A stretch of DNA of 64,000 bases from a virus (taxonomy: Duplodnaviria; Caudoviricetes): IMG/VR virus record IMGVR_UViG_3300044297_000138, positions 1-64,000 of that record; one strand, 5' to 3'. Within the stretch, counting starts at the first letter, position 1, and every line of letters starts with the position of its first letter. A model generated the notes under the pieces. That model saw only the letters and a list, made by a program, of their open reading frames with translations, had not been told where the DNA came from and ran no database searches. This document shows positions 1 to 64,000 of the stretch, one piece after another. The translations under genes were made by a program, and so were the position numbers.

Positions 1-659
1 TTAGCAGCACCAAGTGATTTCAAATCTTTTAACCATTCAAAACCATCCAAAATTTTATGAACAAGGGCCTCAATCATATCTTTTAAACCACCAAACAAAC
101 CATTTTCTTTTTCTTTTTTTGTTATAGTGGCTGTTGGTGCACCCGTTAATTTAGAAATGGCAACAACCAATTCTTTGTGGCGTCTTTCAGATTCTAACTG
201 TTTTTCTTCCTCAAAATTTTGTTCTTTTTCACGGCGCTTTATATCTTGTTGATTTGATGTTTTCAAATAACTGTATATCTTCACCAACTGTTCGTTGATA
301 CCACCAATATCACCATCAGCTCCAGGTACAGGCCCAATTCTAGAAGCGGTTGATTTGCCTGCACCTATACGCAAAGGTCTATTGCGGCCAGTAAAGTTTT
401 CAATATCTCTGATATCACGACCAGCCAATTTACCATATAATGCAGGACCCAATTTTGAACCAAAGGTAAGAAACTTAACAATGTTCAGAGGATCAAACTT
501 TTCTTTGATACCTTTTATACTTGATTGAGTTTTTAGTGAGATGGTTTTTTTAATTGCTTTACCAATTGTTGGTTCATACAACAACTGATCGGCCAACAGA
601 TCTGTTAGTTTAGTACCACGAATTCTTCTGGCTTTTTGGTATGTTAAATTTTTATCCAT
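1..659 (-). CDS. Partial helical virion protein, tape-measure/hub-associated candidate (runs off window start)
   Basis: Read manually: ATG at 659 gives MDKNLTYQKARRIRGTKLTDLLADQLL..., open to position 1. Starts 2 nt after the stop of the 662-2206 ORF and shares an IY..L...E..RH.E...A.S motif with it. Confidence 0.75.
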   Translation of the reverse strand, partial: MDKNLTYQKARRIRGTKLTDLLADQLLYEPTIGKAIKKTISLKTQSSIKGIKEKFDPLNIVKFLTFGSKLGPALYGKLAGRDIRDIENFTGRNRPLRIGAGKSTASRIGPVPGADGDIGGINEQLVKIYSYLKTSNQQDIKRREKEQNFEEEKQLESERRHKELVVAISKLTGAPTATITKKEKENGLFGGLKDMIEALVHKILDGFEWLKDLKSLGAA

Positions 660-661
660 TT

Positions 662-2206
662 TTAATTACCTTTGGTAACTCTGTCAAAAGCAGACCTATC
701 ATCCACTTTATTTGGTTTACTTTCTGTTTGTGTGCCTGGCACAGTTATATTGTTGGTTACATTTTGTGGTGATGCGGATTGTTCTTGTAAATCTTTTTTC
801 ATTTCTGTATTTTCTTTACTCAATGCATCTATAGGTTGATCGACTGCATGAGGAATTAAACCTTGTTTTTGCAGTCTCTTGTTTAAAACAGATTCAAACT
901 CGGACGATTTAATTGTTCTCAATTCTCCGTTTGTTAATTTTCCAGTTTTTGGATTAACTTGAACAGGACTTTTTAAACCGGCAGCAACAAGCGCTTCTTC
1001 AACTGTCATGTCTGTATTTCTTTGTTTGTATACAGCTGCAGCTCCGCCAGCACCAAGATAGTGAGCCATGTATTCATAACCAGGAGTTAATGGAACACCC
1101 AATCGTTTTAATGTTGCAGTATCTTGTTCGTGCAATAATTTTTGTAGTTCTTCTTGAATTGTCGGTGTAAACTTTGTATTTTTTAAATCATATCCTTTTT
1201 GTTGCACTAAACCTGGTCTAAAGTTTCCTTTTTTATCATATGTTCCAAATAAAGTGGAATTCATAAATTGATATTTTCCCATCGCACTTGTGTTTGGTGC
1301 TTGTCTGTTTCTTTCTTTACCTAAAATATCAATTTCTTCTAATGTCAAATCTGTTAAATTTTTACCATTAAATTTTTTTTCTGGACTTAAATTTGGCCCA
1401 CGAACAACATTACCTTTTTTATCTAAAGTATCACCAAAAGTAATATCGTATTTTCCGCCAGATTCTGCGCCGCCAATTGCTGATGCCATTGTTCCTGCAA
1501 GAGCAGCGCCGGTGACAGCTTTTCCGACCGATGGTAAAACTGGTGTTTGAGAAATAGGTTTTGGTGCAACTGGTGCTTCTGCAACAGGCTTTGGTGTTAC
1601 TGTTGGTTTTGGTGTGGTTACAGGTTCAGCTGATGGTTTTGGTGCTGCAGCTGTAGGTGGTTCAGCTGATGGTTTTGGTGCTGCAGCTGTAGGTGGTTCA
1701 GCTGATGGTTTTGGTGCTGCAGCTGTAGGCGGTTCAGCTGATGGTTTTGGTGCTGCAGTTGTAGGTGGTTCAGCTTTTGGTGTTGCGGCCTTTGGTTGCT
1801 CAGCTTTTGGTGTTGCAGCCGTAGGTGGCTCAGCTTTAGGAGCTCCTGTTTTTGATGCCGCTTCAGGTGGTTTTTCACCTTTAGTTGGTGTAGTCGGTTT
1901 GGCTGGTTTTTCTTCCGCAACCTTTTTTTCTATTTGTTTTTTTGGTGGTCTTTTAAATGATAAGGCCTTGAGAATTTCTCTATGTCTTTTTTCTAATTCT
2001 CTTTCTTCTGCCTGATTTTGTTTTTTATCTGTTTTGTAATCAAGAGCTCTTTGTGTCTCTCTTTGCACCAACATTTTGTATATGCCAGAAAGTATTTCTG
2101 TGCTGGAAGAATTTTTACCAATAGAATCCTTGGTTTGTTCATTACTACGAAACAAACCCATAACTCTTTTGACAATACTTTTACCTTCTTCTGATACTTC
2201 TGGCAT
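662..2206 (-). CDS. Virion protein with Pro/Ala-rich linker and lytic transglycosylase/lysozyme-like domain (tape-measure-like position)
   Basis: AIGGAESGG (catalytic ES), SAMGKYQF and YMAHYLGAGGA resemble SLT/GH23 motifs I-III; PKPSAEPPTAAA repeats; lies downstream of gp26/gp51. Confidence 0.65.
   Translation of the reverse strand: MPEVSEEGKSIVKRVMGLFRSNEQTKDSIGKNSSSTEILSGIYKMLVQRETQRALDYKTDKKQNQAEERELEKRHREILKALSFKRPPKKQIEKKVAEEKPAKPTTPTKGEKPPEAASKTGAPKAEPPTAATPKAEQPKAATPKAEPPTTAAPKPSAEPPTAAAPKPSAEPPTAAAPKPSAEPPTAAAPKPSAEPVTTPKPTVTPKPVAEAPVAPKPISQTPVLPSVGKAVTGAALAGTMASAIGGAESGGKYDITFGDTLDKKGNVVRGPNLSPEKKFNGKNLTDLTLEEIDILGKERNRQAPNTSAMGKYQFMNSTLFGTYDKKGNFRPGLVQQKGYDLKNTKFTPTIQEELQKLLHEQDTATLKRLGVPLTPGYEYMAHYLGAGGAAAVYKQRNTDMTVEEALVAAGLKSPVQVNPKTGKLTNGELRTIKSSEFESVLNKRLQKQGLIPHAVDQPIDALSKENTEMKKDLQEQSASPQNVTNNITVPGTQTESKPNKVDDRSAFDRVTKGN
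1623..1826. repeat. Coding tandem repeat: four 36-bp units plus two degenerate 30-bp units
   Basis: ggttcagctgatggttttggtgctgcagctgtaggt at 1623, 1659, 1695, 1731 with single-base variants; encodes PPTAAAPKPSAE on the minus strand. Confidence 0.95.
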
Positions 2207-2395
2207 TTAACTTTTCATCCGTTCTCTTAGTTTTCTATTTTCTTCTTCCAAATACTGAATCAATAAGGTAACATAAATGTCACGTTCCCATGGTATCATA
2301 TCTTCAAGTTCGGTCAGACTATATTTGTGGTGTTGCATCAATCCAAAATTAGTCTTATAATAATTACTTAATGTATCATAACAAATTAAAATGCG
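2207..2395 (-). CDS. gp51: Baseplate hub assembly protein gp51-like (no ATG before the conserved N-terminal block; possibly reached by -1 frameshift)
   Basis: Frame reads RILICYDTLSNYYKTNFGLMQHHKYSLTELEDMIPWERDIYVTLLIQYLEEENRKLRERMKS*; NF.LMQHHKYSL.E.E.M.PWER is the gp51 signature of cyanophage-like T4s. Absent from the ORF track. Confidence 0.85.
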   Translation of the reverse strand, partial: RILICYDTLSNYYKTNFGLMQHHKYSLTELEDMIPWERDIYVTLLIQYLEEENRKLRERMKS

Positions 2396-3114
2396 AAAAA
2401 ACTTTCAAGACCCTCAACTTCCATTTTATGATGAAAACCGCATTTAGAACAGGTCATTTCAATATTCTTTTTCATCTTTGGTAGATTCGCAAAGAATTTT
2501 TCAATCTTTTCAAATTGTTGTTGACTCAACTGTTCAATAAACTCCAACAATTCTTCTTTGGTTGTTTCTTTTGCATAATAAAATTGTTCGCCATCATAGA
2601 TATATTCAATTGAGCTGGCAATCATATTAAAGGTTACATCAGTAATATTATCAACATTAACAGAATCTTTAATAATACCAAATTTTGGATATCTCATCTT
2701 GATAACGATTTTATCCGTCAATTTGATTTCAGGATCAATCTTTTCTTCCCATTCTGGTTTGATTTGAGTTAAATCAACTTTTGCATCCATCGTATTACCA
2801 CATTCTTGTCCATTCACATCATTGTTGCAACGATATTTTGATTCAACAATTTCACCGACCGATTTTGCACGAAGATTAACAAAATAATATTCTATATCTA
2901 AAATTGGTAAGTCATCTATATCAATATTTTTTGTCATGGTACAGACGTTTAGAATCTCTCTGACATTATATTGGATGGTCTCCGCATCACCGGATTCCAT
3001 GGCCATCATCAGGTTTTTCTGTTCTTTGACCAAGAATGGTCGGTATTTAATTTTCTTTCCAGAAAGTGGCAATTCAAGTTCGTATGTTGGCACTTCAAGT
3101 TTAGGTAAAGCCAT
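2386..3114 (-). CDS. gp26: Baseplate hub assembly chaperone gp26
   Basis: MALPKL..PTYEL.LP.SGK.IKYRPFLVKEQK, LRAKSVGE, Cys motifs and C-terminal EGLESFF are typical of gp26. Confidence 0.9.
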   Translation of the reverse strand: MALPKLEVPTYELELPLSGKKIKYRPFLVKEQKNLMMAMESGDAETIQYNVREILNVCTMTKNIDIDDLPILDIEYYFVNLRAKSVGEIVESKYRCNNDVNGQECGNTMDAKVDLTQIKPEWEEKIDPEIKLTDKIVIKMRYPKFGIIKDSVNVDNITDVTFNMIASSIEYIYDGEQFYYAKETTKEELLEFIEQLSQQQFEKIEKFFANLPKMKKNIEMTCSKCGFHHKMEVEGLESFFAF

Positions 3115-3129
3115 AATATCTCCTCAGTT

Positions 3130-3669
3130 TTAAATGACAAATGTTCTATTGAACCATCTAGTATAAGCAAAAGTTACTGTTAATTTATGATATCCATCAG
3201 CAGACCAGTCTAAATCCATCTGGTTCATGGAGATTGGATAACATTCAAAGAAATCAGCAGAATAAACAATTTCGTTTTCTGTATTGTATTGATTCACGGT
3301 CAAATATGTTGCATAATCTGCTTTGTATTTGAAGTTATTTGTAAACGCAGGGTTGATATACTCCAACCATGCATCAAAAATATATTTCTGATTCATCTCA
3401 GAATCAACGATGAAAGTCAAATCCAAGTCGTTGTATGTGGTCAAATATGGATACTTTTCAATAGGTCCATATGTTTTTTGTTCTGTTGTTGCAAAGGTTC
3501 TACTTGGCAACATAGCATTTTCACAGCTGTATTTGAGTGTTCGGTTTGCGTTTGGTTGACCCGCAAAAACAGTCAAAACAGGAGGAACAATGATGGATAC
3601 ATCAAAACGATTGGGCCTTGCAAGTTCTTTTTTAAAATTGGCCTTGAAATCTGCGATACTTCCTGCCAT
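3130..3669 (-). CDS. gp54: Tail-tube-like protein / baseplate-tail tube initiator (gp54/gp19 family)
   Basis: LARPNRFDV, C....LPSR, YPISM..MDL.W, LTVTFAY; tube-fold motifs; next to gp2. Confidence 0.7.
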   Translation of the reverse strand: MAGSIADFKANFKKELARPNRFDVSIIVPPVLTVFAGQPNANRTLKYSCENAMLPSRTFATTEQKTYGPIEKYPYLTTYNDLDLTFIVDSEMNQKYIFDAWLEYINPAFTNNFKYKADYATYLTVNQYNTENEIVYSADFFECYPISMNQMDLDWSADGYHKLTVTFAYTRWFNRTFVI

Positions 3670-4290
3670 TTAGTGTGTCCTTATTTCGTCTACGGATTCT
3701 TGCCAAACATTCTTGGCACTTTCTTTTTTGAACTGGTGTATTGGCAAATATAGTGCAATATCCCATTCCTGTGGTTCCACGGCCAATATTCTGGAACGAA
3801 CATGACCATACAAATACTTTTTGATACAAGGCCTAAACTCTTTGTATCTGTTGGATGCATCAAGTATAGGATATGTAATTCTTATTCTTTTGATTTCATC
3901 TTCATCATTATAAATTGCAAGTGGCAACAACTTTCTCATAAAATTGATGCGGTATCTGATAGGCAAATAATGAAAGTTCAGTCCAATAAATCCATCAGCC
4001 TCTCGTTTTAAGGGCATTACCAATGGAAAATTGTCATAATAAGGTAATTCTTTTTTGGTCTTTGGATCATACCAAAAATAGTATAATCCACCCATCAAAA
4101 ACTTCTGTCTGTCACTTGCACGAACATAACGATGTGTCTCCTTTGTCAACGGTCTGACCATACCATAAGGATTTCTTAATCCTTGTATGCGTTTCATCAA
4201 CCATGTCAAAGATTCACGGCTCATTGTTCTATGTTGAGCTGCTATCTTTTCGTCAGATAATGTAGTAAGAATAGAGGGTTTTGTAGCCAT
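3670..4290 (-). CDS. gp2: DNA end protector protein
   Basis: YDPKTK..LPYYD.FPLV, GLNFHYLP...R, PCIKKYL..HVRS, W..A..LP...F are gp2 motifs. Confidence 0.9.
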   Translation of the reverse strand: MATKPSILTTLSDEKIAAQHRTMSRESLTWLMKRIQGLRNPYGMVRPLTKETHRYVRASDRQKFLMGGLYYFWYDPKTKKELPYYDNFPLVMPLKREADGFIGLNFHYLPIRYRINFMRKLLPLAIYNDEDEIKRIRITYPILDASNRYKEFRPCIKKYLYGHVRSRILAVEPQEWDIALYLPIHQFKKESAKNVWQESVDEIRTH

Positions 4291-4295
4291 TACAA

Positions 4296-4303
4296 TATTT
4301 ATG
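4296..4303 (-). promoter_or_regulatory. T4-type late promoter CATAAATA upstream of gp2
   Basis: NATAAATA match 5 nt before the gp2 ATG. Confidence 0.6.
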
Positions 4304-4738
4304 TCATAAACCTAGGTGATCCTCTGTCAGAATCTTGAACTCCCAACCACGGTCCTTACAATATTCTAAGGCTGATTTCCATTTGGCCTGATTGACACCC
4401 CAAGTGGCAACCTCAGTAATATAACGTTTTGTTACACGTTTCTGTTTCTCTGGAGGTTGTGTTTGTTTCTTTGGTTTGACCTCTAACATCATGGTTCTGG
4501 TCTTACCGTCTTGTGTTTTGACTTTAACGATGAAGTCTGGAAAGTAACGATGCCACTTGTTATCCACAGGAGAATAGTAAGGAATTGCAATTTCCTCTGA
4601 TGCCCATGTCACAATACCTGGGTTTTTGTCGAGCCAATTCATCACTTTCGCTTCCCAGGTTGAGCGATAAATGATATTCGTTGGGTCTCCTGCGTATTTA
4701 CCAGGGTTTTTGGGTCTGAATGTTCCGGAATATGCCAT
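4304..4738 (-). CDS. gp4: Head completion nuclease (TnsA-like PD-(D/E)xK)
   Basis: MAYSG.F.PKNP.KY.GD..NIIYRS.WE, YFPDF, EVKPKKQT, NQAKW, F.ILTE; start reassigned to ATG at 4738. Confidence 0.92.
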   Translation of the reverse strand: MAYSGTFRPKNPGKYAGDPTNIIYRSTWEAKVMNWLDKNPGIVTWASEEIAIPYYSPVDNKWHRYFPDFIVKVKTQDGKTRTMMLEVKPKKQTQPPEKQKRVTKRYITEVATWGVNQAKWKSALEYCKDRGWEFKILTEDHLGL

Positions 4739-4743
4739 AAATA
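4736..4743 (+). promoter_or_regulatory. Late promoter CATAAATA upstream of gp48
   Basis: NATAAATA match overlapping the gp4 start codon at the divergent junction. Confidence 0.6.
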
Positions 4744-4770
4744 ATATATATATTTTTTTTCGGAAACACA

Positions 4771-5841
4771 ATGGCAGTATCAATCATACAAAACTATGGT
4801 TCCAATAACAATCCAGCAAATGCGCCATTTTCTGGACCTTTAGCCGCATTGTATAACAATCGTTATGCATTTGAAGCATTACAATATCCCCGTGACCTAG
4901 GAACAACCTACAAAGGTCATATTGTTAAGTTTGATGTTTATAAAGTCAAACCCTATACATTAACAGAGGTATCAAATTATGTAGGCAACAAACTTAATAA
5001 TGCTTCTGATACTCTTGGTAAAGCATATGAACAAGCAAAAGCTGTAGCTTCAGATCCAGCAAAAGCAGTAGTAAATGGTGTTGATTATGCAACACAACAA
5101 TTATCACAACAATATGATGCAGCAAAAAATCTAGCACAAGACTTTCAAAATGCCGGTGGACTTGCTGGTGTAACCGATCAGATGGTAAACGGTATCAAAT
5201 CAAACTATGGTCAATTTATAAGTGGCAACCTTACCGATGCTAGAATACAGATTGAACCAAGAAATGAAAAAATAGACAAAAGCATTTCTCTTTATATGCC
5301 GGATACTGTTGATTTTTCCTACGAGGCAAAGTATAACACTGCCAGTTTAGGTAATATAGTTGGTTCACTACCACTTGTTGGTAAAATTGTTTCGGCTGTA
5401 ACATCAGGCGAAGCAACAAGATTGGCTTTAAATGCTGCTGGTTATGTTTTTAATCCACAACAACAAATGTTATTTGAAGGTATAGATTTTAGAACTTATA
5501 CTATGAATTTTGTTTTTACACCGAGTTCCGCACAAGAAGCAGAAAATATAAAAAACATTATAAAAACTTTTAGACAATATGCAGCACCAACAGTTGTTAG
5601 AGGTCTTGCAGGTTTCTTCTTCAATCCTCCGGGCATGTTTGATGTAAGTTTCTTATATAATGGACAACAAAATGCTAAATTAAACAAAATTAAAAAGAGT
5701 GTTATAACTAATGTTGATGTGAATTATGCACCAAACGGGTGGGCAGCACATGAAGATGGTGCGCCAGTTCAAACAACATTGACACTACAATTTCAAGAAA
5801 TGTCACTTACTGATAGTTCTGATATCGCAAACGGTTATTAA
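4771..5841 (+). CDS. gp48: Baseplate tail tube cap
   Basis: L.YP.DL, ISLYMPD, NPQQQMLFEG.DFRTY...F.F.P.S..EA..I..II..F, VNYAPNG, LTLQFQE. Confidence 0.85.
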   Translation: MAVSIIQNYGSNNNPANAPFSGPLAALYNNRYAFEALQYPRDLGTTYKGHIVKFDVYKVKPYTLTEVSNYVGNKLNNASDTLGKAYEQAKAVASDPAKAVVNGVDYATQQLSQQYDAAKNLAQDFQNAGGLAGVTDQMVNGIKSNYGQFISGNLTDARIQIEPRNEKIDKSISLYMPDTVDFSYEAKYNTASLGNIVGSLPLVGKIVSAVTSGEATRLALNAAGYVFNPQQQMLFEGIDFRTYTMNFVFTPSSAQEAENIKNIIKTFRQYAAPTVVRGLAGFFFNPPGMFDVSFLYNGQQNAKLNKIKKSVITNVDVNYAPNGWAAHEDGAPVQTTLTLQFQEMSLTDSSDIANGY

Positions 5842-5842
5842 A

Positions 5843-6442
5843 ATGAAATATTTTCAAAAATTACCTAAAGTTTTGATTAGAGATGAGAAAGGTGTTTCAA
5901 CACTTTATACAAACATCATGGCCAGAGCCAGTATTATTAATGACATACTGGATAATCCAATGTTGTTTTACAAATATGATATTCAAGATGGTGATACACC
6001 AGAAATTGTTGCTGACAAATATTACGGAAACAGTTATCGTTTTTGGTTAATTATGTTTTCCAATAGGATGTTGGATCCACAATGGGATTGGCCATTAAAT
6101 TCAACCAACTTTAATAAGTATATTGATGACAAATATCAAGATTTTGATCCTTATTCAACAGCATATAAGTATGAAAAGATTGTTACGAGTTATGAATCAA
6201 ACACACAAACAACAACTGTTGATAAATTTGTAATTGATGAACACACTTATGATACTTTGGTAGAAAGCACACAATCTTATACTTTTCCATCTGGCACAAC
6301 AATAATTACCATATCAAAAAATTCAACATCATATTTTGAATATGAAATGGAAAAGAATGAAAGTAAAAGAAACATAAAATTATTAAAACAAGAATATGCA
6401 TCAAAAATTGAAAATGAATTTATTAAATTGATGGAACAATAA
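5843..6442 (+). CDS. gp53: Baseplate wedge subunit (LysM-like)
   Basis: MKYFQKLP, Y.IQDGDTPEIVADKYYG, W.I...N...DPQWDWPL, EYE...NE.KR.IKLL. Confidence 0.9.
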   Translation: MKYFQKLPKVLIRDEKGVSTLYTNIMARASIINDILDNPMLFYKYDIQDGDTPEIVADKYYGNSYRFWLIMFSNRMLDPQWDWPLNSTNFNKYIDDKYQDFDPYSTAYKYEKIVTSYESNTQTTTVDKFVIDEHTYDTLVESTQSYTFPSGTTIITISKNSTSYFEYEMEKNESKRNIKLLKQEYASKIENEFIKLMEQ

Positions 6443-7812
6443 TGGCAGAAGAAGTCGCATACGATATGGGTGAAACGCCTCAGAATACATCATATTATTC
6501 TCAGGACGGAAGTATAGACAAGATGCAAATTTTGACTGCATCGGGTCAAAAAATTGATGTTAAAAAATTGTTGGTTGAATTTTCTTATTATGAAGATATA
6601 TTTAATTTTGTGGTATCTGGTTATATCATTTTAAAAGATTCTATTGGCCTTGTAGAAAAATTGCAATTAACAGGCAAAGAATTTTTAGAAGTCAATTTTG
6701 GTAAAGCCAGAGGTCTGACAACCAACAACGATTTTATGTTTAGATTATATGCAATACCAAAAAGAACACCAACTGGTAATTTAAACACAGAATTCATTAA
6801 ATTATATTTTTGTTCAGAAGAATTGTTACTTTCAGAACAAATAAAAGTTACAAAATCTTATTCAGGAACACCAATAAACAAAATAATTTATGATATTTTG
6901 GTGGATAAGATGAAGGTCAAAACAACAAATGTTTTTATTGAACCAACTTTGGGAAATTATGACTTTAATGTAAATACATTGAAACCGTTTGAAGCAATCA
7001 GTTGGGTTTCTTGTTATGCCAGACCAACCACGGGTATGAATGTTGGTGCGGATATGTTGTTGTATGAAACACAAAATGGTTTTAATTTCAGGTCAATTAA
7101 TAGTTTGATGAAACAACCAATTTATAATGAATACATCTATCAACCAAAAAACTTAGAAAATAGTGATTTTCAAAATCAATTAAAAACTGTATTGGATTAC
7201 GAATTTATAAAAACATTCAATTCTTTAGAAGATATAAATTCAGGAACTTTCTCCAATCGTCTAATATCTTTGGATCCATTGAATAGAACAGTAAAAGTAA
7301 CAAACTTTGATTATGCAAAATATCTTGGTTTGACTGGTGGAACATCAGCTTTGGCACCATCACCAAACAGATTGGGTAAAACACAAAATCAAGCATATAC
7401 AGGAACTTTGAAGTTGGCTGTTGGCAATTCAGAACAGAAAAAGAAAGATTATGTTAAAGACGGATTAGATTCCCTGGCGAATGATATATATTTGGAGACT
7501 TTTATTCCTAACAGAACTTCACAGTTATCTTTGGCCACATATACAAGAATAAAAATAAGAATTCCTGGTGATGCTTCAATTACAGTAGGCAAAACAATTA
7601 ATTTTAATTTGATGAGTCTTATGGCCAACGACCAATCTGAAAAAGGATTTGACAAATATTATTCAGGTAAATATTTGGTTACCGCAGTTAGACATATTAT
7701 ACAATCAGAAGGTGCATTTCAGACAATATTAGAAATTGCAAAAGAGAAACCAGCAACTTCATATCAAAGTATGAGCACAACAACAGACTTTAGACAGGCA
7801 CTATTTGAATGA
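6442..7812 (+). CDS. Baseplate hub protein (gp27/late-control-D-like)
   Basis: YEDIF...SG.....DS.GL, LYETQNGFNFRS, I.IPGD..ITVG..I, YSGKYLVTAVRH; between gp53 and gp5. Confidence 0.7.
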   Translation: MAEEVAYDMGETPQNTSYYSQDGSIDKMQILTASGQKIDVKKLLVEFSYYEDIFNFVVSGYIILKDSIGLVEKLQLTGKEFLEVNFGKARGLTTNNDFMFRLYAIPKRTPTGNLNTEFIKLYFCSEELLLSEQIKVTKSYSGTPINKIIYDILVDKMKVKTTNVFIEPTLGNYDFNVNTLKPFEAISWVSCYARPTTGMNVGADMLLYETQNGFNFRSINSLMKQPIYNEYIYQPKNLENSDFQNQLKTVLDYEFIKTFNSLEDINSGTFSNRLISLDPLNRTVKVTNFDYAKYLGLTGGTSALAPSPNRLGKTQNQAYTGTLKLAVGNSEQKKKDYVKDGLDSLANDIYLETFIPNRTSQLSLATYTRIKIRIPGDASITVGKTINFNLMSLMANDQSEKGFDKYYSGKYLVTAVRHIIQSEGAFQTILEIAKEKPATSYQSMSTTTDFRQALFE

Positions 7813-8153
7813 CTTTTAAGAATTTTTTAGGTAAAGATGGATTTTTCTGGTGGGTCGGTGTGATAGAAAATCGCATGGACCCTCTTGCTCTTGGTCGTTG
7901 CCAAGTCCGTATTTTTGGTTGGCACCATGATGGTAGCACAGATTCCAAACAAAGGGTTCCTGTGACGGATTTACCATGGGCAACACCTTTATATCCATGT
8001 AACACCGGAACTAAAACCTTTGGTACTCCAGAACTAGGTGATTGGGTTGTTGGTTTCTTCTTTGATGGCCAAGCAGGACAGTTTCCGGTGATGTTAGGTG
8101 TCTTACCTGGTTTCAATCCTACAGCAGAAGATTTGGCTAAATCAGCAGGATAA
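7809..8153 (+). CDS. gp5: Stand-alone gp5 N-terminal OB-fold domain
   Basis: FFWWVGVIENRMDPLALGRCQVRIFGWH, DLPWA, GDWVVGFFFDG..GQFPVMLG; stops right after the OB fold. Confidence 0.88.
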   Translation: MTFKNFLGKDGFFWWVGVIENRMDPLALGRCQVRIFGWHHDGSTDSKQRVPVTDLPWATPLYPCNTGTKTFGTPELGDWVVGFFFDGQAGQFPVMLGVLPGFNPTAEDLAKSAG

Positions 8154-8156
8154 AAA

Positions 8157-9065
8157 ATGGAAAATTTACCAGACGATTATTATAGTAATGTAGGAAAAAC
8201 AGAACTTTATAATTTTAAAGTCGTGGAGAAATTTCCTCCAAATTCACCATTTGCAAAATTAATGGGTTCTCCAGGTGTTCAAAATACACCATCGTTAGCC
8301 CGTGGTAATTTGAACAGTTCTGTTATTCAGGTAATGAATGGTAATCTTGCACATGCTTGTGATTTCAAATTCATTTTCAATGTCAATATTGATTTGTTTA
8401 CAGGTTTAACGAATCCTGTAACTGCCATTCAAAATGCAATAAGAAATGCACAAATGAAGGCGGCCACAAAATTAAGAAATTTAGTTAAAGATGCTGCACA
8501 GAATTTTAGAAAAGCCATTGAAGCTCTTGTTAATGTAATGGGTTTAGATCCTTCTGGTCAGATATCATATTATTTTTCTTTGGGAAAAGACATACTTAGA
8601 AAAGTAAATGAGGCGATAGAATATGTCGCCGAGGTGACAGAAACTGTATTGGAATGGGTTTTCTTTGCACAACAGATTCAACAATTAATTAACTGGGTTA
8701 TGAGTCTGCCAGAAAAAATTAAAAATCTTGTTTTAACCTGCTTGAACAGTTTTAGCAATTCAATCAAAGCAATCGCAAACAACATTCAATCTTTGCCATC
8801 ACAAATTCAAAATTTGACTAAAGCACAAATAACTGCTGTTGCAAATCAATTTTCTGCGGCGGCACAAACCGCAGCTTCTGCTGCACAAGACGGTTTCAAT
8901 ACAAACAATTCAAATTTACCTAATGGTGTAATTGATGCAATCAACGCACCACAAGAAGTAAATACGAATTCTTTGGCGTTAGACATTGAAATGACTTTAC
9001 CAACACAAAATGAAGTTACTGCAAATTCTGTTGGATCACAAATGTCACAAATGCAATCACCTTGA
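8157..9065 (+). CDS. Hypothetical helical protein between the two gp5 pieces
   Basis: 302-aa ORF with amphipathic/coiled-coil Ala/Gln/Asn-rich sequence; in frame with the OB ORF. Confidence 0.7.
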   Translation: MENLPDDYYSNVGKTELYNFKVVEKFPPNSPFAKLMGSPGVQNTPSLARGNLNSSVIQVMNGNLAHACDFKFIFNVNIDLFTGLTNPVTAIQNAIRNAQMKAATKLRNLVKDAAQNFRKAIEALVNVMGLDPSGQISYYFSLGKDILRKVNEAIEYVAEVTETVLEWVFFAQQIQQLINWVMSLPEKIKNLVLTCLNSFSNSIKAIANNIQSLPSQIQNLTKAQITAVANQFSAAAQTAASAAQDGFNTNNSNLPNGVIDAINAPQEVNTNSLALDIEMTLPTQNEVTANSVGSQMSQMQSP

Positions 9066-9072
9066 GGTATAA

Positions 9073-9918
9073 ATGTCTGATAAACCAAGTTTCGTAACAA
9101 CGTGGATTGAACCTGAATCGGCTGCAAATACAAATTATCAGCCGGTTTATCCATATAATCATGTCACACAGACAAAAGGTGGCCATTCGTTTGAATTGGA
9201 TGATACACCAACCCGTGAACGCATCCGTTTACAACACGGTAAAGGCACATTTGTTGAAATGCATCCAAATGGTGACCAAGTTACCAAGATTTTAGGTGAT
9301 GGTTATACAATTATCCTTGGTGACCATAACATTGCAATTGGTGTTGATGACGGCCAGAACGCAAAAAAACTGAACATCACAGTTTATGGTGATGTAAGTA
9401 TGCATGTCACAGGCAATAAAGTTGAACAAATTGATGGAAATGTGGAACAATACATCAAAGGCAATTATACTCAGACGGTTGAAGGTATACATTCCGTTGC
9501 ATCTTTTGGTAATATGGAAATCAACGCCGGGGCATCACAATTGGGTAAACTGACGATAAACACACCGGATTACGTGAAAATCAATGGTGATTTAGCGGTT
9601 TCTAGCGAAATCAAAGCACAAAAGATTACATCCGAAACAAGAGTTGATGCAGGAACAGGCATTTCAGCAGGTGCTCTTGGATTTGTTACAATAACAGGCG
9701 GATTATCAGTAGGAATACCAGTTGCAATACCAGAACAGATTCTTTGCGCTGGAACAATCACATCGTTTTCAAGTGTCAACGCACCTTTGGGTAACTTTGG
9801 TATTTCTTCTAGTGTATTGTCTTTTGATATTGTAAACCAGTTAATCAGAAAAGTGCATACCCATATGGCATATAGAGGACCAACAAGTCCACCATTGAAT
9901 TCGGAGACTTCAGAATGA
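9073..9918 (+). CDS. gp5: gp5 C-terminal beta-helix spike with HxH apex motif
   Basis: YPYNHV.QT.GGH..ELDDTP.RERIR..H..GTF.E.HPNG, VxG-type repeats, C-terminal VHTH....GPTSPP; SD-like GAGGT upstream. Confidence 0.85.
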   Translation: MSDKPSFVTTWIEPESAANTNYQPVYPYNHVTQTKGGHSFELDDTPTRERIRLQHGKGTFVEMHPNGDQVTKILGDGYTIILGDHNIAIGVDDGQNAKKLNITVYGDVSMHVTGNKVEQIDGNVEQYIKGNYTQTVEGIHSVASFGNMEINAGASQLGKLTINTPDYVKINGDLAVSSEIKAQKITSETRVDAGTGISAGALGFVTITGGLSVGIPVAIPEQILCAGTITSFSSVNAPLGNFGISSSVLSFDIVNQLIRKVHTHMAYRGPTSPPLNSETSE

Positions 9919-10739
9919 GTGCAAATAGTATCTATGCTTTATTGAATTATCCTTCAAACGATCCGGTTATGAATGCTGCGGCTCAACCTTTTTCCGCAAA
10001 TGTTCAATATCAGATGAATTTGATGCCAACCATGGTCAAAACATGGCAACAAGATGACATTGCTGCAAATAACACAACAGGATACTTTCAAAATCCAACT
10101 TTATCACAATCCGTTTGGAATTCTGCAAATAGTTTTTTGTCTTTGACTTCCACTTGTCTGGGTGGAAACACAGGTGGTATTACAACACTTATAAGCAACA
10201 CAATAGGTGTGGCTCAAAATATGTCAAGTAATACTGCAAACAGTTATGTGTATCATACCAATCGTATGTCAAATGTAATTGAGCCAGACATTAATGGTGA
10301 TTTACCCCATTATCAGACAGCCATTGGATATGGCAAAATGATTACGTATATCACAAATAAGACGGACGGCGTACAAAATAACTCTGTATTAATTGGTAGT
10401 TTTAGTAGTATTTTGTCAGCCAATCTCTTTAATGCAAATGCAAATGTTGTCATAAATTGGACAAATAACTTTGCAAATACGTTATATGATGATGGAACAG
10501 GAAACTTATATTCCAATATTACGTTGGCCAATGCACAATCCATGTATACCGCTTTTGCATCATTAGATTCTGAAATGTGGAACCGCAGACAACAAGACAT
10601 TAATTTCTTTACAAATACCAAAACCATTATGAACAGGTACAACCATGTCAGTCAGTTCAATAATATAGGTCAAACTGAGACGGATTTGATTATGAATCAC
10701 ATAGGCACAGATAAGATAAAAACAAGATTGAGTTCCTAA
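9915..10739 (+). CDS. Hypothetical Asn-rich protein
   Basis: 274-aa ORF coupled to the spike gene by an ATGA overlap. Confidence 0.7.
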   Translation: MSANSIYALLNYPSNDPVMNAAAQPFSANVQYQMNLMPTMVKTWQQDDIAANNTTGYFQNPTLSQSVWNSANSFLSLTSTCLGGNTGGITTLISNTIGVAQNMSSNTANSYVYHTNRMSNVIEPDINGDLPHYQTAIGYGKMITYITNKTDGVQNNSVLIGSFSSILSANLFNANANVVINWTNNFANTLYDDGTGNLYSNITLANAQSMYTAFASLDSEMWNRRQQDINFFTNTKTIMNRYNHVSQFNNIGQTETDLIMNHIGTDKIKTRLSS

Positions 10740-10815
10740 AATTTCGTTTTTTTGAATCCGGCCCCTAAATTTTTCGGAGGCAGCTCAAGATTCCTAAAAA
10801 GCGTTTTACTCCTAC

Positions 10816-10823
10816 GATAAATA
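10816..10823 (+). promoter_or_regulatory. Late promoter GATAAATA upstream of gp25
   Basis: NATAAATA 4 nt before the ATG. Confidence 0.6.
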
Positions 10824-10827
10824 AAAG

Positions 10828-11220
10828 ATGGCAAATATAAGTAAACTTTATTCGGATATAGACTTCACGTTCACCCGTAAGCCGGTGACGAATGATGTTG
10901 CACTTAGTTATGATTCTCAAGCGGTTATTCGTTCTTTGAGAAACCTTTTGCAAACAAAACATTATGATAGACCGTTTAATCCTAGCCTAGGATCAAACAT
11001 GGAACTGATGCTTTTTGAACCTATTTCTTCTATGACAGCAGCATCTATTGAATCTGAGATAAGAAATACAGTAAGAAATTACGAAAATAGAGTGGTTTTG
11101 CAAGATATTAAAGTTGTTCCAAGAGAAGATCAAAATGCATATGAAGCATCTGTAACATTTTTCTTAGAAAATGCAACATTACCTACAACAGTAACACTCC
11201 TTTTAGAGAGAAACAGATAA
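10828..11220 (+). CDS. gp25: Baseplate wedge subunit
   Basis: YSDIDF.F...PVT.D, A...SLRNL..T....RPF.P.LGS....LFE, YE.RV. Confidence 0.92.
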   Translation: MANISKLYSDIDFTFTRKPVTNDVALSYDSQAVIRSLRNLLQTKHYDRPFNPSLGSNMELMLFEPISSMTAASIESEIRNTVRNYENRVVLQDIKVVPREDQNAYEASVTFFLENATLPTTVTLLLERNR

Positions 11221-11221
11221 A

Positions 11222-13300
11222 ATGGCTGGTGCAAATACAAATGTTCAAATAACCGACCTGGACTTTGACACAATCAAAAATAACTTAAAGACATTTTTGA
11301 AGTCACAGGACACACTAAAAGATTACAATTATGAAGGTTCGGCACTTTCAGTCCTATTGGATCTTTTGGCATACAACACGCAATATAATGCATACTATCT
11401 GAATATGGTGGCTAATGAAATGTTTTTGGACTCTGCAATCCAAAGAGATTCGGTAGTTTCATTAGCAAAAATGTTGAATTATACACCAAAATCTGTGACT
11501 GCACCAGAAGCCACAGTTACTTTGACTGTCAATCAAGTAAATGATCCATCATTAACTTTGGTAAAATATACACCATTTTTATCAGAAGGAATTGATGGCA
11601 TCAACTATACTTTTGTGACAAGTGAATCAAAAACAGTTAGTGTTGTAAACAATACAGCCACATTTTCAAACATTACAATTAAACAAGGAACACCATCTGG
11701 TATTTCTTATACAGTAGATTCAACACAGAATCCAACATACACATTTAAGATACCTGAAGTTAATGTTGATACATCCACACTTTCAGTTGTCGTTCAACAA
11801 TCTTCCACAAATACTGCTATACAAACATATACACTTTCAACAGACATTTTAAATGTTGATTCGGAATCACAAGTATATTTCTTACAAGAAGGTTCTGGTG
11901 GATATTATGAAGTTTACTTTGGTAACGGCATTATTGGTAAAAAACTAACAGATGGAAACATTGTTCGTCTTTCCTATTTGACCACATCAGGAACATCTTC
12001 TTATGGTGCAAATAGTTTTGTTGTTATGGGTTCTGTTGGTGGTTATTCCAATACTGTTGTGACACCTGTTATATCTTCAAGCACAGGTTCAGCCAAAGAA
12101 AGTGTCACATCTATTAAATTCCAGGCACCAAAATCTTTTGCATCACAAGGCCGTGCGGTCACCAAAGAAGATTATATTACTGCAATTCAACAAAACAATT
12201 TAGGTTTTACCTTTGATGCCGTGAACGTATGGGGCGGTCAAGAGAATGATCCTCCAGTCTATGGTCAAGTATTTGTTTGTGCAAAACCAAATGGTGGTTA
12301 TACATTCACCGCAACACAAAAACAAAAACTGTTGGATATGGTGGTGAAACCAATTTCGGTAATGACTGTTGATCCTATTTTTGTTGATCCAGATTATTCT
12401 TACATACAGATTACTGCAAATGTATTGTATGATCCAAAGAAAACAACACTCAGTTCTGGTGAATTGGCTGCAGCAGTTAAGTCTGCAATTTCAAGTTATT
12501 CAGTTCAATCTTTGAATACATTTAATTCTACTTTTTCATCAGTAGATTTCAACAATATCATTAAAAATACCGACTTGTCTATTATATCAAATGAAATTAA
12601 TATTCAAGTACAAAAGAAGTTCTTCCCCAACTTGTCAACACCAACAACATATAAGTTGTATTATGGAACACCACTAAAGAGAGGTATGTTCCAAAGTGGT
12701 CTGAATACCAGCCCATCAATGTCTTATAGAAACCAAGCAAATCTTTCACAGACAATACAAGGTGTTTACATAGAAGAAGTTCCTTCTTCAAGTGGTGGTA
12801 TTGAATCTATATCAGTTATAAATCCGGGTTTCAGTTATCAATATGCACCAACAGTCACTATTAAAGGTGATGGTACAGGTGCAACCGCCACAGCAGAAAT
12901 CAATTCAAACGGAACATTAAAGTCCATTACTGTTACCAATGCAGGTATAGGATACACAAGTGCAATTATTGTACTGACACCACAATCAAACGACACAACA
13001 GGCCAACAAGGTGCTGCTGTGGCTATTATGGAAGGTAGATACGGTACACTCAGAACATATTATAATGATACAAATAATGTGAAAACCGTTTTAAATAACA
13101 ATGTCGGATCAATTGATTACAACTTAGGTATTGTAACATTAGATGCGTTGAATCCTTTGACTATTGACAATGCTTTGGGTCAATTAACAGTTTCTTCCAC
13201 TCCAACCACAACAATTATATCGTCCACATACAATAGAATTATTACTGTGGATCCATATGATTCAAATGCTATCGTAGTTAATGTAATTGCTAAGACATGA
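11222..13300 (+). CDS. gp6: Baseplate wedge subunit
   Basis: LDFD.IK.NLK.FL, DYNYEGSALSVLLD.LAYNT.YNA, EMFLDSA..R.SVVS.AK, YFGNG..G, QGRAVT..DY, WGG.ENDPP.YG.V. Confidence 0.95.
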   Translation: MAGANTNVQITDLDFDTIKNNLKTFLKSQDTLKDYNYEGSALSVLLDLLAYNTQYNAYYLNMVANEMFLDSAIQRDSVVSLAKMLNYTPKSVTAPEATVTLTVNQVNDPSLTLVKYTPFLSEGIDGINYTFVTSESKTVSVVNNTATFSNITIKQGTPSGISYTVDSTQNPTYTFKIPEVNVDTSTLSVVVQQSSTNTAIQTYTLSTDILNVDSESQVYFLQEGSGGYYEVYFGNGIIGKKLTDGNIVRLSYLTTSGTSSYGANSFVVMGSVGGYSNTVVTPVISSSTGSAKESVTSIKFQAPKSFASQGRAVTKEDYITAIQQNNLGFTFDAVNVWGGQENDPPVYGQVFVCAKPNGGYTFTATQKQKLLDMVVKPISVMTVDPIFVDPDYSYIQITANVLYDPKKTTLSSGELAAAVKSAISSYSVQSLNTFNSTFSSVDFNNIIKNTDLSIISNEINIQVQKKFFPNLSTPTTYKLYYGTPLKRGMFQSGLNTSPSMSYRNQANLSQTIQGVYIEEVPSSSGGIESISVINPGFSYQYAPTVTIKGDGTGATATAEINSNGTLKSITVTNAGIGYTSAIIVLTPQSNDTTGQQGAAVAIMEGRYGTLRTYYNDTNNVKTVLNNNVGSIDYNLGIVTLDALNPLTIDNALGQLTVSSTPTTTIISSTYNRIITVDPYDSNAIVVNVIAKT

Positions 13301-16104
13301 TTTACAATAACGAAAAAACATCCTTACTGATAGATTCACAACTGCCTGAGTTCATTCAGGCAGAACCAGACTATCAAAATTTCAGATTGTTCCTACAGGC
13401 CTACTATGAGTGGATGGAACAAGAAGGTAAAGCAATACAAAGAACCAAGAATCTTTTGTCGTACCATGATATTGATACAACAACAAATGAGTTCTTAGAG
13501 TATTTTACCAATCAATTTTTACCATATTTTCCAAAACAATCGTTGATTAGTGAACAAGAAGCGGTAAAGATTGCAAAACAATTGTATCAAACCAAAGGAA
13601 CACCAGCTTCTTACAGGTTTCTCTTTAAGATTCTTTACAATTCAGATTTTGATCTTTTTTATACAAAGGATGCCGTTCTTAAAGCATCAGCAGGTTCTTG
13701 GTATGTTGCAAAAAGTTTGAAACTTGCAACTGAAGATTTAAGATTCTTAAAGATACAAAACTACAGATTGTTTGGTGAAAATTCCAAATCAATCGCAACA
13801 GTAGAAAATGCCATCGTTGCTGGTACAAAGATAGAAGTTTTTATTTCCAACATAGAAAGACTATTTGAATCTGGAGAAATAGTTCGTGTAATTGATTCCA
13901 ATAATCAAGATGTATTAATTGATGGTGAAACATTAAGAGCCAAAGTTGTTGGTCAAGTCAGCCAAGTATCAATTGATCCAAATAATAGAGGTTTGTTATA
14001 TCAACCTGGTGATCCGGTTATTGTTTATGATGGTTTGAATCCTGATATTGAGTTTCCTGTATCAGCAACAGCTGAAGTTGGTCAAACAACAACAGGTGCT
14101 ATTAAGAGTGTTAGTGTTTTAACTGGTGGATATGGTTACAGACAATATCCTTATACGACAATTGAATTTACAAAAGCACCTGGCGCACAAGCAGTTGTTG
14201 GTTCTTTAGATCCACAAGGCATTTCAAATGTGGCTTTCATACCTATGGATAGTATAGGTATCAAAAAGAATGTTAAACTAAACGCAAACAATTATTTCTT
14301 TTCAAATATTGCAACATCAAATGCCAATACAACATTGGCCAAAGCATTTTCGTTTGATTCTTTCACCACATATCCTTTGTCATCCGTTTTAGTTACCAAT
14401 GGTGGTGGCGGCATAAGAGAGATACCAACAGTAGAAGCCAAATCAAACTATTTTGCTGAGACCGACTATGCATTGTTATCATCATTGGGTATTTTGGCAC
14501 CAATTCAAATAGCAAATGGTGGCCATGGTTATCAGGCAAACGATGTGATTGTTTTCTCTGGTGGTTCTGGTCGTGGTGCATATGCAAATGTAGCGACTGT
14601 TAATGCCACTGGTGCAATCACAAAAGTGGAATATGTTCAGGGTCCAGCAAGACTGTATCCAATTGGCGGCATGGGATACAAGAGTATAGATTTACCATCT
14701 GTTACAGTTTCTTCATCAAATGTTCAAGCAAATGGCGCAAGTGTATTTGTACCAGGTATTCTTGGTGAAGGTGCCTCATTCTCATTACTTGTTGATCGTG
14801 TTGGTTCTGTAACAACAATTAATCTAATGAATCCTGGTGAAGATTATGTTGCAACTCCAAAAGTATCATTAAAAGTTCAAGATATATTAGTATCAAATGT
14901 TGCAATTAATAATTTACCACAGAAGAATGATGTTGTTTATCAGGGAAATAGTTTAGAAACATCTTCTTACTATGCAACAGTAAATTCAATATCGGAATTG
15001 GTAAACAATCAGGATCCAACACAATCAATTTGGAATCTAAGAGTTTTTAATTACTACTCAACACCAAACACACAGTTGTCTTTGACTATTGAAAAAACAT
15101 CCAACATACACATGGTGATGGCCAATACGGCATTGAATTCAAATTACAACTCAAGTGGTATTAGATATTATGGTGACGGTGCAGCAAAAGCAAATGCAAA
15201 ATTCTTGAATGGATTGGTTGTAAGTCAAGGTGAATATTTAAATTCACAAGGACAACCAAGTTCTTTTGATGTATTACAGAGTTCTGATTACAATAACTTC
15301 ACATATGAGATTACAGTTCAGGAATCTATATCAAAATATAGAGGCATACTACTAGACCTATTACATCCAACAGGCATGAAGGTCATTGGTAGACATGCAA
15401 TGAAATCAAATAGTCATTTGGATTTCCATGTTCAAAACGCCTTATATCAGGGTTATCCATTATATTATTATGCTGGATATGGTTCATATGTGACCATGAC
15501 AACAGATTTCAGTAATAAGAGCAATAATATTATTGAATTCTTTAATATTGACGGCGCAAATCTGGCCAGTTTCATATACCCTGGTGAAACAGAAATCATA
15601 TTGATGCCAACAAATGGTCCAAACGTTGAAGCTAGGGCTGTATCTGTTGATTATGCAAACAATAAAGTTACATTAGACACAAATACATGGTTAACATTTG
15701 CCAATGTGGCTGTTGCAACAGGTAACTCTGGTAGCAATACAATAAATATTACATCGTTGACTGGTAAATATGACATTATTAATAATGGAAATTATAGTGA
15801 CGCAAACATTCACCTAAAGGATATCGTGTATGTTGGTGACTCAATATTAATAGATAACAACACAAGTAAAATAGTCAATTCAATTGATTATGCAAATGGT
15901 ATTATAAGATTGACCAGTAATTTGTCAAGTAATGCAAACTCTATGATTTCAGTCAAGAGAAACTTTATTGCAAATTCAGATTATGTATACAATCAGATTG
16001 AAATATATGGTCCAGTTGGACAAACATATATTAATCCACAATTAACAACGGAAGACGGAACAATAATCACAACGGAAGATGATATAATTCTTCTAGTGGG
16101 GTAA
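13297..16104 (+). CDS. gp7: Baseplate wedge initiator (gp7-like)
   Basis: QLPEF, FL.AYYEW.E, LY..KGT..SY.FLF.ILY, Y.NFTYEI, LLHP.GMK; between gp6 and gp8. Confidence 0.75.
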   Translation: MIYNNEKTSLLIDSQLPEFIQAEPDYQNFRLFLQAYYEWMEQEGKAIQRTKNLLSYHDIDTTTNEFLEYFTNQFLPYFPKQSLISEQEAVKIAKQLYQTKGTPASYRFLFKILYNSDFDLFYTKDAVLKASAGSWYVAKSLKLATEDLRFLKIQNYRLFGENSKSIATVENAIVAGTKIEVFISNIERLFESGEIVRVIDSNNQDVLIDGETLRAKVVGQVSQVSIDPNNRGLLYQPGDPVIVYDGLNPDIEFPVSATAEVGQTTTGAIKSVSVLTGGYGYRQYPYTTIEFTKAPGAQAVVGSLDPQGISNVAFIPMDSIGIKKNVKLNANNYFFSNIATSNANTTLAKAFSFDSFTTYPLSSVLVTNGGGGIREIPTVEAKSNYFAETDYALLSSLGILAPIQIANGGHGYQANDVIVFSGGSGRGAYANVATVNATGAITKVEYVQGPARLYPIGGMGYKSIDLPSVTVSSSNVQANGASVFVPGILGEGASFSLLVDRVGSVTTINLMNPGEDYVATPKVSLKVQDILVSNVAINNLPQKNDVVYQGNSLETSSYYATVNSISELVNNQDPTQSIWNLRVFNYYSTPNTQLSLTIEKTSNIHMVMANTALNSNYNSSGIRYYGDGAAKANAKFLNGLVVSQGEYLNSQGQPSSFDVLQSSDYNNFTYEITVQESISKYRGILLDLLHPTGMKVIGRHAMKSNSHLDFHVQNALYQGYPLYYYAGYGSYVTMTTDFSNKSNNIIEFFNIDGANLASFIYPGETEIILMPTNGPNVEARAVSVDYANNKVTLDTNTWLTFANVAVATGNSGSNTINITSLTGKYDIINNGNYSDANIHLKDIVYVGDSILIDNNTSKIVNSIDYANGIIRLTSNLSSNANSMISVKRNFIANSDYVYNQIEIYGPVGQTYINPQLTTEDGTIITTEDDIILLVG

Positions 16105-16107
16105 AAA

Positions 16108-17382
16108 ATGGCAACATCTAAAATATCAAATCTAAACGCACTTGCACCTTTGAATTCTAATACAGCAAATGTGTATTTCGTGGCAACAGATAAACAATCT
16201 GGAGTATCCGGTAAAGTATCAGGTACTACTTTGGCCAACGGACTTTATGCATACAACACATTGAATGTTGGAAATACCGAAGTTATTTTCCCAAATGTTG
16301 TTTCTCAGTTTGCAAAAAACGGTGAATCATATATTCAAGTTAATCTATTGAACACTGCTGATGGTGGTTCTGCCGATTATGTGGCAACCGCAAATACAGG
16401 TACAGACACCACATATTTTATTGATATGGGTTATGCCAATAAAGATTTTGTTCCTGGTTCCGAATACAACAGCTTGGGTAATTCAATACACGCACTAGAT
16501 GGTTATTTGTATGTTCAAGGTAATTCTTCATCTAATGTTGGTGGCAATCTTGTTATTGGAACAACCACATCAAACACACATTTAGGATTAATAGTTGGTG
16601 GCGGCACCACATCAAATGTTATTGCACAATTATACCAAAATCAAATTGTTTTAAATAGAACTGTTGTTTTTGGTGATGGCACCACACAAAACACTTCTGC
16701 TGATTCGGCAAGAACGTATGCTAATGGTGCTTTCATTCAAGCAAATGCGGCATTTCTAGTTGCAAATACACCAACACATGTGGCAAACTCAGCCGGATTA
16801 TATGCTAATGCCGCTTTCATTCAGGCTAATGCAGCGTTCTTAACAGCCAATACACCAACACATGTGGCAAACTCAGCCGCATTATATGCCAACGGATCAT
16901 TTATACAAGCAAATGCTGCATTTACAAAAGCAAACAACGCCTTGGCAAATACAACAGGAACACTTAATGGTTCTTTAACTGTCACAGGTACTTTGTCTAC
17001 AGGAAATGTTACCATAAACAATGGTGTTGTTATAAATGATGGTGGTTTATTTCAATATACAACTGCAAATAGTTCAACGGTCACACAATTAAGTACCAAA
17101 AACAATCCTGTTACATGCAACGGTAGAACTGGTCAAATAACAACAAATAATGGAGCTTTGGCTGCCGGAAGATCGGATACATTTAGAGTTACTAACAATC
17201 AAGTAACAAATGCAAATGACATTATAATTGTTGGCATTTCTTCTGGTGCAACTGGAAATACATATCAAGTTTGCACAACTGGTGTTGGTGCTGGTTATTT
17301 TGACATTACAATATCTAACGTTAGTTCAACATCACAATCCGATACATTAGTAATTAATTTTGCAATCATCCGTGTTCAATAA
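16108..17382 (+). CDS. Fibre-like structural protein with ANAAF coiled-coil repeats
   Basis: N-terminal KIS.L motif, 28-aa repeats, C-terminal beta-rich domain (TVTQ...VT.N...G.IT...INFAII). Confidence 0.65.
   Translation: MATSKISNLNALAPLNSNTANVYFVATDKQSGVSGKVSGTTLANGLYAYNTLNVGNTEVIFPNVVSQFAKNGESYIQVNLLNTADGGSADYVATANTGTDTTYFIDMGYANKDFVPGSEYNSLGNSIHALDGYLYVQGNSSSNVGGNLVIGTTTSNTHLGLIVGGGTTSNVIAQLYQNQIVLNRTVVFGDGTTQNTSADSARTYANGAFIQANAAFLVANTPTHVANSAGLYANAAFIQANAAFLTANTPTHVANSAALYANGSFIQANAAFTKANNALANTTGTLNGSLTVTGTLSTGNVTINNGVVINDGGLFQYTTANSSTVTQLSTKNNPVTCNGRTGQITTNNGALAAGRSDTFRVTNNQVTNANDIIIVGISSGATGNTYQVCTTGVGAGYFDITISNVSSTSQSDTLVINFAIIRVQ
16717..16923 (+). repeat. 84-bp (28-aa) coding repeat, about 2.5 copies
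   Basis: YANGAFIQANAAFLVANTPTHVANSAGL / YANAAFIQANAAFLTANTPTHVANSAAL starting at 16717, 16801 and 16885. Confidence 0.9.
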
Positions 17383-17388
17383 TAAATA
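17381..17388 (+). promoter_or_regulatory. Late promoter AATAAATA upstream of gp8
   Basis: NATAAATA 4 nt before the ATG. Confidence 0.6.
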
Positions 17389-17392
17389 AATC

Positions 17393-18757
17393 ATGGCAAA
17401 TAAAAACATTCTCACAACAGAATCAAGAACCATGATGGTTGAACAGGTGTATTTTTCACCTGTAGCCGTGGTTCCTCCTAATGATTACAACGCACAAACA
17501 ATCTATACTTTTTTATCTAAAGTAGAACCTTGGGTTGATGATGAAAATATACCCGCACCTACTTCCGATGAAAAATACAAGAAACAAGTCTTTAAAAACA
17601 TGTTTGTGGCCAAAAGGGTCAAATCATCCGATATTTCTCCAGTTATACAGAGAGTGAATTGGACTTCCGGTATAGTTTATGATTATTATCGTGATGATAT
17701 TGACATGAACGCAGTTGATGTTGATGGAAATCCAGTTTATACTTTCTATGTAAGAAACCGATACGACCAAGTATTTAAATGCCTTTGGAATAATAATGGT
17801 GAAAGTTCAACAGAGGAACCATATTTTGAACCTGGTTCATACAACACCAACAACATTTTCCAAAGCACAGATGGTTACAAGTGGAAATATATTTACACCA
17901 TAGACTTGGGACTTAAAGTAAAATTCATGGATGATACATGGATTCCTGTTCCAGTTGGTGCAAATACACCAAATCCATTGCAAACAAGTGCTGGTGCAGG
18001 ATGTGTAGATGTAATCAACGTAACAGATGTTGGTTCTGGTTATGATCCAGCCAATGCAGTCATAACAATTACCGTTACTGGTGACGGAACTGGTGCAACC
18101 GCCACATCAAATGTGGTAAACGGACAGTTGGTAGATGTTATCGTAACATCACCAGGAACAAACTACACTTTTGCAAACGTGTCTATTTCATCTGCATTAG
18201 GTTCAAACGCAACGGTGACGGCTCCAATATCTCCTATTGGCGGCCACGGTTTTGATCCAATATCAGAACTTGGTTGCCGTCATTTAATGATTACTACCGA
18301 ATTTAATAATACCGAAAACAATGTGTTGCCTGTTGATATTGATTTTCACCAGGTTGGTTTGTTGGTAAATCCAACCACCTATGCTGACTATCCTATACCA
18401 GCCAACTCGGAAATTTACAGAACAACAACCGATTTAATTGTTGCACCAGGTTTCGGTGCATTTGTGGCTGACGAATATGTTTTCCAAGGAAATTCACTGG
18501 AAGATTCTACATTTTCAGCCAGAGTTTTAACATTTAACACATCAACCAATGTAATATACCTAATAAATACAAAAGGTACTTTAACATTGAACGCTCCAAT
18601 TTTTGGAGACACATCAAAAACAACAAGAACACTACTATCTTACAGCACTTCCAGCTTGGCTCCATTTTCAGGTTATATGATTTTAATAGAAAATAGATCC
18701 GCTGTTCAGAGAAGTGCAGATGGTATAGAACAATTCAGATTTGTATTGGGTTACTAA
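17393..18757 (+). CDS. gp8: Baseplate wedge subunit
   Basis: R.NWTSG..YD.Y, V.KCL.N.....ST.EP, DGY.WKY.YTI, GGHG.D...ELG, ENR....RS.D..E. Confidence 0.9.
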   Translation: MANKNILTTESRTMMVEQVYFSPVAVVPPNDYNAQTIYTFLSKVEPWVDDENIPAPTSDEKYKKQVFKNMFVAKRVKSSDISPVIQRVNWTSGIVYDYYRDDIDMNAVDVDGNPVYTFYVRNRYDQVFKCLWNNNGESSTEEPYFEPGSYNTNNIFQSTDGYKWKYIYTIDLGLKVKFMDDTWIPVPVGANTPNPLQTSAGAGCVDVINVTDVGSGYDPANAVITITVTGDGTGATATSNVVNGQLVDVIVTSPGTNYTFANVSISSALGSNATVTAPISPIGGHGFDPISELGCRHLMITTEFNNTENNVLPVDIDFHQVGLLVNPTTYADYPIPANSEIYRTTTDLIVAPGFGAFVADEYVFQGNSLEDSTFSARVLTFNTSTNVIYLINTKGTLTLNAPIFGDTSKTTRTLLSYSTSSLAPFSGYMILIENRSAVQRSADGIEQFRFVLGY

Positions 18758-18766
18758 AGGAATAAA

Positions 18767-21700
18767 ATGTCGCTATATTTTAACGTTGATCCATACTACG
18801 ATGATTTTGACCAGACAAAAAACTTTCATCGTATACTTTTCAAGCCAGGTAGAGCTGTTCAGGCCAGAGAACTGACCCAAGCACAAACTATCCTACAGGA
18901 TCAAATCACAAAGTTTGCAGATAACATCTTCAAACAAAATTCTCCTGTATCTGGTGGTCAAGTAACCACAAATTTTGATTGTTATTATATTAAATTACAA
19001 GAAACTTTCAACAATTCAGCTGTTGATGTTGATGCATTAGATGGTTTGTTGATGACAAATGCTGATGGTACAGTTAAAGCTCGTGTCATAGCCGTAGCTC
19101 CAGCAACAGGAACTGCCGGTCAAGGTGAGCCACCAACAATCGTTGTGACATACAAAACTGGTATACACTTCCAAGATAATGATATCATTTATGATGTTGA
19201 TTCAAATTTGGCAGTTCAAGCAATAGTTTCAAATGCAACTGGTAGTTCTTCAACTGCATCAATAGCCAGTGGTGTATTCTATATTCTTGGAAATTTTGTT
19301 CAAATCCAACCAAAAACAATCATTCTAGATAAGTATGACAACACACCAAGTAAACGTATTGGTTTGACTATCACAGAAACAATTTACGATTACATTAATG
19401 ATCCATCGTTATTGGATCCAGCCGTTGGTGCATCCAACTATCAGGCTCCTGGTGCTGATCGTTATGTTATTTCTTTGGCATTAGATACCAGACCCATTCA
19501 GTTGGGTGATGACCAAAACTTTGTTGAATTGGTTCGTGTGACAGATGGCCAAGTTACACCTTTGGTGGATGGTTCTGTATATAATGTGATTGATGATTAC
19601 TTTGCAAAACGTGATTATGAAACCAATGGTGATTATATCGTCAATGATTTCAAATTAACACCAAGAACAAACGAAGATTCTGCAAAATATACCTTGTCGG
19701 TTGGCAAAGGCCTTGCATATGTTCACGGTTATCGTGTAGAAAACCAGATTCAACAAGAGATTGTTTCTGACCGTGCAAGAACAACTGCATCTCAAAACAA
19801 TAGTCCAGTCTTTATTGATTTTGGTTCTTACTTCTATGTTGACAATGTTCGTGGTGCCAATGGTAGTTTCTTTGATGTTACCACATCACAAACAATTGAC
19901 CTGCATTGTGTCACAGTTGCGAATGTAAACACCTCAAGTTCATCCGCATATACATCAACAGTTATTGGTTCTGGTTATATTCGTGGTTTGGTTTACGACC
20001 ATGACACAAATGATGCATCAGGCAATACATTTGTATACAAGGCCTATGTAAATGACATTCAGTTGGCTTCACTATCTGCAAATGCAGTTTCTGGTGGTGC
20101 AACAACGATTACATTACCAGCCACATATACAGCTTCAAACACAGCCTATGTTGGTGTTAATATTCAAATCACAAAAGGTACATCTGCTGGTGACTTCAGA
20201 ACAATTACATCTTATAATGGTGTAACAAAAGTTGCAACAGTTAATCAAGCCTGGACTTCAACACCTGATACCACATCAGTATTTGTATTGAATTTTGGTA
20301 TTAAAGATGCCGAAACCGTTCTTTCTGTTGATGGCTCAAGAACAATATTGGGTACAGCAAACATTAATATTGCAGGAAAAACCAATGGTGTCTCTACTGG
20401 AGATACCGTTCTTGAAAATCCAGATGTTCCAGAAATGTTATTTAATGTTGGTTCACCTTATGTGGCCGCAATTAATAATACATCATATACAACAGAACAA
20501 TTATGGAGAAATGTATCATTCACATCTTCTGGTGGTTCTGTATCTGCACAGATTAACTTCCAAGGTTCTTTGAGTGGAATATTCCAACATTTTGGAACAC
20601 CAAACAGCGTATTGTCTGCTGATATAATTCGTCAAAATTATTCAATTGTTGTTATAAACAAAGGTTCAAACTCATCAATTGTTAATGGTGATATTATTCC
20701 TTGGACGACAGCAGGTAGAACTGTTACATTAAATAACGATGCAACAATTGCCACGTTTGCGGCTTCAGATTTGTCTCCATTTACAGCAACAATCGTTGCA
20801 AAAGTTTATGTTGAAGATGCCGACAATACAGGTAACATCAGAAAATTTAAAAACTTAATTACTGCAAATACAACAGCAGTTAATATTAGTGGCACACAAG
20901 TTAACACATATACTTTTGTTGATGATACTGCACTAACTTCAAAAGGCCAAGTGTATATACAAAACTCCGGTTTGGTATCACCTGGTTCCGCACAGAGTTT
21001 GTATCTGTCCGATGTGAAAAGAATTGTCAAAATCATTGATACAAAAGCTACTGGCACCACACCAACAGTCAACATGTTATCTAGTTCGGTGTATGATGTA
21101 ACTAATAATTACATATTTGATAACGGACAAAGAGATAGTCATTATGACCACGCAACAATCACTTTGCGTCCTGGTGCACCACAACCAATAGGAAATCTAT
21201 TGGTTCTTGTGGATTATTACCAACATACCGGTGGTGATGGTTACTTCTGCTTGTCATCATACACAAGCTCAAGTTTGCCAGAATCATATACAGGTATTGG
21301 CACTTATATTAGCAAACACGGAACACTATATTCACTACGTGATTGTATTGATTTCCGTCCTGCTCGTAAGAACGCAGATTCAAGTTTCACATATCGTTAT
21401 TCTTCAACATCAACATCATATTATGGCGTTGTGTTACCAGTAGACTTGACCTTGTTTACTGAAGATTATTCATACTACTTGGGTCGTAGAGATAAATTAA
21501 TTTTATCAAAAGATAGAAGCTTTGAAATCATTCAAGGAGCTCCTTCTTTAAATCCATTATTACCATCAGAACCGGATGGTTCATTGGTGATTGCAAATCT
21601 TACACACAGACCATATACTGGTTATTTACCAACAGAAACACCATCAGGAACTATAGCTGATTTATCAATTGAAAAGGTGAAACACAAACGTTTCACCATG

Positions 21701-24700
21701 CAAGACATTGCAAGCCTAGAAAATAGAATCAACAACATTGAATACTACACTTCATTAAGTTTGTTGGAACAAAAGGCGTCCTCATTACAAATCTCTGATG
21801 CTTATGGTCTAAACAGATTTAAAAATGGTATCATTGTTGATGACTTCAGTTCTTATTCAACAGCCGATACATTGAATACAGATTACTCTGCAACAATTAA
21901 CCGCAGAGATAGAGTGATGACCGCAACACAAAGTGTTAAAAACTTCCCATTGAAGTCTACAGCATTGTTGCGTAACATCAACGCCATTTCTCCATCAGCC
22001 GAAACTTCTTTAGGTTATTCAATCAATTCTGATGGTGATGTAAACTATTTCTCATTGCCATATACAACAGCGAATGTAGCCTCACAAAAGTTTGCATCAA
22101 GAACTGTCAATGTAAACCCATTCTCATTCTCCAATAAACAAGGTGATCTATACCTATCACCAAACATGGACAACTGGGTAGATACCAATTATGCACCTGC
22201 ATTGTTGATTACTGATCCAAACCTACAAGTTTTCCAAGCTGGCAACACCATCAATACTTTGGTTGCAGGTGATTGGAAAACAATTCCCGGAACAACACAC
22301 ACAACATCAAAGAATGTTGAAGGACACAATGTCAATCCTTCACCATTTGGTTATATTGGTTATACACAAACATCCACATATGCTTCAGCATCACAAACAA
22401 ATATTCTTGGTGCATATGACAAAATTGGCAACACATATTCATTGAACAACGGATACATTACAGACATTTCTGTTCTGCCATATATTCGTCCACAACAAAT
22501 TGTTGTTCGTGCAAAGAGTATGTTGTTCAATACTCCAGTAGATGTTTATTTTGATGGTTCAAATGTTGATAGTTATGTCCGTAAAACAAACGTTATTGAA
22601 TTGACGGGTGTATCCGGAACTTTCAATGAAGGTGATGTTATTGGATATTACGTATCTGGTTCCTTTACATCAACAGGCCGTGTCATTGGTGTTTACCAAA
22701 AAACATCCACAACTGTAAGATTGTATGTTGCTGCTGATCCATATTCAACAACATATACTACAAACGGAACATTGCAAAATGCTTTCTTTGATACCAATGG
22801 CAGTTATCAAACAACTACTGCAAGTGGTACATTATCAAGTACAAAACATTTTGGTGGTATTGTTCAAAATACAACTGGCACAACAATTAAATTGTCTGCA
22901 TTAGCATCATCAGCTAACTCCTATTATACCGGCAATACAATTTACATCAATTCTGGTACAGGCGTTGGTCAATCTGCAACAATTACAAATTATTTTGGTG
23001 CAAATCAGACCGCAGTATTGTCCTCAACAGTAAGTTGTGCCAACGGAGACATTTATTCTATTGGTACATTCAATACTGATGAGATTGGTGCCTTCTATGG
23101 TGTATTTAATTTACCAAAAAATACATTCCACAATGGTCAACGTGTATTGCGTGTGGATAATTCAAATGGTAATCCAACTGCAGCAACAACTTATGCAGAA
23201 AGCACATTCTATTCGGAAGGTCTACAAACAACACAACAAAGTTTGGACTTTGGTGCATCTCCAGCCGGCGCAAAGAATACCTTTACACAAGTTAATAAAC
23301 AAAACAATGTTTTAATTTCAACAACTTATAGTCCATGGGATCCAGTTGCACAGACATTCATCTTTGATAAAGCAACCTATCCAAATGGATTGTTCTTGAA
23401 CTCTGCAACATTCTTCTTTGCAACCAAACCAACATCTGATAATGCACCAGTTACATTGTCTATTGTTGGAACATTAAATGGTTATCCAAATGGTCAAACA
23501 TTGGATCATTCTATTGTGACCTTGTATCCAAATCAAGTTAAATCATCAAGTACACCACAGTATTTGGATAGTACAACATCAACAACGTTCAACTTTAGTG
23601 CGCCAGTTTACATACAACCAGGTGTATTGTATTCATTCATACTGAAAACAAACTCTAAAGAATATACTTTGTGGACTGCATCTAATGGTGATACCGCATT
23701 AGCATCTTCAGTTAAGAATTTGCCATCTGATCCAATACCATCAACAATCACTAAGATTGGCGGCGCACCTTATGTTGGTGCATTGTTCTTGTCACAAAAC
23801 TCACAGACATGGACAGCAGATCAGAACTCATCATTGATGTTTGTAGCTGACCGTTGTGTGTTCAATACTGCGGCAAATCCAACCATGACCTTCGTTGTGC
23901 CTAAGAAGTTGCCACAAAGAACATTGATTGAACAATCAGTACAGTATTATTTAAATGCAAATAATATTTCCAGTTCAATAGATACCATTTCAAATACTGA
24001 TGTATTGGTTGATGCATTTAATATTACAACAACTGATTTCTTACCAACCACAACCGGTGTTTCTTATTCTTATACTGCCACATTGCAAAACGGCAATCTA
24101 GCAGGCACACAGAATATTATTCCAGGTAAATTTGGCACACCAACACAAGAAGATATCTACTTGAATGATGGCCAAGGTGAACGTCTATTAATGTCAAATA
24201 CCAATTCATCTTTTACATTGAACGCACAAATTGCTTCAACAGATGATGCCGTTTCACCAATTATTTCTGATGCAGGTTTAACTACCTATGCGATCAACTG
24301 GAATATTAACAACTGTGAGTTGTCTAATAGTCTAATTACTGTTACGAATGGTGGTTCAAATTATAATGTAACAAATACTGTCGTAACATTCTCAGCGCCA
24401 ACAGGACTAAATGGTACACAGGCTTATGGTGTGGCCAATGTTGTTGCAGGAAAAGTTGATGCAATCTATGTTACAACACCAGGTTCTGGTTATATAACCA
24501 CACCAACTGTAACCGTATCGGTAACTGGTGGTGCTGCTTCTGGTGCAACAGCAACAGTTGCGGGTGAAACTAGTAAAAATGGTGGCAACGCAACAACACG
24601 TTATGTTACCAAGAAAGTTGTTCTTGATCCAGGATTTGATTCTGGTGACTTGAACGTATTCTTGACTGCATATCGTCCTGTAAACACCGACATTCAAGTG

Positions 24701-25015
24701 TATTATAAAATTCTAAACAGAAACGATACACAGAAGTTTGAAGATGGTTCATGGCAATTAATGACCAAAACCAATAGTACCGATTCTAAATATTCACAAA
24801 CCCGTGGTGAATTGTATGAATATACATTTGCACCAGGTACAACTGGTGTTGACCAAGGTTATGTGAGTTATACAAGTACGAATGGCCAGACCTATACAAC
24901 ATTCAGTCAGTTCGCATTGAAGATTGTTTTCACAACATCCGATAAGACATTTGTTCCATTTGCAACTGATATGCGTTGTATTGCTCTTCCATCTAATGTA
25001 AACACAACGGTGTAA
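18767..25015 (+). CDS. Large virion structural protein (DUF4815/VrlC-like)
   Basis: N..PYYDDFD..KNFHRILFKPG.AVQARELTQ.Q.ILQ.QI, APGADR, RFTMQDI..LE.RI.N.EYYTSLSLLE, RFKNG..VD.F, DPVAQTF, F..FALKIV. Confidence 0.85.
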   Translation: MSLYFNVDPYYDDFDQTKNFHRILFKPGRAVQARELTQAQTILQDQITKFADNIFKQNSPVSGGQVTTNFDCYYIKLQETFNNSAVDVDALDGLLMTNADGTVKARVIAVAPATGTAGQGEPPTIVVTYKTGIHFQDNDIIYDVDSNLAVQAIVSNATGSSSTASIASGVFYILGNFVQIQPKTIILDKYDNTPSKRIGLTITETIYDYINDPSLLDPAVGASNYQAPGADRYVISLALDTRPIQLGDDQNFVELVRVTDGQVTPLVDGSVYNVIDDYFAKRDYETNGDYIVNDFKLTPRTNEDSAKYTLSVGKGLAYVHGYRVENQIQQEIVSDRARTTASQNNSPVFIDFGSYFYVDNVRGANGSFFDVTTSQTIDLHCVTVANVNTSSSSAYTSTVIGSGYIRGLVYDHDTNDASGNTFVYKAYVNDIQLASLSANAVSGGATTITLPATYTASNTAYVGVNIQITKGTSAGDFRTITSYNGVTKVATVNQAWTSTPDTTSVFVLNFGIKDAETVLSVDGSRTILGTANINIAGKTNGVSTGDTVLENPDVPEMLFNVGSPYVAAINNTSYTTEQLWRNVSFTSSGGSVSAQINFQGSLSGIFQHFGTPNSVLSADIIRQNYSIVVINKGSNSSIVNGDIIPWTTAGRTVTLNNDATIATFAASDLSPFTATIVAKVYVEDADNTGNIRKFKNLITANTTAVNISGTQVNTYTFVDDTALTSKGQVYIQNSGLVSPGSAQSLYLSDVKRIVKIIDTKATGTTPTVNMLSSSVYDVTNNYIFDNGQRDSHYDHATITLRPGAPQPIGNLLVLVDYYQHTGGDGYFCLSSYTSSSLPESYTGIGTYISKHGTLYSLRDCIDFRPARKNADSSFTYRYSSTSTSYYGVVLPVDLTLFTEDYSYYLGRRDKLILSKDRSFEIIQGAPSLNPLLPSEPDGSLVIANLTHRPYTGYLPTETPSGTIADLSIEKVKHKRFTMQDIASLENRINNIEYYTSLSLLEQKASSLQISDAYGLNRFKNGIIVDDFSSYSTADTLNTDYSATINRRDRVMTATQSVKNFPLKSTALLRNINAISPSAETSLGYSINSDGDVNYFSLPYTTANVASQKFASRTVNVNPFSFSNKQGDLYLSPNMDNWVDTNYAPALLITDPNLQVFQAGNTINTLVAGDWKTIPGTTHTTSKNVEGHNVNPSPFGYIGYTQTSTYASASQTNILGAYDKIGNTYSLNNGYITDISVLPYIRPQQIVVRAKSMLFNTPVDVYFDGSNVDSYVRKTNVIELTGVSGTFNEGDVIGYYVSGSFTSTGRVIGVYQKTSTTVRLYVAADPYSTTYTTNGTLQNAFFDTNGSYQTTTASGTLSSTKHFGGIVQNTTGTTIKLSALASSANSYYTGNTIYINSGTGVGQSATITNYFGANQTAVLSSTVSCANGDIYSIGTFNTDEIGAFYGVFNLPKNTFHNGQRVLRVDNSNGNPTAATTYAESTFYSEGLQTTQQSLDFGASPAGAKNTFTQVNKQNNVLISTTYSPWDPVAQTFIFDKATYPNGLFLNSATFFFATKPTSDNAPVTLSIVGTLNGYPNGQTLDHSIVTLYPNQVKSSSTPQYLDSTTSTTFNFSAPVYIQPGVLYSFILKTNSKEYTLWTASNGDTALASSVKNLPSDPIPSTITKIGGAPYVGALFLSQNSQTWTADQNSSLMFVADRCVFNTAANPTMTFVVPKKLPQRTLIEQSVQYYLNANNISSSIDTISNTDVLVDAFNITTTDFLPTTTGVSYSYTATLQNGNLAGTQNIIPGKFGTPTQEDIYLNDGQGERLLMSNTNSSFTLNAQIASTDDAVSPIISDAGLTTYAINWNINNCELSNSLITVTNGGSNYNVTNTVVTFSAPTGLNGTQAYGVANVVAGKVDAIYVTTPGSGYITTPTVTVSVTGGAASGATATVAGETSKNGGNATTRYVTKKVVLDPGFDSGDLNVFLTAYRPVNTDIQVYYKILNRNDTQKFEDGSWQLMTKTNSTDSKYSQTRGELYEYTFAPGTTGVDQGYVSYTSTNGQTYTTFSQFALKIVFTTSDKTFVPFATDMRCIALPSNVNTTV

Positions 25016-25016
25016 T

Positions 25017-25235
25017 ATGCAAGTAAAGATTGAAGGCACATCTTTTTATAGAGATATAAACTCTATGGCTCTGGTCAACAAAGATGTTGCTGGGTTGGAA
25101 GATTATAAATCAAAGCGAAAGTATGCCGAGTCCCAAAGGCAAGAAATAAATAACTTAAAGAAAGAAATGGATTGCATCAAGAACGATGTTCTGGAAATAA
25201 AAGAAATGATGCGCCAACTACTGAATAAAGGTTAA
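25017..25235 (+). CDS. Small coiled-coil hypothetical protein
   Basis: K.EG....RD..S.A.VN.D type N-terminus; coupled to both neighbours. Confidence 0.75.
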   Translation: MQVKIEGTSFYRDINSMALVNKDVAGLEDYKSKRKYAESQRQEINNLKKEMDCIKNDVLEIKEMMRQLLNKG

Positions 25236-25236
25236 A

Positions 25237-28200
25237 ATGGCAAATACAGTTACCACACTAAATTACGCAAACACCTTTGGTGATTGGTTAGTTGCGACAG
25301 ATGCTTTGATTAGTGAGAATAATATTCTGGCTACAGGAGATTATACCAAACCATCTGGCACATTGTTTCTAAACGAAACCACTCAAAATGCTTTGATTGC
25401 CAATGGTAGTGTTGTTGTTCAGAAACAATTGCTTGTTCAAGGTTCAGGTTCATCCACAACCATGGATAGAAACTTGACTGTTGGCGGCCAAGTATACTTC
25501 ACCAACACAACTTTAGGTTTGACACACACAGGACAGGCCAACTTAAATGGATTGGTTCTAGTTCAAGGTCCAGGAATCGGTATTCAGGTATCTAATAGTG
25601 CGTATGTTGGTGGGAATACCACAATACAATATAATACAATTACAAATACCATCCAAGCCAACGCATCAGTAAACACTTCAAATTTAAGTGTAACCAGAAC
25701 AACCTATACCAATACATTACAAGCAAATACAAATGCAAACACCAGAACATTGAGTGTTACTGGTGTAACCTATACAAATTATTTGGAAGCAAATACAACT
25801 GTCAATACAGGCACAATTAGTATTTCTTCTACTGCACACACAGATACATTACAAGCAAACACAAGTGTTTTGACCGCAACCTTAACGGCAAATACATTGG
25901 TTAATGCAGCCAACGTTGTTGCTGGTGTAATCAGTTCTTCTGGTACTGTAACTGCATCACAGGTTCAAGCAAATAATTCTGTGTATGCAAACAATGTTGT
26001 TGCAAATAATTCGGTCATTGGAACGATTATATCAGCTAATGATTCCATTAGTGCAATTAATTCTCTATATGTTAGTACAGTTCAAGCCAACTCTAGCATT
26101 ACAACAGGAACCGTAACTGCAAACACATTAGTAAATGCAGCAAATATTGTATCAACAGGTTCAATTAGTGCAGCAAGTTCTTTGTTTACAAATTTAGTTC
26201 AAGCTAATACTGGAATCGTAACAGGAATTTTAGTAGCAAATACATCAGTAACCACACCAAATGTTGTTGCAGGTACAATGAGTTCTTCTGGTACTGTATC
26301 AGTATCTAGACTACAAGCAAACAGCACAATCAATACTGCTTCTGGTTATGCCGATGTATGGCAAGCCAACGTAAGAGTTAATGCACCAAATATTGTAACT
26401 GATGCCTTGTCTGTTTCAGGCACAGAATATGTTGGCAATACTATTGCAAATACTTCTATAACAACACCAGTTTTAGCAGTCACAAACAGAATTAATGCGA
26501 ATTCTGCCACTGGTTATTTCAATAACATACAAACCTTGGGTAAAGTAAGTGTTGGTGGTGATTTTGTAATCAACGGAACAACAGTATACAATTCAAACAA
26601 CTTAACATTAAGTGCTCAAAACAACAATCAAATTTCGTATTTGTCTGTTTATAGAACAGGTGCAAATGCGGCCATTCGTTGGAATGAACCACAATTATAT
26701 TGGGACATATTGAATGTCAATAGTTTAAATTATTATAGAATTTTAACTGACGAATATTTTAATGATACTACAACCAGTACAAGCACCACATCAGTTGCAA
26801 CTGCAAACTCCGTAAATGCGGTAAGTTTACGTGCTACAAGTGCAGGAGTATATGCCAACGGTGCGTTCAGACAAGCCAATGCGGCCTTCGCTGCAGCTAA
26901 TAATGTGGGTCCACAAATACAACCTACATTCACTCAAGCAAATGCGGCATTTGCACAAGCGAACGCATCTTATTCAAGAGCAAACACATCATCCAACACA
27001 TTTGTTGGTACATCCGGTTCTATTACTCCATCATCTGGTGTAATTTCATTCACAAGCAATAATGGTTTAACGATTGTTGCCACATCAGCCAACAATTTGG
27101 CAATCAGCACATCACAAGATTTAAGAACCACAGGAACACCAACTTTTGGTGGTCTATCTTTGACTGCACCTTTGGCTTTATCAGAAGGTGGTACAGGACA
27201 AACATCAGCTTCTGGTGCATTGAACGCATTGTTGCCAACAGGAACAACCGCAGGATATGTGTTGACTACTGGTGGTCCAGGTAACTTCTATTGGGCCGCA
27301 GGCGGTGGTGGCGGCGGTGGAGGTGCAGTACCTGGTACAACAATTAACTCAACACGTTTGAGTTACACAGCAAACGGACAATCTGGTTATACAGGTAACT
27401 CTTTCATTGTACCACCAGCAAAAACATCTACACAAGTTCGTGCCTATATTAATGGTGTTCGTCAATTTGAAAGTGAATATACTTTATCACTAAGTTCTTC
27501 TTCAAATACAATTGCTTTCTTAACAACACCAGCGTTAAATGATTCCATATTGGTTGAAGTTGATGGTTATTATGTCAATCCATACTATGCAAACAACATT
27601 GCATATACAATTAATAACAGTATTGATCCAACAGCAAGTACAATTCAGTTGGCAATAGACGGATTAACTAGTAAGGTTACTTCTTATTATGCAAACTTGG
27701 CATCAACATCAGCACAATCTTTTGGTGGTGTGGTAACAGGTAGAACTATGGCTGCGGGTACAAGCAATACTGCATTTGCTACAACCGCATATGTTCAAAA
27801 CCTTGTCAACGGCGGAAATAGTTTGACAGCTAGTGTTACTGGTAATGCTGGCACAGTAACGAATGGTGTATATACAAATGGAAGTTATTCAAATCCATCT
27901 TGGATCACATCTCTAGCCAATACAAAAATTACTGGAACATTTGCAGTCGGTTCAATTACAGGTTTGGCTGCATCAGCCACTACTGATACAACCAGTGCAA
28001 GTAACATTACATCTGGAACATTAGACGCTGCAAGATTATCAACTTCTGGTGTAACAGCAGGAATATACGGTACATCTTCTTCTGTTCCTGCTATTACTGT
28101 TGATGCTTATGGTAGAATAACATCAGTATCAACATATAATGTTTCTATTTCTTCAGGTTCTGTTTCTGGATTGGCCGCATCGGCCACAACCGATACAACT

Positions 28201-28776
28201 AATGCAGGAAATATTACAAGTGGAACACTAAACGCAGCTAGATTGCCTACAATATCAGCAGGTTCAATTACAGGTTTGGCCGCATCTGCTACAACAGATA
28301 CAACCAGTGCTACAAACATCACAACAGGAACATTAGGTGCGGCAAGATTGCCATACTCAATGGACCAAAGTGTTGCAACAACAAATAACGTTCGTTTCAA
28401 CTCTCTAGGTATTGGTACCGCTGCATCAGGAACTGCTGGTGAAATTCGTGCAACAAATGAAATTACTGCATACTACTCTGATGACAGACTAAAAACAAAA
28501 CTAGGTACAATTGAAAATGCATTAGACAAAGTTTCTTCATTGAATGGTTTCTATTACGAACCAAACCAAACTGCACAAGACTTGGGTTATGAAGTCAAGA
28601 AACATGTTGGTGTTTCTGCTCAACAAGTTCAAAATGTTTTACCTGAAGTTGTTAAAGATGCACCTATCGGTCAAGGTTATTTGACTGTTCAATACGAAAA
28701 ATTAGTACCACTATTAATTGAGGCCATTAAAGAATTGAAGGCTGAGATAGAAGTTCTAAAAGGAAATAATAAATGA
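25237..28776 (+). CDS. Tail fibre with C-terminal intramolecular chaperone (peptidase S74)
   Basis: NTF..W...T N-terminus, QANT-type beta repeats, YYSDDRLK, GVSAQ.V..VLPEVV, V.YEKLVPLLIEAIKEL. Confidence 0.85.
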   Translation: MANTVTTLNYANTFGDWLVATDALISENNILATGDYTKPSGTLFLNETTQNALIANGSVVVQKQLLVQGSGSSTTMDRNLTVGGQVYFTNTTLGLTHTGQANLNGLVLVQGPGIGIQVSNSAYVGGNTTIQYNTITNTIQANASVNTSNLSVTRTTYTNTLQANTNANTRTLSVTGVTYTNYLEANTTVNTGTISISSTAHTDTLQANTSVLTATLTANTLVNAANVVAGVISSSGTVTASQVQANNSVYANNVVANNSVIGTIISANDSISAINSLYVSTVQANSSITTGTVTANTLVNAANIVSTGSISAASSLFTNLVQANTGIVTGILVANTSVTTPNVVAGTMSSSGTVSVSRLQANSTINTASGYADVWQANVRVNAPNIVTDALSVSGTEYVGNTIANTSITTPVLAVTNRINANSATGYFNNIQTLGKVSVGGDFVINGTTVYNSNNLTLSAQNNNQISYLSVYRTGANAAIRWNEPQLYWDILNVNSLNYYRILTDEYFNDTTTSTSTTSVATANSVNAVSLRATSAGVYANGAFRQANAAFAAANNVGPQIQPTFTQANAAFAQANASYSRANTSSNTFVGTSGSITPSSGVISFTSNNGLTIVATSANNLAISTSQDLRTTGTPTFGGLSLTAPLALSEGGTGQTSASGALNALLPTGTTAGYVLTTGGPGNFYWAAGGGGGGGGAVPGTTINSTRLSYTANGQSGYTGNSFIVPPAKTSTQVRAYINGVRQFESEYTLSLSSSSNTIAFLTTPALNDSILVEVDGYYVNPYYANNIAYTINNSIDPTASTIQLAIDGLTSKVTSYYANLASTSAQSFGGVVTGRTMAAGTSNTAFATTAYVQNLVNGGNSLTASVTGNAGTVTNGVYTNGSYSNPSWITSLANTKITGTFAVGSITGLAASATTDTTSASNITSGTLDAARLSTSGVTAGIYGTSSSVPAITVDAYGRITSVSTYNVSISSGSVSGLAASATTDTTNAGNITSGTLNAARLPTISAGSITGLAASATTDTTSATNITTGTLGAARLPYSMDQSVATTNNVRFNSLGIGTAASGTAGEIRATNEITAYYSDDRLKTKLGTIENALDKVSSLNGFYYEPNQTAQDLGYEVKKHVGVSAQQVQNVLPEVVKDAPIGQGYLTVQYEKLVPLLIEAIKELKAEIEVLKGNNK

Positions 28777-29909
28777 CAACACAGATTAGACCTTCGGTAT
28801 TAGCCAATACAACGGTTACTCCAGGAACTTATGGTAGTGCCTCTGTAATTCCAACATATACGGTTGATGCACAAGGAAGATTGACAGGGGCTACTAATGT
28901 AAGTGTTGCAATTTCTTCTGGTGCCGTGTCTGGATTGGCCACATCTGCAACTACAGATACAACCAACGCATCTAATATTACCAGCGGAACATTACCAGTC
29001 GCAAGACTGGCGACCTCTGGTGCAACAGCCGGATCCTATGGTAGTGCTTCTTCTATTCCTTCAATAACTGTTGATGGATACGGTAGAATAACTTCCGTAA
29101 GTGCCAGTTCGGTTGCAATTTCTTATACTGCTGTGTCCGGATTGGCCACTTCGGCAACCACAGATACAACCAATGCGAGTAATATTACATCCGGAACGTT
29201 GGCTGCCGCTAGGTTGGCAACCTCTGGTGTGGTAGCTGGAAATTATAACGCACCATCACTTTCGGTTGATGCTTATGGTAGAATAACATCAATAAGTAGT
29301 GTATCATTATCTGCGTCAGCAACCACAGATACAACCAATGCATCCAATATTTCATCCGGAACATTGGCGGCCGCTAGATTACCAGCAAGTGGTGTATCAA
29401 TTGGTACATATGGTGGTTCATCAAGTATACCAGTAGTTACAGTTGATACTTATGGTAGAATAACGTCTTTGTCAACTGCAACTGTATCTATTCCCGGTTC
29501 ATCAACCAACTTTCAAGTTAACTCTTTGGGTGTCGGTACTGCCGCATCAGGAACAGCTGGTGAAATTCTTGCAACAAACAATATCACCGCTTATTATTCG
29601 GACGCAAGACTGAAAGATTTCTTGGGTACCATTCCTAATGCTTTGGAAAAGGTATTATCTTTGAACGGTTATTACTTTGTTGAGAACCAAAAAGCCAAAG
29701 AATTAGGTTACAATAATAGTTCCCGTCAAGTTGGTGTTTCCGCACAAGAAGTTGAGGCGGTATTACCAGAAATTATTGCTGATGCACCAATTAATAATAA
29801 TGTTGAAGGTGCGGATTATAAGACCGTTTACTATGAGAAATTAATTCCTTTGTTGATTGAAGCCATTAAAGAACAACAAAAACAAATTGATGAATTGAAG
29901 AACAAATAA
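28773..29909 (+). CDS. Short tail fibre with S74 chaperone
   Basis: G.YG....IP..TVD.YGRIT and SATTDTTNASNI.SGTL..ARL repeats; YYSDARLK; YEKLIPLLIEAIKEQ. Confidence 0.85.
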   Translation: MTTQIRPSVLANTTVTPGTYGSASVIPTYTVDAQGRLTGATNVSVAISSGAVSGLATSATTDTTNASNITSGTLPVARLATSGATAGSYGSASSIPSITVDGYGRITSVSASSVAISYTAVSGLATSATTDTTNASNITSGTLAAARLATSGVVAGNYNAPSLSVDAYGRITSISSVSLSASATTDTTNASNISSGTLAAARLPASGVSIGTYGGSSSIPVVTVDTYGRITSLSTATVSIPGSSTNFQVNSLGVGTAASGTAGEILATNNITAYYSDARLKDFLGTIPNALEKVLSLNGYYFVENQKAKELGYNNSSRQVGVSAQEVEAVLPEIIADAPINNNVEGADYKTVYYEKLIPLLIEAIKEQQKQIDELKNK

Positions 29910-29912
29910 ATA
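29905..29912 (+). promoter_or_regulatory. Late promoter AATAAATA
   Basis: NATAAATA at a gene boundary upstream of the 29930 ORF. Confidence 0.5.
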
Positions 29913-29929
29913 CCATAAAAAGGTAAAAT

Positions 29930-30271
29930 ATGGCTGCAGGATACCAAGAATTATTTGTAGAACAAGGTGCTAACTATTCAACTTCCATAACTTTGGATGA
30001 TAGTAATGGTGATGCCTTTGACTTAACTGACTACCAAGCAAAATGTCAGATGAAGAAGTCTTATTATTCCACAAATGCAACCGCTGAATTCACAACAACA
30101 ATTACAAGTCCAGGTAACGGAATCATATCTCTGTCTATGAATTCGGAAACCACAGCAAACATTGCTGCCGGACGATATGTGTATGATGTTATTATAAAAA
30201 GTTCTAGTAATACTGTGACCCGTGTGTTGGAAGGAATCGTTAATATTATACCTCAAGTAACCAAGTTCTAA
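29930..30271 (+). CDS. Small beta-sandwich virion adaptor (LtfC/BppU-N-like)
   Basis: L..EQGA......L......DLT.Y...CQM.K, G.I.LS.....T.....GRYVYDV, RVLEG...I.P.VT. Confidence 0.65.
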   Translation: MAAGYQELFVEQGANYSTSITLDDSNGDAFDLTDYQAKCQMKKSYYSTNATAEFTTTITSPGNGIISLSMNSETTANIAAGRYVYDVIIKSSSNTVTRVLEGIVNIIPQVTKF

Positions 30272-30280
30272 GGGGTCTAA

Positions 30281-30820
30281 ATGCCTTCGGTAACAGTATC
30301 ACAACCATCAGTTATTAGAGTAAAAGTTGATGGTGATTCAACTAAAGTCAAGAGCATTGGTTATAATCAAAACATAGCCGTCAAGGACGCTGTTGACGTT
30401 AATATGATTAACGCTCCGGACGGAGGCGTTTTAACATATAATGCGAACACAAAACAGTTTACTCCACAACCAATTGGTTCAAACACACAATTCAATGGTG
30501 ATTTGATTCCAAGTATTGCTGGTACCTATGATATTGGTAGTGCAGAAAAACCTTGGAAATCATTATATCTGACGGGTCAAACTATGTACCTTGGTGGATT
30601 GGTTTTTTCACAAGAACCAGAAACAGGTTCTATGGCAATAACACCAGCACCAACAGATGAATACCCTGATCCAAAAGGAATTTTAATTACACCAACGGGA
30701 AACTTTTTACCCGTGGCCACCATTGAGGGTAAACCAGTTCCTCTTGGAAACTATGCTCAAAGAGTGGCAAACACCGTGGAATATATGGCTTTTACTGGTT
30801 ATGATGCAGGATTTTTCTAA
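30281..30820 (+). CDS. Fibre-associated hypothetical protein
   Basis: D..DV.....DG.VL.YN motif; G.LIP.....YDIGS....W..LYL motif; ends DAGFF. Confidence 0.65.
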   Translation: MPSVTVSQPSVIRVKVDGDSTKVKSIGYNQNIAVKDAVDVNMINAPDGGVLTYNANTKQFTPQPIGSNTQFNGDLIPSIAGTYDIGSAEKPWKSLYLTGQTMYLGGLVFSQEPETGSMAITPAPTDEYPDPKGILITPTGNFLPVATIEGKPVPLGNYAQRVANTVEYMAFTGYDAGFF

Positions 30821-31042
30821 ATGGCAACGACATTACAAATATTAAGATCATATGCTAATACAGCTCCAGCAACATTAAATGATGGTGAGTTAGCATATTC
30901 TTTTACCGCAAACGCTTTGTATATTGGAGACAATGCCAATAACATCATCTTGATTGGTGGATCAAAATTATTGGAGAACGTTAGCGCACAAACCGCATAC
31001 GTTTCATATCAAACTTTAAACGCCGATGGTGGCGAGTTTTAA
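30821..31042 (+). CDS. Minimal Mtd_N/hyaluronidase-N-like protein (73 aa)
   Basis: LQILRS....P..L.DGELAYS....LYIG; ends DGGEF. Confidence 0.7.
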   Translation: MATTLQILRSYANTAPATLNDGELAYSFTANALYIGDNANNIILIGGSKLLENVSAQTAYVSYQTLNADGGEF

Positions 31043-31048
31043 TAAATA
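31041..31048 (+). promoter_or_regulatory. Late promoter AATAAATA
   Basis: NATAAATA upstream of the 31077 ORF. Confidence 0.55.
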
Positions 31049-31076
31049 CAGGATAGCTTAATTATAAGGACAAGAA

Positions 31077-32966
31077 ATGGCTAACACATCAATCCGCATC
31101 AAACGCTCTAGTAGTACAAGTTCACCAATTAGTTTATTATCTGGTGAATTTGCGTATTCCTACCAGTCAAACACACTTTTCCTTGGTACCTCTGATGGTT
31201 CTGGTGTTGTCAATGTGGGTGGTCAATATTATACCAGTCAAATTGATAACGCAACCGAGTTTGCAACACCACTAACTCTTGTCCGTAGAGATGCATCAGG
31301 TAATGCAGCGTTTAATAACGTTGTTGCAAACGGCCTGTTCATCGGTACATTGAGTGGTAGTGTTATCGGTGGTGCAAATACAGCCGTTCAGTTGAGCACA
31401 CCAAGAAACTTCAGTATTAGTGGCGGAGATATTAGTGCATCAGCTATTTTGTTTGATGGTACGGCTGATGTTACATTAAATGCTTCACTAGACAACGTTG
31501 CCGGTTTGTCCGCTGGCACATATGGTGGAACAACAGCCATTCCTGTCGTAACGGTTGCTGCAAATGGTCGTGTAATGGCCATTGCAAACACCAGTTTATC
31601 AACATCATTTACAATTGCTGGTGACACAGGTACAGACACATTTGATAACGGTAACACACTACTGTTTAATGGTGGTGATGGTATCACAACCGATGTTACA
31701 GATAACACAGTTTCTTTCGCAGTAGATACAACAGTTTTCCGTTCCAATACTGCAATTGTTAAACAAACCGTTGACGGTGATGTTGAAATTTCTGGTAACT
31801 TGATTGTTCTTGGTACACAAACAACAGTTAATGTTTCTACATTAAGTGTTGATGACTCTTTGATTGCACTTGCAAGAAATAATACAACAGATGCAGTTGA
31901 TATTGGTTTCTATGGACACTATGATGATGGTACAGCAAGACATGCTGGTGTTTTTAGACATGCTGGCGATAACGAGTTCTATGTTTTTGATAATTATACA
32001 GGAGAACCAACAGCCAACACAATTAATCCTGCAAGCGATAACTTCCGTGTTGCAACACTTAATGCAAATCTTAAATCACAATTTGCAAACGTTGCCACAT
32101 TAAATGTTGGAACAATCAATGTAAGTAATGCAAACCTATCCAGCTTGTTGCTTGGTTCCGCACTAACAGTCCCTAACGGTGGTACAGGTGCAACATCATT
32201 CAGTAACGGTGGTATCGTAGTTGGTTCCGGCACAGGTGCATTAACAACACTTGCAAATTCAACCTTCAGTACAACAGGTTCATCTGGTGGTAACAAAACA
32301 ATCATCGGTGTTACAGTTGATGATTATGGTCGTTTAACAAATGTAAACTATGATTACATTGGTAGTTTGACTGTTAACCAAGGCGGTACAGGCCAAACAT
32401 CATTCACCGCAGGTAGAATTTTAGTTGGTGATGGCACAAATGGAATCAAACAAATTGCCAACGTATCAGCAGTTTCTGCAACAGTTACATCGGCCAATAC
32501 AGTTGATTCGTTTGTAACAGATGACTATGGTCGTGTTACAACATTTACACAGAAGAAGATTTCTGGATTACAAGTTGACCAAGGTGGTACCGGACAATCA
32601 AGTTTCACATCCGGCCAATTGATTGTTGGTAATGGTTCAGGCGCACTACAATCAATTGCAAATAGTTCATTTACCGCAACAGGTTCTGCTGCAGCCAATA
32701 AGACAATTACTTCAGTAACTGTAGATGCATATGGTAGATTGACTGCTGCCACATTTGCTGATATTTCTGGTTTGACTGTAACACAAGGCGGTACAGGTGC
32801 ATCTTCATTCACTACAAGCGGTATCGTTTATGGTAATGGAACTGGTGCATTGCAAGTAACTTCTGCTGCTGGTACATCAGATCAAACATGGTCCAATCAG
32901 ATATTGACAACAACAAATGCTGGTGTTCCAGTTTGGACAACCACATTGGATGGAGGCCAATTCTAA
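31077..32966 (+). CDS. Tail fibre-like protein with Mtd_N-like N-terminus
   Basis: IRIKRS....P..L..GEFAYS; L.V.QGGTG.SSFT.G and VD.YGR.T repeats; ends DGGQF. Confidence 0.75.
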   Translation: MANTSIRIKRSSSTSSPISLLSGEFAYSYQSNTLFLGTSDGSGVVNVGGQYYTSQIDNATEFATPLTLVRRDASGNAAFNNVVANGLFIGTLSGSVIGGANTAVQLSTPRNFSISGGDISASAILFDGTADVTLNASLDNVAGLSAGTYGGTTAIPVVTVAANGRVMAIANTSLSTSFTIAGDTGTDTFDNGNTLLFNGGDGITTDVTDNTVSFAVDTTVFRSNTAIVKQTVDGDVEISGNLIVLGTQTTVNVSTLSVDDSLIALARNNTTDAVDIGFYGHYDDGTARHAGVFRHAGDNEFYVFDNYTGEPTANTINPASDNFRVATLNANLKSQFANVATLNVGTINVSNANLSSLLLGSALTVPNGGTGATSFSNGGIVVGSGTGALTTLANSTFSTTGSSGGNKTIIGVTVDDYGRLTNVNYDYIGSLTVNQGGTGQTSFTAGRILVGDGTNGIKQIANVSAVSATVTSANTVDSFVTDDYGRVTTFTQKKISGLQVDQGGTGQSSFTSGQLIVGNGSGALQSIANSSFTATGSAAANKTITSVTVDAYGRLTAATFADISGLTVTQGGTGASSFTTSGIVYGNGTGALQVTSAAGTSDQTWSNQILTTTNAGVPVWTTTLDGGQF

Positions 32967-33006
32967 TTGAATATATAATGTATGTTTCTTTGTGAAGGAG
33001 ATTGAA

Positions 33007-33666
33007 ATGGGAAATGAAAAATATTTAAATTATTATATTGAGGTTTTAACAAGCACAATGAATGATTGTGTAATTCGTAATGTTTCAATGCAAGCCAATG
33101 CTAAGATTTCTGAAGATGTTATTGAAGAACAGGCCGACAGAATAGAAAAACTTTCTGGTACCGTAAAGGAACTTGAAGAAGTAAACAGAAAGTTAAGAGA
33201 AGGTCAAGTTGCAAGTGAAAATAATACTATAACTGATCTGAAAAATAAATTGGTTGAAAAAGATAGAGAGTTGTCCTCAGCGTCAAATCAAATTTCTGAA
33301 TTGAATAATAAATTCAGGGATTATGATAGTGTTAAAAGCCAAGTAACACATATGGACACTTTTAAATCTGAGTTGATTAAAGCTCGTGAAGAACTTACAC
33401 GAATTCGTGGTGAAAATGACAGACAAATTGACATTTTGAATAAAAAACATGAGAAAGAAAAGGTGAATTTGGAAAAACAAATCACCGAACTCAACGCCAA
33501 AATTGATTATTTGCAATTATCTCCTGCCAAAAGAAAGAAAATTGATGAGCTAAATAAAGGAGCATCAACAGTTTCTGTTATTGATAATACAATAGAAAAT
33601 TCTACTGTAACAATAGAAGAGGCAATAGTTGATGATGGTGCAATCAAAGATGGCGGAACGTTTTAA
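33007..33666 (+). CDS. Coiled-coil hypothetical protein
   Basis: AAGGAG SD precedes ATG at 33007; charged heptads; ends DGGTF. Confidence 0.75.
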   Translation: MGNEKYLNYYIEVLTSTMNDCVIRNVSMQANAKISEDVIEEQADRIEKLSGTVKELEEVNRKLREGQVASENNTITDLKNKLVEKDRELSSASNQISELNNKFRDYDSVKSQVTHMDTFKSELIKAREELTRIRGENDRQIDILNKKHEKEKVNLEKQITELNAKIDYLQLSPAKRKKIDELNKGASTVSVIDNTIENSTVTIEEAIVDDGAIKDGGTF

Positions 33667-33670
33667 GTAA

Positions 33671-36600
33671 ATGTCAAATACATCAATACAGTTAAAAAAA
33701 TCCGGACAGACAGGTAACACTCCACCAAGCTTGGCTTATGGTGAGGTTGCTCTTAACTATGCTGACGGCAGACTGTATTACAAAACAGCCAGCAATGTAA
33801 TTTCTTATATTACCAACCAATATTCATTTTCAACAATCAATGTTGGTGGTAATCTAATTCTGGCCACGACCGGTTCTGATACATTAACACTACAGGCCGG
33901 CAACAACATCGGTTTCATAACTGATAGTTTAAATAACAAAATAACAATTACAGGAACAGCAGTATCTCTGGATCAATTTGCTAGAGATTGGGCCAACTCG
34001 GCCGGTTCTTATGCTAACTCGGCATTTACTCAAGCCAATACAGCCGTAACAAATGCGGCCACAGCCGACTCTAAAGCTGTTTCAGCTGGTTCATATGCCA
34101 ATTCAGCTTTTACCGTAGCAAACACCGATGTTACAAACGTTAGTATTACTGCTGGACAATATGGTAATACAACCACCATTCCAGTAATCACTATTGCTGC
34201 TAATGGTCGTATTACAGCAATTAGCAATGCTACCGTAAGTGGCGGTGGATCATCCTCATACATTTACAATGGAACCAGTAACGTTTATTTCTCAGGTACC
34301 AATGGTAATATTCTTGCCAATGTTGCTGGTAATACAATTGTAACCATTACTGCAAATGGCATCACAACAACCGGTGTAAGCAGCGACATTACTGGTGCAA
34401 ATAACGTTATAGCTAATTCGTTTGTTACAACCGGTTCTAGTGGTACAATTTCTGGCGCTAATAACATCTATGCGAATACATTCATTGGTGCTAATGGTGC
34501 GGTAATCGCTGGAATAAATGTTGTACCTTATTTACAATCAGCATACACACAAGCAAATACACCAAGTTATGTTGCCAATTCAGCCGCAATATATGCCAAT
34601 GGTGCCTTTACTCAAGCCAATACAGCCGTAACAAATGCCGCTACAGCAGATTCTAAAGCAGTAACATCTGGTTCATATGCCAACTCAGCTTTCACCGTAG
34701 CAAATACAGCCAACTCATCTGCAACATCCGCTGGATCTTATGCTAACTCGGCATTTACCGCAGCAAATACAGCTAGTTCAACAGCAACCTCAGCTGGTTC
34801 TTATGCAAATGCAGCCTTTATACAGGCTAATGCCGCATATGCAAAGGCAAATACTGGCGGCGGTGCAGCTTCTTATATTGCTAACGGAACAAGCAATGTA
34901 TATTTTGCTTCAGCTAATGGTAATATTATAGCCAACGTTGCTGGTAATACAATTGTAACTATTACCGCAAACGGTATCACAACAACTGGTGTGAGTAGTG
35001 ACATTACTGGTGCGAATAACGTTATAGCCAACTCATTTGTTACAACTGGTTCAAGTGGTACAATTTCAGGTGCCAATAATATCTATGCAAATACATTTAT
35101 TGGTGCAAATGCAGCTTTGATTGCTGGAATAAATGTTGTACCATATTTACAATCAGCATTTACACAGGCTAATTCTGCATACAATCAAGCCAATAATTCT
35201 TTACCTTTGGCTGGTGGAACAATTACTGGTGATTTAAGTGTATCTGGCAATTTAACTATTCTTGGTACACAAACAACTATCAATACAACATCAATTGTAT
35301 TAAATGATCCGTTGTTGTATTTGGCAAATAATAATTATTCATCCGATTTATTAGACATTGGTATTATAGGTCACTATAATTCAACAGCAAATGCACACAC
35401 TGGTGTGTTTAGAGATCCAAATAGAAAAGAATGGATTTTCTTTGAAGGTTATACTCCTGAAGTTGGTTCAAACAATTTAATTAATATTGCTGATCCAAGT
35501 TTTGCATATGCTAACGTTTATGCAAACACCTTTAAAGGTAATTTGATTGCAAATAACATATATGTAAGTGGTTATAATGTATTTACATATATCACAAATG
35601 CATATAGTCAAGCCAACTCTGCGGCAACCTACGCCAATGGTGCATTTGTTCAGGCTAATGCTGCGTTCTTACAGGCTAATACACCAGATTATGTTGCCAA
35701 CTCGGCAGCGTTATACGCTAATGGTGCCTTTGCACAAGCAAACGCTGCGTTCAATGCTGCTAATACTGGCTCAGCATACTATATTAGAAATGGTACCAGT
35801 AACGTCTATTTCTCTGGAAGTAATGGTAACATTCTGGCCAACGTTGCGGGAAATACAGTTGTAACCGTTACCGCTTCAGGAATAATAACATCCGGATCAG
35901 GAACCGGTGATATTTCTGGTGCGAATAACATTTATTCCAATAATTTTATTGGTGCTAATGGTATAGTAGTTGCTGGAATAAATGTTGTAACATATCTACA
36001 ATCAGCATTTGGTCAAGCAAACTCAGCAGCAACTTATGCTAATGCGGCCTTTACACAGGCAAATACTGATGTTACAAATATTAGTGTAACCGCCGGACAA
36101 TATGGTAACACCACTACAATTCCTGTCATTACGATTGCGGCCAATGGTCGTATTACTGCAATCAGTAATGCTGCGGTAAGTGGTGGCGGTGGTGCTTCTG
36201 GTTCTTATATCTATAATGGAACCAGTAATGTTTATTTCTCCGGAAGTAACGGCAATATTATTGCTAACGTTGCTGGTAATACAATTGTTACTGTTACTGC
36301 TAATGGTCTTGTTACGAGTGGTGTTAGTGGTGATATTTCTGGCGCCAATAATATTTCGGCAAACTCATTCATTACAACCGGATCTGGTGGTAATATAACC
36401 GGCGCCAACAATATATACGCCAACTCGTTCATTGGTGCCAACGGTGCGGTAATTGCTGGTATCAATGTTGTACCATATTTGCAGTCTGCATTTGGTCAAG
36501 CAAATTCCGCAGCAACATATGCTAACGGAGCTTTTACACAGGCTAATGCGGCATACAATCAATCAAACACTTATATATGGCCAGCAGCCAATTCAGCTGG

Positions 36601-38950
36601 TTCATATGCCAATGCGGCCTTTACACAGGCAAATACTGATGTAACAAATATCAGTATAACGTCCGGTACATATGGTAATTCAACTTATATTCCTATCATT
36701 ACAGTTTCGGCTAACGGTAGAATTAATACAATTAGTACCGTTGCAGCTTCTGGTGGAGGAGGCGGTTCTGGTTCTTACATCTATAATGGAACAAGTAACG
36801 TATACTTCACAACAACAAATGGTAACATTGTTGCAAACGTTGCTGGTAATACGATTGTAACTATTACATCAGCAGGTTTGACAACATCTGGTGCCGGTTC
36901 AGGTGATATTTCTGGTGCAAATAACGTCTACGCCAACAATCTCATTGGTGCCAACGGTGCGGTAATTGCTGGTATCAATGTTGTACCATATTTGCAGTCT
37001 GCATTTGGACAAGCGAATGCTGCATTTAATGCTGCTAATACAGGCGGCTCAGCATACTATATTAGAAATGGTACCAGTAACGTCTATTTCTCTGGAAGTA
37101 ATGGTAACATTCTGGCCAATGTTGCTGGTAATACAATTGTTACTGTTACTGCCAATGGTCTTGTTACGAGTGGTGTTAGTGGAGATATTAGTGGTGCCAA
37201 CAACATCTCTGCAAATTCGTTTATAACAACTGGTTCAGGCGGCAATATAACCGGCGCCAATAGTATTTATGCCAACTCATTCATTGGTGCCAACGGTGCG
37301 GTGATTGCTGGCGTTAATGTTGTACCATTTTTAACTGCTGCGTTTTTACAAGCAAATACTCCAAGTTATACGGCCAATTCCGCTGCAACATATGCCAATG
37401 GTGCTTTTATACAAGCAAATACAGCAACAACCAATGCGGCAACAGCCGACTCTAAGGCAGTATCGGCAGGTTCATATGCGAACTCCGCCTTTGGTGTGGC
37501 CAATTCAGCAGCAACATATGCCAATGGTGCTTTTGCACAAGCGAATGCTGCTTTCAATGCTGCCAATACAGGTGGTTCAGCTTACTATATTAGAAATGGC
37601 ACCAGTAACGTTTATTTCTCTGGTGCCAATGGTAATATTCTTGCCAATGTTGCTGGTAATACCGTATTGACCATCTCATCATCCGGAATGATAACCTCAG
37701 GTTCTATTCCTGGTGATATTTCTGGTGCAAATAACATCTATTCTAATACAATAATTGCCTATAGTAGTGCAACAGTTGCTGGTGTTAACGTTGTTCCATA
37801 TATTCAATCTATATTCACACAAGCCAATTCTGCTTATGGTTCACAGAACACAACTGGAACATATGCTAACGCTGCGTTCACCGTAGCAAATACTGCAAAC
37901 ACAACTGCAACATCAGCTGGTTCATATGCCAATGCGGCCTTCATACAGGCAAATACCGATGTAACAAACATTAGTATTACATCTGGTACATATGGCAATG
38001 CAACTTATATTCCTATTGTTACAGTTTCTGCAAATGGTAGAATTAATTCCATCAGTACCATTGCATCCGCTGGTGGCGGTGGCGGCGCAGGTACAGACCA
38101 ATATGCAAGAGATACTGCAAACGCAGCCTTCATAAAAGCCAACTCAGCCTATGCACAGGCAAATACTGGAGGAGGTGGAGGTGGTGCAGGTTCATCCGTT
38201 ATTGCAGTTGATACCTATACAGCTAACGGCGCACAAACGACCTTTGCATTATCATATTCAACATCATCAAACAATGTGATTGTTAATATTGATGGTGTAT
38301 TACAATTAAAGTCTGCATATTCCGTTTCAGGAAACACAATCACATTTACTGGAACTCCAGCAAATACTGCGGTTGTTGAAATAACAACACTAACTGGAAC
38401 AAATCTAAGTTATTATAACAGAACTTATACTGGTGATAATACATCAACAACATTTACCACGACAACTGGTGTTTCTAATGCAAGCATTATTGTTACAGAA
38501 AACGGTGTTGTTCAAGAACCTGGTGTTGATTACTATATAAGTGGTGCGAATGTAATCTTTACAACTGCACCATCAACTGGTGTGAAAATTGGAATCCGTG
38601 AATTAGCATCTACTGCTCTTGTTAGTGCAAATATTCAATTTGCTTACGATCAAGCTAATGCAGCATTCTTGAAAGCAAATACACCGGATTATGTTGCCAA
38701 CTCGGCTGCATTATATGCTAACGGTGCTTTTGCACAAGCCAATGCTGCATACAATCAGGCAAATACCGACTACACAACAATTACAGTTACTGGCGGTGTA
38801 TACGGAAATTCAAATACAATTCCAGTAATTACTGTTGCAGCTAACGGCCGTATTACTGCTATAAGTAATGTGGCGAGCTCTGGTGGTTCAGGTGGCGGCG
38901 GCGGTGTAAATCAAACCACAACAATAATATTAGCGAAAATATTCAGTTAA
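33671..38950 (+). CDS. Long repetitive tail fibre (1759 aa)
   Basis: Mtd_N-like start (IQLKKS...P..L.YGEVALNY.DG.LYYK), seven NGTSNVYF modules, ANAAF heptads, two NGV.Q-type beta domains. Confidence 0.8.
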   Translation: MSNTSIQLKKSGQTGNTPPSLAYGEVALNYADGRLYYKTASNVISYITNQYSFSTINVGGNLILATTGSDTLTLQAGNNIGFITDSLNNKITITGTAVSLDQFARDWANSAGSYANSAFTQANTAVTNAATADSKAVSAGSYANSAFTVANTDVTNVSITAGQYGNTTTIPVITIAANGRITAISNATVSGGGSSSYIYNGTSNVYFSGTNGNILANVAGNTIVTITANGITTTGVSSDITGANNVIANSFVTTGSSGTISGANNIYANTFIGANGAVIAGINVVPYLQSAYTQANTPSYVANSAAIYANGAFTQANTAVTNAATADSKAVTSGSYANSAFTVANTANSSATSAGSYANSAFTAANTASSTATSAGSYANAAFIQANAAYAKANTGGGAASYIANGTSNVYFASANGNIIANVAGNTIVTITANGITTTGVSSDITGANNVIANSFVTTGSSGTISGANNIYANTFIGANAALIAGINVVPYLQSAFTQANSAYNQANNSLPLAGGTITGDLSVSGNLTILGTQTTINTTSIVLNDPLLYLANNNYSSDLLDIGIIGHYNSTANAHTGVFRDPNRKEWIFFEGYTPEVGSNNLINIADPSFAYANVYANTFKGNLIANNIYVSGYNVFTYITNAYSQANSAATYANGAFVQANAAFLQANTPDYVANSAALYANGAFAQANAAFNAANTGSAYYIRNGTSNVYFSGSNGNILANVAGNTVVTVTASGIITSGSGTGDISGANNIYSNNFIGANGIVVAGINVVTYLQSAFGQANSAATYANAAFTQANTDVTNISVTAGQYGNTTTIPVITIAANGRITAISNAAVSGGGGASGSYIYNGTSNVYFSGSNGNIIANVAGNTIVTVTANGLVTSGVSGDISGANNISANSFITTGSGGNITGANNIYANSFIGANGAVIAGINVVPYLQSAFGQANSAATYANGAFTQANAAYNQSNTYIWPAANSAGSYANAAFTQANTDVTNISITSGTYGNSTYIPIITVSANGRINTISTVAASGGGGGSGSYIYNGTSNVYFTTTNGNIVANVAGNTIVTITSAGLTTSGAGSGDISGANNVYANNLIGANGAVIAGINVVPYLQSAFGQANAAFNAANTGGSAYYIRNGTSNVYFSGSNGNILANVAGNTIVTVTANGLVTSGVSGDISGANNISANSFITTGSGGNITGANSIYANSFIGANGAVIAGVNVVPFLTAAFLQANTPSYTANSAATYANGAFIQANTATTNAATADSKAVSAGSYANSAFGVANSAATYANGAFAQANAAFNAANTGGSAYYIRNGTSNVYFSGANGNILANVAGNTVLTISSSGMITSGSIPGDISGANNIYSNTIIAYSSATVAGVNVVPYIQSIFTQANSAYGSQNTTGTYANAAFTVANTANTTATSAGSYANAAFIQANTDVTNISITSGTYGNATYIPIVTVSANGRINSISTIASAGGGGGAGTDQYARDTANAAFIKANSAYAQANTGGGGGGAGSSVIAVDTYTANGAQTTFALSYSTSSNNVIVNIDGVLQLKSAYSVSGNTITFTGTPANTAVVEITTLTGTNLSYYNRTYTGDNTSTTFTTTTGVSNASIIVTENGVVQEPGVDYYISGANVIFTTAPSTGVKIGIRELASTALVSANIQFAYDQANAAFLKANTPDYVANSAALYANGAFAQANAAYNQANTDYTTITVTGGVYGNSNTIPVITVAANGRITAISNVASSGGSGGGGGVNQTTTIILAKIFS
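34250..37830 (+). repeat. Seven dispersed ~85-100-aa intragenic repeats
   Basis: YI.NGTSNVYF...NGNI.ANVAGNT...GANNIY.N..IG.NG...AG.NVV.YLQSA near 34255, 34870, 35775, 36200, 36770, 37052, 37580; exact 74-nt match 35768-35841 = 37046-37119. Confidence 0.9.
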
Positions 38951-38960
38951 GGAATAAAAA

Positions 38961-39317
38961 ATGGCAAACCCTAATTTAGGAACAGTGACTTCAATAATTG
39001 GTGACACCATTACTGCGGCGTTAACTACGACCACCACAACAACCTTGTTGGCTGGAGTTACAAATAAATCAATTAAAGTGAATAGTATAATTGTTTCAAA
39101 CATAAATGGAACAAACTCAGCCAGTTGTACTTTTAGTTTTTATGATGGAACAAACGATAGATATTTTTCTTATCTAATAACCATACCAGCAGGAAGTTCG
39201 GTTGTATTGATTGATAAGAACAACGGTTTCTACATCAAAGAAGGTTGTGAAATTCGTGGTGGTGCAAGTTTGAACTCCTATTTAAATGCTTTGATTAGCT
39301 ATGAGACCATGAGTTAA
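38961..39317 (+). CDS. Small beta-rich virion adaptor-like protein
   Basis: MANPNL..V..I.G.T, K.NSI.VSN..G, ISYE; AGGA SD. Confidence 0.7.
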   Translation: MANPNLGTVTSIIGDTITAALTTTTTTTLLAGVTNKSIKVNSIIVSNINGTNSASCTFSFYDGTNDRYFSYLITIPAGSSVVLIDKNNGFYIKEGCEIRGGASLNSYLNALISYETMS

Positions 39318-39326
39318 GGAATAAAA

Positions 39327-40478
39327 ATGCCTAGAATAAACGGAAATGGTGGAGTTACAGGTAGTATCAATAAGCCCTTATTTTATGCAACTACAGGTAT
39401 TTGGAGTTTATTGGATGTTGAAGCAAATAAAAGAAGTGGTCAATGGCCGTCTGCTATTGGCACAGTTAGTGTTATAGTTCCATGTGCTGGAGGTAATAAC
39501 GTAGCTGCTTATCCATTTACTCCAGGAACTGGATTTGGCACTAGATATGCAGCTCCAGCTACCATACCAGCCGGCAGCGGAAGATCATCAGTATTTCATC
39601 CTTCAGGTACAGACATAATAATTGGAAGTCAATCAAACAGTCCTTGGATCCAAGCGTATCCTTGGTCCTCAAATGGATTTGGTACCAAATATAGTGATCC
39701 AACCACTACGCCTGGTTACGATGTGACTTCATTAACAATGCATACTACCGGCCAAGCAATTGTGGGAACTCTAACCGGTGGTAATAATATGATAGGATAC
39801 AGATATGCTGTTGGAGTTGGAATAGGTAATACCTATAGCAATCCAGCCACATTACCTCAGGGAACCGGAGGTTATACCGCAGCATTCAGTCCAAGTGGCG
39901 CAGATGTTTACGTTAGTTCAAATGCATCTCCATATCATCAGGCTTATCCTTTTAATGTAACAAGTGGATTTGGCACCAAATATGTCACCCCATCTGGTGG
40001 TCCAACATCAACCACTACGGGAGTGACGTTCAATACGACTGGAAGTGATGCGATTTATGGATACATAGGAGGATCATCTCCATATTATGGTATATTTCCA
40101 TTCACTTCAGGTTCAGGTTTTGGTACGAAAATCACCCCAACTGCGGCAAATTCAGCCGTTTGGTCTCTTGGATTTAATCCGACCGGATCACATCTAGCTG
40201 CGGGTCAGAACTCAACCGTCCGAGTAGATTTTTTCCCGTACACTAATGGAAGCGGAACAGGTACAAGATTCGCTACTGTGATTCCTAATACATTATCACG
40301 CACGACTTTCCAGGTGTCATGGAGTCCAACCGGTAACGACTTTTTCTTTGCCGAAGGAGGAACTCCAAATATTGAAGCTTGGACATGGTCAAATGGAATT
40401 GGTACAAAATATAATAATCCAGGTAGTTTACCTGAGGGCAACGGTCAAGGAGTGTCAGTTGCTGCAGTTGCAGCTTAA
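39327..40478 (+). CDS. Beta-propeller repeat protein (about 7 blades)
   Basis: ~45-aa repeats AYP(F/W)...GFGTKY..P...P.......F.P.G; N-terminal GIWSL.......G.WP motif. Confidence 0.75.
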   Translation: MPRINGNGGVTGSINKPLFYATTGIWSLLDVEANKRSGQWPSAIGTVSVIVPCAGGNNVAAYPFTPGTGFGTRYAAPATIPAGSGRSSVFHPSGTDIIIGSQSNSPWIQAYPWSSNGFGTKYSDPTTTPGYDVTSLTMHTTGQAIVGTLTGGNNMIGYRYAVGVGIGNTYSNPATLPQGTGGYTAAFSPSGADVYVSSNASPYHQAYPFNVTSGFGTKYVTPSGGPTSTTTGVTFNTTGSDAIYGYIGGSSPYYGIFPFTSGSGFGTKITPTAANSAVWSLGFNPTGSHLAAGQNSTVRVDFFPYTNGSGTGTRFATVIPNTLSRTTFQVSWSPTGNDFFFAEGGTPNIEAWTWSNGIGTKYNNPGSLPEGNGQGVSVAAVAA

Positions 40479-40498
40479 TTTTATTAAAGGAAATAATT

Positions 40499-40876
40499 AT
40501 GGACTTTTACACAATCAATCAACAAAAACATTACGAAATCGTGGCTTCAGCCATTGTTGGACGTGAACTAGAAATTTATCATTATGATTTAAATATTACA
40601 AATTATCAAGCAATGTTAACAACATTGCCTCAAGGAGATTGGCCAGAAAATTTGGTACAATATCAAAAAATGTCTGCTGAAGAAATTCCTCATGATGTTC
40701 ATGATGAAGTTATTAATTATCAATATCGTGATAGACTATCGTTACTATTGAAAACCGAAAAAGCAGAAAGAAATAAAACTTATTTGGTTTATCAAGCTTT
40801 GTTGTCTCAGCTTCCAGAAGATCAAAAAGAAGCATTAATTGCTGCTGCACACGAAAAAATCCAAGCACTACAATAA
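40499..40876 (+). CDS. Hypothetical helical protein
   Basis: 125-aa ORF with AAGGA SD. Confidence 0.7.
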   Translation: MDFYTINQQKHYEIVASAIVGRELEIYHYDLNITNYQAMLTTLPQGDWPENLVQYQKMSAEEIPHDVHDEVINYQYRDRLSLLLKTEKAERNKTYLVYQALLSQLPEDQKEALIAAAHEKIQALQ

Positions 40877-40895
40877 AATAACAATCTAAAATCAC

Positions 40896-40903
40896 AATAA
40901 ATA
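40896..40903 (+). promoter_or_regulatory. Late promoter AATAAATA
   Basis: NATAAATA in the intergenic gap before the LamG gene. Confidence 0.55.
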
Positions 40904-40927
40904 TTTGTAGTGTTTTAAGAGAAAATA

Positions 40928-43900
40928 ATGACAACAAAAATTTCCGTTTACAATTTGGGTCCATCAGTCACAACAGCAATTGGTTCTGGTGGTGGTCCAA
41001 AAATACAAACAATCGTTTATCCAGGAAATGACACCGCAGTTAATACGGCTGGCGGTGATGTTGTTATTTTAACTGGTAGTGGTTTTGTTACTGGATGTAC
41101 TATCGTTATCAATGGTTCACTAGCAGGTTCAGTAACATTCAACAGTTCATCAAATGTCCAGTTCACCGCACCTGCACAATCTTCTGGTGGTTATCCAATT
41201 TATTTGGTGAATCCAGATGGTGGTACAGCGATTGCTGTTCCTGGTCTCCAATATAGTGGTGTTCCAAATTGGTCAACAGCGGCAGGTACTTTAGGTTCTG
41301 TATATGAAACAACTGGATTTGCAAATACAGTAATTGCTTCTGGTGATGCACCAATCACATATAGTGTTTATAGTGGTTCATTGCCTACTGGCGCATCTTT
41401 GAATTCTTCAAACGGATACATCAGCGGCACAAGTTCTGCAACAGCCAGTTCAACCACATATAACTTTACCATCAGAGCAACAGACGCACAAAACCAAGAT
41501 ACAGACCGTGCGTTCTCCTTGACAGTTAACCCTGATGTGGTCACATGGAGCAGTCCTGCAAATAACGTAGTATATTCAGTTGGTCAAAACTCTGCAATTT
41601 CAAACGTGTCGTTGACAGCCACAAGTGCGGCAGGTTATGGTGTTCAGTATTCAGCGAACACATTGCCAACAGGATTAACTTTAAGTGGTAGTACAATCAG
41701 CGGAACACCTACTGTTCTTGGAAATACAAATTCATTGATTACTGCAACATCAAACACAACAAGCAGAACTGCACAACAGATTATTAATTGGGTTGTTACT
41801 GTTGGTGGAGATTTGTATATGCCATATGTGGCCACACTATTAAGTGCAAACACAAGTACGAGCACATACATCAGTGATGCAAGCACAAACAATTTTGCAA
41901 TTACACCAGTTGGATCAGTAAAACCAAATAACTTTAATCCACTTCAAGGTGGTTATTATAGTAATTATTTTGATGGTAGCACAAGTGCACTAACATTCAG
42001 TAATCCCACGGCCTTAGGCAGTGGAAGTTTTACCATGGAATGTTGGGTTTATTTGTTAGGCACGCCAAGTGTAAACTATTGGATCTATGGTTATAGAAAC
42101 GGTGCTGATACAAGTCCATACTTATTCATTAATAGTTCAAGAGTGCCCATATTTGGTGGCGATATCAGTAACTTTGTCACCGGTACAGCCATACCTCTTA
42201 ATACTTGGACACATATAGCAGTGGTTAGAAATGGCACTGCAATGACCCTATATCAAAACGGTGTTAGCACCGCTACGGCCACAACCAGTCAAAATTTTAG
42301 TTATACTGGCTCCAACGGAATTGGAAAATCTATAACCTCCACTGCTTATTACCTAAACGGCTATATTTCTAATTTTAGAATCGTTTCGGGCACTGCGGTT
42401 TATACTAGTGCCTTTACTCCGCCTACTGCACCTCTCACAGCCATTTCTGGTACAAATTTATTGACCTGTCAAAGTTACAACTTCTTAGATAATAGTACAA
42501 ATGCTATAGCAATTACCAACACTGGATCACAAATATCAAGTTACATACCATTTGTACCCGGCAGCAGTTATGCAACATATGGTTCAACATATTTTAATGG
42601 TAGTACGGATTATTCAACCGTTGCTGATAACGCATCACTACAGATGGGATCATCAGATTTTACATATGAGGCCTGGATTTATCCAACTTCGGCACCAAAT
42701 GCTTATAACTCAATTTTTTACAAACGTGCCAGTAGTGCAAATTACTCAGGTGTTGGAATAGCTATTAAAAGCACAGGAGTTTTTTCTGTATTGGTAGCTA
42801 GTAATTCTTCAACATGGGGAATTGCAGATGAAAGTTCGGCTACCTTTCAATTAAATGTATGGCAACATATTGCTGTTGTTAGAAGCGGAAGTAATTTTTA
42901 TTTTTATGTAAATGGTGTCCGAAAAATAAGCACCACTATTGCTTTTAGTGTGTATGATAGTGGTGCAGCACAAGCAATTGGATGCGGAGCAGCGGATGGA
43001 TCCCAACCATTTACTGGTTATATTAATGGTGTCAGAATTGTAAAAGGAACAGCTATTTACACAGCGGCATCTTTTACGCCACCGGCCGCACCACTAACCG
43101 CAGTTGCAAATACAAGTTTGTTGACCTACCAAAACAACACGCCTGTAACAAGCAGCGTTTTTGTTGACAACAGCACTAACAACTTTCCAATCACACGCAA
43201 CGGTGACACAAACGCAGGAACATTTAGTCCTTATGGTGCAGGTTGGAGTAATTATTTTAATGGTAGTGGAGATTATTTGTCGTTTCCGTATAACAGCACT
43301 AATTTTCAATTTGCTGGAGATTTTACTGTTGAGTGTTGGGTAAATTTAACCGCTCGACTTGTATCTTATCCAACGATATTTTCAAATTATAGTACGTTCG
43401 CAGCCAACGGACTTCTTGCTCTTTTTGCTGGGCATGCCGCCTCTACAACCAAGTATTCTGTTTCAATTAACGGGACTGATGGTGTTTTGGTGAGTTCTTC
43501 CACAATTTCATATGGGACATGGACACATCTTGCAATTTCCCGTAGTGGTAGCACAGTTAAACTTTTTGTAAACGGAGCGGTTGAGGCAACTGCAACGAAC
43601 TCAACAACTATTACAGGAACTTCTAACTCATGGTGGATTTCTGCTGCCGGTGATGCGCCTACAACAACAAATATACAGGGGTATATCAGCAACTTCCGCA
43701 TAGTAAAAGGCACCGCACTCTATACCGCAGCATTTACACCAGGCACCTCGCCATTGCAAGCGATTGCAAATACAAGTGTGTTGACATGCCAAAGTCCAAA
43801 TTTTGTAGATAATAGTGGTAACAACTTTGCGTTAACAGTAAACGGATCACCCAAGGTATACAAATATAATCCATTCGGAATCACAACATTATCTACACCA

Positions 43901-45778
43901 TACTATGGTGCGTATTTTAATGGTAGTTCGGATTATTTGACTCTTCCAGCAAACTCCGCATTTAGTTTAGGAACAGGAGATTTTACATTTGAAGCCTGGG
44001 TGTTTCCTACAGGAACAAATGCATCAGCTATGCCTATCATTGAAATAAGAACATCTGGAGCCAATGCAACTGGAATAGCATTTTTAAGAACAGGTAATGC
44101 ATCAACATTAAATGTTTATACAAACGGAGCTTTTGTTGGAGCGTCATCATCTTCATTAACATTAAATGCATGGAATCATGTTGCGTTAGTTAGAAGTGGA
44201 AGTGGAAGTAACAACTGCACATATTATATAAATGGAACAGCAGCTGGCACATTTACAAATACAGCAAACCTTACTGACGGATCAACCACTGGACCTAAGA
44301 TTGGTGGATCCACATCAGCAGGTGAAGTCTGGATAGGGAGCATGTCTAATGTTCGTATAACTAAAGGACAGGCACTGTACACTGGAACATTTACTCCTAG
44401 TACCTCACCGTTGACTACAACAAGCCAAGGTGCAACAGCAAGTAATGTGAGTGCATTGATTTTGCAAAATTCCACATTCATTGATAATTCACCAAATAAC
44501 TTTGCAGTTACAGCAGCCACAACCACAGTTAAACCAACAAGATTTAGTCCATTCACATTAAGTTATTCTACACAACAACAATACAGTTCAACTGTGTTGG
44601 ATGGCAGTGCATATTTTGATGGTACTGGAGACAATTTGACTATACCTACAAATGCTGCCTTTGAAATTGGTAGTGGAACTTTTACCATAGAACTATGGAT
44701 AAATCCATCGTCGCTTAAAGGTTATCAAGGTATCTTGGGCAAAACTGGTGCGGCTGATTTAAACGGGTGGATTTTATATTTTGAAACAAATAATTCCATA
44801 AACTTTAACACAGGTAATGGTAGCTGGACCGTGTCTTTGAATGGCGGTGCGGTTGTACCACTTAACCAATGGACTCATGTTGCTGTAACCAAAGATTCTA
44901 GCAATGTTTATAGATTGTTCGTTAACGGCAATCAAGTGGCCACCACTACAAATGCACTTACAACCAACACTACCTCTGGTTTATTTTACATAGGTAAATG
45001 GCCTTACTTTCCTAGCTATGCATCCACCATGGACTTTGGTGGATATATGAGCAACATTCGTATAATTAAAGGTACAGCACTCTATACCAGCGCCTTTGTG
45101 CCACCTACATCACCCGTAACACCAGTACAAAATACAACATTGTTAGTGAGTGCTGCAAATGGTGGTATCATTGACAGCAGTATGCAAACAAACTTTGAAA
45201 CATTTGGAGATGCAAGAATTTCAACCGCTGTTACAAAATTTACCGGTGGTTCTAGCATATATTTTGATGGTACTGGGGATTATTTAACTACATCATTGAA
45301 TCAAAATTTACAATTTGGAACTGGAGATTTCACCGTAGAATGTTGGTCATATCTTCTAAGCAAAGTTACAAATTATCCATGTATTTTTGGTAATTACAAC
45401 AGTTATACAACCGGCGCTTTGTCTTTATTTGCAGGACACAATTCCGGCACCAACACACTATATCAAGTTGCTGTTAACGGAGCTACTTTCCCAGTTATTC
45501 AAAGCACCACAGCAATATCATATAACAACTGGGTACATCTAGCAGTAGTTAGAAGTAGTGGTGTCATCACTTTATATGTTAATGGTGTGGCCAACGGAAC
45601 ATATTCATTCTCCGGTGCGTTGAACGGAGTTGGTTCAAATTTCTGTATTGGTACTGCTTTTGATAACATTACGAACGGTTACATCAATGGTTACCTAAGT
45701 GATTTCCGTGTGACAAAAGGTTATGCTCGTTATACCGCAAACTTCACACCATCAACAGTTCCATTTAGTCCTCGTTGA
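40928..45778 (+). CDS. IPT/Ig-like plus six LamG (ConA-like) domain adhesin
   Basis: Six YF(D/N)G..(D)YL...G..DFT.E.W...W.H.A..R...GY.S..R..KG.A.YT..FTP units; LP.G.(S/T)L...G.ISG Ig-like repeats; IPT-like N-terminus. Confidence 0.88.
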   Translation: MTTKISVYNLGPSVTTAIGSGGGPKIQTIVYPGNDTAVNTAGGDVVILTGSGFVTGCTIVINGSLAGSVTFNSSSNVQFTAPAQSSGGYPIYLVNPDGGTAIAVPGLQYSGVPNWSTAAGTLGSVYETTGFANTVIASGDAPITYSVYSGSLPTGASLNSSNGYISGTSSATASSTTYNFTIRATDAQNQDTDRAFSLTVNPDVVTWSSPANNVVYSVGQNSAISNVSLTATSAAGYGVQYSANTLPTGLTLSGSTISGTPTVLGNTNSLITATSNTTSRTAQQIINWVVTVGGDLYMPYVATLLSANTSTSTYISDASTNNFAITPVGSVKPNNFNPLQGGYYSNYFDGSTSALTFSNPTALGSGSFTMECWVYLLGTPSVNYWIYGYRNGADTSPYLFINSSRVPIFGGDISNFVTGTAIPLNTWTHIAVVRNGTAMTLYQNGVSTATATTSQNFSYTGSNGIGKSITSTAYYLNGYISNFRIVSGTAVYTSAFTPPTAPLTAISGTNLLTCQSYNFLDNSTNAIAITNTGSQISSYIPFVPGSSYATYGSTYFNGSTDYSTVADNASLQMGSSDFTYEAWIYPTSAPNAYNSIFYKRASSANYSGVGIAIKSTGVFSVLVASNSSTWGIADESSATFQLNVWQHIAVVRSGSNFYFYVNGVRKISTTIAFSVYDSGAAQAIGCGAADGSQPFTGYINGVRIVKGTAIYTAASFTPPAAPLTAVANTSLLTYQNNTPVTSSVFVDNSTNNFPITRNGDTNAGTFSPYGAGWSNYFNGSGDYLSFPYNSTNFQFAGDFTVECWVNLTARLVSYPTIFSNYSTFAANGLLALFAGHAASTTKYSVSINGTDGVLVSSSTISYGTWTHLAISRSGSTVKLFVNGAVEATATNSTTITGTSNSWWISAAGDAPTTTNIQGYISNFRIVKGTALYTAAFTPGTSPLQAIANTSVLTCQSPNFVDNSGNNFALTVNGSPKVYKYNPFGITTLSTPYYGAYFNGSSDYLTLPANSAFSLGTGDFTFEAWVFPTGTNASAMPIIEIRTSGANATGIAFLRTGNASTLNVYTNGAFVGASSSSLTLNAWNHVALVRSGSGSNNCTYYINGTAAGTFTNTANLTDGSTTGPKIGGSTSAGEVWIGSMSNVRITKGQALYTGTFTPSTSPLTTTSQGATASNVSALILQNSTFIDNSPNNFAVTAATTTVKPTRFSPFTLSYSTQQQYSSTVLDGSAYFDGTGDNLTIPTNAAFEIGSGTFTIELWINPSSLKGYQGILGKTGAADLNGWILYFETNNSINFNTGNGSWTVSLNGGAVVPLNQWTHVAVTKDSSNVYRLFVNGNQVATTTNALTTNTTSGLFYIGKWPYFPSYASTMDFGGYMSNIRIIKGTALYTSAFVPPTSPVTPVQNTTLLVSAANGGIIDSSMQTNFETFGDARISTAVTKFTGGSSIYFDGTGDYLTTSLNQNLQFGTGDFTVECWSYLLSKVTNYPCIFGNYNSYTTGALSLFAGHNSGTNTLYQVAVNGATFPVIQSTTAISYNNWVHLAVVRSSGVITLYVNGVANGTYSFSGALNGVGSNFCIGTAFDNITNGYINGYLSDFRVTKGYARYTANFTPSTVPFSPR

Positions 45779-45784
45779 TAAATA
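45777..45784 (+). promoter_or_regulatory. Late promoter GATAAATA
   Basis: NATAAATA upstream of the 45809 ORF. Confidence 0.55.
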
Positions 45785-45808
45785 TTATATAATTTAATTT
45801 AACAAAAC

Positions 45809-46354
45809 ATGGCATTAACATTTATTAAATCAACAGGAATAGCAAACAGCCAAGCGTATGTCTTTGGCTCAGCCAACGTTACGGGAAACGTAGTCGCTGG
45901 CTCCGTCCTAACAAATAGTTTGTTATATGCCAATGGTTCTCCTTATGTTACTGCTAGTGGCGGCGGTAGTAGCGGCAGCACAATTTACAGCCGTTCAAGC
46001 CAAACTGCAACGGCAAACCAAAATACGTTTACAGTTGCATATACAACAGGTGCACCATTAGAAGTATTCTTAAACGGCGTATTATTAAATAGTGCAGACT
46101 ATAGTGCAACAAACGGAACAACAATTGTATTGACTGATGTTGCAGTAGCAAACGATTTAATTGAATTTGTTACATATAGCAACACTTCAATATCCAGCCT
46201 TACAATGGCTAACGTAGCAACAATAAATAGTACGAACTTAACATCCAACTTAACAATTTCCGCAGGTTATAGTGCAATGAGTGTGGGTCCATTAAGCATT
46301 GCAAACAACGTAGTCATCAGCATAGCTAGCGGACAGAAATGGGTGATATTGTAA
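45809..46354 (+). CDS. Small fibre adaptor-like protein
   Basis: A...Q.TF...Y......VFLNGV.L...DY.A.NGT.I.L domain; C-terminal SA.S.GP......V.I..G..WVIL domain. Confidence 0.7.
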   Translation: MALTFIKSTGIANSQAYVFGSANVTGNVVAGSVLTNSLLYANGSPYVTASGGGSSGSTIYSRSSQTATANQNTFTVAYTTGAPLEVFLNGVLLNSADYSATNGTTIVLTDVAVANDLIEFVTYSNTSISSLTMANVATINSTNLTSNLTISAGYSAMSVGPLSIANNVVISIASGQKWVIL

Positions 46355-46355
46355 A

Positions 46356-47366
46356 ATGGCAACCAAAGCAAGACAATTAGGATCTATAGTCGCCACGGGC
46401 GGCAGTGTTATTACCGAAATTGGTACTACTGCTCAGCGATCATCATCACCATCAAATGGTGCTATGCGTATTAATACTTCAACAGGATATCTAGAAATTT
46501 ATTATAATGGTATTTGGTCAACAATTAAAAACCTAGCCCCTCCTGTTTTCAGTTCAGGAGGAAATGGTATACTTTCTTCTAGCGGTCTTTATAATTATTA
46601 CACATTTAGCACAACAGGCAACACATCCATTACATTGTCCACAGGAGGACAAGTTGATATTTTTGCAGTAGGTGGTGGCGGTGGTGGCGGCGGAACTGAT
46701 GCATCAATTTATGGTGCTGGTGGCGGCGGTGGAGCCGCAGTTATTGGCACTTTCACACTCGCTGCCGGAACTTATACCGTATCTGTTGGTGGTGGAGGCG
46801 GTGCAGGATCATCCAACGTCACAGGTACAGGAGGTGGTGCGGCCGGAGCAAATGGAGGCGGCGCAGGCGGAAATGCCGGTGGCAGCGGTGCTTCTGGTGG
46901 AGGCGGAGGTGGTGGAGGTTGGTCTGGAATCCGAGATAGCAACGGAAATTTTTTACTTGTGGCCGGCGGCGGTGCAGGTGGCGGCGGCTCAAACGAAGGT
47001 GTTGCAAATGATGTGGCAACCGCTGGCGGCGGCGTTCAAAATAACGGCGCCAATGGCACCAATAGTACCGGCGCTAACGGATCCGCATATAGCGGCGATG
47101 GCGGTGGCTGGGGTGGTGGTGGCGGTGGATATTATGGCGGTGCAGGACAAAACACTACAAGTGGCGCAAGCAGTGGAGGTGGAAATTATAATACAGGAAC
47201 AAATACATCATCAGCAAATGGAAATTCCGGTAGCGTAGGAAGCAGTTCGCCTGTTTCCGGTGGTGGTGTACCTAATACACAGTTCACAACTTGGAGTGGA
47301 ACTGGTGGAGCAGGCGGAAGTTCTGCTTCCAATGGCAGTAATGGTCTAGTAATAATAAGATGGTAA
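46356..47366 (+). CDS. Glycine-rich adhesin-like protein 1
   Basis: GTTAQR...P..G..R.NT..G..E.Y motif; VGGGGGGG...GGGGG; ends GLVIIRW. Confidence 0.8.
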   Translation: MATKARQLGSIVATGGSVITEIGTTAQRSSSPSNGAMRINTSTGYLEIYYNGIWSTIKNLAPPVFSSGGNGILSSSGLYNYYTFSTTGNTSITLSTGGQVDIFAVGGGGGGGGTDASIYGAGGGGGAAVIGTFTLAAGTYTVSVGGGGGAGSSNVTGTGGGAAGANGGGAGGNAGGSGASGGGGGGGGWSGIRDSNGNFLLVAGGGAGGGGSNEGVANDVATAGGGVQNNGANGTNSTGANGSAYSGDGGGWGGGGGGYYGGAGQNTTSGASSGGGNYNTGTNTSSANGNSGSVGSSSPVSGGGVPNTQFTTWSGTGGAGGSSASNGSNGLVIIRW

Positions 47367-47401
47367 ATTCTATTAATTTGATAACATATACAGCATAAAT
47401 C

Positions 47402-48055
47402 ATGGCAAGCATAATCAACGCATCAACAACATCCACATCAGGCCTAGTATATTCGGCTGATGCCAGCGGAGTATTGCAGTTACAAAGTAATGGTACAACT
47501 GGTTTGACAGTAGATACCGCAGCCAACGTTTCAACCGCAAACTTATCAGTAACAGGCACTTTAACTGTGGCTGGTAATGTAATAGCAAAAAGTTTTTCAA
47601 CTGTTCAAACTACTACTTCAGGAACAAGTAAAGATTTCACCGGCATACCAAGTTGGGCTAAAAAAGTTACATTCATGTATTATAATTGCCAGACCAACGG
47701 AACTTCCAATCCAATCATTCAATTAGGCACCAGCGGAGGCGTTGTCACTAGTGGTTATATAAGCTCAGGAGCAGCTACCAACGGTGGAGCAGGTTCGTCA
47801 GCACAATATACGAATGGATTTGGTCTAGGTGGTGGCGTCGCAGCAACGAGTATATGGTCGGGAATAATGACTATTATGAATATTTCAGGCAACACTTGGG
47901 TGGCTTCAACAAGCGGCGCATATAACGATGCATCTTATGTTAGTGCGGGTGGAGGATACGTAACTCTAAGTGGTCCGTTAACTAGTATTAGATACACTAC
48001 AGTTGGTGGAACCAGTACATTGACTGCTGGAAACACCAACATCATGTATGAATAA
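47402..48055 (+). CDS. Fibre-tip-like hypothetical protein
   Basis: AD.SG.L.LQ.NGTT N-terminus; beta-rich C-terminal domain TTSGT..DFTGIPSW.K. Confidence 0.75.
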   Translation: MASIINASTTSTSGLVYSADASGVLQLQSNGTTGLTVDTAANVSTANLSVTGTLTVAGNVIAKSFSTVQTTTSGTSKDFTGIPSWAKKVTFMYYNCQTNGTSNPIIQLGTSGGVVTSGYISSGAATNGGAGSSAQYTNGFGLGGGVAATSIWSGIMTIMNISGNTWVASTSGAYNDASYVSAGGGYVTLSGPLTSIRYTTVGGTSTLTAGNTNIMYE

Positions 48056-48064
48056 GGATTAATC

Positions 48065-49081
48065 ATGCCATACGGAACATTAGCAACAGACGCAATATCA
48101 ACATCAGGTAATTTGGCAGTTACAGGTAATGTAACAATATCCGGATCTTTAACTTTAGGAACATGGACTACTGCTGGACGTCCGAGTAGTCCAAGTAATG
48201 GTCAAATGGGATTAAACACCACTTTGGGATATATTGAGTGGTATAGTTCAACATTTTCATCGTGGTTTCCAATTTATCAAGCCGCAACATACACCGCAAA
48301 TTATTTGATAGTAGCTGGCGGAGGCGGTGGCGGTAGATATTACGGTGGTGCTGGCGGTGCCGGCGGCCTTTTGAGTGGCATAACAAATTTATCGTTAGGA
48401 ACAACATATAGTTTTATTGTTGGTGGTGGTGGAGCAGGTAACAATGGCCAAACAGCTACTACTAATATGATTGGTACTCAAGGCACTTCATCTACAGGAT
48501 TAGGTTTAACTGCTATCGGTGGTGGTGCCGGTAACGGAAGTAATAGTGGAGGATACACCGGTGGATCCGGTGGTTCTGGTGGTGGATCCGGCGGCACAGG
48601 TAGTACTGCAACAGGTGGTTCTGGAACAAGCGGACAAGGAAATGCTGGTGGTACTGCAAGCGGCAGTGGTGGCGGCGGCGGAGGAGGTGCTGGTGGTGCT
48701 GGCGCAAACGGCGCAACCAACACAGGCGGTGCAGGCGGTGTTGGCCTTGCTTCCACAATTACAGGATCTTCTGTGTATTATGCCGGCGGCGGCGGTGGTT
48801 CATCCGCTACTATTGGTACAGGTGGTTCTGGTGGAGGTGGAAACGGCGCAAACGATTCACAAGCAGGTACTGCCGGATCAACAAACACTGGTGGTGGAGG
48901 CGGCGGTGGTTCTTTTGCTAGCGCATCAAATTTTCCAGGTTCAGCTGGTGGTTCAGGAGTTATAATTCTTTCGGTACCTACTGTTTATTATACTGGAAAC
49001 ACAACAGGTTCACCTACAGTTACAACAAGTGGTTCAAATACTATTTTAAAATTTACTTCTTCAGGATCATACACGGCATAA
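48065..49081 (+). CDS. Glycine-rich adhesin-like protein 2
   Basis: WTTAGRPS.P.N.Q.G.NTT; YLIVAGGGGGG; YYAGGGGG; ends FTSSGSYTA. Confidence 0.8.
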   Translation: MPYGTLATDAISTSGNLAVTGNVTISGSLTLGTWTTAGRPSSPSNGQMGLNTTLGYIEWYSSTFSSWFPIYQAATYTANYLIVAGGGGGGRYYGGAGGAGGLLSGITNLSLGTTYSFIVGGGGAGNNGQTATTNMIGTQGTSSTGLGLTAIGGGAGNGSNSGGYTGGSGGSGGGSGGTGSTATGGSGTSGQGNAGGTASGSGGGGGGGAGGAGANGATNTGGAGGVGLASTITGSSVYYAGGGGGSSATIGTGGSGGGGNGANDSQAGTAGSTNTGGGGGGGSFASASNFPGSAGGSGVIILSVPTVYYTGNTTGSPTVTTSGSNTILKFTSSGSYTA

Positions 49082-49084
49082 ATC

Positions 49085-50065
49085 ATGGCACTAATACTAG
49101 ACGGCACAAATGGAATAACATTACCAACATGGACTACTGCTGGACGTCCGAGTAATCCTAGTAATGCTCAAATAGGTTTTAATACTACATTAGGATATCC
49201 TGAATGGTATAGTTCATCATATTCTAGTTGGTTTCCGGTGTTTCAAGGCCCTCAGTACAGCATTGATTATTTGATAGTCGCTGGTGGCGGTGGTGGTGGC
49301 CAAACAATTGGTGGTGGAGGAGGTGCCGGAGGATATTTAACATCATCAGGCATTGTCAATGTTACTCCTCTGACAGCATATACTATAACTATTGGTGCTG
49401 GCGGTGCAGGAGCAGCAGGTAGTGGCACTTACAGTAGTGGAGGTGGTACTGTTGGATCAAACTCATCCGTGATAATCTCTAGCACCGTTACAGCAATTGG
49501 CGGCGGCGGCGGAGGTAACTATAGCGATGCTAGCAATGGATCTACTTCTGGCGGCTCAGGTGGTGGCGCCGGTGCAGGTCCATACGGTGCAGGTTCGTCT
49601 GGAACGGCAGGACAAGGTAATGCAGGTGGACCTGCAAATAATAATACAAATGATGGTGGCGGTGGAGGTGGCGCAGGCGCAGTTGGCGGCACCGCTACTA
49701 ACGGTACCGCTGGTGCTGGTGGCGCTGGCTTAAATTGGCAAAGTTTAGGTACTTATTACGCAGGCGGCGGTGGAGGTGGTGCAAGAAACCCAGGCGGTAA
49801 TGCTGGCGGTGCCGGTGGTAACGGAGGTGGTGGAGCAGGTGGATACGCAGCCACAGGCACCGCCGGAACTGTTAATACTGGCGGTGGTGGTGGAGGTGGT
49901 GGATATAACAACTCTGGAGCTGCTCAATACGGAGGTGGTGCAGGTGGTTCTGGTGTTGTTATTATTCGTTACGCCGGAACACAAAAAGGCACAGGAGGCA
50001 CAATCACTTCTTCAGGTGGATATACATATCATACCTTCACCAGTTCAGGAACATATACGGCATAA
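49085..50065 (+). CDS. Glycine-rich adhesin-like protein 3
   Basis: Paralog of 48065; ends HTFTSSGTYTA. Confidence 0.8.
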   Translation: MALILDGTNGITLPTWTTAGRPSNPSNAQIGFNTTLGYPEWYSSSYSSWFPVFQGPQYSIDYLIVAGGGGGGQTIGGGGGAGGYLTSSGIVNVTPLTAYTITIGAGGAGAAGSGTYSSGGGTVGSNSSVIISSTVTAIGGGGGGNYSDASNGSTSGGSGGGAGAGPYGAGSSGTAGQGNAGGPANNNTNDGGGGGGAGAVGGTATNGTAGAGGAGLNWQSLGTYYAGGGGGGARNPGGNAGGAGGNGGGGAGGYAATGTAGTVNTGGGGGGGGYNNSGAAQYGGGAGGSGVVIIRYAGTQKGTGGTITSSGGYTYHTFTSSGTYTA

Positions 50066-50073
50066 GATAAATA
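50066..50073 (+). promoter_or_regulatory. Late promoter GATAAATA
   Basis: NATAAATA just after the 49085 ORF stop. Confidence 0.55.
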
Positions 50074-50111
50074 ATTGTTTAACACTTAAACTTTTTTTAA
50101 CGAGGAAAAAC

Positions 50112-50477
50112 ATGGCACATTTTGCACAATTGGATGATAATAACATTGTAACACAAGTAATTGTTGTTGGTAATGGTGAACTGCTAGATGAGAATGGTGT
50201 GGAACAAGAGAGCAAAGGCATTGCTTTCTGCCAATCACTTCTCGGTGGAAACTGGAAACAAACAAGTTACAATGCAAACATTAGAAAGAACTATGCAGGT
50301 ATTGGTTACACATACGATGCCGATAGAGATGCTTTCATTCCATCTAAGCCTTTCAACAGTTGGATTCTAAACGAAGATACTTGCCAATGGGAAGCACCTG
50401 TTGCAAGACCGGATGACGGAAAGTTTTATGTTTGGAATGAAGAAACAACTTCTTGGGATGTAGTTGTAATAGAATAA
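50112..50477 (+). CDS. Acidic small protein within the glycine-rich array (fibre-assembly-like)
   Basis: GAGG SD then ATG at 50112: MAHFAQLDDNNIVTQVIVV...WKQTSYN...RKNYAGIGYTYD..RDAFI..KPF.SW.L.E.TC.WEAP...W.E....W. Confidence 0.8.
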   Translation: MAHFAQLDDNNIVTQVIVVGNGELLDENGVEQESKGIAFCQSLLGGNWKQTSYNANIRKNYAGIGYTYDADRDAFIPSKPFNSWILNEDTCQWEAPVARPDDGKFYVWNEETTSWDVVVIE

Positions 50478-50478
50478 A

Positions 50479-51363
50479 ATGCCAATTACAATTGGATCAG
50501 GTATCACACTTGGTGCCTTCAATTTAACTCTGCTGCCTAATGGTTGGAGCGCAACACCACCAACAGTAGAGTACTTGGTTGTTGCTGGCGGTGGACCTGG
50601 CGGTGGCCACTATGGTGGTGGCGGCGGTGCAGGCGGATATCTAACTGGAACTTTATCAGTTAACCCAAGTACACCCTACACAATTACTATTGGTGGCGGT
50701 GGAACATCAGTTAGTGGTGGTGGCACAAAAGGTACCAACGGTTCAAACTCAGTTTTTGCAACAGTTACAACTATAGGTGGCGGTGCCGGCGGTTCAAGAG
50801 ACGGTAATTTCGCTGGAAACAGCGGAGGATCAGGTGGAGGTGGTGGCGGTGATGATACTGATCCTGCTGGTGGTTCTGGCACAGTTAGCCAAGGCAATAA
50901 TGGAGGTCAAGGTAATGGTACCGGAACAACAGCATCAATCGGCGGCGGCGGAGGTGGTGCCGGAGCAGTTGGTAGTCCTGGTGTTGGCATAAGTTCAGGT
51001 ACTTCAGCTGGCGGTGTCGGTTTACAATCAAGTATTAGTGGCAGTGCTACATACTATGCAGGCGGCGGTGGCGGTGGTTCACAAGCTACTACAGCCGGTG
51101 CCGGTGGCAATGGTGGCGGCGGAACCGGTGGGTTTAATGCCGGCAATGGTACAGCAGGAACAACAAATACTGGCGGTGGCGGCGGCGGTGCTGGTCAGTC
51201 TGGTTCTGGATCAGCGTCTGGTGCAGGTGGATCTGGTGTTGTTATCATTCGTTATGCAGATTCTTATCCGGCCGCAACAAGTACCACAGGTACGCCAACA
51301 ATTACAGTTGCTGGTGGTTACAGAGTATACAAATTTACCGGATCAGGTTCAATTACGTTCTGA
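50479..51363 (+). CDS. Glycine-rich adhesin-like protein 4
   Basis: Leader MPITIGSGI; VEYLVVAGGG; ends YKFTGSGSITF. Confidence 0.8.
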   Translation: MPITIGSGITLGAFNLTLLPNGWSATPPTVEYLVVAGGGPGGGHYGGGGGAGGYLTGTLSVNPSTPYTITIGGGGTSVSGGGTKGTNGSNSVFATVTTIGGGAGGSRDGNFAGNSGGSGGGGGGDDTDPAGGSGTVSQGNNGGQGNGTGTTASIGGGGGGAGAVGSPGVGISSGTSAGGVGLQSSISGSATYYAGGGGGGSQATTAGAGGNGGGGTGGFNAGNGTAGTTNTGGGGGGAGQSGSGSASGAGGSGVVIIRYADSYPAATSTTGTPTITVAGGYRVYKFTGSGSITF

Positions 51364-51380
51364 TGAATTAGGAAATAAAG

Positions 51381-52181
51381 ATGGCTTTTAATATTGGACC
51401 AGGAATATCATTCGGCAATTTAAATATTACTGTATTGCCTAATGGGTATTCAAGTACAGTTTCAATTAACTATTTGATTGTAGCTGGTGGTGGCAGTTCA
51501 AGTTGGGGTGGGGGTGCTGGCGGCGGCCTAGTATATTCATCAACAGCAACAACATTAAACACAGGAACAACCTATAATATAGTTGTTGGTGCTGGCGGCA
51601 CTTCTGGTACCGATGGTAGCGACTCAACTTTTTTAGGTTGTACCGCAACAGGTGGCGGCCGAGGAGGCGCCAGCACCGGGTTTAGTGGAGGTTCTGGTGG
51701 AGGAGGAGGTGTAAATTCTCCTCGTACAGGCGGATCATCAACACAAACCACAAGTTATCCATCAGTTAATGGCGTTGGATTAGGTAATATTGGTGGTAAC
51801 GGTGCCGCTGGCGTGCTACTTGGAGGCGGCGGTGGTGGTGCTGGTGCAGCTGGAGGTGACGCCTCAGATCCCGTTTCTGGATCTGGCGGAAATGGTTATC
51901 AATCGTCAATTACCGGAACCGCCCTGTATTATGCAGGCGGCGGTGCAGGAGGATATAGTGGCAGTGGAAAAAGTGGTGGTGGTGGAGGATTAGGATCCGT
52001 ATCCAACTTACATAACGCCGGAGGTGGTGCTAATGGATCATCAGGTAATGGCGGTGCTGGAGTTGTTATTATATCGGCACCGTCTAGTGCTGTTGCTGTT
52101 ACTACTGGTTCACCAACAATAACCACATCTGGCGCAAATAAAATATATAAATTCACCGGTTCAGGTTCAATTACATTCTAA
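51381..52181 (+). CDS. Glycine-rich adhesin-like protein 5
   Basis: Leader MAFNIGPGI; ends YKFTGSGSITF. Confidence 0.8.
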   Translation: MAFNIGPGISFGNLNITVLPNGYSSTVSINYLIVAGGGSSSWGGGAGGGLVYSSTATTLNTGTTYNIVVGAGGTSGTDGSDSTFLGCTATGGGRGGASTGFSGGSGGGGGVNSPRTGGSSTQTTSYPSVNGVGLGNIGGNGAAGVLLGGGGGGAGAAGGDASDPVSGSGGNGYQSSITGTALYYAGGGAGGYSGSGKSGGGGGLGSVSNLHNAGGGANGSSGNGGAGVVIISAPSSAVAVTTGSPTITTSGANKIYKFTGSGSITF

Positions 52182-52199
52182 TGATTTAAGGAAAATATA

Positions 52200-53051
52200 A
52201 TGTCAATAGTAATAGGACCAGGAATCGCATGGAGTTCAGGCGTTCAAATACTAGCAGAAATAACAGCACCATTATTAATAGATTATTTGGTGGTTGCTGG
52301 TGGCGGAGGTGGAGGCAGCGGAGCTTCAGCAGCTGACAACGGTGGCGGAGGTGGTGCTGGAGGTTATCTTTCAGCCACCTCATATTCTGCCAATCAAGGT
52401 TCAAGTTTTACTGTAACTGTTGGCGCAGGCGGCGCAGCAAACGCAGCCGGTTCAAATAGTGTCTTTGGAATATTTACCGCAATAGGTGGAGGCCTTGGCG
52501 GCGGCCAAGCCAATCATAATGGTGGCAACGGTGGTTCAGGTGGTGGTGGCGGTCCAAATGCTGCAGGTAGAGCTGCTGGTTTGGGTACAGCAGGACAAGG
52601 AAATAATGGTGCAGCTGGTAATCCAAACAATCCGTTTCAAGGCGGCGGTGGAGGTGGCGCTGGCCAAGCAGGGAACACCAATGGTACAGGTTATGGTGGT
52701 AACGGACTACAAACGTCAATAAGCGGAACTGCAACTTATTATGCCGGCGGTGGTGGCGGCGGCGCTGATGCATCTCCAGGATCAGGCGGATTAGGTGGTG
52801 GCGGATCAGGTGTTGTTTACAGTAGCGGTGTTGGCGGAGGTGCTGGCACAGTTAACACTGGCGGTGGAGGAGGCGGCGGTGCATCACAAGGTAGTTCTAT
52901 TCCTGGTGGAGCTGGCGGATCAGGAATTGTAATTGTTCGTTATGCAGACAGCTATCCAGCAGCAACTTCTACAACAGGTTCACCTACTGTAACCGTTTCT
53001 GGCGGGTACAGAATATATAAATTCACCAGCTCAGGTTCAATTACTTTTTGA
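52200..53051 (+). CDS. Glycine-rich adhesin-like protein 6
   Basis: Leader MSIVIGPGI; ends YKFTSSGSITF. Confidence 0.8.
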   Translation: MSIVIGPGIAWSSGVQILAEITAPLLIDYLVVAGGGGGGSGASAADNGGGGGAGGYLSATSYSANQGSSFTVTVGAGGAANAAGSNSVFGIFTAIGGGLGGGQANHNGGNGGSGGGGGPNAAGRAAGLGTAGQGNNGAAGNPNNPFQGGGGGGAGQAGNTNGTGYGGNGLQTSISGTATYYAGGGGGGADASPGSGGLGGGGSGVVYSSGVGGGAGTVNTGGGGGGGASQGSSIPGGAGGSGIVIVRYADSYPAATSTTGSPTVTVSGGYRIYKFTSSGSITF

Positions 53052-53066
53052 TAATTAGGAAAAATA

Positions 53067-53951
53067 ATGGCATTAGTAATAACAGGCGGAGTTTCTTGGA
53101 GTACAGGTATTAATATAATATCTGAAACATCTCCAGCTTCAGCACCACCAACAGTAGAATATCTTGTTGTTGCTGGTGGAGGCGGTGGCGGATGGTATTG
53201 GGGGGGTGGAGGCGGAGCCGGTGGATATAGAACTGCTGCTGGTTATTCTGTTTCTGGTGGCACAACTTATACTGTTACAGTTGGTGCAGGCGGCGCAAAA
53301 CGAGCTGCAGGAGCGAATTCGGTATTTGATACAATAACATCAACTGGTGGAGGACCAGGCCAAAACGGCGGCAGCGATTTAGGTGCTGCCAGACCAGCTC
53401 CAGGTGGTTCAGGCGGCGGCGCATCATTTTACAACGGTAGAGGTGGTTTGGGAAATACACCTTCAACTTCACCATCTCAGGGTTATAACGGTGGAGATAC
53501 GAATAATCCAGGTTACGGTACTGGCGCTGGTGGCGGTGGGGCAGGCGCCGTTGGAGGAAGCGTAACTGGTGCTGGGCCAGCAGGAAACGGTGGTATAGGT
53601 GTACAATCAAGCATATCAGGAACTGCAACATATTATGCAGGAGGCGGTGGCGGTGGAATAGAATCTGGTAGTAACAGTGCTGGAACAGGCGGATCAGGTA
53701 TCGGCGGTAATGGCGGCAAAGATGGCGGATCTAATGCCACCGCTGGAGCGACAAACACAGGTAGTGGAGGCGGAGGTGCCGGTAGTGGCGGAGCCGCAAC
53801 AGAAACGGGTTTAGGTGGTTCCGGTGTTGTGATCGTTCGTTATGCAGATAGCTATCCAGCAGCAACTTCTACAACAGGTTCACCTACTATAACAGTTGCT
53901 GGTGGTTATAGAGTATATAAATTCACCAGCTCAGGTTCAATTACATTCTAA
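53067..53951 (+). CDS. Glycine-rich adhesin-like protein 7
   Basis: Leader MALVITGGV; ends YKFTSSGSITF. Confidence 0.8.
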   Translation: MALVITGGVSWSTGINIISETSPASAPPTVEYLVVAGGGGGGWYWGGGGGAGGYRTAAGYSVSGGTTYTVTVGAGGAKRAAGANSVFDTITSTGGGPGQNGGSDLGAARPAPGGSGGGASFYNGRGGLGNTPSTSPSQGYNGGDTNNPGYGTGAGGGGAGAVGGSVTGAGPAGNGGIGVQSSISGTATYYAGGGGGGIESGSNSAGTGGSGIGGNGGKDGGSNATAGATNTGSGGGGAGSGGAATETGLGGSGVVIVRYADSYPAATSTTGSPTITVAGGYRVYKFTSSGSITF

Positions 53952-53960
53952 AGGTTTGAA

Positions 53961-54833
53961 ATGGGTATTACGATAGGGCCAAATATTACAATAGGACCAA
54001 GAATTCTGATTGATGAAGTGCCAACAGGTCAAGCAGAATACACGACAGCCGGAACTTATACATGGACTGCACCAACGGGTGTAAAAAGTGTTTGTGTGGT
54101 CTGCGTTGGTGGAGGCGGTGGCGGTGGATGGAATACAGGTGCAAGTTATAGTGGCGGCGGTGGTGCTGGCGGCGGCCTTGGATGGAAAAATAATATAGCA
54201 GTAATCCCTGGACAAAGTTATACTGTTGTAGTAGGTGCCGCTGGCAGCGGCAAGAATGGCTCAAGTCCAGGAGGATTTGGAAGTCAAAAAGACGGTGATC
54301 CTGGCGGTAATAGTTACTTTATAAATTCCTCAACAGTTGCAGGCCTTGGCGGCGCCGGCGGCATGGGTCGGCACGATTCTACAACTGTTTCAGGTGGCAC
54401 TTATGTAGGTGATGGAGGAGGCAACGGTGGAGATACTCTTCCTGCTGCAAATCTAAACGGAAGCGCTGGAGCTGGTGGTTATTCTGGTAATGGTGGTGCC
54501 GGCTGTACTTCCGGAACCAGTGGTAACGGCAGTGGTGGAGGTGGAGGTGGTTCTCGGGATAAAGCCGGCGGGGGTGTAGGAATATATGGTCAAGGGACAA
54601 GTGGAAGTGTGGCTACCACTATAGGTGGTGGCGGCGGTTCTGGTGGCAGTGATGGTGGAACGGGAACTGGTAGTCTTGCTGGTTTCGGTGGAAGTTATGG
54701 TGGTGGCGGGGGAGGATTGAACACCAGCGATAGCACACCAAGTTATAAATCAGGCGATGGCGGCGGTGGAGCAGTACGTATTATTTGGGGCACAGGCCGA
54801 GCATTCCCATCTACACTCACAACAAATCAATAA
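53961..54833 (+). CDS. Glycine-rich adhesin-like protein 8
   Basis: YTT.GTY.WTAP.G..SVC.VCVG; GLGWKNNI; ends VRIIWG.GRAFPSTLTTNQ. Confidence 0.8.
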   Translation: MGITIGPNITIGPRILIDEVPTGQAEYTTAGTYTWTAPTGVKSVCVVCVGGGGGGGWNTGASYSGGGGAGGGLGWKNNIAVIPGQSYTVVVGAAGSGKNGSSPGGFGSQKDGDPGGNSYFINSSTVAGLGGAGGMGRHDSTTVSGGTYVGDGGGNGGDTLPAANLNGSAGAGGYSGNGGAGCTSGTSGNGSGGGGGGSRDKAGGGVGIYGQGTSGSVATTIGGGGGSGGSDGGTGTGSLAGFGGSYGGGGGGLNTSDSTPSYKSGDGGGGAVRIIWGTGRAFPSTLTTNQ

Positions 54834-54857
54834 CATAATTTATAATAGAAAAACAAT

Positions 54858-55691
54858 ATGCCTCTGACAATAGGTTCATCCATAACAATTGGTTCAAATA
54901 TAATTTTTGGAACTTTAAACGGACAAGCTGCATATACAACACCAGGAACTTATTCATGGACTGCACCAGCCGGAATTACCAGTGTTTGTGCGGTCTGTGT
55001 TGGTGCTGGTGGCGGAGGAGCAGGTAGTAACGGCGGAGGAGGTAGCTGGTCCGGTGGAGGCGGTGGCGGCCTTGGTTGGAAAAATAACATCTCTGTAACA
55101 CCCGGTCAATCTTATACTGTAGTGGTAGGCGCCGGTGGTACAGGAGGAAGCAATAGCGGTCAAGCTGGTAATGCTGGAGGAAATAGTTACTTTATTGACA
55201 CAAGTACTGTCGTTGGATTTGGTGGCACAGGCGGACCTAGAGGCGGAAGTGCTAGTGGCGGTTCTTATGTAGGTGATGGTGGCGGTGCTGGCGGTTCATC
55301 AAATGGTGGTCCTGCTGGCGGAGCAGGTGGATATTCTGGCGCAGGTGGAAATGCAACATCCAATGCTGCTTCAGGTTCTGGCGGCGGTGGCGGCGGTGGA
55401 TATAATGCAGTTGGTAGCGGTGGCGGCGGCGGCGGTGTAGGAATTTATGGCAAAGGATCAGACGGCACCGGTGCCGGTAATAGCGGCACCGCTATTATTC
55501 CCGGAGGCGGAGGAGGTTCGGGTGGCACAAACGGCGGAAGTGGTAGTTCTGTTACTAGTGATGGCGGTGTCTATGGCGCCGGAGGTGGCGGTTCCGGTTA
55601 TGCCTCGGGCGGCGTAGGTGGTGGTGGAGCCGTTCGTATCATTTGGGGTGCAGGCAGAGCTTTCCCATCCACACTTACAACAGATCAGTAA
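54858..55691 (+). CDS. Glycine-rich adhesin-like protein 9
   Basis: Paralog of 53961; ends GRAFPSTLTTDQ. Confidence 0.8.
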   Translation: MPLTIGSSITIGSNIIFGTLNGQAAYTTPGTYSWTAPAGITSVCAVCVGAGGGGAGSNGGGGSWSGGGGGGLGWKNNISVTPGQSYTVVVGAGGTGGSNSGQAGNAGGNSYFIDTSTVVGFGGTGGPRGGSASGGSYVGDGGGAGGSSNGGPAGGAGGYSGAGGNATSNAASGSGGGGGGGYNAVGSGGGGGGVGIYGKGSDGTGAGNSGTAIIPGGGGGSGGTNGGSGSSVTSDGGVYGAGGGGSGYASGGVGGGGAVRIIWGAGRAFPSTLTTDQ

Positions 55692-55715
55692 TATAAATTA
55701 TAATAAAAAACTAAT

Positions 55716-56681
55716 ATGGCTTTATCTTTTGGACCAGGAATTTCTATTGGACAATTAAATGTCAATATAACCTATGATCTTTCACCAATAGGTCAGGTTG
55801 CATACACGACACCAGGAACCTATTCATGGACAGCACCAGCAGGTGTTACAAGTGTTTGTGTAGTCTGTGTTGGTGGCGGCGGTAGTGGAGCATGGCAAAC
55901 CAATGCAATATCACCTCAAGGTGGATCAGGTGGAGGACTTGGTTGGAAAAATAATATTGCAGTTACTCCTGGACAAAGTTATACAGTAGTTGTTGGTGCT
56001 GGTGGAGCCGCAGTAAACAACACTAACGTTATTAGCCCTCCGTACAGCGGTTCATCAAGTGCCAGATATGGATTTAATGGAGGAGATAGTTATTTCATTG
56101 ATACTTCTACAGTTGCTGGATTTGCTGGTACAGGAGGACAAAGAGATTCAGGTACTAATATAACAGCATATGGTGGTGGTTATGTTGGTGATGGCGGCGG
56201 CAATGGTGGAAATTGTGCGCCTAATTCTGGATCTGGAGGTGGCAGCGGCGCAGGAGGATATGCTGGAAATGGAGGTAATGCTGGTTATACTCAAAGTTCT
56301 GCATCAAGTTATCTTAATTCTAGAGGATTAGCAGGAACAGGTGGTGCCGGTGGTGGCGGAGCTGTTGGTATTGTTGGTAATGGTGGCCAAGGTGGTGGTG
56401 GAGGCGGCGTAGGAATATACGGTCAAGGAAATTCAGGTGCTGCATCAAACTATGATTCAGTAAGTGGTTATGGAGGAAATGGTGGTAGTGGTGGTGGTAA
56501 TGGAACCACAGGAGCAACATCAAAAGGTGGTGATGGTGGTGGTTATGGAGCTGGTGGCGGCGCAATGAGAACTGGCAGCGGCACTCCACAATACTTATCT
56601 GGCGCTGGTGGTGGCGGAGCAGTACGAATTATTTGGGGACCAGGTAGAGCATTCCCATCTACACTCACAACAGACCAATAA
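55716..56681 (+). CDS. Glycine-rich adhesin-like protein 10
   Basis: Paralog of 53961; ends GRAFPSTLTTDQ. Confidence 0.8.
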   Translation: MALSFGPGISIGQLNVNITYDLSPIGQVAYTTPGTYSWTAPAGVTSVCVVCVGGGGSGAWQTNAISPQGGSGGGLGWKNNIAVTPGQSYTVVVGAGGAAVNNTNVISPPYSGSSSARYGFNGGDSYFIDTSTVAGFAGTGGQRDSGTNITAYGGGYVGDGGGNGGNCAPNSGSGGGSGAGGYAGNGGNAGYTQSSASSYLNSRGLAGTGGAGGGGAVGIVGNGGQGGGGGGVGIYGQGNSGAASNYDSVSGYGGNGGSGGGNGTTGATSKGGDGGGYGAGGGAMRTGSGTPQYLSGAGGGGAVRIIWGPGRAFPSTLTTDQ

Positions 56682-56740
56682 TAAAAACCATATTTGGATT
56701 TAAACCTAAATAGTTTAATACATTTGGGGATAATCAAAAC

Positions 56741-57514
56741 ATGTCTACAATTACAACAAGAACACAATTTAAAGATTATTGTTTACGCCGTCTTGGATTT
56801 CCAGTAATTGATATCAACGTAGATGATGACCAGGTGGATGATCGTATTGATGATGCCATTCAATATTGGCAAGATTACCATTTTGATGGTATGCAAAAAG
56901 TATATTACATTCACACCGTAACACAAGAAGATATTGACAACAAATATCTTGATATGTCTAACATCACAGACACATCAAATAACGCAACAACAGTTCTTGG
57001 TGTAACAAGAATGTTTCCAATTCAAGATTCTCAAGCAACAATCAACATGTTTGATTTGAGATACCAGTTACGTTTGAATGAATTGTACGACTTCACATCG
57101 GCTTCATACATCAACTACACACTCACACAACAACATCTGCGTTCATTGGAAATTATGTTTACTGGTGAAACACCAATTCGTTTCCAAAGACACATGCAAA
57201 GATTGTTTATTGATTGGGCTTGGGGTTCATCACAGGCACCAGTCGGAACAGTTTCAGTATTAGAGTGTTATACAACATTAAATCCGGATTTTTATGGCCA
57301 AGTATACAATGATCGTTGGCTAAAAGAATATGCAACAGAATTGATTCGTAAACAATGGGGTTCCAATCTTAAAAAGTTTGGTGGAATTCAACTGCCTGGT
57401 GGTGTGGTACTGAATGGCGATAAAATTTATGAAGATGCTGAAACAGAAATTCGCCGTTTAGAACAAGAGATGGAAAACAATTACGGCGGTGTATTGGAAT
57501 TCTTCCTGAACTAA
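56741..57514 (+). CDS. gp13: Neck protein
   Basis: YCLRRLG.PVI.INVDDDQV.DRIDDA.Q....YHFDG, WLK.Y....I..QWG.NL.KF.G.QLPGGV.LNG. Confidence 0.92.
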   Translation: MSTITTRTQFKDYCLRRLGFPVIDINVDDDQVDDRIDDAIQYWQDYHFDGMQKVYYIHTVTQEDIDNKYLDMSNITDTSNNATTVLGVTRMFPIQDSQATINMFDLRYQLRLNELYDFTSASYINYTLTQQHLRSLEIMFTGETPIRFQRHMQRLFIDWAWGSSQAPVGTVSVLECYTTLNPDFYGQVYNDRWLKEYATELIRKQWGSNLKKFGGIQLPGGVVLNGDKIYEDAETEIRRLEQEMENNYGGVLEFFLN

Positions 57515-57515
57515 T

Positions 57516-58406
57516 ATGGCAACATCAGTATATTTTAATAACTACAACTCCGCAAAAGAACAACATGTTGTGGAGGACTTGATTGTTGAATCAATCAAGA
57601 TTATGGGTTTTGACGCCTATTACATTCCTATTTTCAACGAAGAAGATAGAGACATTCTTTATGGTGAAGATCCGGTTAAGAAATTTAAATCGGCTTTCCC
57701 TGTTGAAATGTATTTGTCAAGTGCATTAGAATACGGTGGCGAAAGAGAATTCTTCTCCAAGTTTGGTTTAGAAATTAAAAATAATATAACTGTTATTCTT
57801 TCTAAACGTTCTTTTTCACAAAGAGTACCACAAGAACACTTCACAAGACCAAGAGAAGGTGATTTGATTTATGTTCCTTTCTTGTATGGTACTGGTGAAA
57901 TGTTTGAAATTAAATTTGCCGACCACACGAAAGACTTCTTTACATTAGGTCGCAAAATTCCATATTTCTATGAATTGCAACTAGAGAAGTTCAAGTATTC
58001 ACAAGAAGTTGTGGATACTGGTGTTGATGTTATTGATGATATAGTTACTCAATCTAGTTACACGATTGAACTGAATGTTGTTGATGGTGCAAATAATTAT
58101 ACACAAAGAGAAATTGTTTATCAGGCACCAGATTTAACACATGCAAACGCTACTGTTGTTGCTATCGTACAAAGTTGGAAGAATTATGCAAACGGCCAAG
58201 GCTTATTGAGTGTTACAAATATCTCAGGTGAATTTGTTGACGGTCTACCAATTGTTGGTGCAGATAGCCAAACAAATTGGATTTTAGATAATTATGACCA
58301 TCTAAAAGACAGTACCAGAAACGAAACATACGACAACATGTATATGGATAATCAGGCAAACAATATCATTGATTTTACGGAAATTAATCCATTTGGAAAA
58401 ATTTAA
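57516..58406 (+). CDS. gp14: Neck protein
   Basis: EQ..VEDL..ESIK..G, GED....F, SKFGLEI, RP.EGDLIY.P, FEIKF, DFTE.NPFG. Confidence 0.92.
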   Translation: MATSVYFNNYNSAKEQHVVEDLIVESIKIMGFDAYYIPIFNEEDRDILYGEDPVKKFKSAFPVEMYLSSALEYGGEREFFSKFGLEIKNNITVILSKRSFSQRVPQEHFTRPREGDLIYVPFLYGTGEMFEIKFADHTKDFFTLGRKIPYFYELQLEKFKYSQEVVDTGVDVIDDIVTQSSYTIELNVVDGANNYTQREIVYQAPDLTHANATVVAIVQSWKNYANGQGLLSVTNISGEFVDGLPIVGADSQTNWILDNYDHLKDSTRNETYDNMYMDNQANNIIDFTEINPFGKI

Positions 58407-59437
58407 TGGCAGCAATACAATATAACCGAATCATTCGTAAATTGGTTGTAGGTTTTGGCAACCTATTCAACGATATAAAATTGGTCAGATATAATCCAGA
58501 TTTGACTGAAGCGGAACGTTTTCTAATTCCTATTGCATATGCAACCAAGGAAAGATATGTCATGCGTTTGGAAGATGACTTGAATTTAGATAAAAAGGTT
58601 CAAGTGGCATTACCAAGAATGTCTTTTGAAATGACAGGTATGAATTATGATACATCAAGAAAACAAAACACAAATATAAGAAATTATACACAAACAGCAA
58701 ATGGTGCTGTTGGCCAATATAATCCTGTACCATATGATTTTGATTTTAGTTTGTATCTATATGTCAGAAACATAGAAGATGCAACACAAGTATTGGAACA
58801 TGTTTTGCCATTCTTCACACCAGATTATACGATGAAGTTAAATTTGATTCCTGAAATGGGTGTGGTGAAAGAAGTGCCTGTTATATTCAAAGATGCAGAC
58901 CATGAAATCATTTATGAAGGTGATCGTAATCAAGAAACCAGAATGATTATTTGGACACTTAGATTTACCGTCAAGGGTTTCATATATGGAAAAACATCAA
59001 GTGCAAACATTATAACACATTCAATCACCAACATATACAATAAAATATCACCAGACGATGTAATATCATTTACTGTTGATCCAAATTCAGGTGCTGGAAA
59101 TTATCAAGCCGGTGAAATAGTATATCAAGGTTACTCTTATCAAACAAGTACAGCATCAGCAAGAGTTGTTTCTTGGAATAATAATACACTAAGATTGACA
59201 GATATAAATGGAAACTTTGTTTCTGATTCTCCTATATACGGCATAAACAATTTGGCAAACTATATGTTTGTTTCATACACACCAGAAACATTTGAATATG
59301 CAAGAATTGATGCATATGCAAATCAACCACCGGTTGTTAAGATTGATGATACAGAATATACGATGGATAATTCCAATACACATATAACAATGGATAAGAT
59401 TAACACACCATCCGTAACGATAACAGAGAGCAATTAA
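58406..59437 (+). CDS. gp15: Tail sheath stabiliser/terminator with C-terminal extension
   Basis: IRK.VV.FG.LFN.I, P.AY..KE, LPRMSFE.....YD..RK, PVPY, EHVLPFF.P, WTL.FT.KG..YG. Confidence 0.9.
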   Translation: MAAIQYNRIIRKLVVGFGNLFNDIKLVRYNPDLTEAERFLIPIAYATKERYVMRLEDDLNLDKKVQVALPRMSFEMTGMNYDTSRKQNTNIRNYTQTANGAVGQYNPVPYDFDFSLYLYVRNIEDATQVLEHVLPFFTPDYTMKLNLIPEMGVVKEVPVIFKDADHEIIYEGDRNQETRMIIWTLRFTVKGFIYGKTSSANIITHSITNIYNKISPDDVISFTVDPNSGAGNYQAGEIVYQGYSYQTSTASARVVSWNNNTLRLTDINGNFVSDSPIYGINNLANYMFVSYTPETFEYARIDAYANQPPVVKIDDTEYTMDNSNTHITMDKINTPSVTITESN

Positions 59438-59438
59438 A

Positions 59439-59999
59439 ATGGCAAAACAAACAATCAATGTCGGATCAGCCGCTAATGATGGGACAGGAGATACACTTAG
59501 AGCTGCTGCACAAAAAGTCAATTCAAACTTTACCGAAGTTTATGCAACTTCACAAGCATCTTTTGAGAAAGCAAATACAGCAAGTGATGCAGTAAACAAT
59601 TTATCACCAAAAGTTCAGCTTGCATGGAATACCGCAAATGCAGCTTTTGAAACAGCAAATACAAATTCATCATATAAAAATATTTTGATCGTAACAGACC
59701 CAGGAACAACAACACTAAATGAACAAGACCAAATTGTTTTTTGTGATGTAAATGCGGCTGGTGATAATATCAGTATATCTTTACCAACATCACCAATCGT
59801 TGGCCAGGAAATAACAATTAAAAATATTAATACTGATGGTAATGTGGCTTATGTTCAATGTAATATTAGTCAAAGTATTGAGTTATTGAATCATAGTATT
59901 GTTTCTGGTGGTTATGAAACGCTTCCACAAACAGGACATGCAGCAACTTGGATTTGGGATGGTTCTACATGGAGAATTATTAATTATTTTACTGGTTAA
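59439..59999 (+). CDS. Short fibre-like protein with gp9/gp10-type N-terminal motif
   Basis: MAKQTINVGSAANDGTGDTLR....K.N.NFTE.Y; ANAAF heptads; LP.SP..G..I.IK...WDG..W tip domain. Confidence 0.7.
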   Translation: MAKQTINVGSAANDGTGDTLRAAAQKVNSNFTEVYATSQASFEKANTASDAVNNLSPKVQLAWNTANAAFETANTNSSYKNILIVTDPGTTTLNEQDQIVFCDVNAAGDNISISLPTSPIVGQEITIKNINTDGNVAYVQCNISQSIELLNHSIVSGGYETLPQTGHAATWIWDGSTWRIINYFTG

Positions 60000-60002
60000 T
60001 AT

Positions 60003-60416
60003 ATGAATACATTTGATAAAAATATGGAAAAGATTTTTGATGTGGCACCAGTTGAACAAAAAGAACAACCTTTGGTGCCAATATCAAAATCTGCGGTAAA
60101 TGAATCTGATTTAAAACAAGATTTAAAAGACGCATACGATCAAACAAAATCAAACCTACAAGATTTGATTGACAACGGTAAAGATGCAATGGAAGAATTG
60201 CGTCAGATTGCCAGTTCTGGCCAACATCCAAGAGCATTTGAAGTATATGCAACACTACTAAAGAATGTGGTAGATGCAAACAAAGAACTATTAAATGTTC
60301 AAAAACAAATGCGTGATATGGATGGCAAGAAAAAAGATGGCGATACCAGAATTGACAAGGCCATTTTTATTGGTTCTACCGCAGAGTTAAGTAAACTCGT
60401 TAAAGGTAAAGAATGA
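60003..60416 (+). CDS. gp16: Terminase small subunit
   Basis: Y...K.NL..LI..G..A, HPRA.EV...L.K, FIGST.EL; overlaps the gp17 start. Confidence 0.9.
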   Translation: MNTFDKNMEKIFDVAPVEQKEQPLVPISKSAVNESDLKQDLKDAYDQTKSNLQDLIDNGKDAMEELRQIASSGQHPRAFEVYATLLKNVVDANKELLNVQKQMRDMDGKKKDGDTRIDKAIFIGSTAELSKLVKGKE

Positions 60417-62125
60417 GTGTTGATATTGAGATTGAAGATTTTGAGATAGATTCTAAAGAAACCTATCGTGACAATCCTTTGCTTAAGAAAGCGGGAGTTA
60501 AACTTGAATACACACAAGAACAAGTTGATGAGTATATCAAGTGTGCAAAAGATCCAATTTACTTTGCCGAAAATTATGTAACGATTGTTAACGTTGACGT
60601 TGGCTTAATGAAGTTCAAAATGTGGGACTTCCAAAAAGAAATGATTAAGGTTTACCATGAAAATCGTTTCTCAATCACCAAATGTCCTCGTCAGGTCGGT
60701 AAAACTACCACATCGGTTGCATATCTTCTTTGGCTAACACTCTTTACAGACACACAAAACGTTGCAGTTTTGGCCAACAAAGGTTCTTTAGCTAGAGATA
60801 TTCTAGGTAAATACCAACTTGCATATGAAAATTTACCTATGTTCTTGCAACAAGGTGTTGTGGTATGGAATAAAGGTAACGTAGAACTAGAAAACGGTTC
60901 AAAGATTATTGCAGCCTCTACATCATCAAGTGCAATCCGAGGTGGTTCTTTTAACCTGGTATTCTTGGACGAATTTGCGTTCGTTCCAAATAACATTGCT
61001 GAAGAATTCTTTAACTCAGTTTACCCTGTAATTTCATCAGGTAAAACGTCAAAGATTATTATTGTGTCTACACCAAACGGTATGAATCTGTTCTACAAGT
61101 TGTGGATGGATGCAATCAATAAGAAAAATAATTATAAGACCTTTGAGATTCATTGGTCTATGGTACCTGGTCGTGATGAGGCCTGGAAAGAAGAAACCAT
61201 TCGCAATACATCCGAACGACAATTCAGACAGGAATTTGAGACCGAGTTCTTAGGTTCATCCAACACATTGATTTCTGGTTATAAACTTCAGACCATGGTA
61301 TACCGTGATCCAGTTGTGATACATGATAGTCTAAGAATCTATGAACAACCAATCAAAGAAGGCGTCAATGAATCTAAATCCGACCATCTATATTGTATCT
61401 GTGTAGATGTATCGGAAGGTAAAAACTTGGACTGTTCTGCATTTCAGGTGATTGATATTTCACAAACACCTTACCGACAGGTGGCATCATATAATTCATC
61501 ATCAATAACACCAATTCTTTTCCCAACAGTCATTTATAATACCGCAAGATTGTACAATGATGCATATGTTTTGGTAGAAATCAATAACAATCCACAGGTT
61601 GCAGATTCTTTACATGCAGATTTTGAATATGAGAACTTATGGAAAGTTTATACCGGTAACAAAAAACCACAACAGTTGAGTGCCGGCTTTGCCCGTGGTA
61701 TTCAAATGGGTTTAAAAATGTCGCCGCAGGTCAAAGCCATTGGTTGTTCAAACCTTAAAACTTTGATAGAAGGCGACAAACTTTCGGTATGTGACTTTGA
61801 TACCTATTCAGAACTAACAACATTTGAACAACAAAAGAATTCTTTTAAGGCAGCCGATGGTGCCCATGATGATTTGGTTATGAGTCTTGTTATTTTTGCA
61901 TGGGTTTCAACGCAACAATACTTCAAAGAAATTGTTAATCACGATATTCGTAAACAAATCCAGTTGGAACAAATGAACCAAATGGATGAAAACATACTTC
62001 CTGCACCAATTATTGATGATGGATTAGAAACTCCATTTGAAATTATGGGTGGTGATATATGGGAAGTGGCCAATGGCGGCGATACCTATGCAAGTTTTAT
62101 AAGAGAACGACTGAATAATTTGTAA
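60413..62125 (+). CDS. gp17: Terminase large subunit
   Basis: Y..NP.LK, PRQVGKTT (Walker A), FLDEFAF (Walker B), STPNG.N.FY, VDVSEG, HDDLVM. Confidence 0.97.
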   Translation: MSVDIEIEDFEIDSKETYRDNPLLKKAGVKLEYTQEQVDEYIKCAKDPIYFAENYVTIVNVDVGLMKFKMWDFQKEMIKVYHENRFSITKCPRQVGKTTTSVAYLLWLTLFTDTQNVAVLANKGSLARDILGKYQLAYENLPMFLQQGVVVWNKGNVELENGSKIIAASTSSSAIRGGSFNLVFLDEFAFVPNNIAEEFFNSVYPVISSGKTSKIIIVSTPNGMNLFYKLWMDAINKKNNYKTFEIHWSMVPGRDEAWKEETIRNTSERQFRQEFETEFLGSSNTLISGYKLQTMVYRDPVVIHDSLRIYEQPIKEGVNESKSDHLYCICVDVSEGKNLDCSAFQVIDISQTPYRQVASYNSSSITPILFPTVIYNTARLYNDAYVLVEINNNPQVADSLHADFEYENLWKVYTGNKKPQQLSAGFARGIQMGLKMSPQVKAIGCSNLKTLIEGDKLSVCDFDTYSELTTFEQQKNSFKAADGAHDDLVMSLVIFAWVSTQQYFKEIVNHDIRKQIQLEQMNQMDENILPAPIIDDGLETPFEIMGGDIWEVANGGDTYASFIRERLNNL

Positions 62126-62136
62126 ATTCAGCCTTT

Positions 62137-62144
62137 CATAAATA
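62137..62144 (+). promoter_or_regulatory. Late promoter CATAAATA upstream of gp18
   Basis: NATAAATA in the intergenic gap, followed by an AAGGAG SD. Confidence 0.65.
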
Positions 62145-62195
62145 TTCTTTATGGTATTCTACTGCCAAGAAACATAATAAATCAAGGAGAATAAA

Positions 62196-63881
62196 ATGGC
62201 ATTTCAAATCTCTCCAGGCGTAAACGTATCAGAAGTTGATCTAACAACCGTTGTTCCTTCTGTGCTTACTACCGCTGGCGCATTAGCTGGAAAATTTAAT
62301 TGGGGTCCAGCCAATCAAGTAAAATTGATTGATAGTGAAATTACTTTAATAAAAACTTTTGGTCAACCAACCACAACTAGTGCAACATCTTTCTTTACAG
62401 CTTCAAACTTCCTTTCTTATGGTAATAATTTGAGTGTTGTAAGAGCAATCAACGCATCATCAAAAAATGCTGATGCGATTGGATCATCAAATGTTCAAGT
62501 TGCAAATGATGACGTTTTCCAATATACATATTTGAATTCAAACAATTCAAATGCTCACGGCGCTTTCATGGCACGTTGTGCTGGTGCTTTAGGTAATGGA
62601 TTGTTTATTTCCGTTTGTGACAATTCAACAGATTTTGCCACATGGACATACAAAAGTTATTTCCAAAGTGCTCCAGGAACATCAACTCAAGTTTCTGCGG
62701 CTGGCGGTTCAAACGATGAAATGCACATTGTTGTTGTTGACGGTTCTGGAAATTTTGGTACCAAAAATGCTGTCTTAGAAACATTTGCTTTTGTTTCTAA
62801 GGCTTCAGATGCATCAAATAATGGAACTTCAAACTACTACAAACAAGTGGTATTTGAACAATCTAAGTATGTTTTTGCCGCTGATCCAGCAGATTATACC
62901 AATACAAATAGTACCTGGGGTGGAAATTCAACAACTAGTTTTGCACAGTTGAATGGTGTTAAAACTTTCACTCTTGCTGGCGGTACAGATGTTACTGTAA
63001 CAAATGGTGATTTGGAATCAGCTTATGATCTATTTGCAAATAAAGATACAACCGATATTTCTTTAATTCTAACCGCTGATGCAGCAACCGCTGTTCAAAA
63101 CTATGTTATTTCTAATATCAGTTCTGTTCGTGGAGATTGCGTAACATTCATTTCTCCTCCACAATCAGCTGTCATCAATAACGGCGGAAGCGAAACATCC
63201 GCTATTTCAACATGGTTAACAAGCCTAGGAACAACTTCTTCTTTTGCGGTTGCAGATTCTGGTTGGAAATACCAATACGACAAATACAATAATGTATATC
63301 GTTGGATTCCATTGAACGGTGATATCGCAGGTCTATGTGTTTACACAGATACAACCCGTGATCCATGGTTCTCTCCTGCTGGTTTCAATCGTGGCCAAGT
63401 CAAGAATTGCATCAAACTATCATGGAATCCTTCTAAAACACAAAGAGATGTATTGTATGGTGCAGGTGTAAACCCAGTTGTTTCATTCCCAGGACAAGGT
63501 ACAGTTCTATTTGGTGACAAGACATTGTTGAACAAACCAAATGCATTTGATCGTATCAATGTTCGTAGATTGTTTATCGTTCTAGAAAAAGCAATCGCTC
63601 GTGCAGCACAATCTTCATTGTTTGAAATCAATGACGAATTCACAAGAGCACAGTTTATTTCTTTGATTACACCATTCTTGCGTGACGTACAAGGTCGCCG
63701 TGGTATCACAGACTTTAAGGTTGTTTGCGATACAACAAACAACACACCACAAGTTATTGATTCTAACCAGTTTGTTGGTGATATTTACATTAAGCCCGCT
63801 CGTTCAATTAATTTCATTCAGTTGAACTTTGTTGCTGTTGGTACTGGTGTTGATTTTGCCACAATCGTTGGTGCAGTCTAA
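62196..63881 (+). CDS. gp18: Tail sheath protein
   Basis: SPGV.V.E.DLT, F.WGP, DSGWKYQYDKYN...RW.PLNGD.AGL, PWFSPAG.NRG, AFDRINVRRLF, IKPARSINFI.LNF. Confidence 0.97.
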   Translation: MAFQISPGVNVSEVDLTTVVPSVLTTAGALAGKFNWGPANQVKLIDSEITLIKTFGQPTTTSATSFFTASNFLSYGNNLSVVRAINASSKNADAIGSSNVQVANDDVFQYTYLNSNNSNAHGAFMARCAGALGNGLFISVCDNSTDFATWTYKSYFQSAPGTSTQVSAAGGSNDEMHIVVVDGSGNFGTKNAVLETFAFVSKASDASNNGTSNYYKQVVFEQSKYVFAADPADYTNTNSTWGGNSTTSFAQLNGVKTFTLAGGTDVTVTNGDLESAYDLFANKDTTDISLILTADAATAVQNYVISNISSVRGDCVTFISPPQSAVINNGGSETSAISTWLTSLGTTSSFAVADSGWKYQYDKYNNVYRWIPLNGDIAGLCVYTDTTRDPWFSPAGFNRGQVKNCIKLSWNPSKTQRDVLYGAGVNPVVSFPGQGTVLFGDKTLLNKPNAFDRINVRRLFIVLEKAIARAAQSSLFEINDEFTRAQFISLITPFLRDVQGRRGITDFKVVCDTTNNTPQVIDSNQFVGDIYIKPARSINFIQLNFVAVGTGVDFATIVGAV

Positions 63882-63887
63882 TAAATA
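63880..63887 (+). promoter_or_regulatory. Late promoter AATAAATA upstream of gp19
   Basis: NATAAATA followed by an AGGAG SD. Confidence 0.65.
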
Positions 63888-63906
63888 AACCAAATAGGAG
63901 AATACA

Positions 63907-64000
63907 ATGGCATTCAACGTAGCAGAATTTAGAAGTCAGATGGCAGGTGACGGCGCTCGTCCTAATCTGTTCTCTGTTTCTTTGACATTCCCACAGTTTG
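63907..64000 (+). CDS. gp19: Tail tube protein (partial, runs off window end)
   Basis: MAFNVAEFRSQMAGDGARPNLFSV.LTFP after the sheath gene; AGGAG SD. Confidence 0.9.
   Translation, partial: MAFNVAEFRSQMAGDGARPNLFSVSLTFPQF

Follow-up and report, generated by a model that had tools for sequence, protein, structure and literature searches.

How a reading frame whose conserved 5′ part has no start codon of its own might come to be translated is the question raised by a short open frame that follows gene 26 in an uncultured marine phage. The window, by which we mean the whole stretch of DNA analysed here (64,000 nucleotides), makes up the opening 64 kb of an IMG/VR virus record of 174,535 bp (174.5 kb), and its source is a marine T4-like myovirus whose kin are cyanophages and Methylophilales phages. 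The 194 nt at the start of the record (window 1-194) recur at its end (L172:7843-8036) with 99.5% identity, and because of this terminal repeat the record is taken to be a circular or terminally redundant assembly. The initial annotation had proposed that a programmed -1 frameshift fuses gp26 to a start-less gp51, in a chaperone system resembling G/GT of phage lambda.

Gene order and reading frames at the gp26 locus

The genes concerned are all encoded on the minus strand, in the order of a gp19-like tail tube gene, gp26, the short open frame reaching to 2207, a 514-aa ORF, and a second large ORF. The tube gene (3130..3669), which is directly upstream of gp26, matches phrog_45 (tail tube) with an E value of 2.3e-38, and its matches to the Pfam families Phage_TTP_2 and Phage_T4_gp19 are weak. 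gp26 itself (2386..3114, frame 0, 242 aa) belongs to Pfam PF12322 (T4_baseplate) over its full length and above the gathering score, residues 9-241 being aligned with profile positions 2-219 at an E value of 3.3e-63 and 213.8 bits against a cut-off of 24.5, and it matches phrog_150 at an E value of 1.3e-68. The 514-aa ORF (662..2206) occupies the tape-measure position, and its ATG (2206) abuts the stop codon of the short open frame. The second large ORF, whose 5′ start is at 659, extends to position 1 of the window and runs on at the other end of the record, to give about 495 aa in all. The gene order read from the initial annotation, with a tube gene upstream and a tape-measure gene downstream, holds on the upstream side, where the position of the tube gene was observed; downstream, a tape-measure gene is at best putative, neither of the two large ORFs having matched a tape-measure family. 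The 514-aa ORF (662-2206) has no match to a Pfam or PHROG family and no BLASTP similarity to T4 gp29, and the second large ORF (from 659 onward) likewise has neither a Pfam or PHROG family match nor similarity to T4 gp29. A Pro/Ala-rich tandem-repeat linker is encoded at about 1620-1800 in the 514-aa ORF. The sole neighbors of this ORF in a protein atlas based on a language model are SLT/phage tail lysozyme clusters (0.81-0.86), which serve as a lead only.

The 3′ end of gp26 reads, on the minus strand, ...GAG GGT CTT GAA AGT TTT TTC GCA TTT TAA. It contains a slippery heptamer, T_TTT_TTC (2401-2395), in the X_XXY_YYZ phase, an SD-like GAGGG (2415-2411) separated from the heptamer by a 9-nt spacer, and the frame-0 stop codon TAA (2388-2386), two codons after the heptamer. 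A TGA (2407-2405) just upstream closes the -1 frame, which thus opens one codon before the T-run, with no space for a start codon farther upstream. After a slip, the -1 frame would read RILICYDTLSNYYKTNFGLMQHHKYSL... for 62 codons until TAA at 2209-2207, and this segment (2207..2395, including the stop codon), which is the "gp51" part, is referred to below as the extension. The first canonical start codons in its frame are TTG 2341 and ATG 2338 (2336..2341), which are extension codons 19 and 20; no ATG, GTG, or TTG occurs earlier, and the block L.NYYKTNF precedes both of them. Conceptual translation gives a C-terminus of ...MEVEGLESFFAF (...FFAF) in frame 0, and in the -1 frame the junction peptide MEVEGLESFFR followed by ILICYDTLSNYYK. 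When re-read from the sequence, the in-phase heptamer, the GAGGG motif, and all coordinates of the initial annotation proved to be right, and so did its statements that the -1 frame is open onward and has no start before the conserved block. T6 runs are frequent in the AT-rich window, which contains 59 of them with both strands counted, and because of this frequency a T6 run by itself is weak evidence.

Conservation of the heptamer and selection on its codons

Three sets of related loci were compared: 80 IMG/VR loci found with gp26 of the window (62-88% identity), 80 loci found with gp26 of P-SSM2, and 43 far more distant loci found with P0136 (25-45% identity to P0136). Isolate phages from GenBank provided further loci, and a search of viral contigs with gp26 of Vibrio phage K575 as the query found nothing. 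An in-phase T_TTT_TTN and, at a constant distance from it, the extension in frame -1 are present in 206 of the 207 surveyed loci, at gp26 identities down to about 25%. In the nearer sets, every one of the 164 analysable loci has an in-phase TTTTTTC (163 loci) or TTTTTTT (one locus, phiM7), and the frame-0 stop lies 0-3 codons past the heptamer, at a distance of one codon in 148 loci. In the distant set, T_TTT_TTC, T_TTT_TTA, or T_TTT_TTT is found in phase in 42 of the 43 loci. The heptamer is also present in Pseudomonas phage Milchi, Vibrio phage K575, Paraglaciecola phage GD1, Sinorhizobium phage phiM7, and S-CRM01, and Vibrio phage VmeM-32, whose sequence was fetched apart from the surveys, carries T_TTT_TTT in phase, ahead of a -1 extension that is more divergent. 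The alignment of junctions across T4-like genomes, which had been suggested together with the frameshift proposal, accordingly revealed conservation of both the heptamer and the -1 phase in every relative but one, and chance would not explain such conservation of the heptamer.

The sole exception among the ~207 loci, L193 (1700-1720), reads GGG TTT TTT ACA, that is, G_TTT_TTT, with the T6 run one base out of the heptamer phase, and its extension is still in the -1 frame. It could represent a sequencing error, slippage of a single tRNA, or a hint of polymerase slippage. A large clade among the distant IMG/VR loci (L177-L202) uses T_TTT_TTA. In this clade, gp26 has Phe-Leu-Ser at its end, and the first residue of the extension is Ile instead of Arg; a C-terminus of ...FL plus one residue is found in about 14 of 150 representatives of the family. 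T_TTT_TTA is the same heptamer as that of the HIV-1 gag-pol site.

The pattern of codon usage at the junction was analysed with 127 unique junctions. Ahead of the heptamer, column entropy is high at the third positions of frame 0; within the heptamer, the three third positions of that frame have zero entropy; and downstream of it, entropy is high at the third positions of the -1 frame. In other words, the frame whose third positions vary changes from 0 to -1 precisely at the heptamer. The next codon is variable in frame 0 (Ala, Val, or Gly), and in frame -1 it is CGN, encoding Arg, in 121 of the 127 junctions. Phe239 is encoded by TTT in 127/127 junctions and Phe240 by the minor codon TTC in 126/127, compared with 20-22% TTC elsewhere. 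As a control, conserved columns with two-fold degenerate codons were inspected elsewhere in the gene; in each of these 15 columns both codons are in use, the minor one accounting for 5-52%. The codon before the heptamer is variable (Ser, Asn, Asp, or Ala), yet its wobble base is always T in the 127 junctions. Neither codon bias nor the conservation of Phe-Phe alone would be sufficient to explain the codons of Phe239 and Phe240 together with this wobble T.

Stimulating elements of the kind expected for a dnaX-type -1 frameshift, an SD-like element about 10 nt upstream and a downstream stem-loop or pseudoknot, were also sought around the heptamer. RNAalifold predicted 0 pairs downstream of the heptamer in 28 diverse junctions, and the downstream fold of the window itself has a z of -0.57, with no signal of a stem-loop or pseudoknot. 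The SD-like motif that the initial annotation put forward as a stimulator is indeed there, and in the form of GA(G/A)GG, which encodes conserved Glu-Gly, it is near-invariant among the 127 unique junctions. The motif is not creditable as a signal, however, because it is inseparable from the conserved Glu/Arg/Lys-Gly codons, and similar purine-rich codons are found in T4-type gp26 genes, which undergo no shift and have AGAGG, AAGGG, or GAGGG at the same place; it is retained here as a candidate stimulator whose role is unproven. The only other recurrent feature near the heptamer is the nearby frame-0 stop.

The phase of the T-run bears on whether the frame would be changed by the ribosome or during transcription. 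In the latter case, RNA polymerase would add an extra U on the T6 run, and a minority of the mRNAs would carry gp26 and the extension in one frame and encode the same long protein. Such transcriptional slippage is in line with a run of at least six T as the invariant feature, with L193, which retains T6 but not the heptamer phase, and with the fact that no RNA stimulator was found. On the other hand, the T-run starts at the wobble position of a variable codon (Ser, Asn, Asp, Ala, or Gly) in all loci but one, and this phase counts against polymerase slippage because it is required for tandem slippage by the ribosome and not for slippage by the polymerase. The run of six T is, moreover, short: bacterial RNA polymerase does not usually slip productively on runs of fewer than about 8-9. 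The "other mechanism" of Vladimirov et al. is, as that work is described in PMC10885494, the possession of two separate genes. Transcriptional slippage consequently seems rather unlikely to us.

The extension and its counterpart in T4 gp51

When translated from the TGA, the 65-residue -1 frame matches phrog_634 ("baseplate hub assembly catalyst") from residue 2, with an E value of 4.2e-28. It also matches positions 230-276 of the phrog_150 profile (282 positions), which are the C-terminal end of the profile of the gp26 family. Alignment of the extension is gap-free from the first -1 codon, down to 34% identity, and L9 and F17 are invariant, both of which precede the first possible start in the window. 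gp26 and the extension were modelled separately, as two structures, and the extension is predicted to form three helices with a pLDDT of 86. Its alignment and the codon pattern at the junction show the extension to be under clear purifying selection. Such selection speaks against the idea that the frame change arose from an assembly error or a homopolymer sequencing error, or that gp51 is a decaying pseudogene. Homopolymer runs are error-prone on some sequencing platforms, but the same T-run length and the same frame relation recur in more than 200 independent assemblies as well as in the isolates P-SSM2, S-SKS1, and S-CRM01, and we give an artifact or a pseudogene practically no chance.

In T4, gp26 (208 aa) and gp51 (249 aa) are hub assembly chaperones (Leiman et al. 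2010, PMC3004832, Table 2). Their genes are divergently transcribed, and the two proteins, both of which belong to PF12322, are paralogues (BLASTP E value 2e-6). T4 gp51 consists of a full PF12322 domain (residues 1-201, E value 3.9e-52) and a C-terminal extension that matches phrog_634. The conceptual fusion of the window, composed of gp26 residues 1-240 and the 62 residues of the extension (302 aa), aligns with T4 gp51 without a gap over the junction (E value 4e-8), where ...ESFF followed by RILICYD... pairs with ...DVFKLLVNPD... of T4 gp51. The organization of the T4 gp51-type long form, a gp26-type domain and then a colinear extension of ~50-60 aa, is thus found in the window for the conceptual -1 product only. 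Nine phages with two genes (T4, Melville, ESh27, KPV15, QL01, phiR1-RT, Kimel, RB49, and Aes012) were examined, and none has the T-run. gp26 of T4 (L084 3803-3830), Melville, ESh27, KPV15, and QL01 keeps a C-terminal ...GLKEFF..., spelled with the non-slippery GAR TTC TTT. The two-gene phages could be regarded as a natural control, in that phages with a dedicated gene for the long form do without the slippery spelling.

A different fate of the extension would be that of a free small protein without fusion, whose translation would start at TTG 2341, at ATG 2338, at a non-canonical codon (e.g., ATT), or by reinitiation past the gp26 stop. Public annotations, which list a separate "baseplate hub assembly catalyst" of 47-63 aa, agree with this idea, and so does an ATG that lies 2-6 nt past the gp26 stop in cyanophages. 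This early in-frame ATG, at extension codon 3, is confined to the cyanophage class; the clade of the window and the distant clades have no in-frame ATG ahead of the conserved block, which begins at extension residue 11 in 126 of the 127 unique junctions, and in 12 of these junctions extension codon 32 is the first ATG. The initial annotation had regarded a regular ATG before the block in relatives as an argument against the fusion, and the cyanophages do provide it in part, but the heptamer, its phase, and the residues ahead of the ATG are still conserved there. Several observations argue against a free protein: no canonical start precedes the invariant L9, N16, and F17 in the window and its clade; many relatives have Ile or Val in place of the Met at 2338; conservation of the -1 frame starts at the heptamer, upstream of the gp26 stop; and T4 gp51 has both parts in one chain. 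In addition, a free protein would leave unexplained the fixed minor codon TTC, the invariant wobble T, and the loss of the T-run in the two-gene phages. It is therefore highly improbable that a free protein replaces the fusion; a free extension peptide is unlikely in the clade of the window, and in cyanophages it may be made in addition to the fusion.

Fusion of gp26 to a start-less gp51, as originally proposed, is instead supported by the conserved heptamer and phase, by the conservation of the extension, by its colinearity with T4 gp51, and by the two-gene phages. We consider it quite probable that a ribosomal -1 slip on U_UUU_UUC gives a short and a long chaperone from one gene. With similarly good confidence, the "gp51" ORF of the window would not be a gene of its own and is best seen as the -1 part of the long form of gp26.

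Proposed short and long chaperone forms and their known counterparts

The AlphaFold2 model of gp26, which was built on 111 diverse homologues, has a pLDDT of 95.9 and a pTM of 0.90. Its residues 1-96 were compared with 48,161 PDB chains using VIA-align, and the best matches were 3fgx_B (Z 7.5), 3klu_A (YqbN, Z 7.3), and 2ob9_B (Z 6.8), each with 85-86 residues aligned, an rmsd of 3.8-4.0 Å, and a sequence identity of 6-7%; the next match has a Z of 4.7. These structures, 2OB9 (HK97 gp13), 3KLU (Bacillus subtilis YqbN), and 3FGX (Rbstp2171), are named as phage tail assembly chaperones in PMC9603447. The top matches of gp26 all have Z values below 8, which may reflect only a common arrangement and call for caution, and no significant match was obtained by a Foldseek search of the gp26 model against the PDB, nor was anything found by a profile search of PDB sequences with gp26. 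The specificity of the top three is telling, and the N-domain of gp26 is predicted to fold like these three solved tail assembly chaperones. Their rank as best matches, along with the position of the gene after the tube gene, upholds the likeness to lambda G/GT noted at the outset. The two features expected of a frameshifted chaperone pair of the lambda G/GT type, a slippery heptamer and a chaperone-like fold, were both found, the latter at Z < 8 and without significance in Foldseek. Outside the chaperone-like N-domain, conserved Cys96, Cys105, Cys222, and Cys225 of gp26 form a zinc-ribbon-like motif, and the remainder of the protein gave weak structural matches to the zinc-finger regions of DnaJ/Hsp40, with a Z of about 3.5.

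Based on these findings, gp26 would be a tail (tape-measure/hub) assembly chaperone in its short form. The majority of ribosomes would stop at the TAA (2388-2386) to yield the 242-aa protein, and a minority would slip back by one base, with two tRNA-Phe on UUU UUC within U_UUU_UUC (2401-2395). The slipped ribosomes would then read on through 62 more codons, CGC AUU UUA..., to yield a 302-aa long form composed of gp26 residues 1-240 and the extension. That form would be the counterpart of full-length T4 gp51, and the pair would correspond to gpG/gpGT of lambda and to TAC-N/TAC-NC of T4-like phages, with gp26 of the window as TAC-N. We infer the occurrence of the shift, its ribosomal nature, and its efficiency from the features described above, as well as the identity of the client, a protein encoded downstream. 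A wider evolutionary scenario can be entertained only tentatively: the poly-T site might be ancestral to, and near-universal in, PF12322; the two-gene phages might have purged it while keeping Phe-Phe, with the spelling TTC TTT; and cyanophages might add a free peptide via the ATG three codons past the slip site, with the clade of the window relying on recoding alone without an RNA stimulator.

The value of the locus lies in annotation, and it adds little as a discovery. Annotations of marine T4-like phages contain, in hundreds of genomes, a stand-alone gene call of 47-63 aa for "gp51 baseplate hub assembly catalyst", which sometimes starts inside the conserved block and would be better annotated as the -1 extension of gp26. 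No joined CDS (ribosomal slippage) is present in the public records that were inspected. The extension is an unannotated gap of ~190 bp after gp26 in S-WAM1 (L224 1214-1403) and S-PRM1 (L225 1217-1400), and the RefSeq notes for gp26 and gp51 of Acinetobacter phage Kimel (NC_049492, L221) read "tape measure protein assembly chaperone". T4-like phages would conform to what holds for long-tailed phages in general, namely the production of two tail chaperones, one short and one long, and the use of recoding in some and gene duplication in others offers a natural comparison with which to ask why their ratio is important.

Comparison with lambda reveals both likeness and difference. gp26 of the window follows a tube gene, as in the lambda-type order, and the downstream ORFs have no match to a tape-measure family. 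lambda gpG/gpGT has no sequence similarity to gp26, and its heptamer is G_GGA_AAG, in contrast to U_UUU_UUC here. gp26 also has an extra C-terminal part of 145 residues with the four-Cys motif, which lambda-type chaperones lack. Xu, Hendrix, and Duda reportedly described, in 2004, a conserved -1 frameshift of tail assembly chaperone genes. The likeness to T4 is closer, because T4 gp51 is composed of a gp26-type domain and the same C-terminal extension and T4 gp26 ends in ...RGLKEFFELL, but T4 uses two divergent genes, with Phe-Phe encoded by TTC TTT, and the window uses one gene with a -1 extension.

The closest counterpart is the TAC-N/TAC-NC system of T4-like phages. The initial annotation knew of no description of such frameshifting in these phages, and on this point it appears to be mistaken: Vladimirov, Gautam, and Davidson (Virology 2022, 566:9-15) are cited in PMC10885494 and PMC12846349 for a poly-T signal near the 3′ end of TAC-N. 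PMC12846349 cites them for the TAC-N/TAC-NC isoforms and refers to "polyT-containing sequences" as "known -1 frameshift signals" in T4-like TAC-N, and PMC10885494 states, with reference to their work, that certain T4-like phages possess a short gene plus a longer, fused one and do without a frameshift. As far as these two citing articles describe it, the published system shares with the window the gene family, the principle of paired short and long forms, the poly-T signal, and the two-gene alternative, and no difference in kind is identified; what is new is the phage, an unstudied and uncultured marine one. The system thus appears to have been published already, and the locus in the window appears to be a further example of it, not a discovery, although the details given here of codon-level selection, of the TTC TTT spelling, and of the start-less clade may extend beyond the published work as it is cited.

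What the first reader, a model, noticed from the sequence alone, without database searches (positions are those of the whole stretch)
30281..33790. Four consecutive genes ending D(G/A)GxF interleaved with three Mtd_N-like N-termini: putative plug-and-socket fibre chain
Seen: otherwise unrelated ORFs 30281, 30821, 31077 and 33007 end YDAGFF, ADGGEF, LDGGQF and KDGGTF. ORFs 30821, 31077 and 33671 begin with the same domain, (I/L)(Q/R)(I/L).(R/K)S...P..L..GE.A(Y/L)(S/N)....L(Y/F). The 73-aa ORF is essentially only that domain plus the DGGEF tail, like a pure connector. One DGGxF carrier is a charged coiled coil unlike any fibre, so the motif behaves as a portable tag. Known: a similar N-terminal domain occurs in Bordetella phage Mtd and streptococcal phage hyaluronidases, where it is the virion-proximal end. 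Inference: the C-terminal DGGxF peptide docks into the Mtd_N-like domain, polymerising separate gene products into one appendage.
Basis: partly seen in the sequence, partly recalled or inferred. Interest (0 to 1): 0.8.

Follow-up and report, generated by a model that had tools for sequence, protein, structure and literature searches.

The report
Tag-and-cap joints between phage fibre proteins
In this marine T4-like phage, each protein in a row of tail-fibre genes ends in a short Asp-Gly-Gly-x-Phe tail and the next protein starts with a small cap domain; the pairing recurs in hundreds of related phages, so it is probably an undescribed connector, though binding was not tested.

Summary
In the 174.5-kb genome only four ORFs end D[GA]GxF. 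They are the four consecutive genes named. Only three ORFs carry the N-terminal domain, and all three lie in the same cluster.

In 158 related IMG/VR loci the same gene order recurs: LtfC/p132-like anchor, small protein A (tag), optional 61-89-aa connector (cap plus tag), fibre F1 (cap plus tag), coiled-coil B (tag on a disordered tail), fibre F2 (cap). Of 211 distinct cap genes, 206 are directly preceded by a gene ending x[G/S]x[F/Y]-COOH. The tag is conserved as protein, because its synonymous codons vary freely.

A parallel pair exists. Genes starting with bona fide Mtd_N are mostly preceded by D-Φ-G-x-Φ tails. Examples are Pelagibacter phage HTVC008M and Bordetella phage BPP-1.

Direct docking of tag into cap is the best reading (about 0.6) but remains inferred. 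The complex predictor was closed, and the covariation I found rests on too few independent lineages.

The F1-to-B junction does not fit a simple tag-to-cap rule. The cap is only remotely Mtd_N-like.

Earlier notes of this scan report the same idea in at least eight other genomes. I found no published description.

The parts
29930..30271 (+). LtfC/p132-like beta-sandwich protein (113 aa), the likely virion-side anchor at the head of the module
   Evidence: phrog_3304 'L-shaped tail fiber protein assembly' E=1.7e-21. Pfam LtfC scores 23.1 bits, below the cut-off of 27. T5 p132 in the PDB matches at E=0.049. The gene directly precedes the first tag-bearing gene in 70 of 79 loci.
30281..30820 (+). 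Protein A (179 aa), with no cap; its C-terminal tag DAGFF lies at 30803-30817
   Evidence: Family A has 72 members of 67-178 aa, all ending in a tag.
30821..31042 (+). Connector (73 aa): cap domain at 30821-30970 (ILRSY subtype) plus tag DGGEF at 31025-31039
   Evidence: Pfam Mtd_N E=1.3e-4, below cut-off. The AF2 monomer has pLDDT 82 and four strands. Homologous 61-89-aa connectors occur in many loci and are absent in others.
31077..32966 (+). Fibre F1 (629 aa): type I cap at 31077-31241 (IKRS...GEFAYS...SNTLFLG) and tag DGGQF at 32949-32963
   Evidence: The C-terminal 47 aa match P-HM2 PHM2_092. F1 homologues end (L/M)(D/S/Q/E/N)GGxF in nearly all loci.
33007..33666 (+). Protein B (219 aa): conserved N-terminal helix, long helix, LSPAKRKK motif, disordered tail, and tag DGGTF at 33649-33663
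   Evidence: Family B has 52 members. AF2 gives a helix at 3-169 with pLDDT>94 and a tail at 185-219 with pLDDT<50.
33671..38950 (+). Fibre F2 (1759 aa): type II cap at 33671-33835 (LKKSG...GEVALNYADGRLYYK) and no tag, so it is the distal end of the chain in this genome
   Evidence: It starts 4 nt after the stop of B, as in the homologous loci, where the gap is 3-13 nt.

Best explanation
The six genes 29930-38950 encode one multi-protein tail appendage that is put together in gene order. The LtfC/p132-like protein anchors it on the virion. Each following component ends in a short peptide, x-D-(G/A)-G-x-F-COOH. The three copies of this peptide in a trimer insert into the trimeric N-terminal beta-prism-like cap of the next component. 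The chain runs A to connector, connector to F1, and B to F2. The terminal Phe and its free carboxylate would serve as the anchor. Asp at -5 would pair with the conserved Lys/Arg at cap position 10. The residue at -4 would tune which cap subtype is accepted, which orders the chain and stops the connector from polymerising on itself. What is shown: the pairing, its generality, its conservation at protein level and the disordered tether. What is inferred: the physical contact, its geometry and the place on the virion.
For: (1) Uniqueness: there are four tags and three caps in the whole genome, and all lie in this cluster.
(2) Generality: in 79 loci found through the cap and 79 found through the LtfC-like gene, 206 of 211 distinct cap genes are directly preceded by a gene ending x[G/S]x[F/Y]-COOH, with gaps of -1 to about 100 nt. 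Before any correction for relatedness, the odds ratio against other ORFs is 371. Only about 4 of roughly 3950 other ORFs carry such an end outside the module.
(3) Co-presence: when loci are ascertained through LtfC, 65 have both tag and cap, 5 have neither and 4 are truncated or ambiguous.
(4) Protein-level selection: codon use in the tag is GAT 64 / GAC 54, TTC 80 / TTT 75, and GGT, GGC and GGA are all common. Only 38 of 164 tags hold an SD-like core.
(5) Specificity pattern: all 146 caps with K/R at position 10 follow tags with D/N at -5, and none of the 37 tags with another residue at -5 precedes such a cap. A non-Gly at -4 goes with Leu at cap position 9 in 44 of 54 cases, and Gly goes with K/R in 141 of 151.
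(6) The tag sits on unrelated scaffolds: a small beta protein, beta fibres, and a coiled coil where it ends a roughly 35-residue disordered tail.
(7) The connector is optional: some loci have A-connector-F1 and others A-F1.
(8) Where B is absent, F1's tag is followed directly by a capped F2 (L124, L142, L144).
(9) A parallel pair exists. F2 proteins ending (F/Y)DYGxL are always followed by a gene starting with bona fide Mtd_N (the profile hits Mtd 1YU0 at E=8e-23). Of 69 distinct Mtd_N genes, 42 follow D-Φ-G-x-Φ tails, against 3 of 897 other ORFs. HTVC008M gp063 ends VDLGSVA before Mtd_N gp064. BPP-1 Bbp9 ends ADLGGIA before Mtd. The Tal-like protein before hylP.1 of prophage 315.1 ends IILDGGNQ.
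(10) The literature already presumes that Mtd attaches to its fibre through the N-terminal beta-prism (PMC10743442).
Against: No binding test was run. On the LtfC tree only 3 supported independent contrasts exist for the D(-5)/K-R(10) pair, so that covariation could be inherited and is not significant. F1's tag is followed by B, which has no cap, so there are four tags for three caps. No solved structure shows this cap or Mtd_N bound to a partner. Whether A and B are in the virion is unknown. The AF2 monomer of the connector leaves the tail without regular structure, at pLDDT 66-77.
Confidence: 0.6

Rival explanations
1. The tag does bind the cap, but B (and perhaps A) is an assembly factor rather than a fibre segment. 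In this reading a trimeric coiled coil with three flexible tagged tails gathers three nascent F2 N-termini, templates trimerisation, and is then displaced by the similar tag of F1. B would act like T4 gp57A or fibritin in fibre assembly.
For: B is one long helix with a disordered tagged tail. This reading resolves the count of four tags and three caps. B-less loci have F1 (tag) directly before a capped F2. The tags of F1 and B share the DGGxF core. P-HM2 has only a 68-aa B-like protein, ending DGPDDF.
Against: B has a strongly conserved N-terminal 40 residues and a conserved LTPAKRKK motif, which suggests further specific contacts. Its place between F1 and F2 matches that of hinge proteins such as T4 gp35. 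No virion proteome was available.
Confidence: 0.2
2. The tags and caps do not touch each other. Both bind a third component, for example copies of the LtfC-like protein or a baseplate protein, at each joint.
For: The LtfC-like gene heads the module in 70 of 79 loci. In T5, p132 intertwines with the first roughly 50 residues of the fibre pb1 (PMC10038345).
Against: Tag variants track the subtype of the adjacent cap inside one genome, although that genome has only one LtfC-like gene. The same adjacency holds for Mtd_N genes in phages with other architectures, such as BPP-1 and prophage 315.1.
Confidence: 0.1
3. There is no binding function. The conserved gene junction would instead be a scar of gene fission, a recombination linker for swapping fibre cassettes, or a translation-coupling signal (GGNGG read as a Shine-Dalgarno sequence).
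For: The tag and the cap are adjacent in the DNA. DGG codons can read GGAGG. Tail-fibre genes are known to be mosaic.
Against: Synonymous sites vary freely, and only 38 of 164 tags hold an SD-like core. Gaps to the next start range from -1 to about 100 nt. The terminal Phe must be the last residue, or in a few cases the last but one. The cap is N-terminal in 313 of 318 local hits and in 149 of the 150 best representatives. Pieces of a split gene would still have to join non-covalently.
Confidence: 0.05

Closest known systems
Bordetella phage BPP-1 Mtd and its N-terminal beta-prism (Pfam Mtd_N PF18454; PDB 1YU0), and the streptococcal phage hyaluronidase HylP N-terminal domain (PDB 2C3F, 6X3M)
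   Same: Both are small N-terminal trimer-forming domains at the virion-proximal end of a fibre tip protein, and Mtd is presumed to attach to the preceding fibre protein through it (PMC10743442). In loci related to the window, a bona fide Mtd_N gene occupies the next slot of the same chain. The proteins upstream of Mtd and of hylP also end in D-x-G-G-type tails.
   Different: The window's caps fail the Pfam threshold. hhalign gives 32% probability and the fold match is weak, with Z 2.6-3.2. Their tag is DGGxF-COOH rather than DΦGxΦ. No partner peptide has been described for Mtd or HylP.
T4 long tail fibre gp34-gp35-gp36-gp37
   Same: Separate trimeric gene products are encoded in assembly order and joined end to end, with a small protein at the hinge.
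   Different: I detected no sequence relation. The T4 joints are not known to use a common portable C-terminal peptide and a common N-terminal cap.
T5 collar protein p132 (LtfC) anchoring the L-shaped fibre pb1, and TP901-1 BppU
   Same: An Ig-like small protein anchors the N-terminal roughly 50 residues of a side fibre (PMC10038345). The window's ORF 29930 is p132-like and heads the module.
   Different: Here a separate small tagged protein A lies between the anchor and the fibre. The host phage is a myovirus. The fibre N-terminus is a defined cap domain.
Anabaena myophage A-1(L) neck fibre gp82-(gp81)14-gp80 (PMC10966104)
   Same: It is a bead-chain fibre built head to tail from separate trimers, in which N-terminal hairpins of one trimer grip the C-terminal domain of the previous one.
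   Different: It uses a homopolymeric repeat of one protein. No shared terminal peptide tag is reported, and I saw no sequence relation.
Terminal-peptide-in-pocket motifs, for example the bacterial SSB C-terminal tail (...DDDIPF-COOH), and donor-strand exchange in chaperone-usher pili. These are analogies drawn from my own knowledge.
   Same: In each, a short terminal peptide on a flexible tether, ending in Phe and preceded by an acidic residue, or a terminal extension, is used to link otherwise unrelated proteins.
   Different: They are functional analogies only. There is no homology, and the mechanism here is unproven.

Membership tests
Mtd_N (Pfam PF18454) | Score at or above the Pfam gathering cut-off (26.3 bits) | tested here: not met
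   The 73-aa ORF scores 22.3 bits (E=1.3e-4) and the 629-aa and 1759-aa ORFs give no hit. Five of 30 relatives match at E<=0.01. A genome-wide search gave 21.9 bits.
Mtd_N (Pfam PF18454) | Profile-level homology to bona fide Mtd_N | tested here: inconclusive
   hhalign of A2 against A8 gives probability 32% and E=5e-4, aligning columns 1-41 with 1-41. The A2 profile does not reach Mtd in the PDB at E<=1.
Mtd_N (Pfam PF18454) | Small beta-prism fold superposable on Mtd residues 1-48 | tested here: inconclusive
   The AF2 monomer has pLDDT 82. Foldseek's best hits are HylP at E=0.3 and Mtd at E about 1. VIA gives HylP Z 3.2 and Mtd Z 2.6, with rmsd 3.0 Å over 43 residues, aligning 5-49 with 5-49.
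Mtd_N (Pfam PF18454) | Position at the extreme N-terminus of a fibre or tip protein | tested here: met
   313 of 318 local hits start by residue 15 or earlier. 149 of the 150 best representatives start at residue 1-4.
LtfC/p132-like fibre anchor (Pfam PF23926; phrog_3304) | Family-model match for ORF 29930-30271 | tested here: inconclusive
   Pfam LtfC scores 23.1 bits, below the cut-off of 27. phrog_3304 matches at E=1.7e-21 over the full length. T5 p132 in PDB 7QG9 matches at E=0.049.
LtfC/p132-like fibre anchor (Pfam PF23926; phrog_3304) | Encoded next to the fibre it anchors | tested here: met
   It is adjacent to the first tagged gene in 70 of 79 loci and is followed by a tag-and-cap pair in 65 of 74 loci.
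Multi-gene end-to-end fibre of the T4 gp34-37 kind | Separate gene products physically joined in series in the virion | not testable with these tools
   The complex predictor was closed. I found no virion proteome or structure for a phage with this module.
Short linear motif on a disordered tail (protein B) | A conserved terminal peptide preceded by a poorly conserved, disordered linker | tested here: met
   AF2 gives pLDDT<50 for residues 185-219. The linker varies in length and sequence while KDGG(S/T)F is kept.

The most novel reading that the evidence does not exclude
Short C-terminal peptides (D-G-G-x-F, D-Φ-G-x-Φ, D-L-G-G-I-A and similar) and Mtd_N/HylP-type N-terminal caps may form a general docking code with cognate subtypes. 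By this code tailed phages of all morphologies would snap separately encoded proteins into long or branched fibres in gene order. That would cover marine myoviruses, the podovirus BPP-1, streptococcal siphophages and, according to other notes of this scan, giant viruses. If so, fibre architecture and the attachment point of receptor-binding tips could be read and re-wired from sequence alone.
Probability: 0.45. Interest if true: 0.85.

Novelty: new variant of a known kind. Interest (0 to 1): 0.75.

Why it matters
Tail fibres decide which host a phage infects, yet for most phages it is unknown how their many fibre genes fit together. A sequence-readable joint would have several uses.

- It would assign roles to thousands of small hypothetical proteins. 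The cap profile alone hits 15,510 protein clusters.
- It would correct annotations such as 'baseplate wedge' for capped fibre proteins in P-HM2 and HTVC008M.
- It would say how Mtd, the model diversity-generating receptor-binding protein, is held on its fibre.
- It would offer a defined junction for exchanging fibre modules in laboratory phages.

The pairing also makes a testable prediction about specificity: which tag fits which cap subtype.

Tried and rejected
No binding prediction exists here.
- PDB sequence searches with the cap profile and with F1 found nothing useful.
- Foldseek gave no match at E<=0.001.
- Tree-based independent contrasts for D(-5) against K/R(10) gave only 3 supported pairs, too few for any test. 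I therefore do not count that covariation as proof of contact.
- The Shine-Dalgarno and recombination-site explanations are rejected on codon evidence.
- The genome-contig scan gave a single prophage, in Photobacterium ganghwense.
- DNA-level and short-protein searches of isolate phages gave few hits.
- I looked for natural fusions of a tag with a cap. There were no strong internal caps in the loci. One 158-aa metagenomic ORF (P0041) reads through from IDGGSF into a cap, but it is a fragment and may be a gene-calling artefact.
- Five literature searches found no description of the tag. The library is incomplete.
Full report
**What is there**

The window is the first 64 kb of a complete 174,535-bp IMG/VR virus record. 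It carries a T4-like structural module, and the nearest isolates are Prochlorococcus myoviruses such as P-HM2.

Six co-oriented genes lie between 29930 and 38950:
- a 113-aa LtfC/p132-like protein;
- A (179 aa, ends DAGFF);
- a 73-aa connector (cap domain, ends DGGEF);
- F1 (629 aa, cap, ends DGGQF);
- B (219 aa from ATG 33007, ends DGGTF);
- F2 (1759 aa, cap, no tag).

The gaps between genes are 9, 0, 34, 40 and 4 nt.

**Is it more than chance?**

Among all 1131 six-frame ORFs of 40 aa or more in the genome, only these four end D[GA]GxF. Amino-acid composition predicts 0.03. An HMM of the three N-termini finds only these three ORFs in the genome.

**Generality**

I fetched two sets of IMG/VR loci.
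- A scan with the cap alignment returned 79 loci.
- A separate scan with the LtfC-like protein returned 79 new loci, out of more than 568 matching places.

The same colinear module recurs: LtfC-like, A (67-179 aa), optional connector (61-89 aa), F1, B (138-251 aa), F2, and sometimes a further fibre F3.

- Of 211 distinct pairs of a cap gene and its upstream neighbour, 206 have an upstream protein ending x-[G/S]-x-[F/Y]-COOH.
- Before any correction for relatedness, the enrichment over other ORFs has an odds ratio of 371.
- Outside the module such ends are almost absent.
- When loci are ascertained through LtfC, tag and cap are present together in 65, absent together in 5, and ambiguous at contig ends in 4.

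There is one systematic exception. F1's tag is followed by B, which has no cap.

The module occurs in isolates infecting Prochlorococcus, Synechococcus, Pelagibacter and Methylophilales, and in a Photobacterium prophage. The cap profile hits 15,510 clusters in the 1.84-billion-protein library. It sits at residue 1-4 in 149 of the best 150. Of those 150 proteins, 37 themselves end in a GGxF-type tag.

**Level of selection**

Synonymous codons are used freely at every tag position: GAT 64 and GAC 54, TTC 80 and TTT 75, and three Gly codons. Only 38 of 164 tags contain an SD-like core. Distances to the next start range from -1 to about 100 nt. The constraint is therefore on the peptide, and on Phe being the last residue, or in a few cases the last but one. 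It is not on a DNA or ribosome-binding signal.

**Scaffolds**

The tag is carried by unrelated architectures. An AlphaFold2 model of B shows a single helix at residues 3-169 (pLDDT above 94), followed by a tail at 185-219 with pLDDT below 50 that ends in the tag. Across homologues the linker varies in length and sequence, while KDGG(S/T)F is kept. That is the signature of a short linear motif on a tether.

The connector is little more than a cap plus a tag. It is present in some genomes and absent in others, as expected of an insertable link.

**Specificity pattern**

- All 146 caps with Lys/Arg at profile position 10 follow tags with Asp/Asn at -5. None of the 37 tags with another residue at -5 precedes such a cap.
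- Caps of the ILRSY subtype, found in connectors and in some long fibres, follow tags with Ala, Met, Ser or Asn at -4. Caps of the IKRS and LKKS subtypes follow Gly at -4.

This would order the chain and stop the connector from binding itself. On a tree of the LtfC-like proteins, however, only three well-supported independent contrasts exist. The pattern may be inherited, and I treat it as suggestive only.

**A parallel pair**

In related loci, F2 proteins ending (F/Y)DYGxL are always followed by a gene whose N-terminus is bona fide Mtd_N. The profile matches Mtd residues 1-49 at E=8e-23. Of 69 distinct Mtd_N genes fetched from IMG/VR, 42 follow D-Φ-G-x-Φ tails, against 3 of 897 other ORFs.

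Single cases in cultured phages agree:
- HTVC008M gp063 ends VDLGSVA before the Mtd_N protein gp064.
- BPP-1 Bbp9 ends ADLGGIA before Mtd.
- The Tal-like protein before hylP.1 of streptococcal prophage 315.1 ends IILDGGNQ.

**What the cap is**

- Pfam Mtd_N is sub-threshold.
- hhalign against true Mtd_N gives 32% probability, aligned position for position.
- The AF2 monomer of the connector has pLDDT 82 and four strands.
- Its best fold matches, all weak, are HylP (Z 3.2) and Mtd (Z 2.6, residues 5-49 on 5-49), together with other small trimerisation domains.

I therefore call the cap Mtd_N-like and do not file it as a member of that family.

**Mechanism**

My best reading is direct docking of the three terminal peptides of one trimer into the cap trimer of the next component. 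The chain would be anchored by the p132-like protein, as in T5, where p132 holds the first roughly 50 residues of the fibre (PMC10038345). The literature presumes that Mtd attaches through its beta-prism (PMC10743442), but I found no description of the partner peptide. No solved structure shows the joint.

The role of B is open. It may be a rod or hinge whose conserved N-terminal helix accepts F1's tag. Alternatively it may be a trimerisation or assembly factor that F1 displaces. B-less loci, in which a tagged F1 is followed directly by a capped F2, favour the view that F1's tag can serve F2.

**Earlier notes of this scan**

Notes on at least eight other genomes describe the same tag-and-cap idea. 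They agree with this reading, but they are unchecked AI notes and I do not count them as evidence.

**Verdict**

The finding is a new variant of a known kind, namely modular fibre joints. I put confidence in direct docking at about 0.6 and interest at 0.75.

Noticed in passing
L008, L011, L012, L014, L045, L055, L058, L069, L072, L089, L137, L154 (genes after F2): Some F2 proteins end (F/Y)DYGxL, and each is followed by a third fibre gene that starts with bona fide Mtd_N. In the fibres ending YILALEG, a second, cap-like segment sits internally at about residue 97-208.
   Followed up: partly
L165-L244: Other recurrent C-termini occur before Mtd_N genes. ...ESFATAIAVALG precedes 131-134-aa Mtd_N ORFs. 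...(T/V)(F/Y)V(V/I)II ends proteins of 1300-1640 aa that precede 152-aa Mtd_N ORFs. ...EIYGFV occurs in tandem Mtd_N paralogues (L207). These may be further tag classes.
   Followed up: no
P0041 (metagenomic representative, 158 aa): This ORF reads from ...NIDGGSF through 19 residues into a cap (MANTVIQLKRS...). It may be a natural fusion, a lost stop codon or a gene-calling artefact.
   Followed up: no
window 33480-33560; family B alignment: B proteins share a conserved basic motif, (Y)LQL(T/P)PAKRKK, just after the long helix, and a strongly conserved N-terminal 40 residues (MGNEKYLNYYIE...RNVSMQANAK). Neither feature is explained.
   Followed up: no
L080 (P-HM2 PHM2_094) and L163 (HTVC008M gp062-064): Capped fibre proteins are annotated as 'gp7 baseplate wedge subunit' or 'baseplate wedge initiator', and the tagged 73-aa protein as 'YadA domain-containing'. 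These are probably mis-annotations.
   Followed up: no
window 25237-28776 and 28773-29909: Two further fibre proteins with a C-terminal Peptidase_S74 intramolecular chaperone domain lie just upstream of the module and overlap by 4 nt. They carry neither the tag nor the cap.
   Followed up: no
window 46000-56700: This stretch has GC of 0.45-0.51 against about 0.37 elsewhere, and a strong positive GC skew.
   Followed up: no
L012, L013, L014, L016, L031, L072 connectors (78 aa): The longer connectors hold an extra ...AANTVVLRDxNGNIxVA... segment. It resembles the TLVRRDASGN segment that follows the cap in the window's F1.
   Followed up: no
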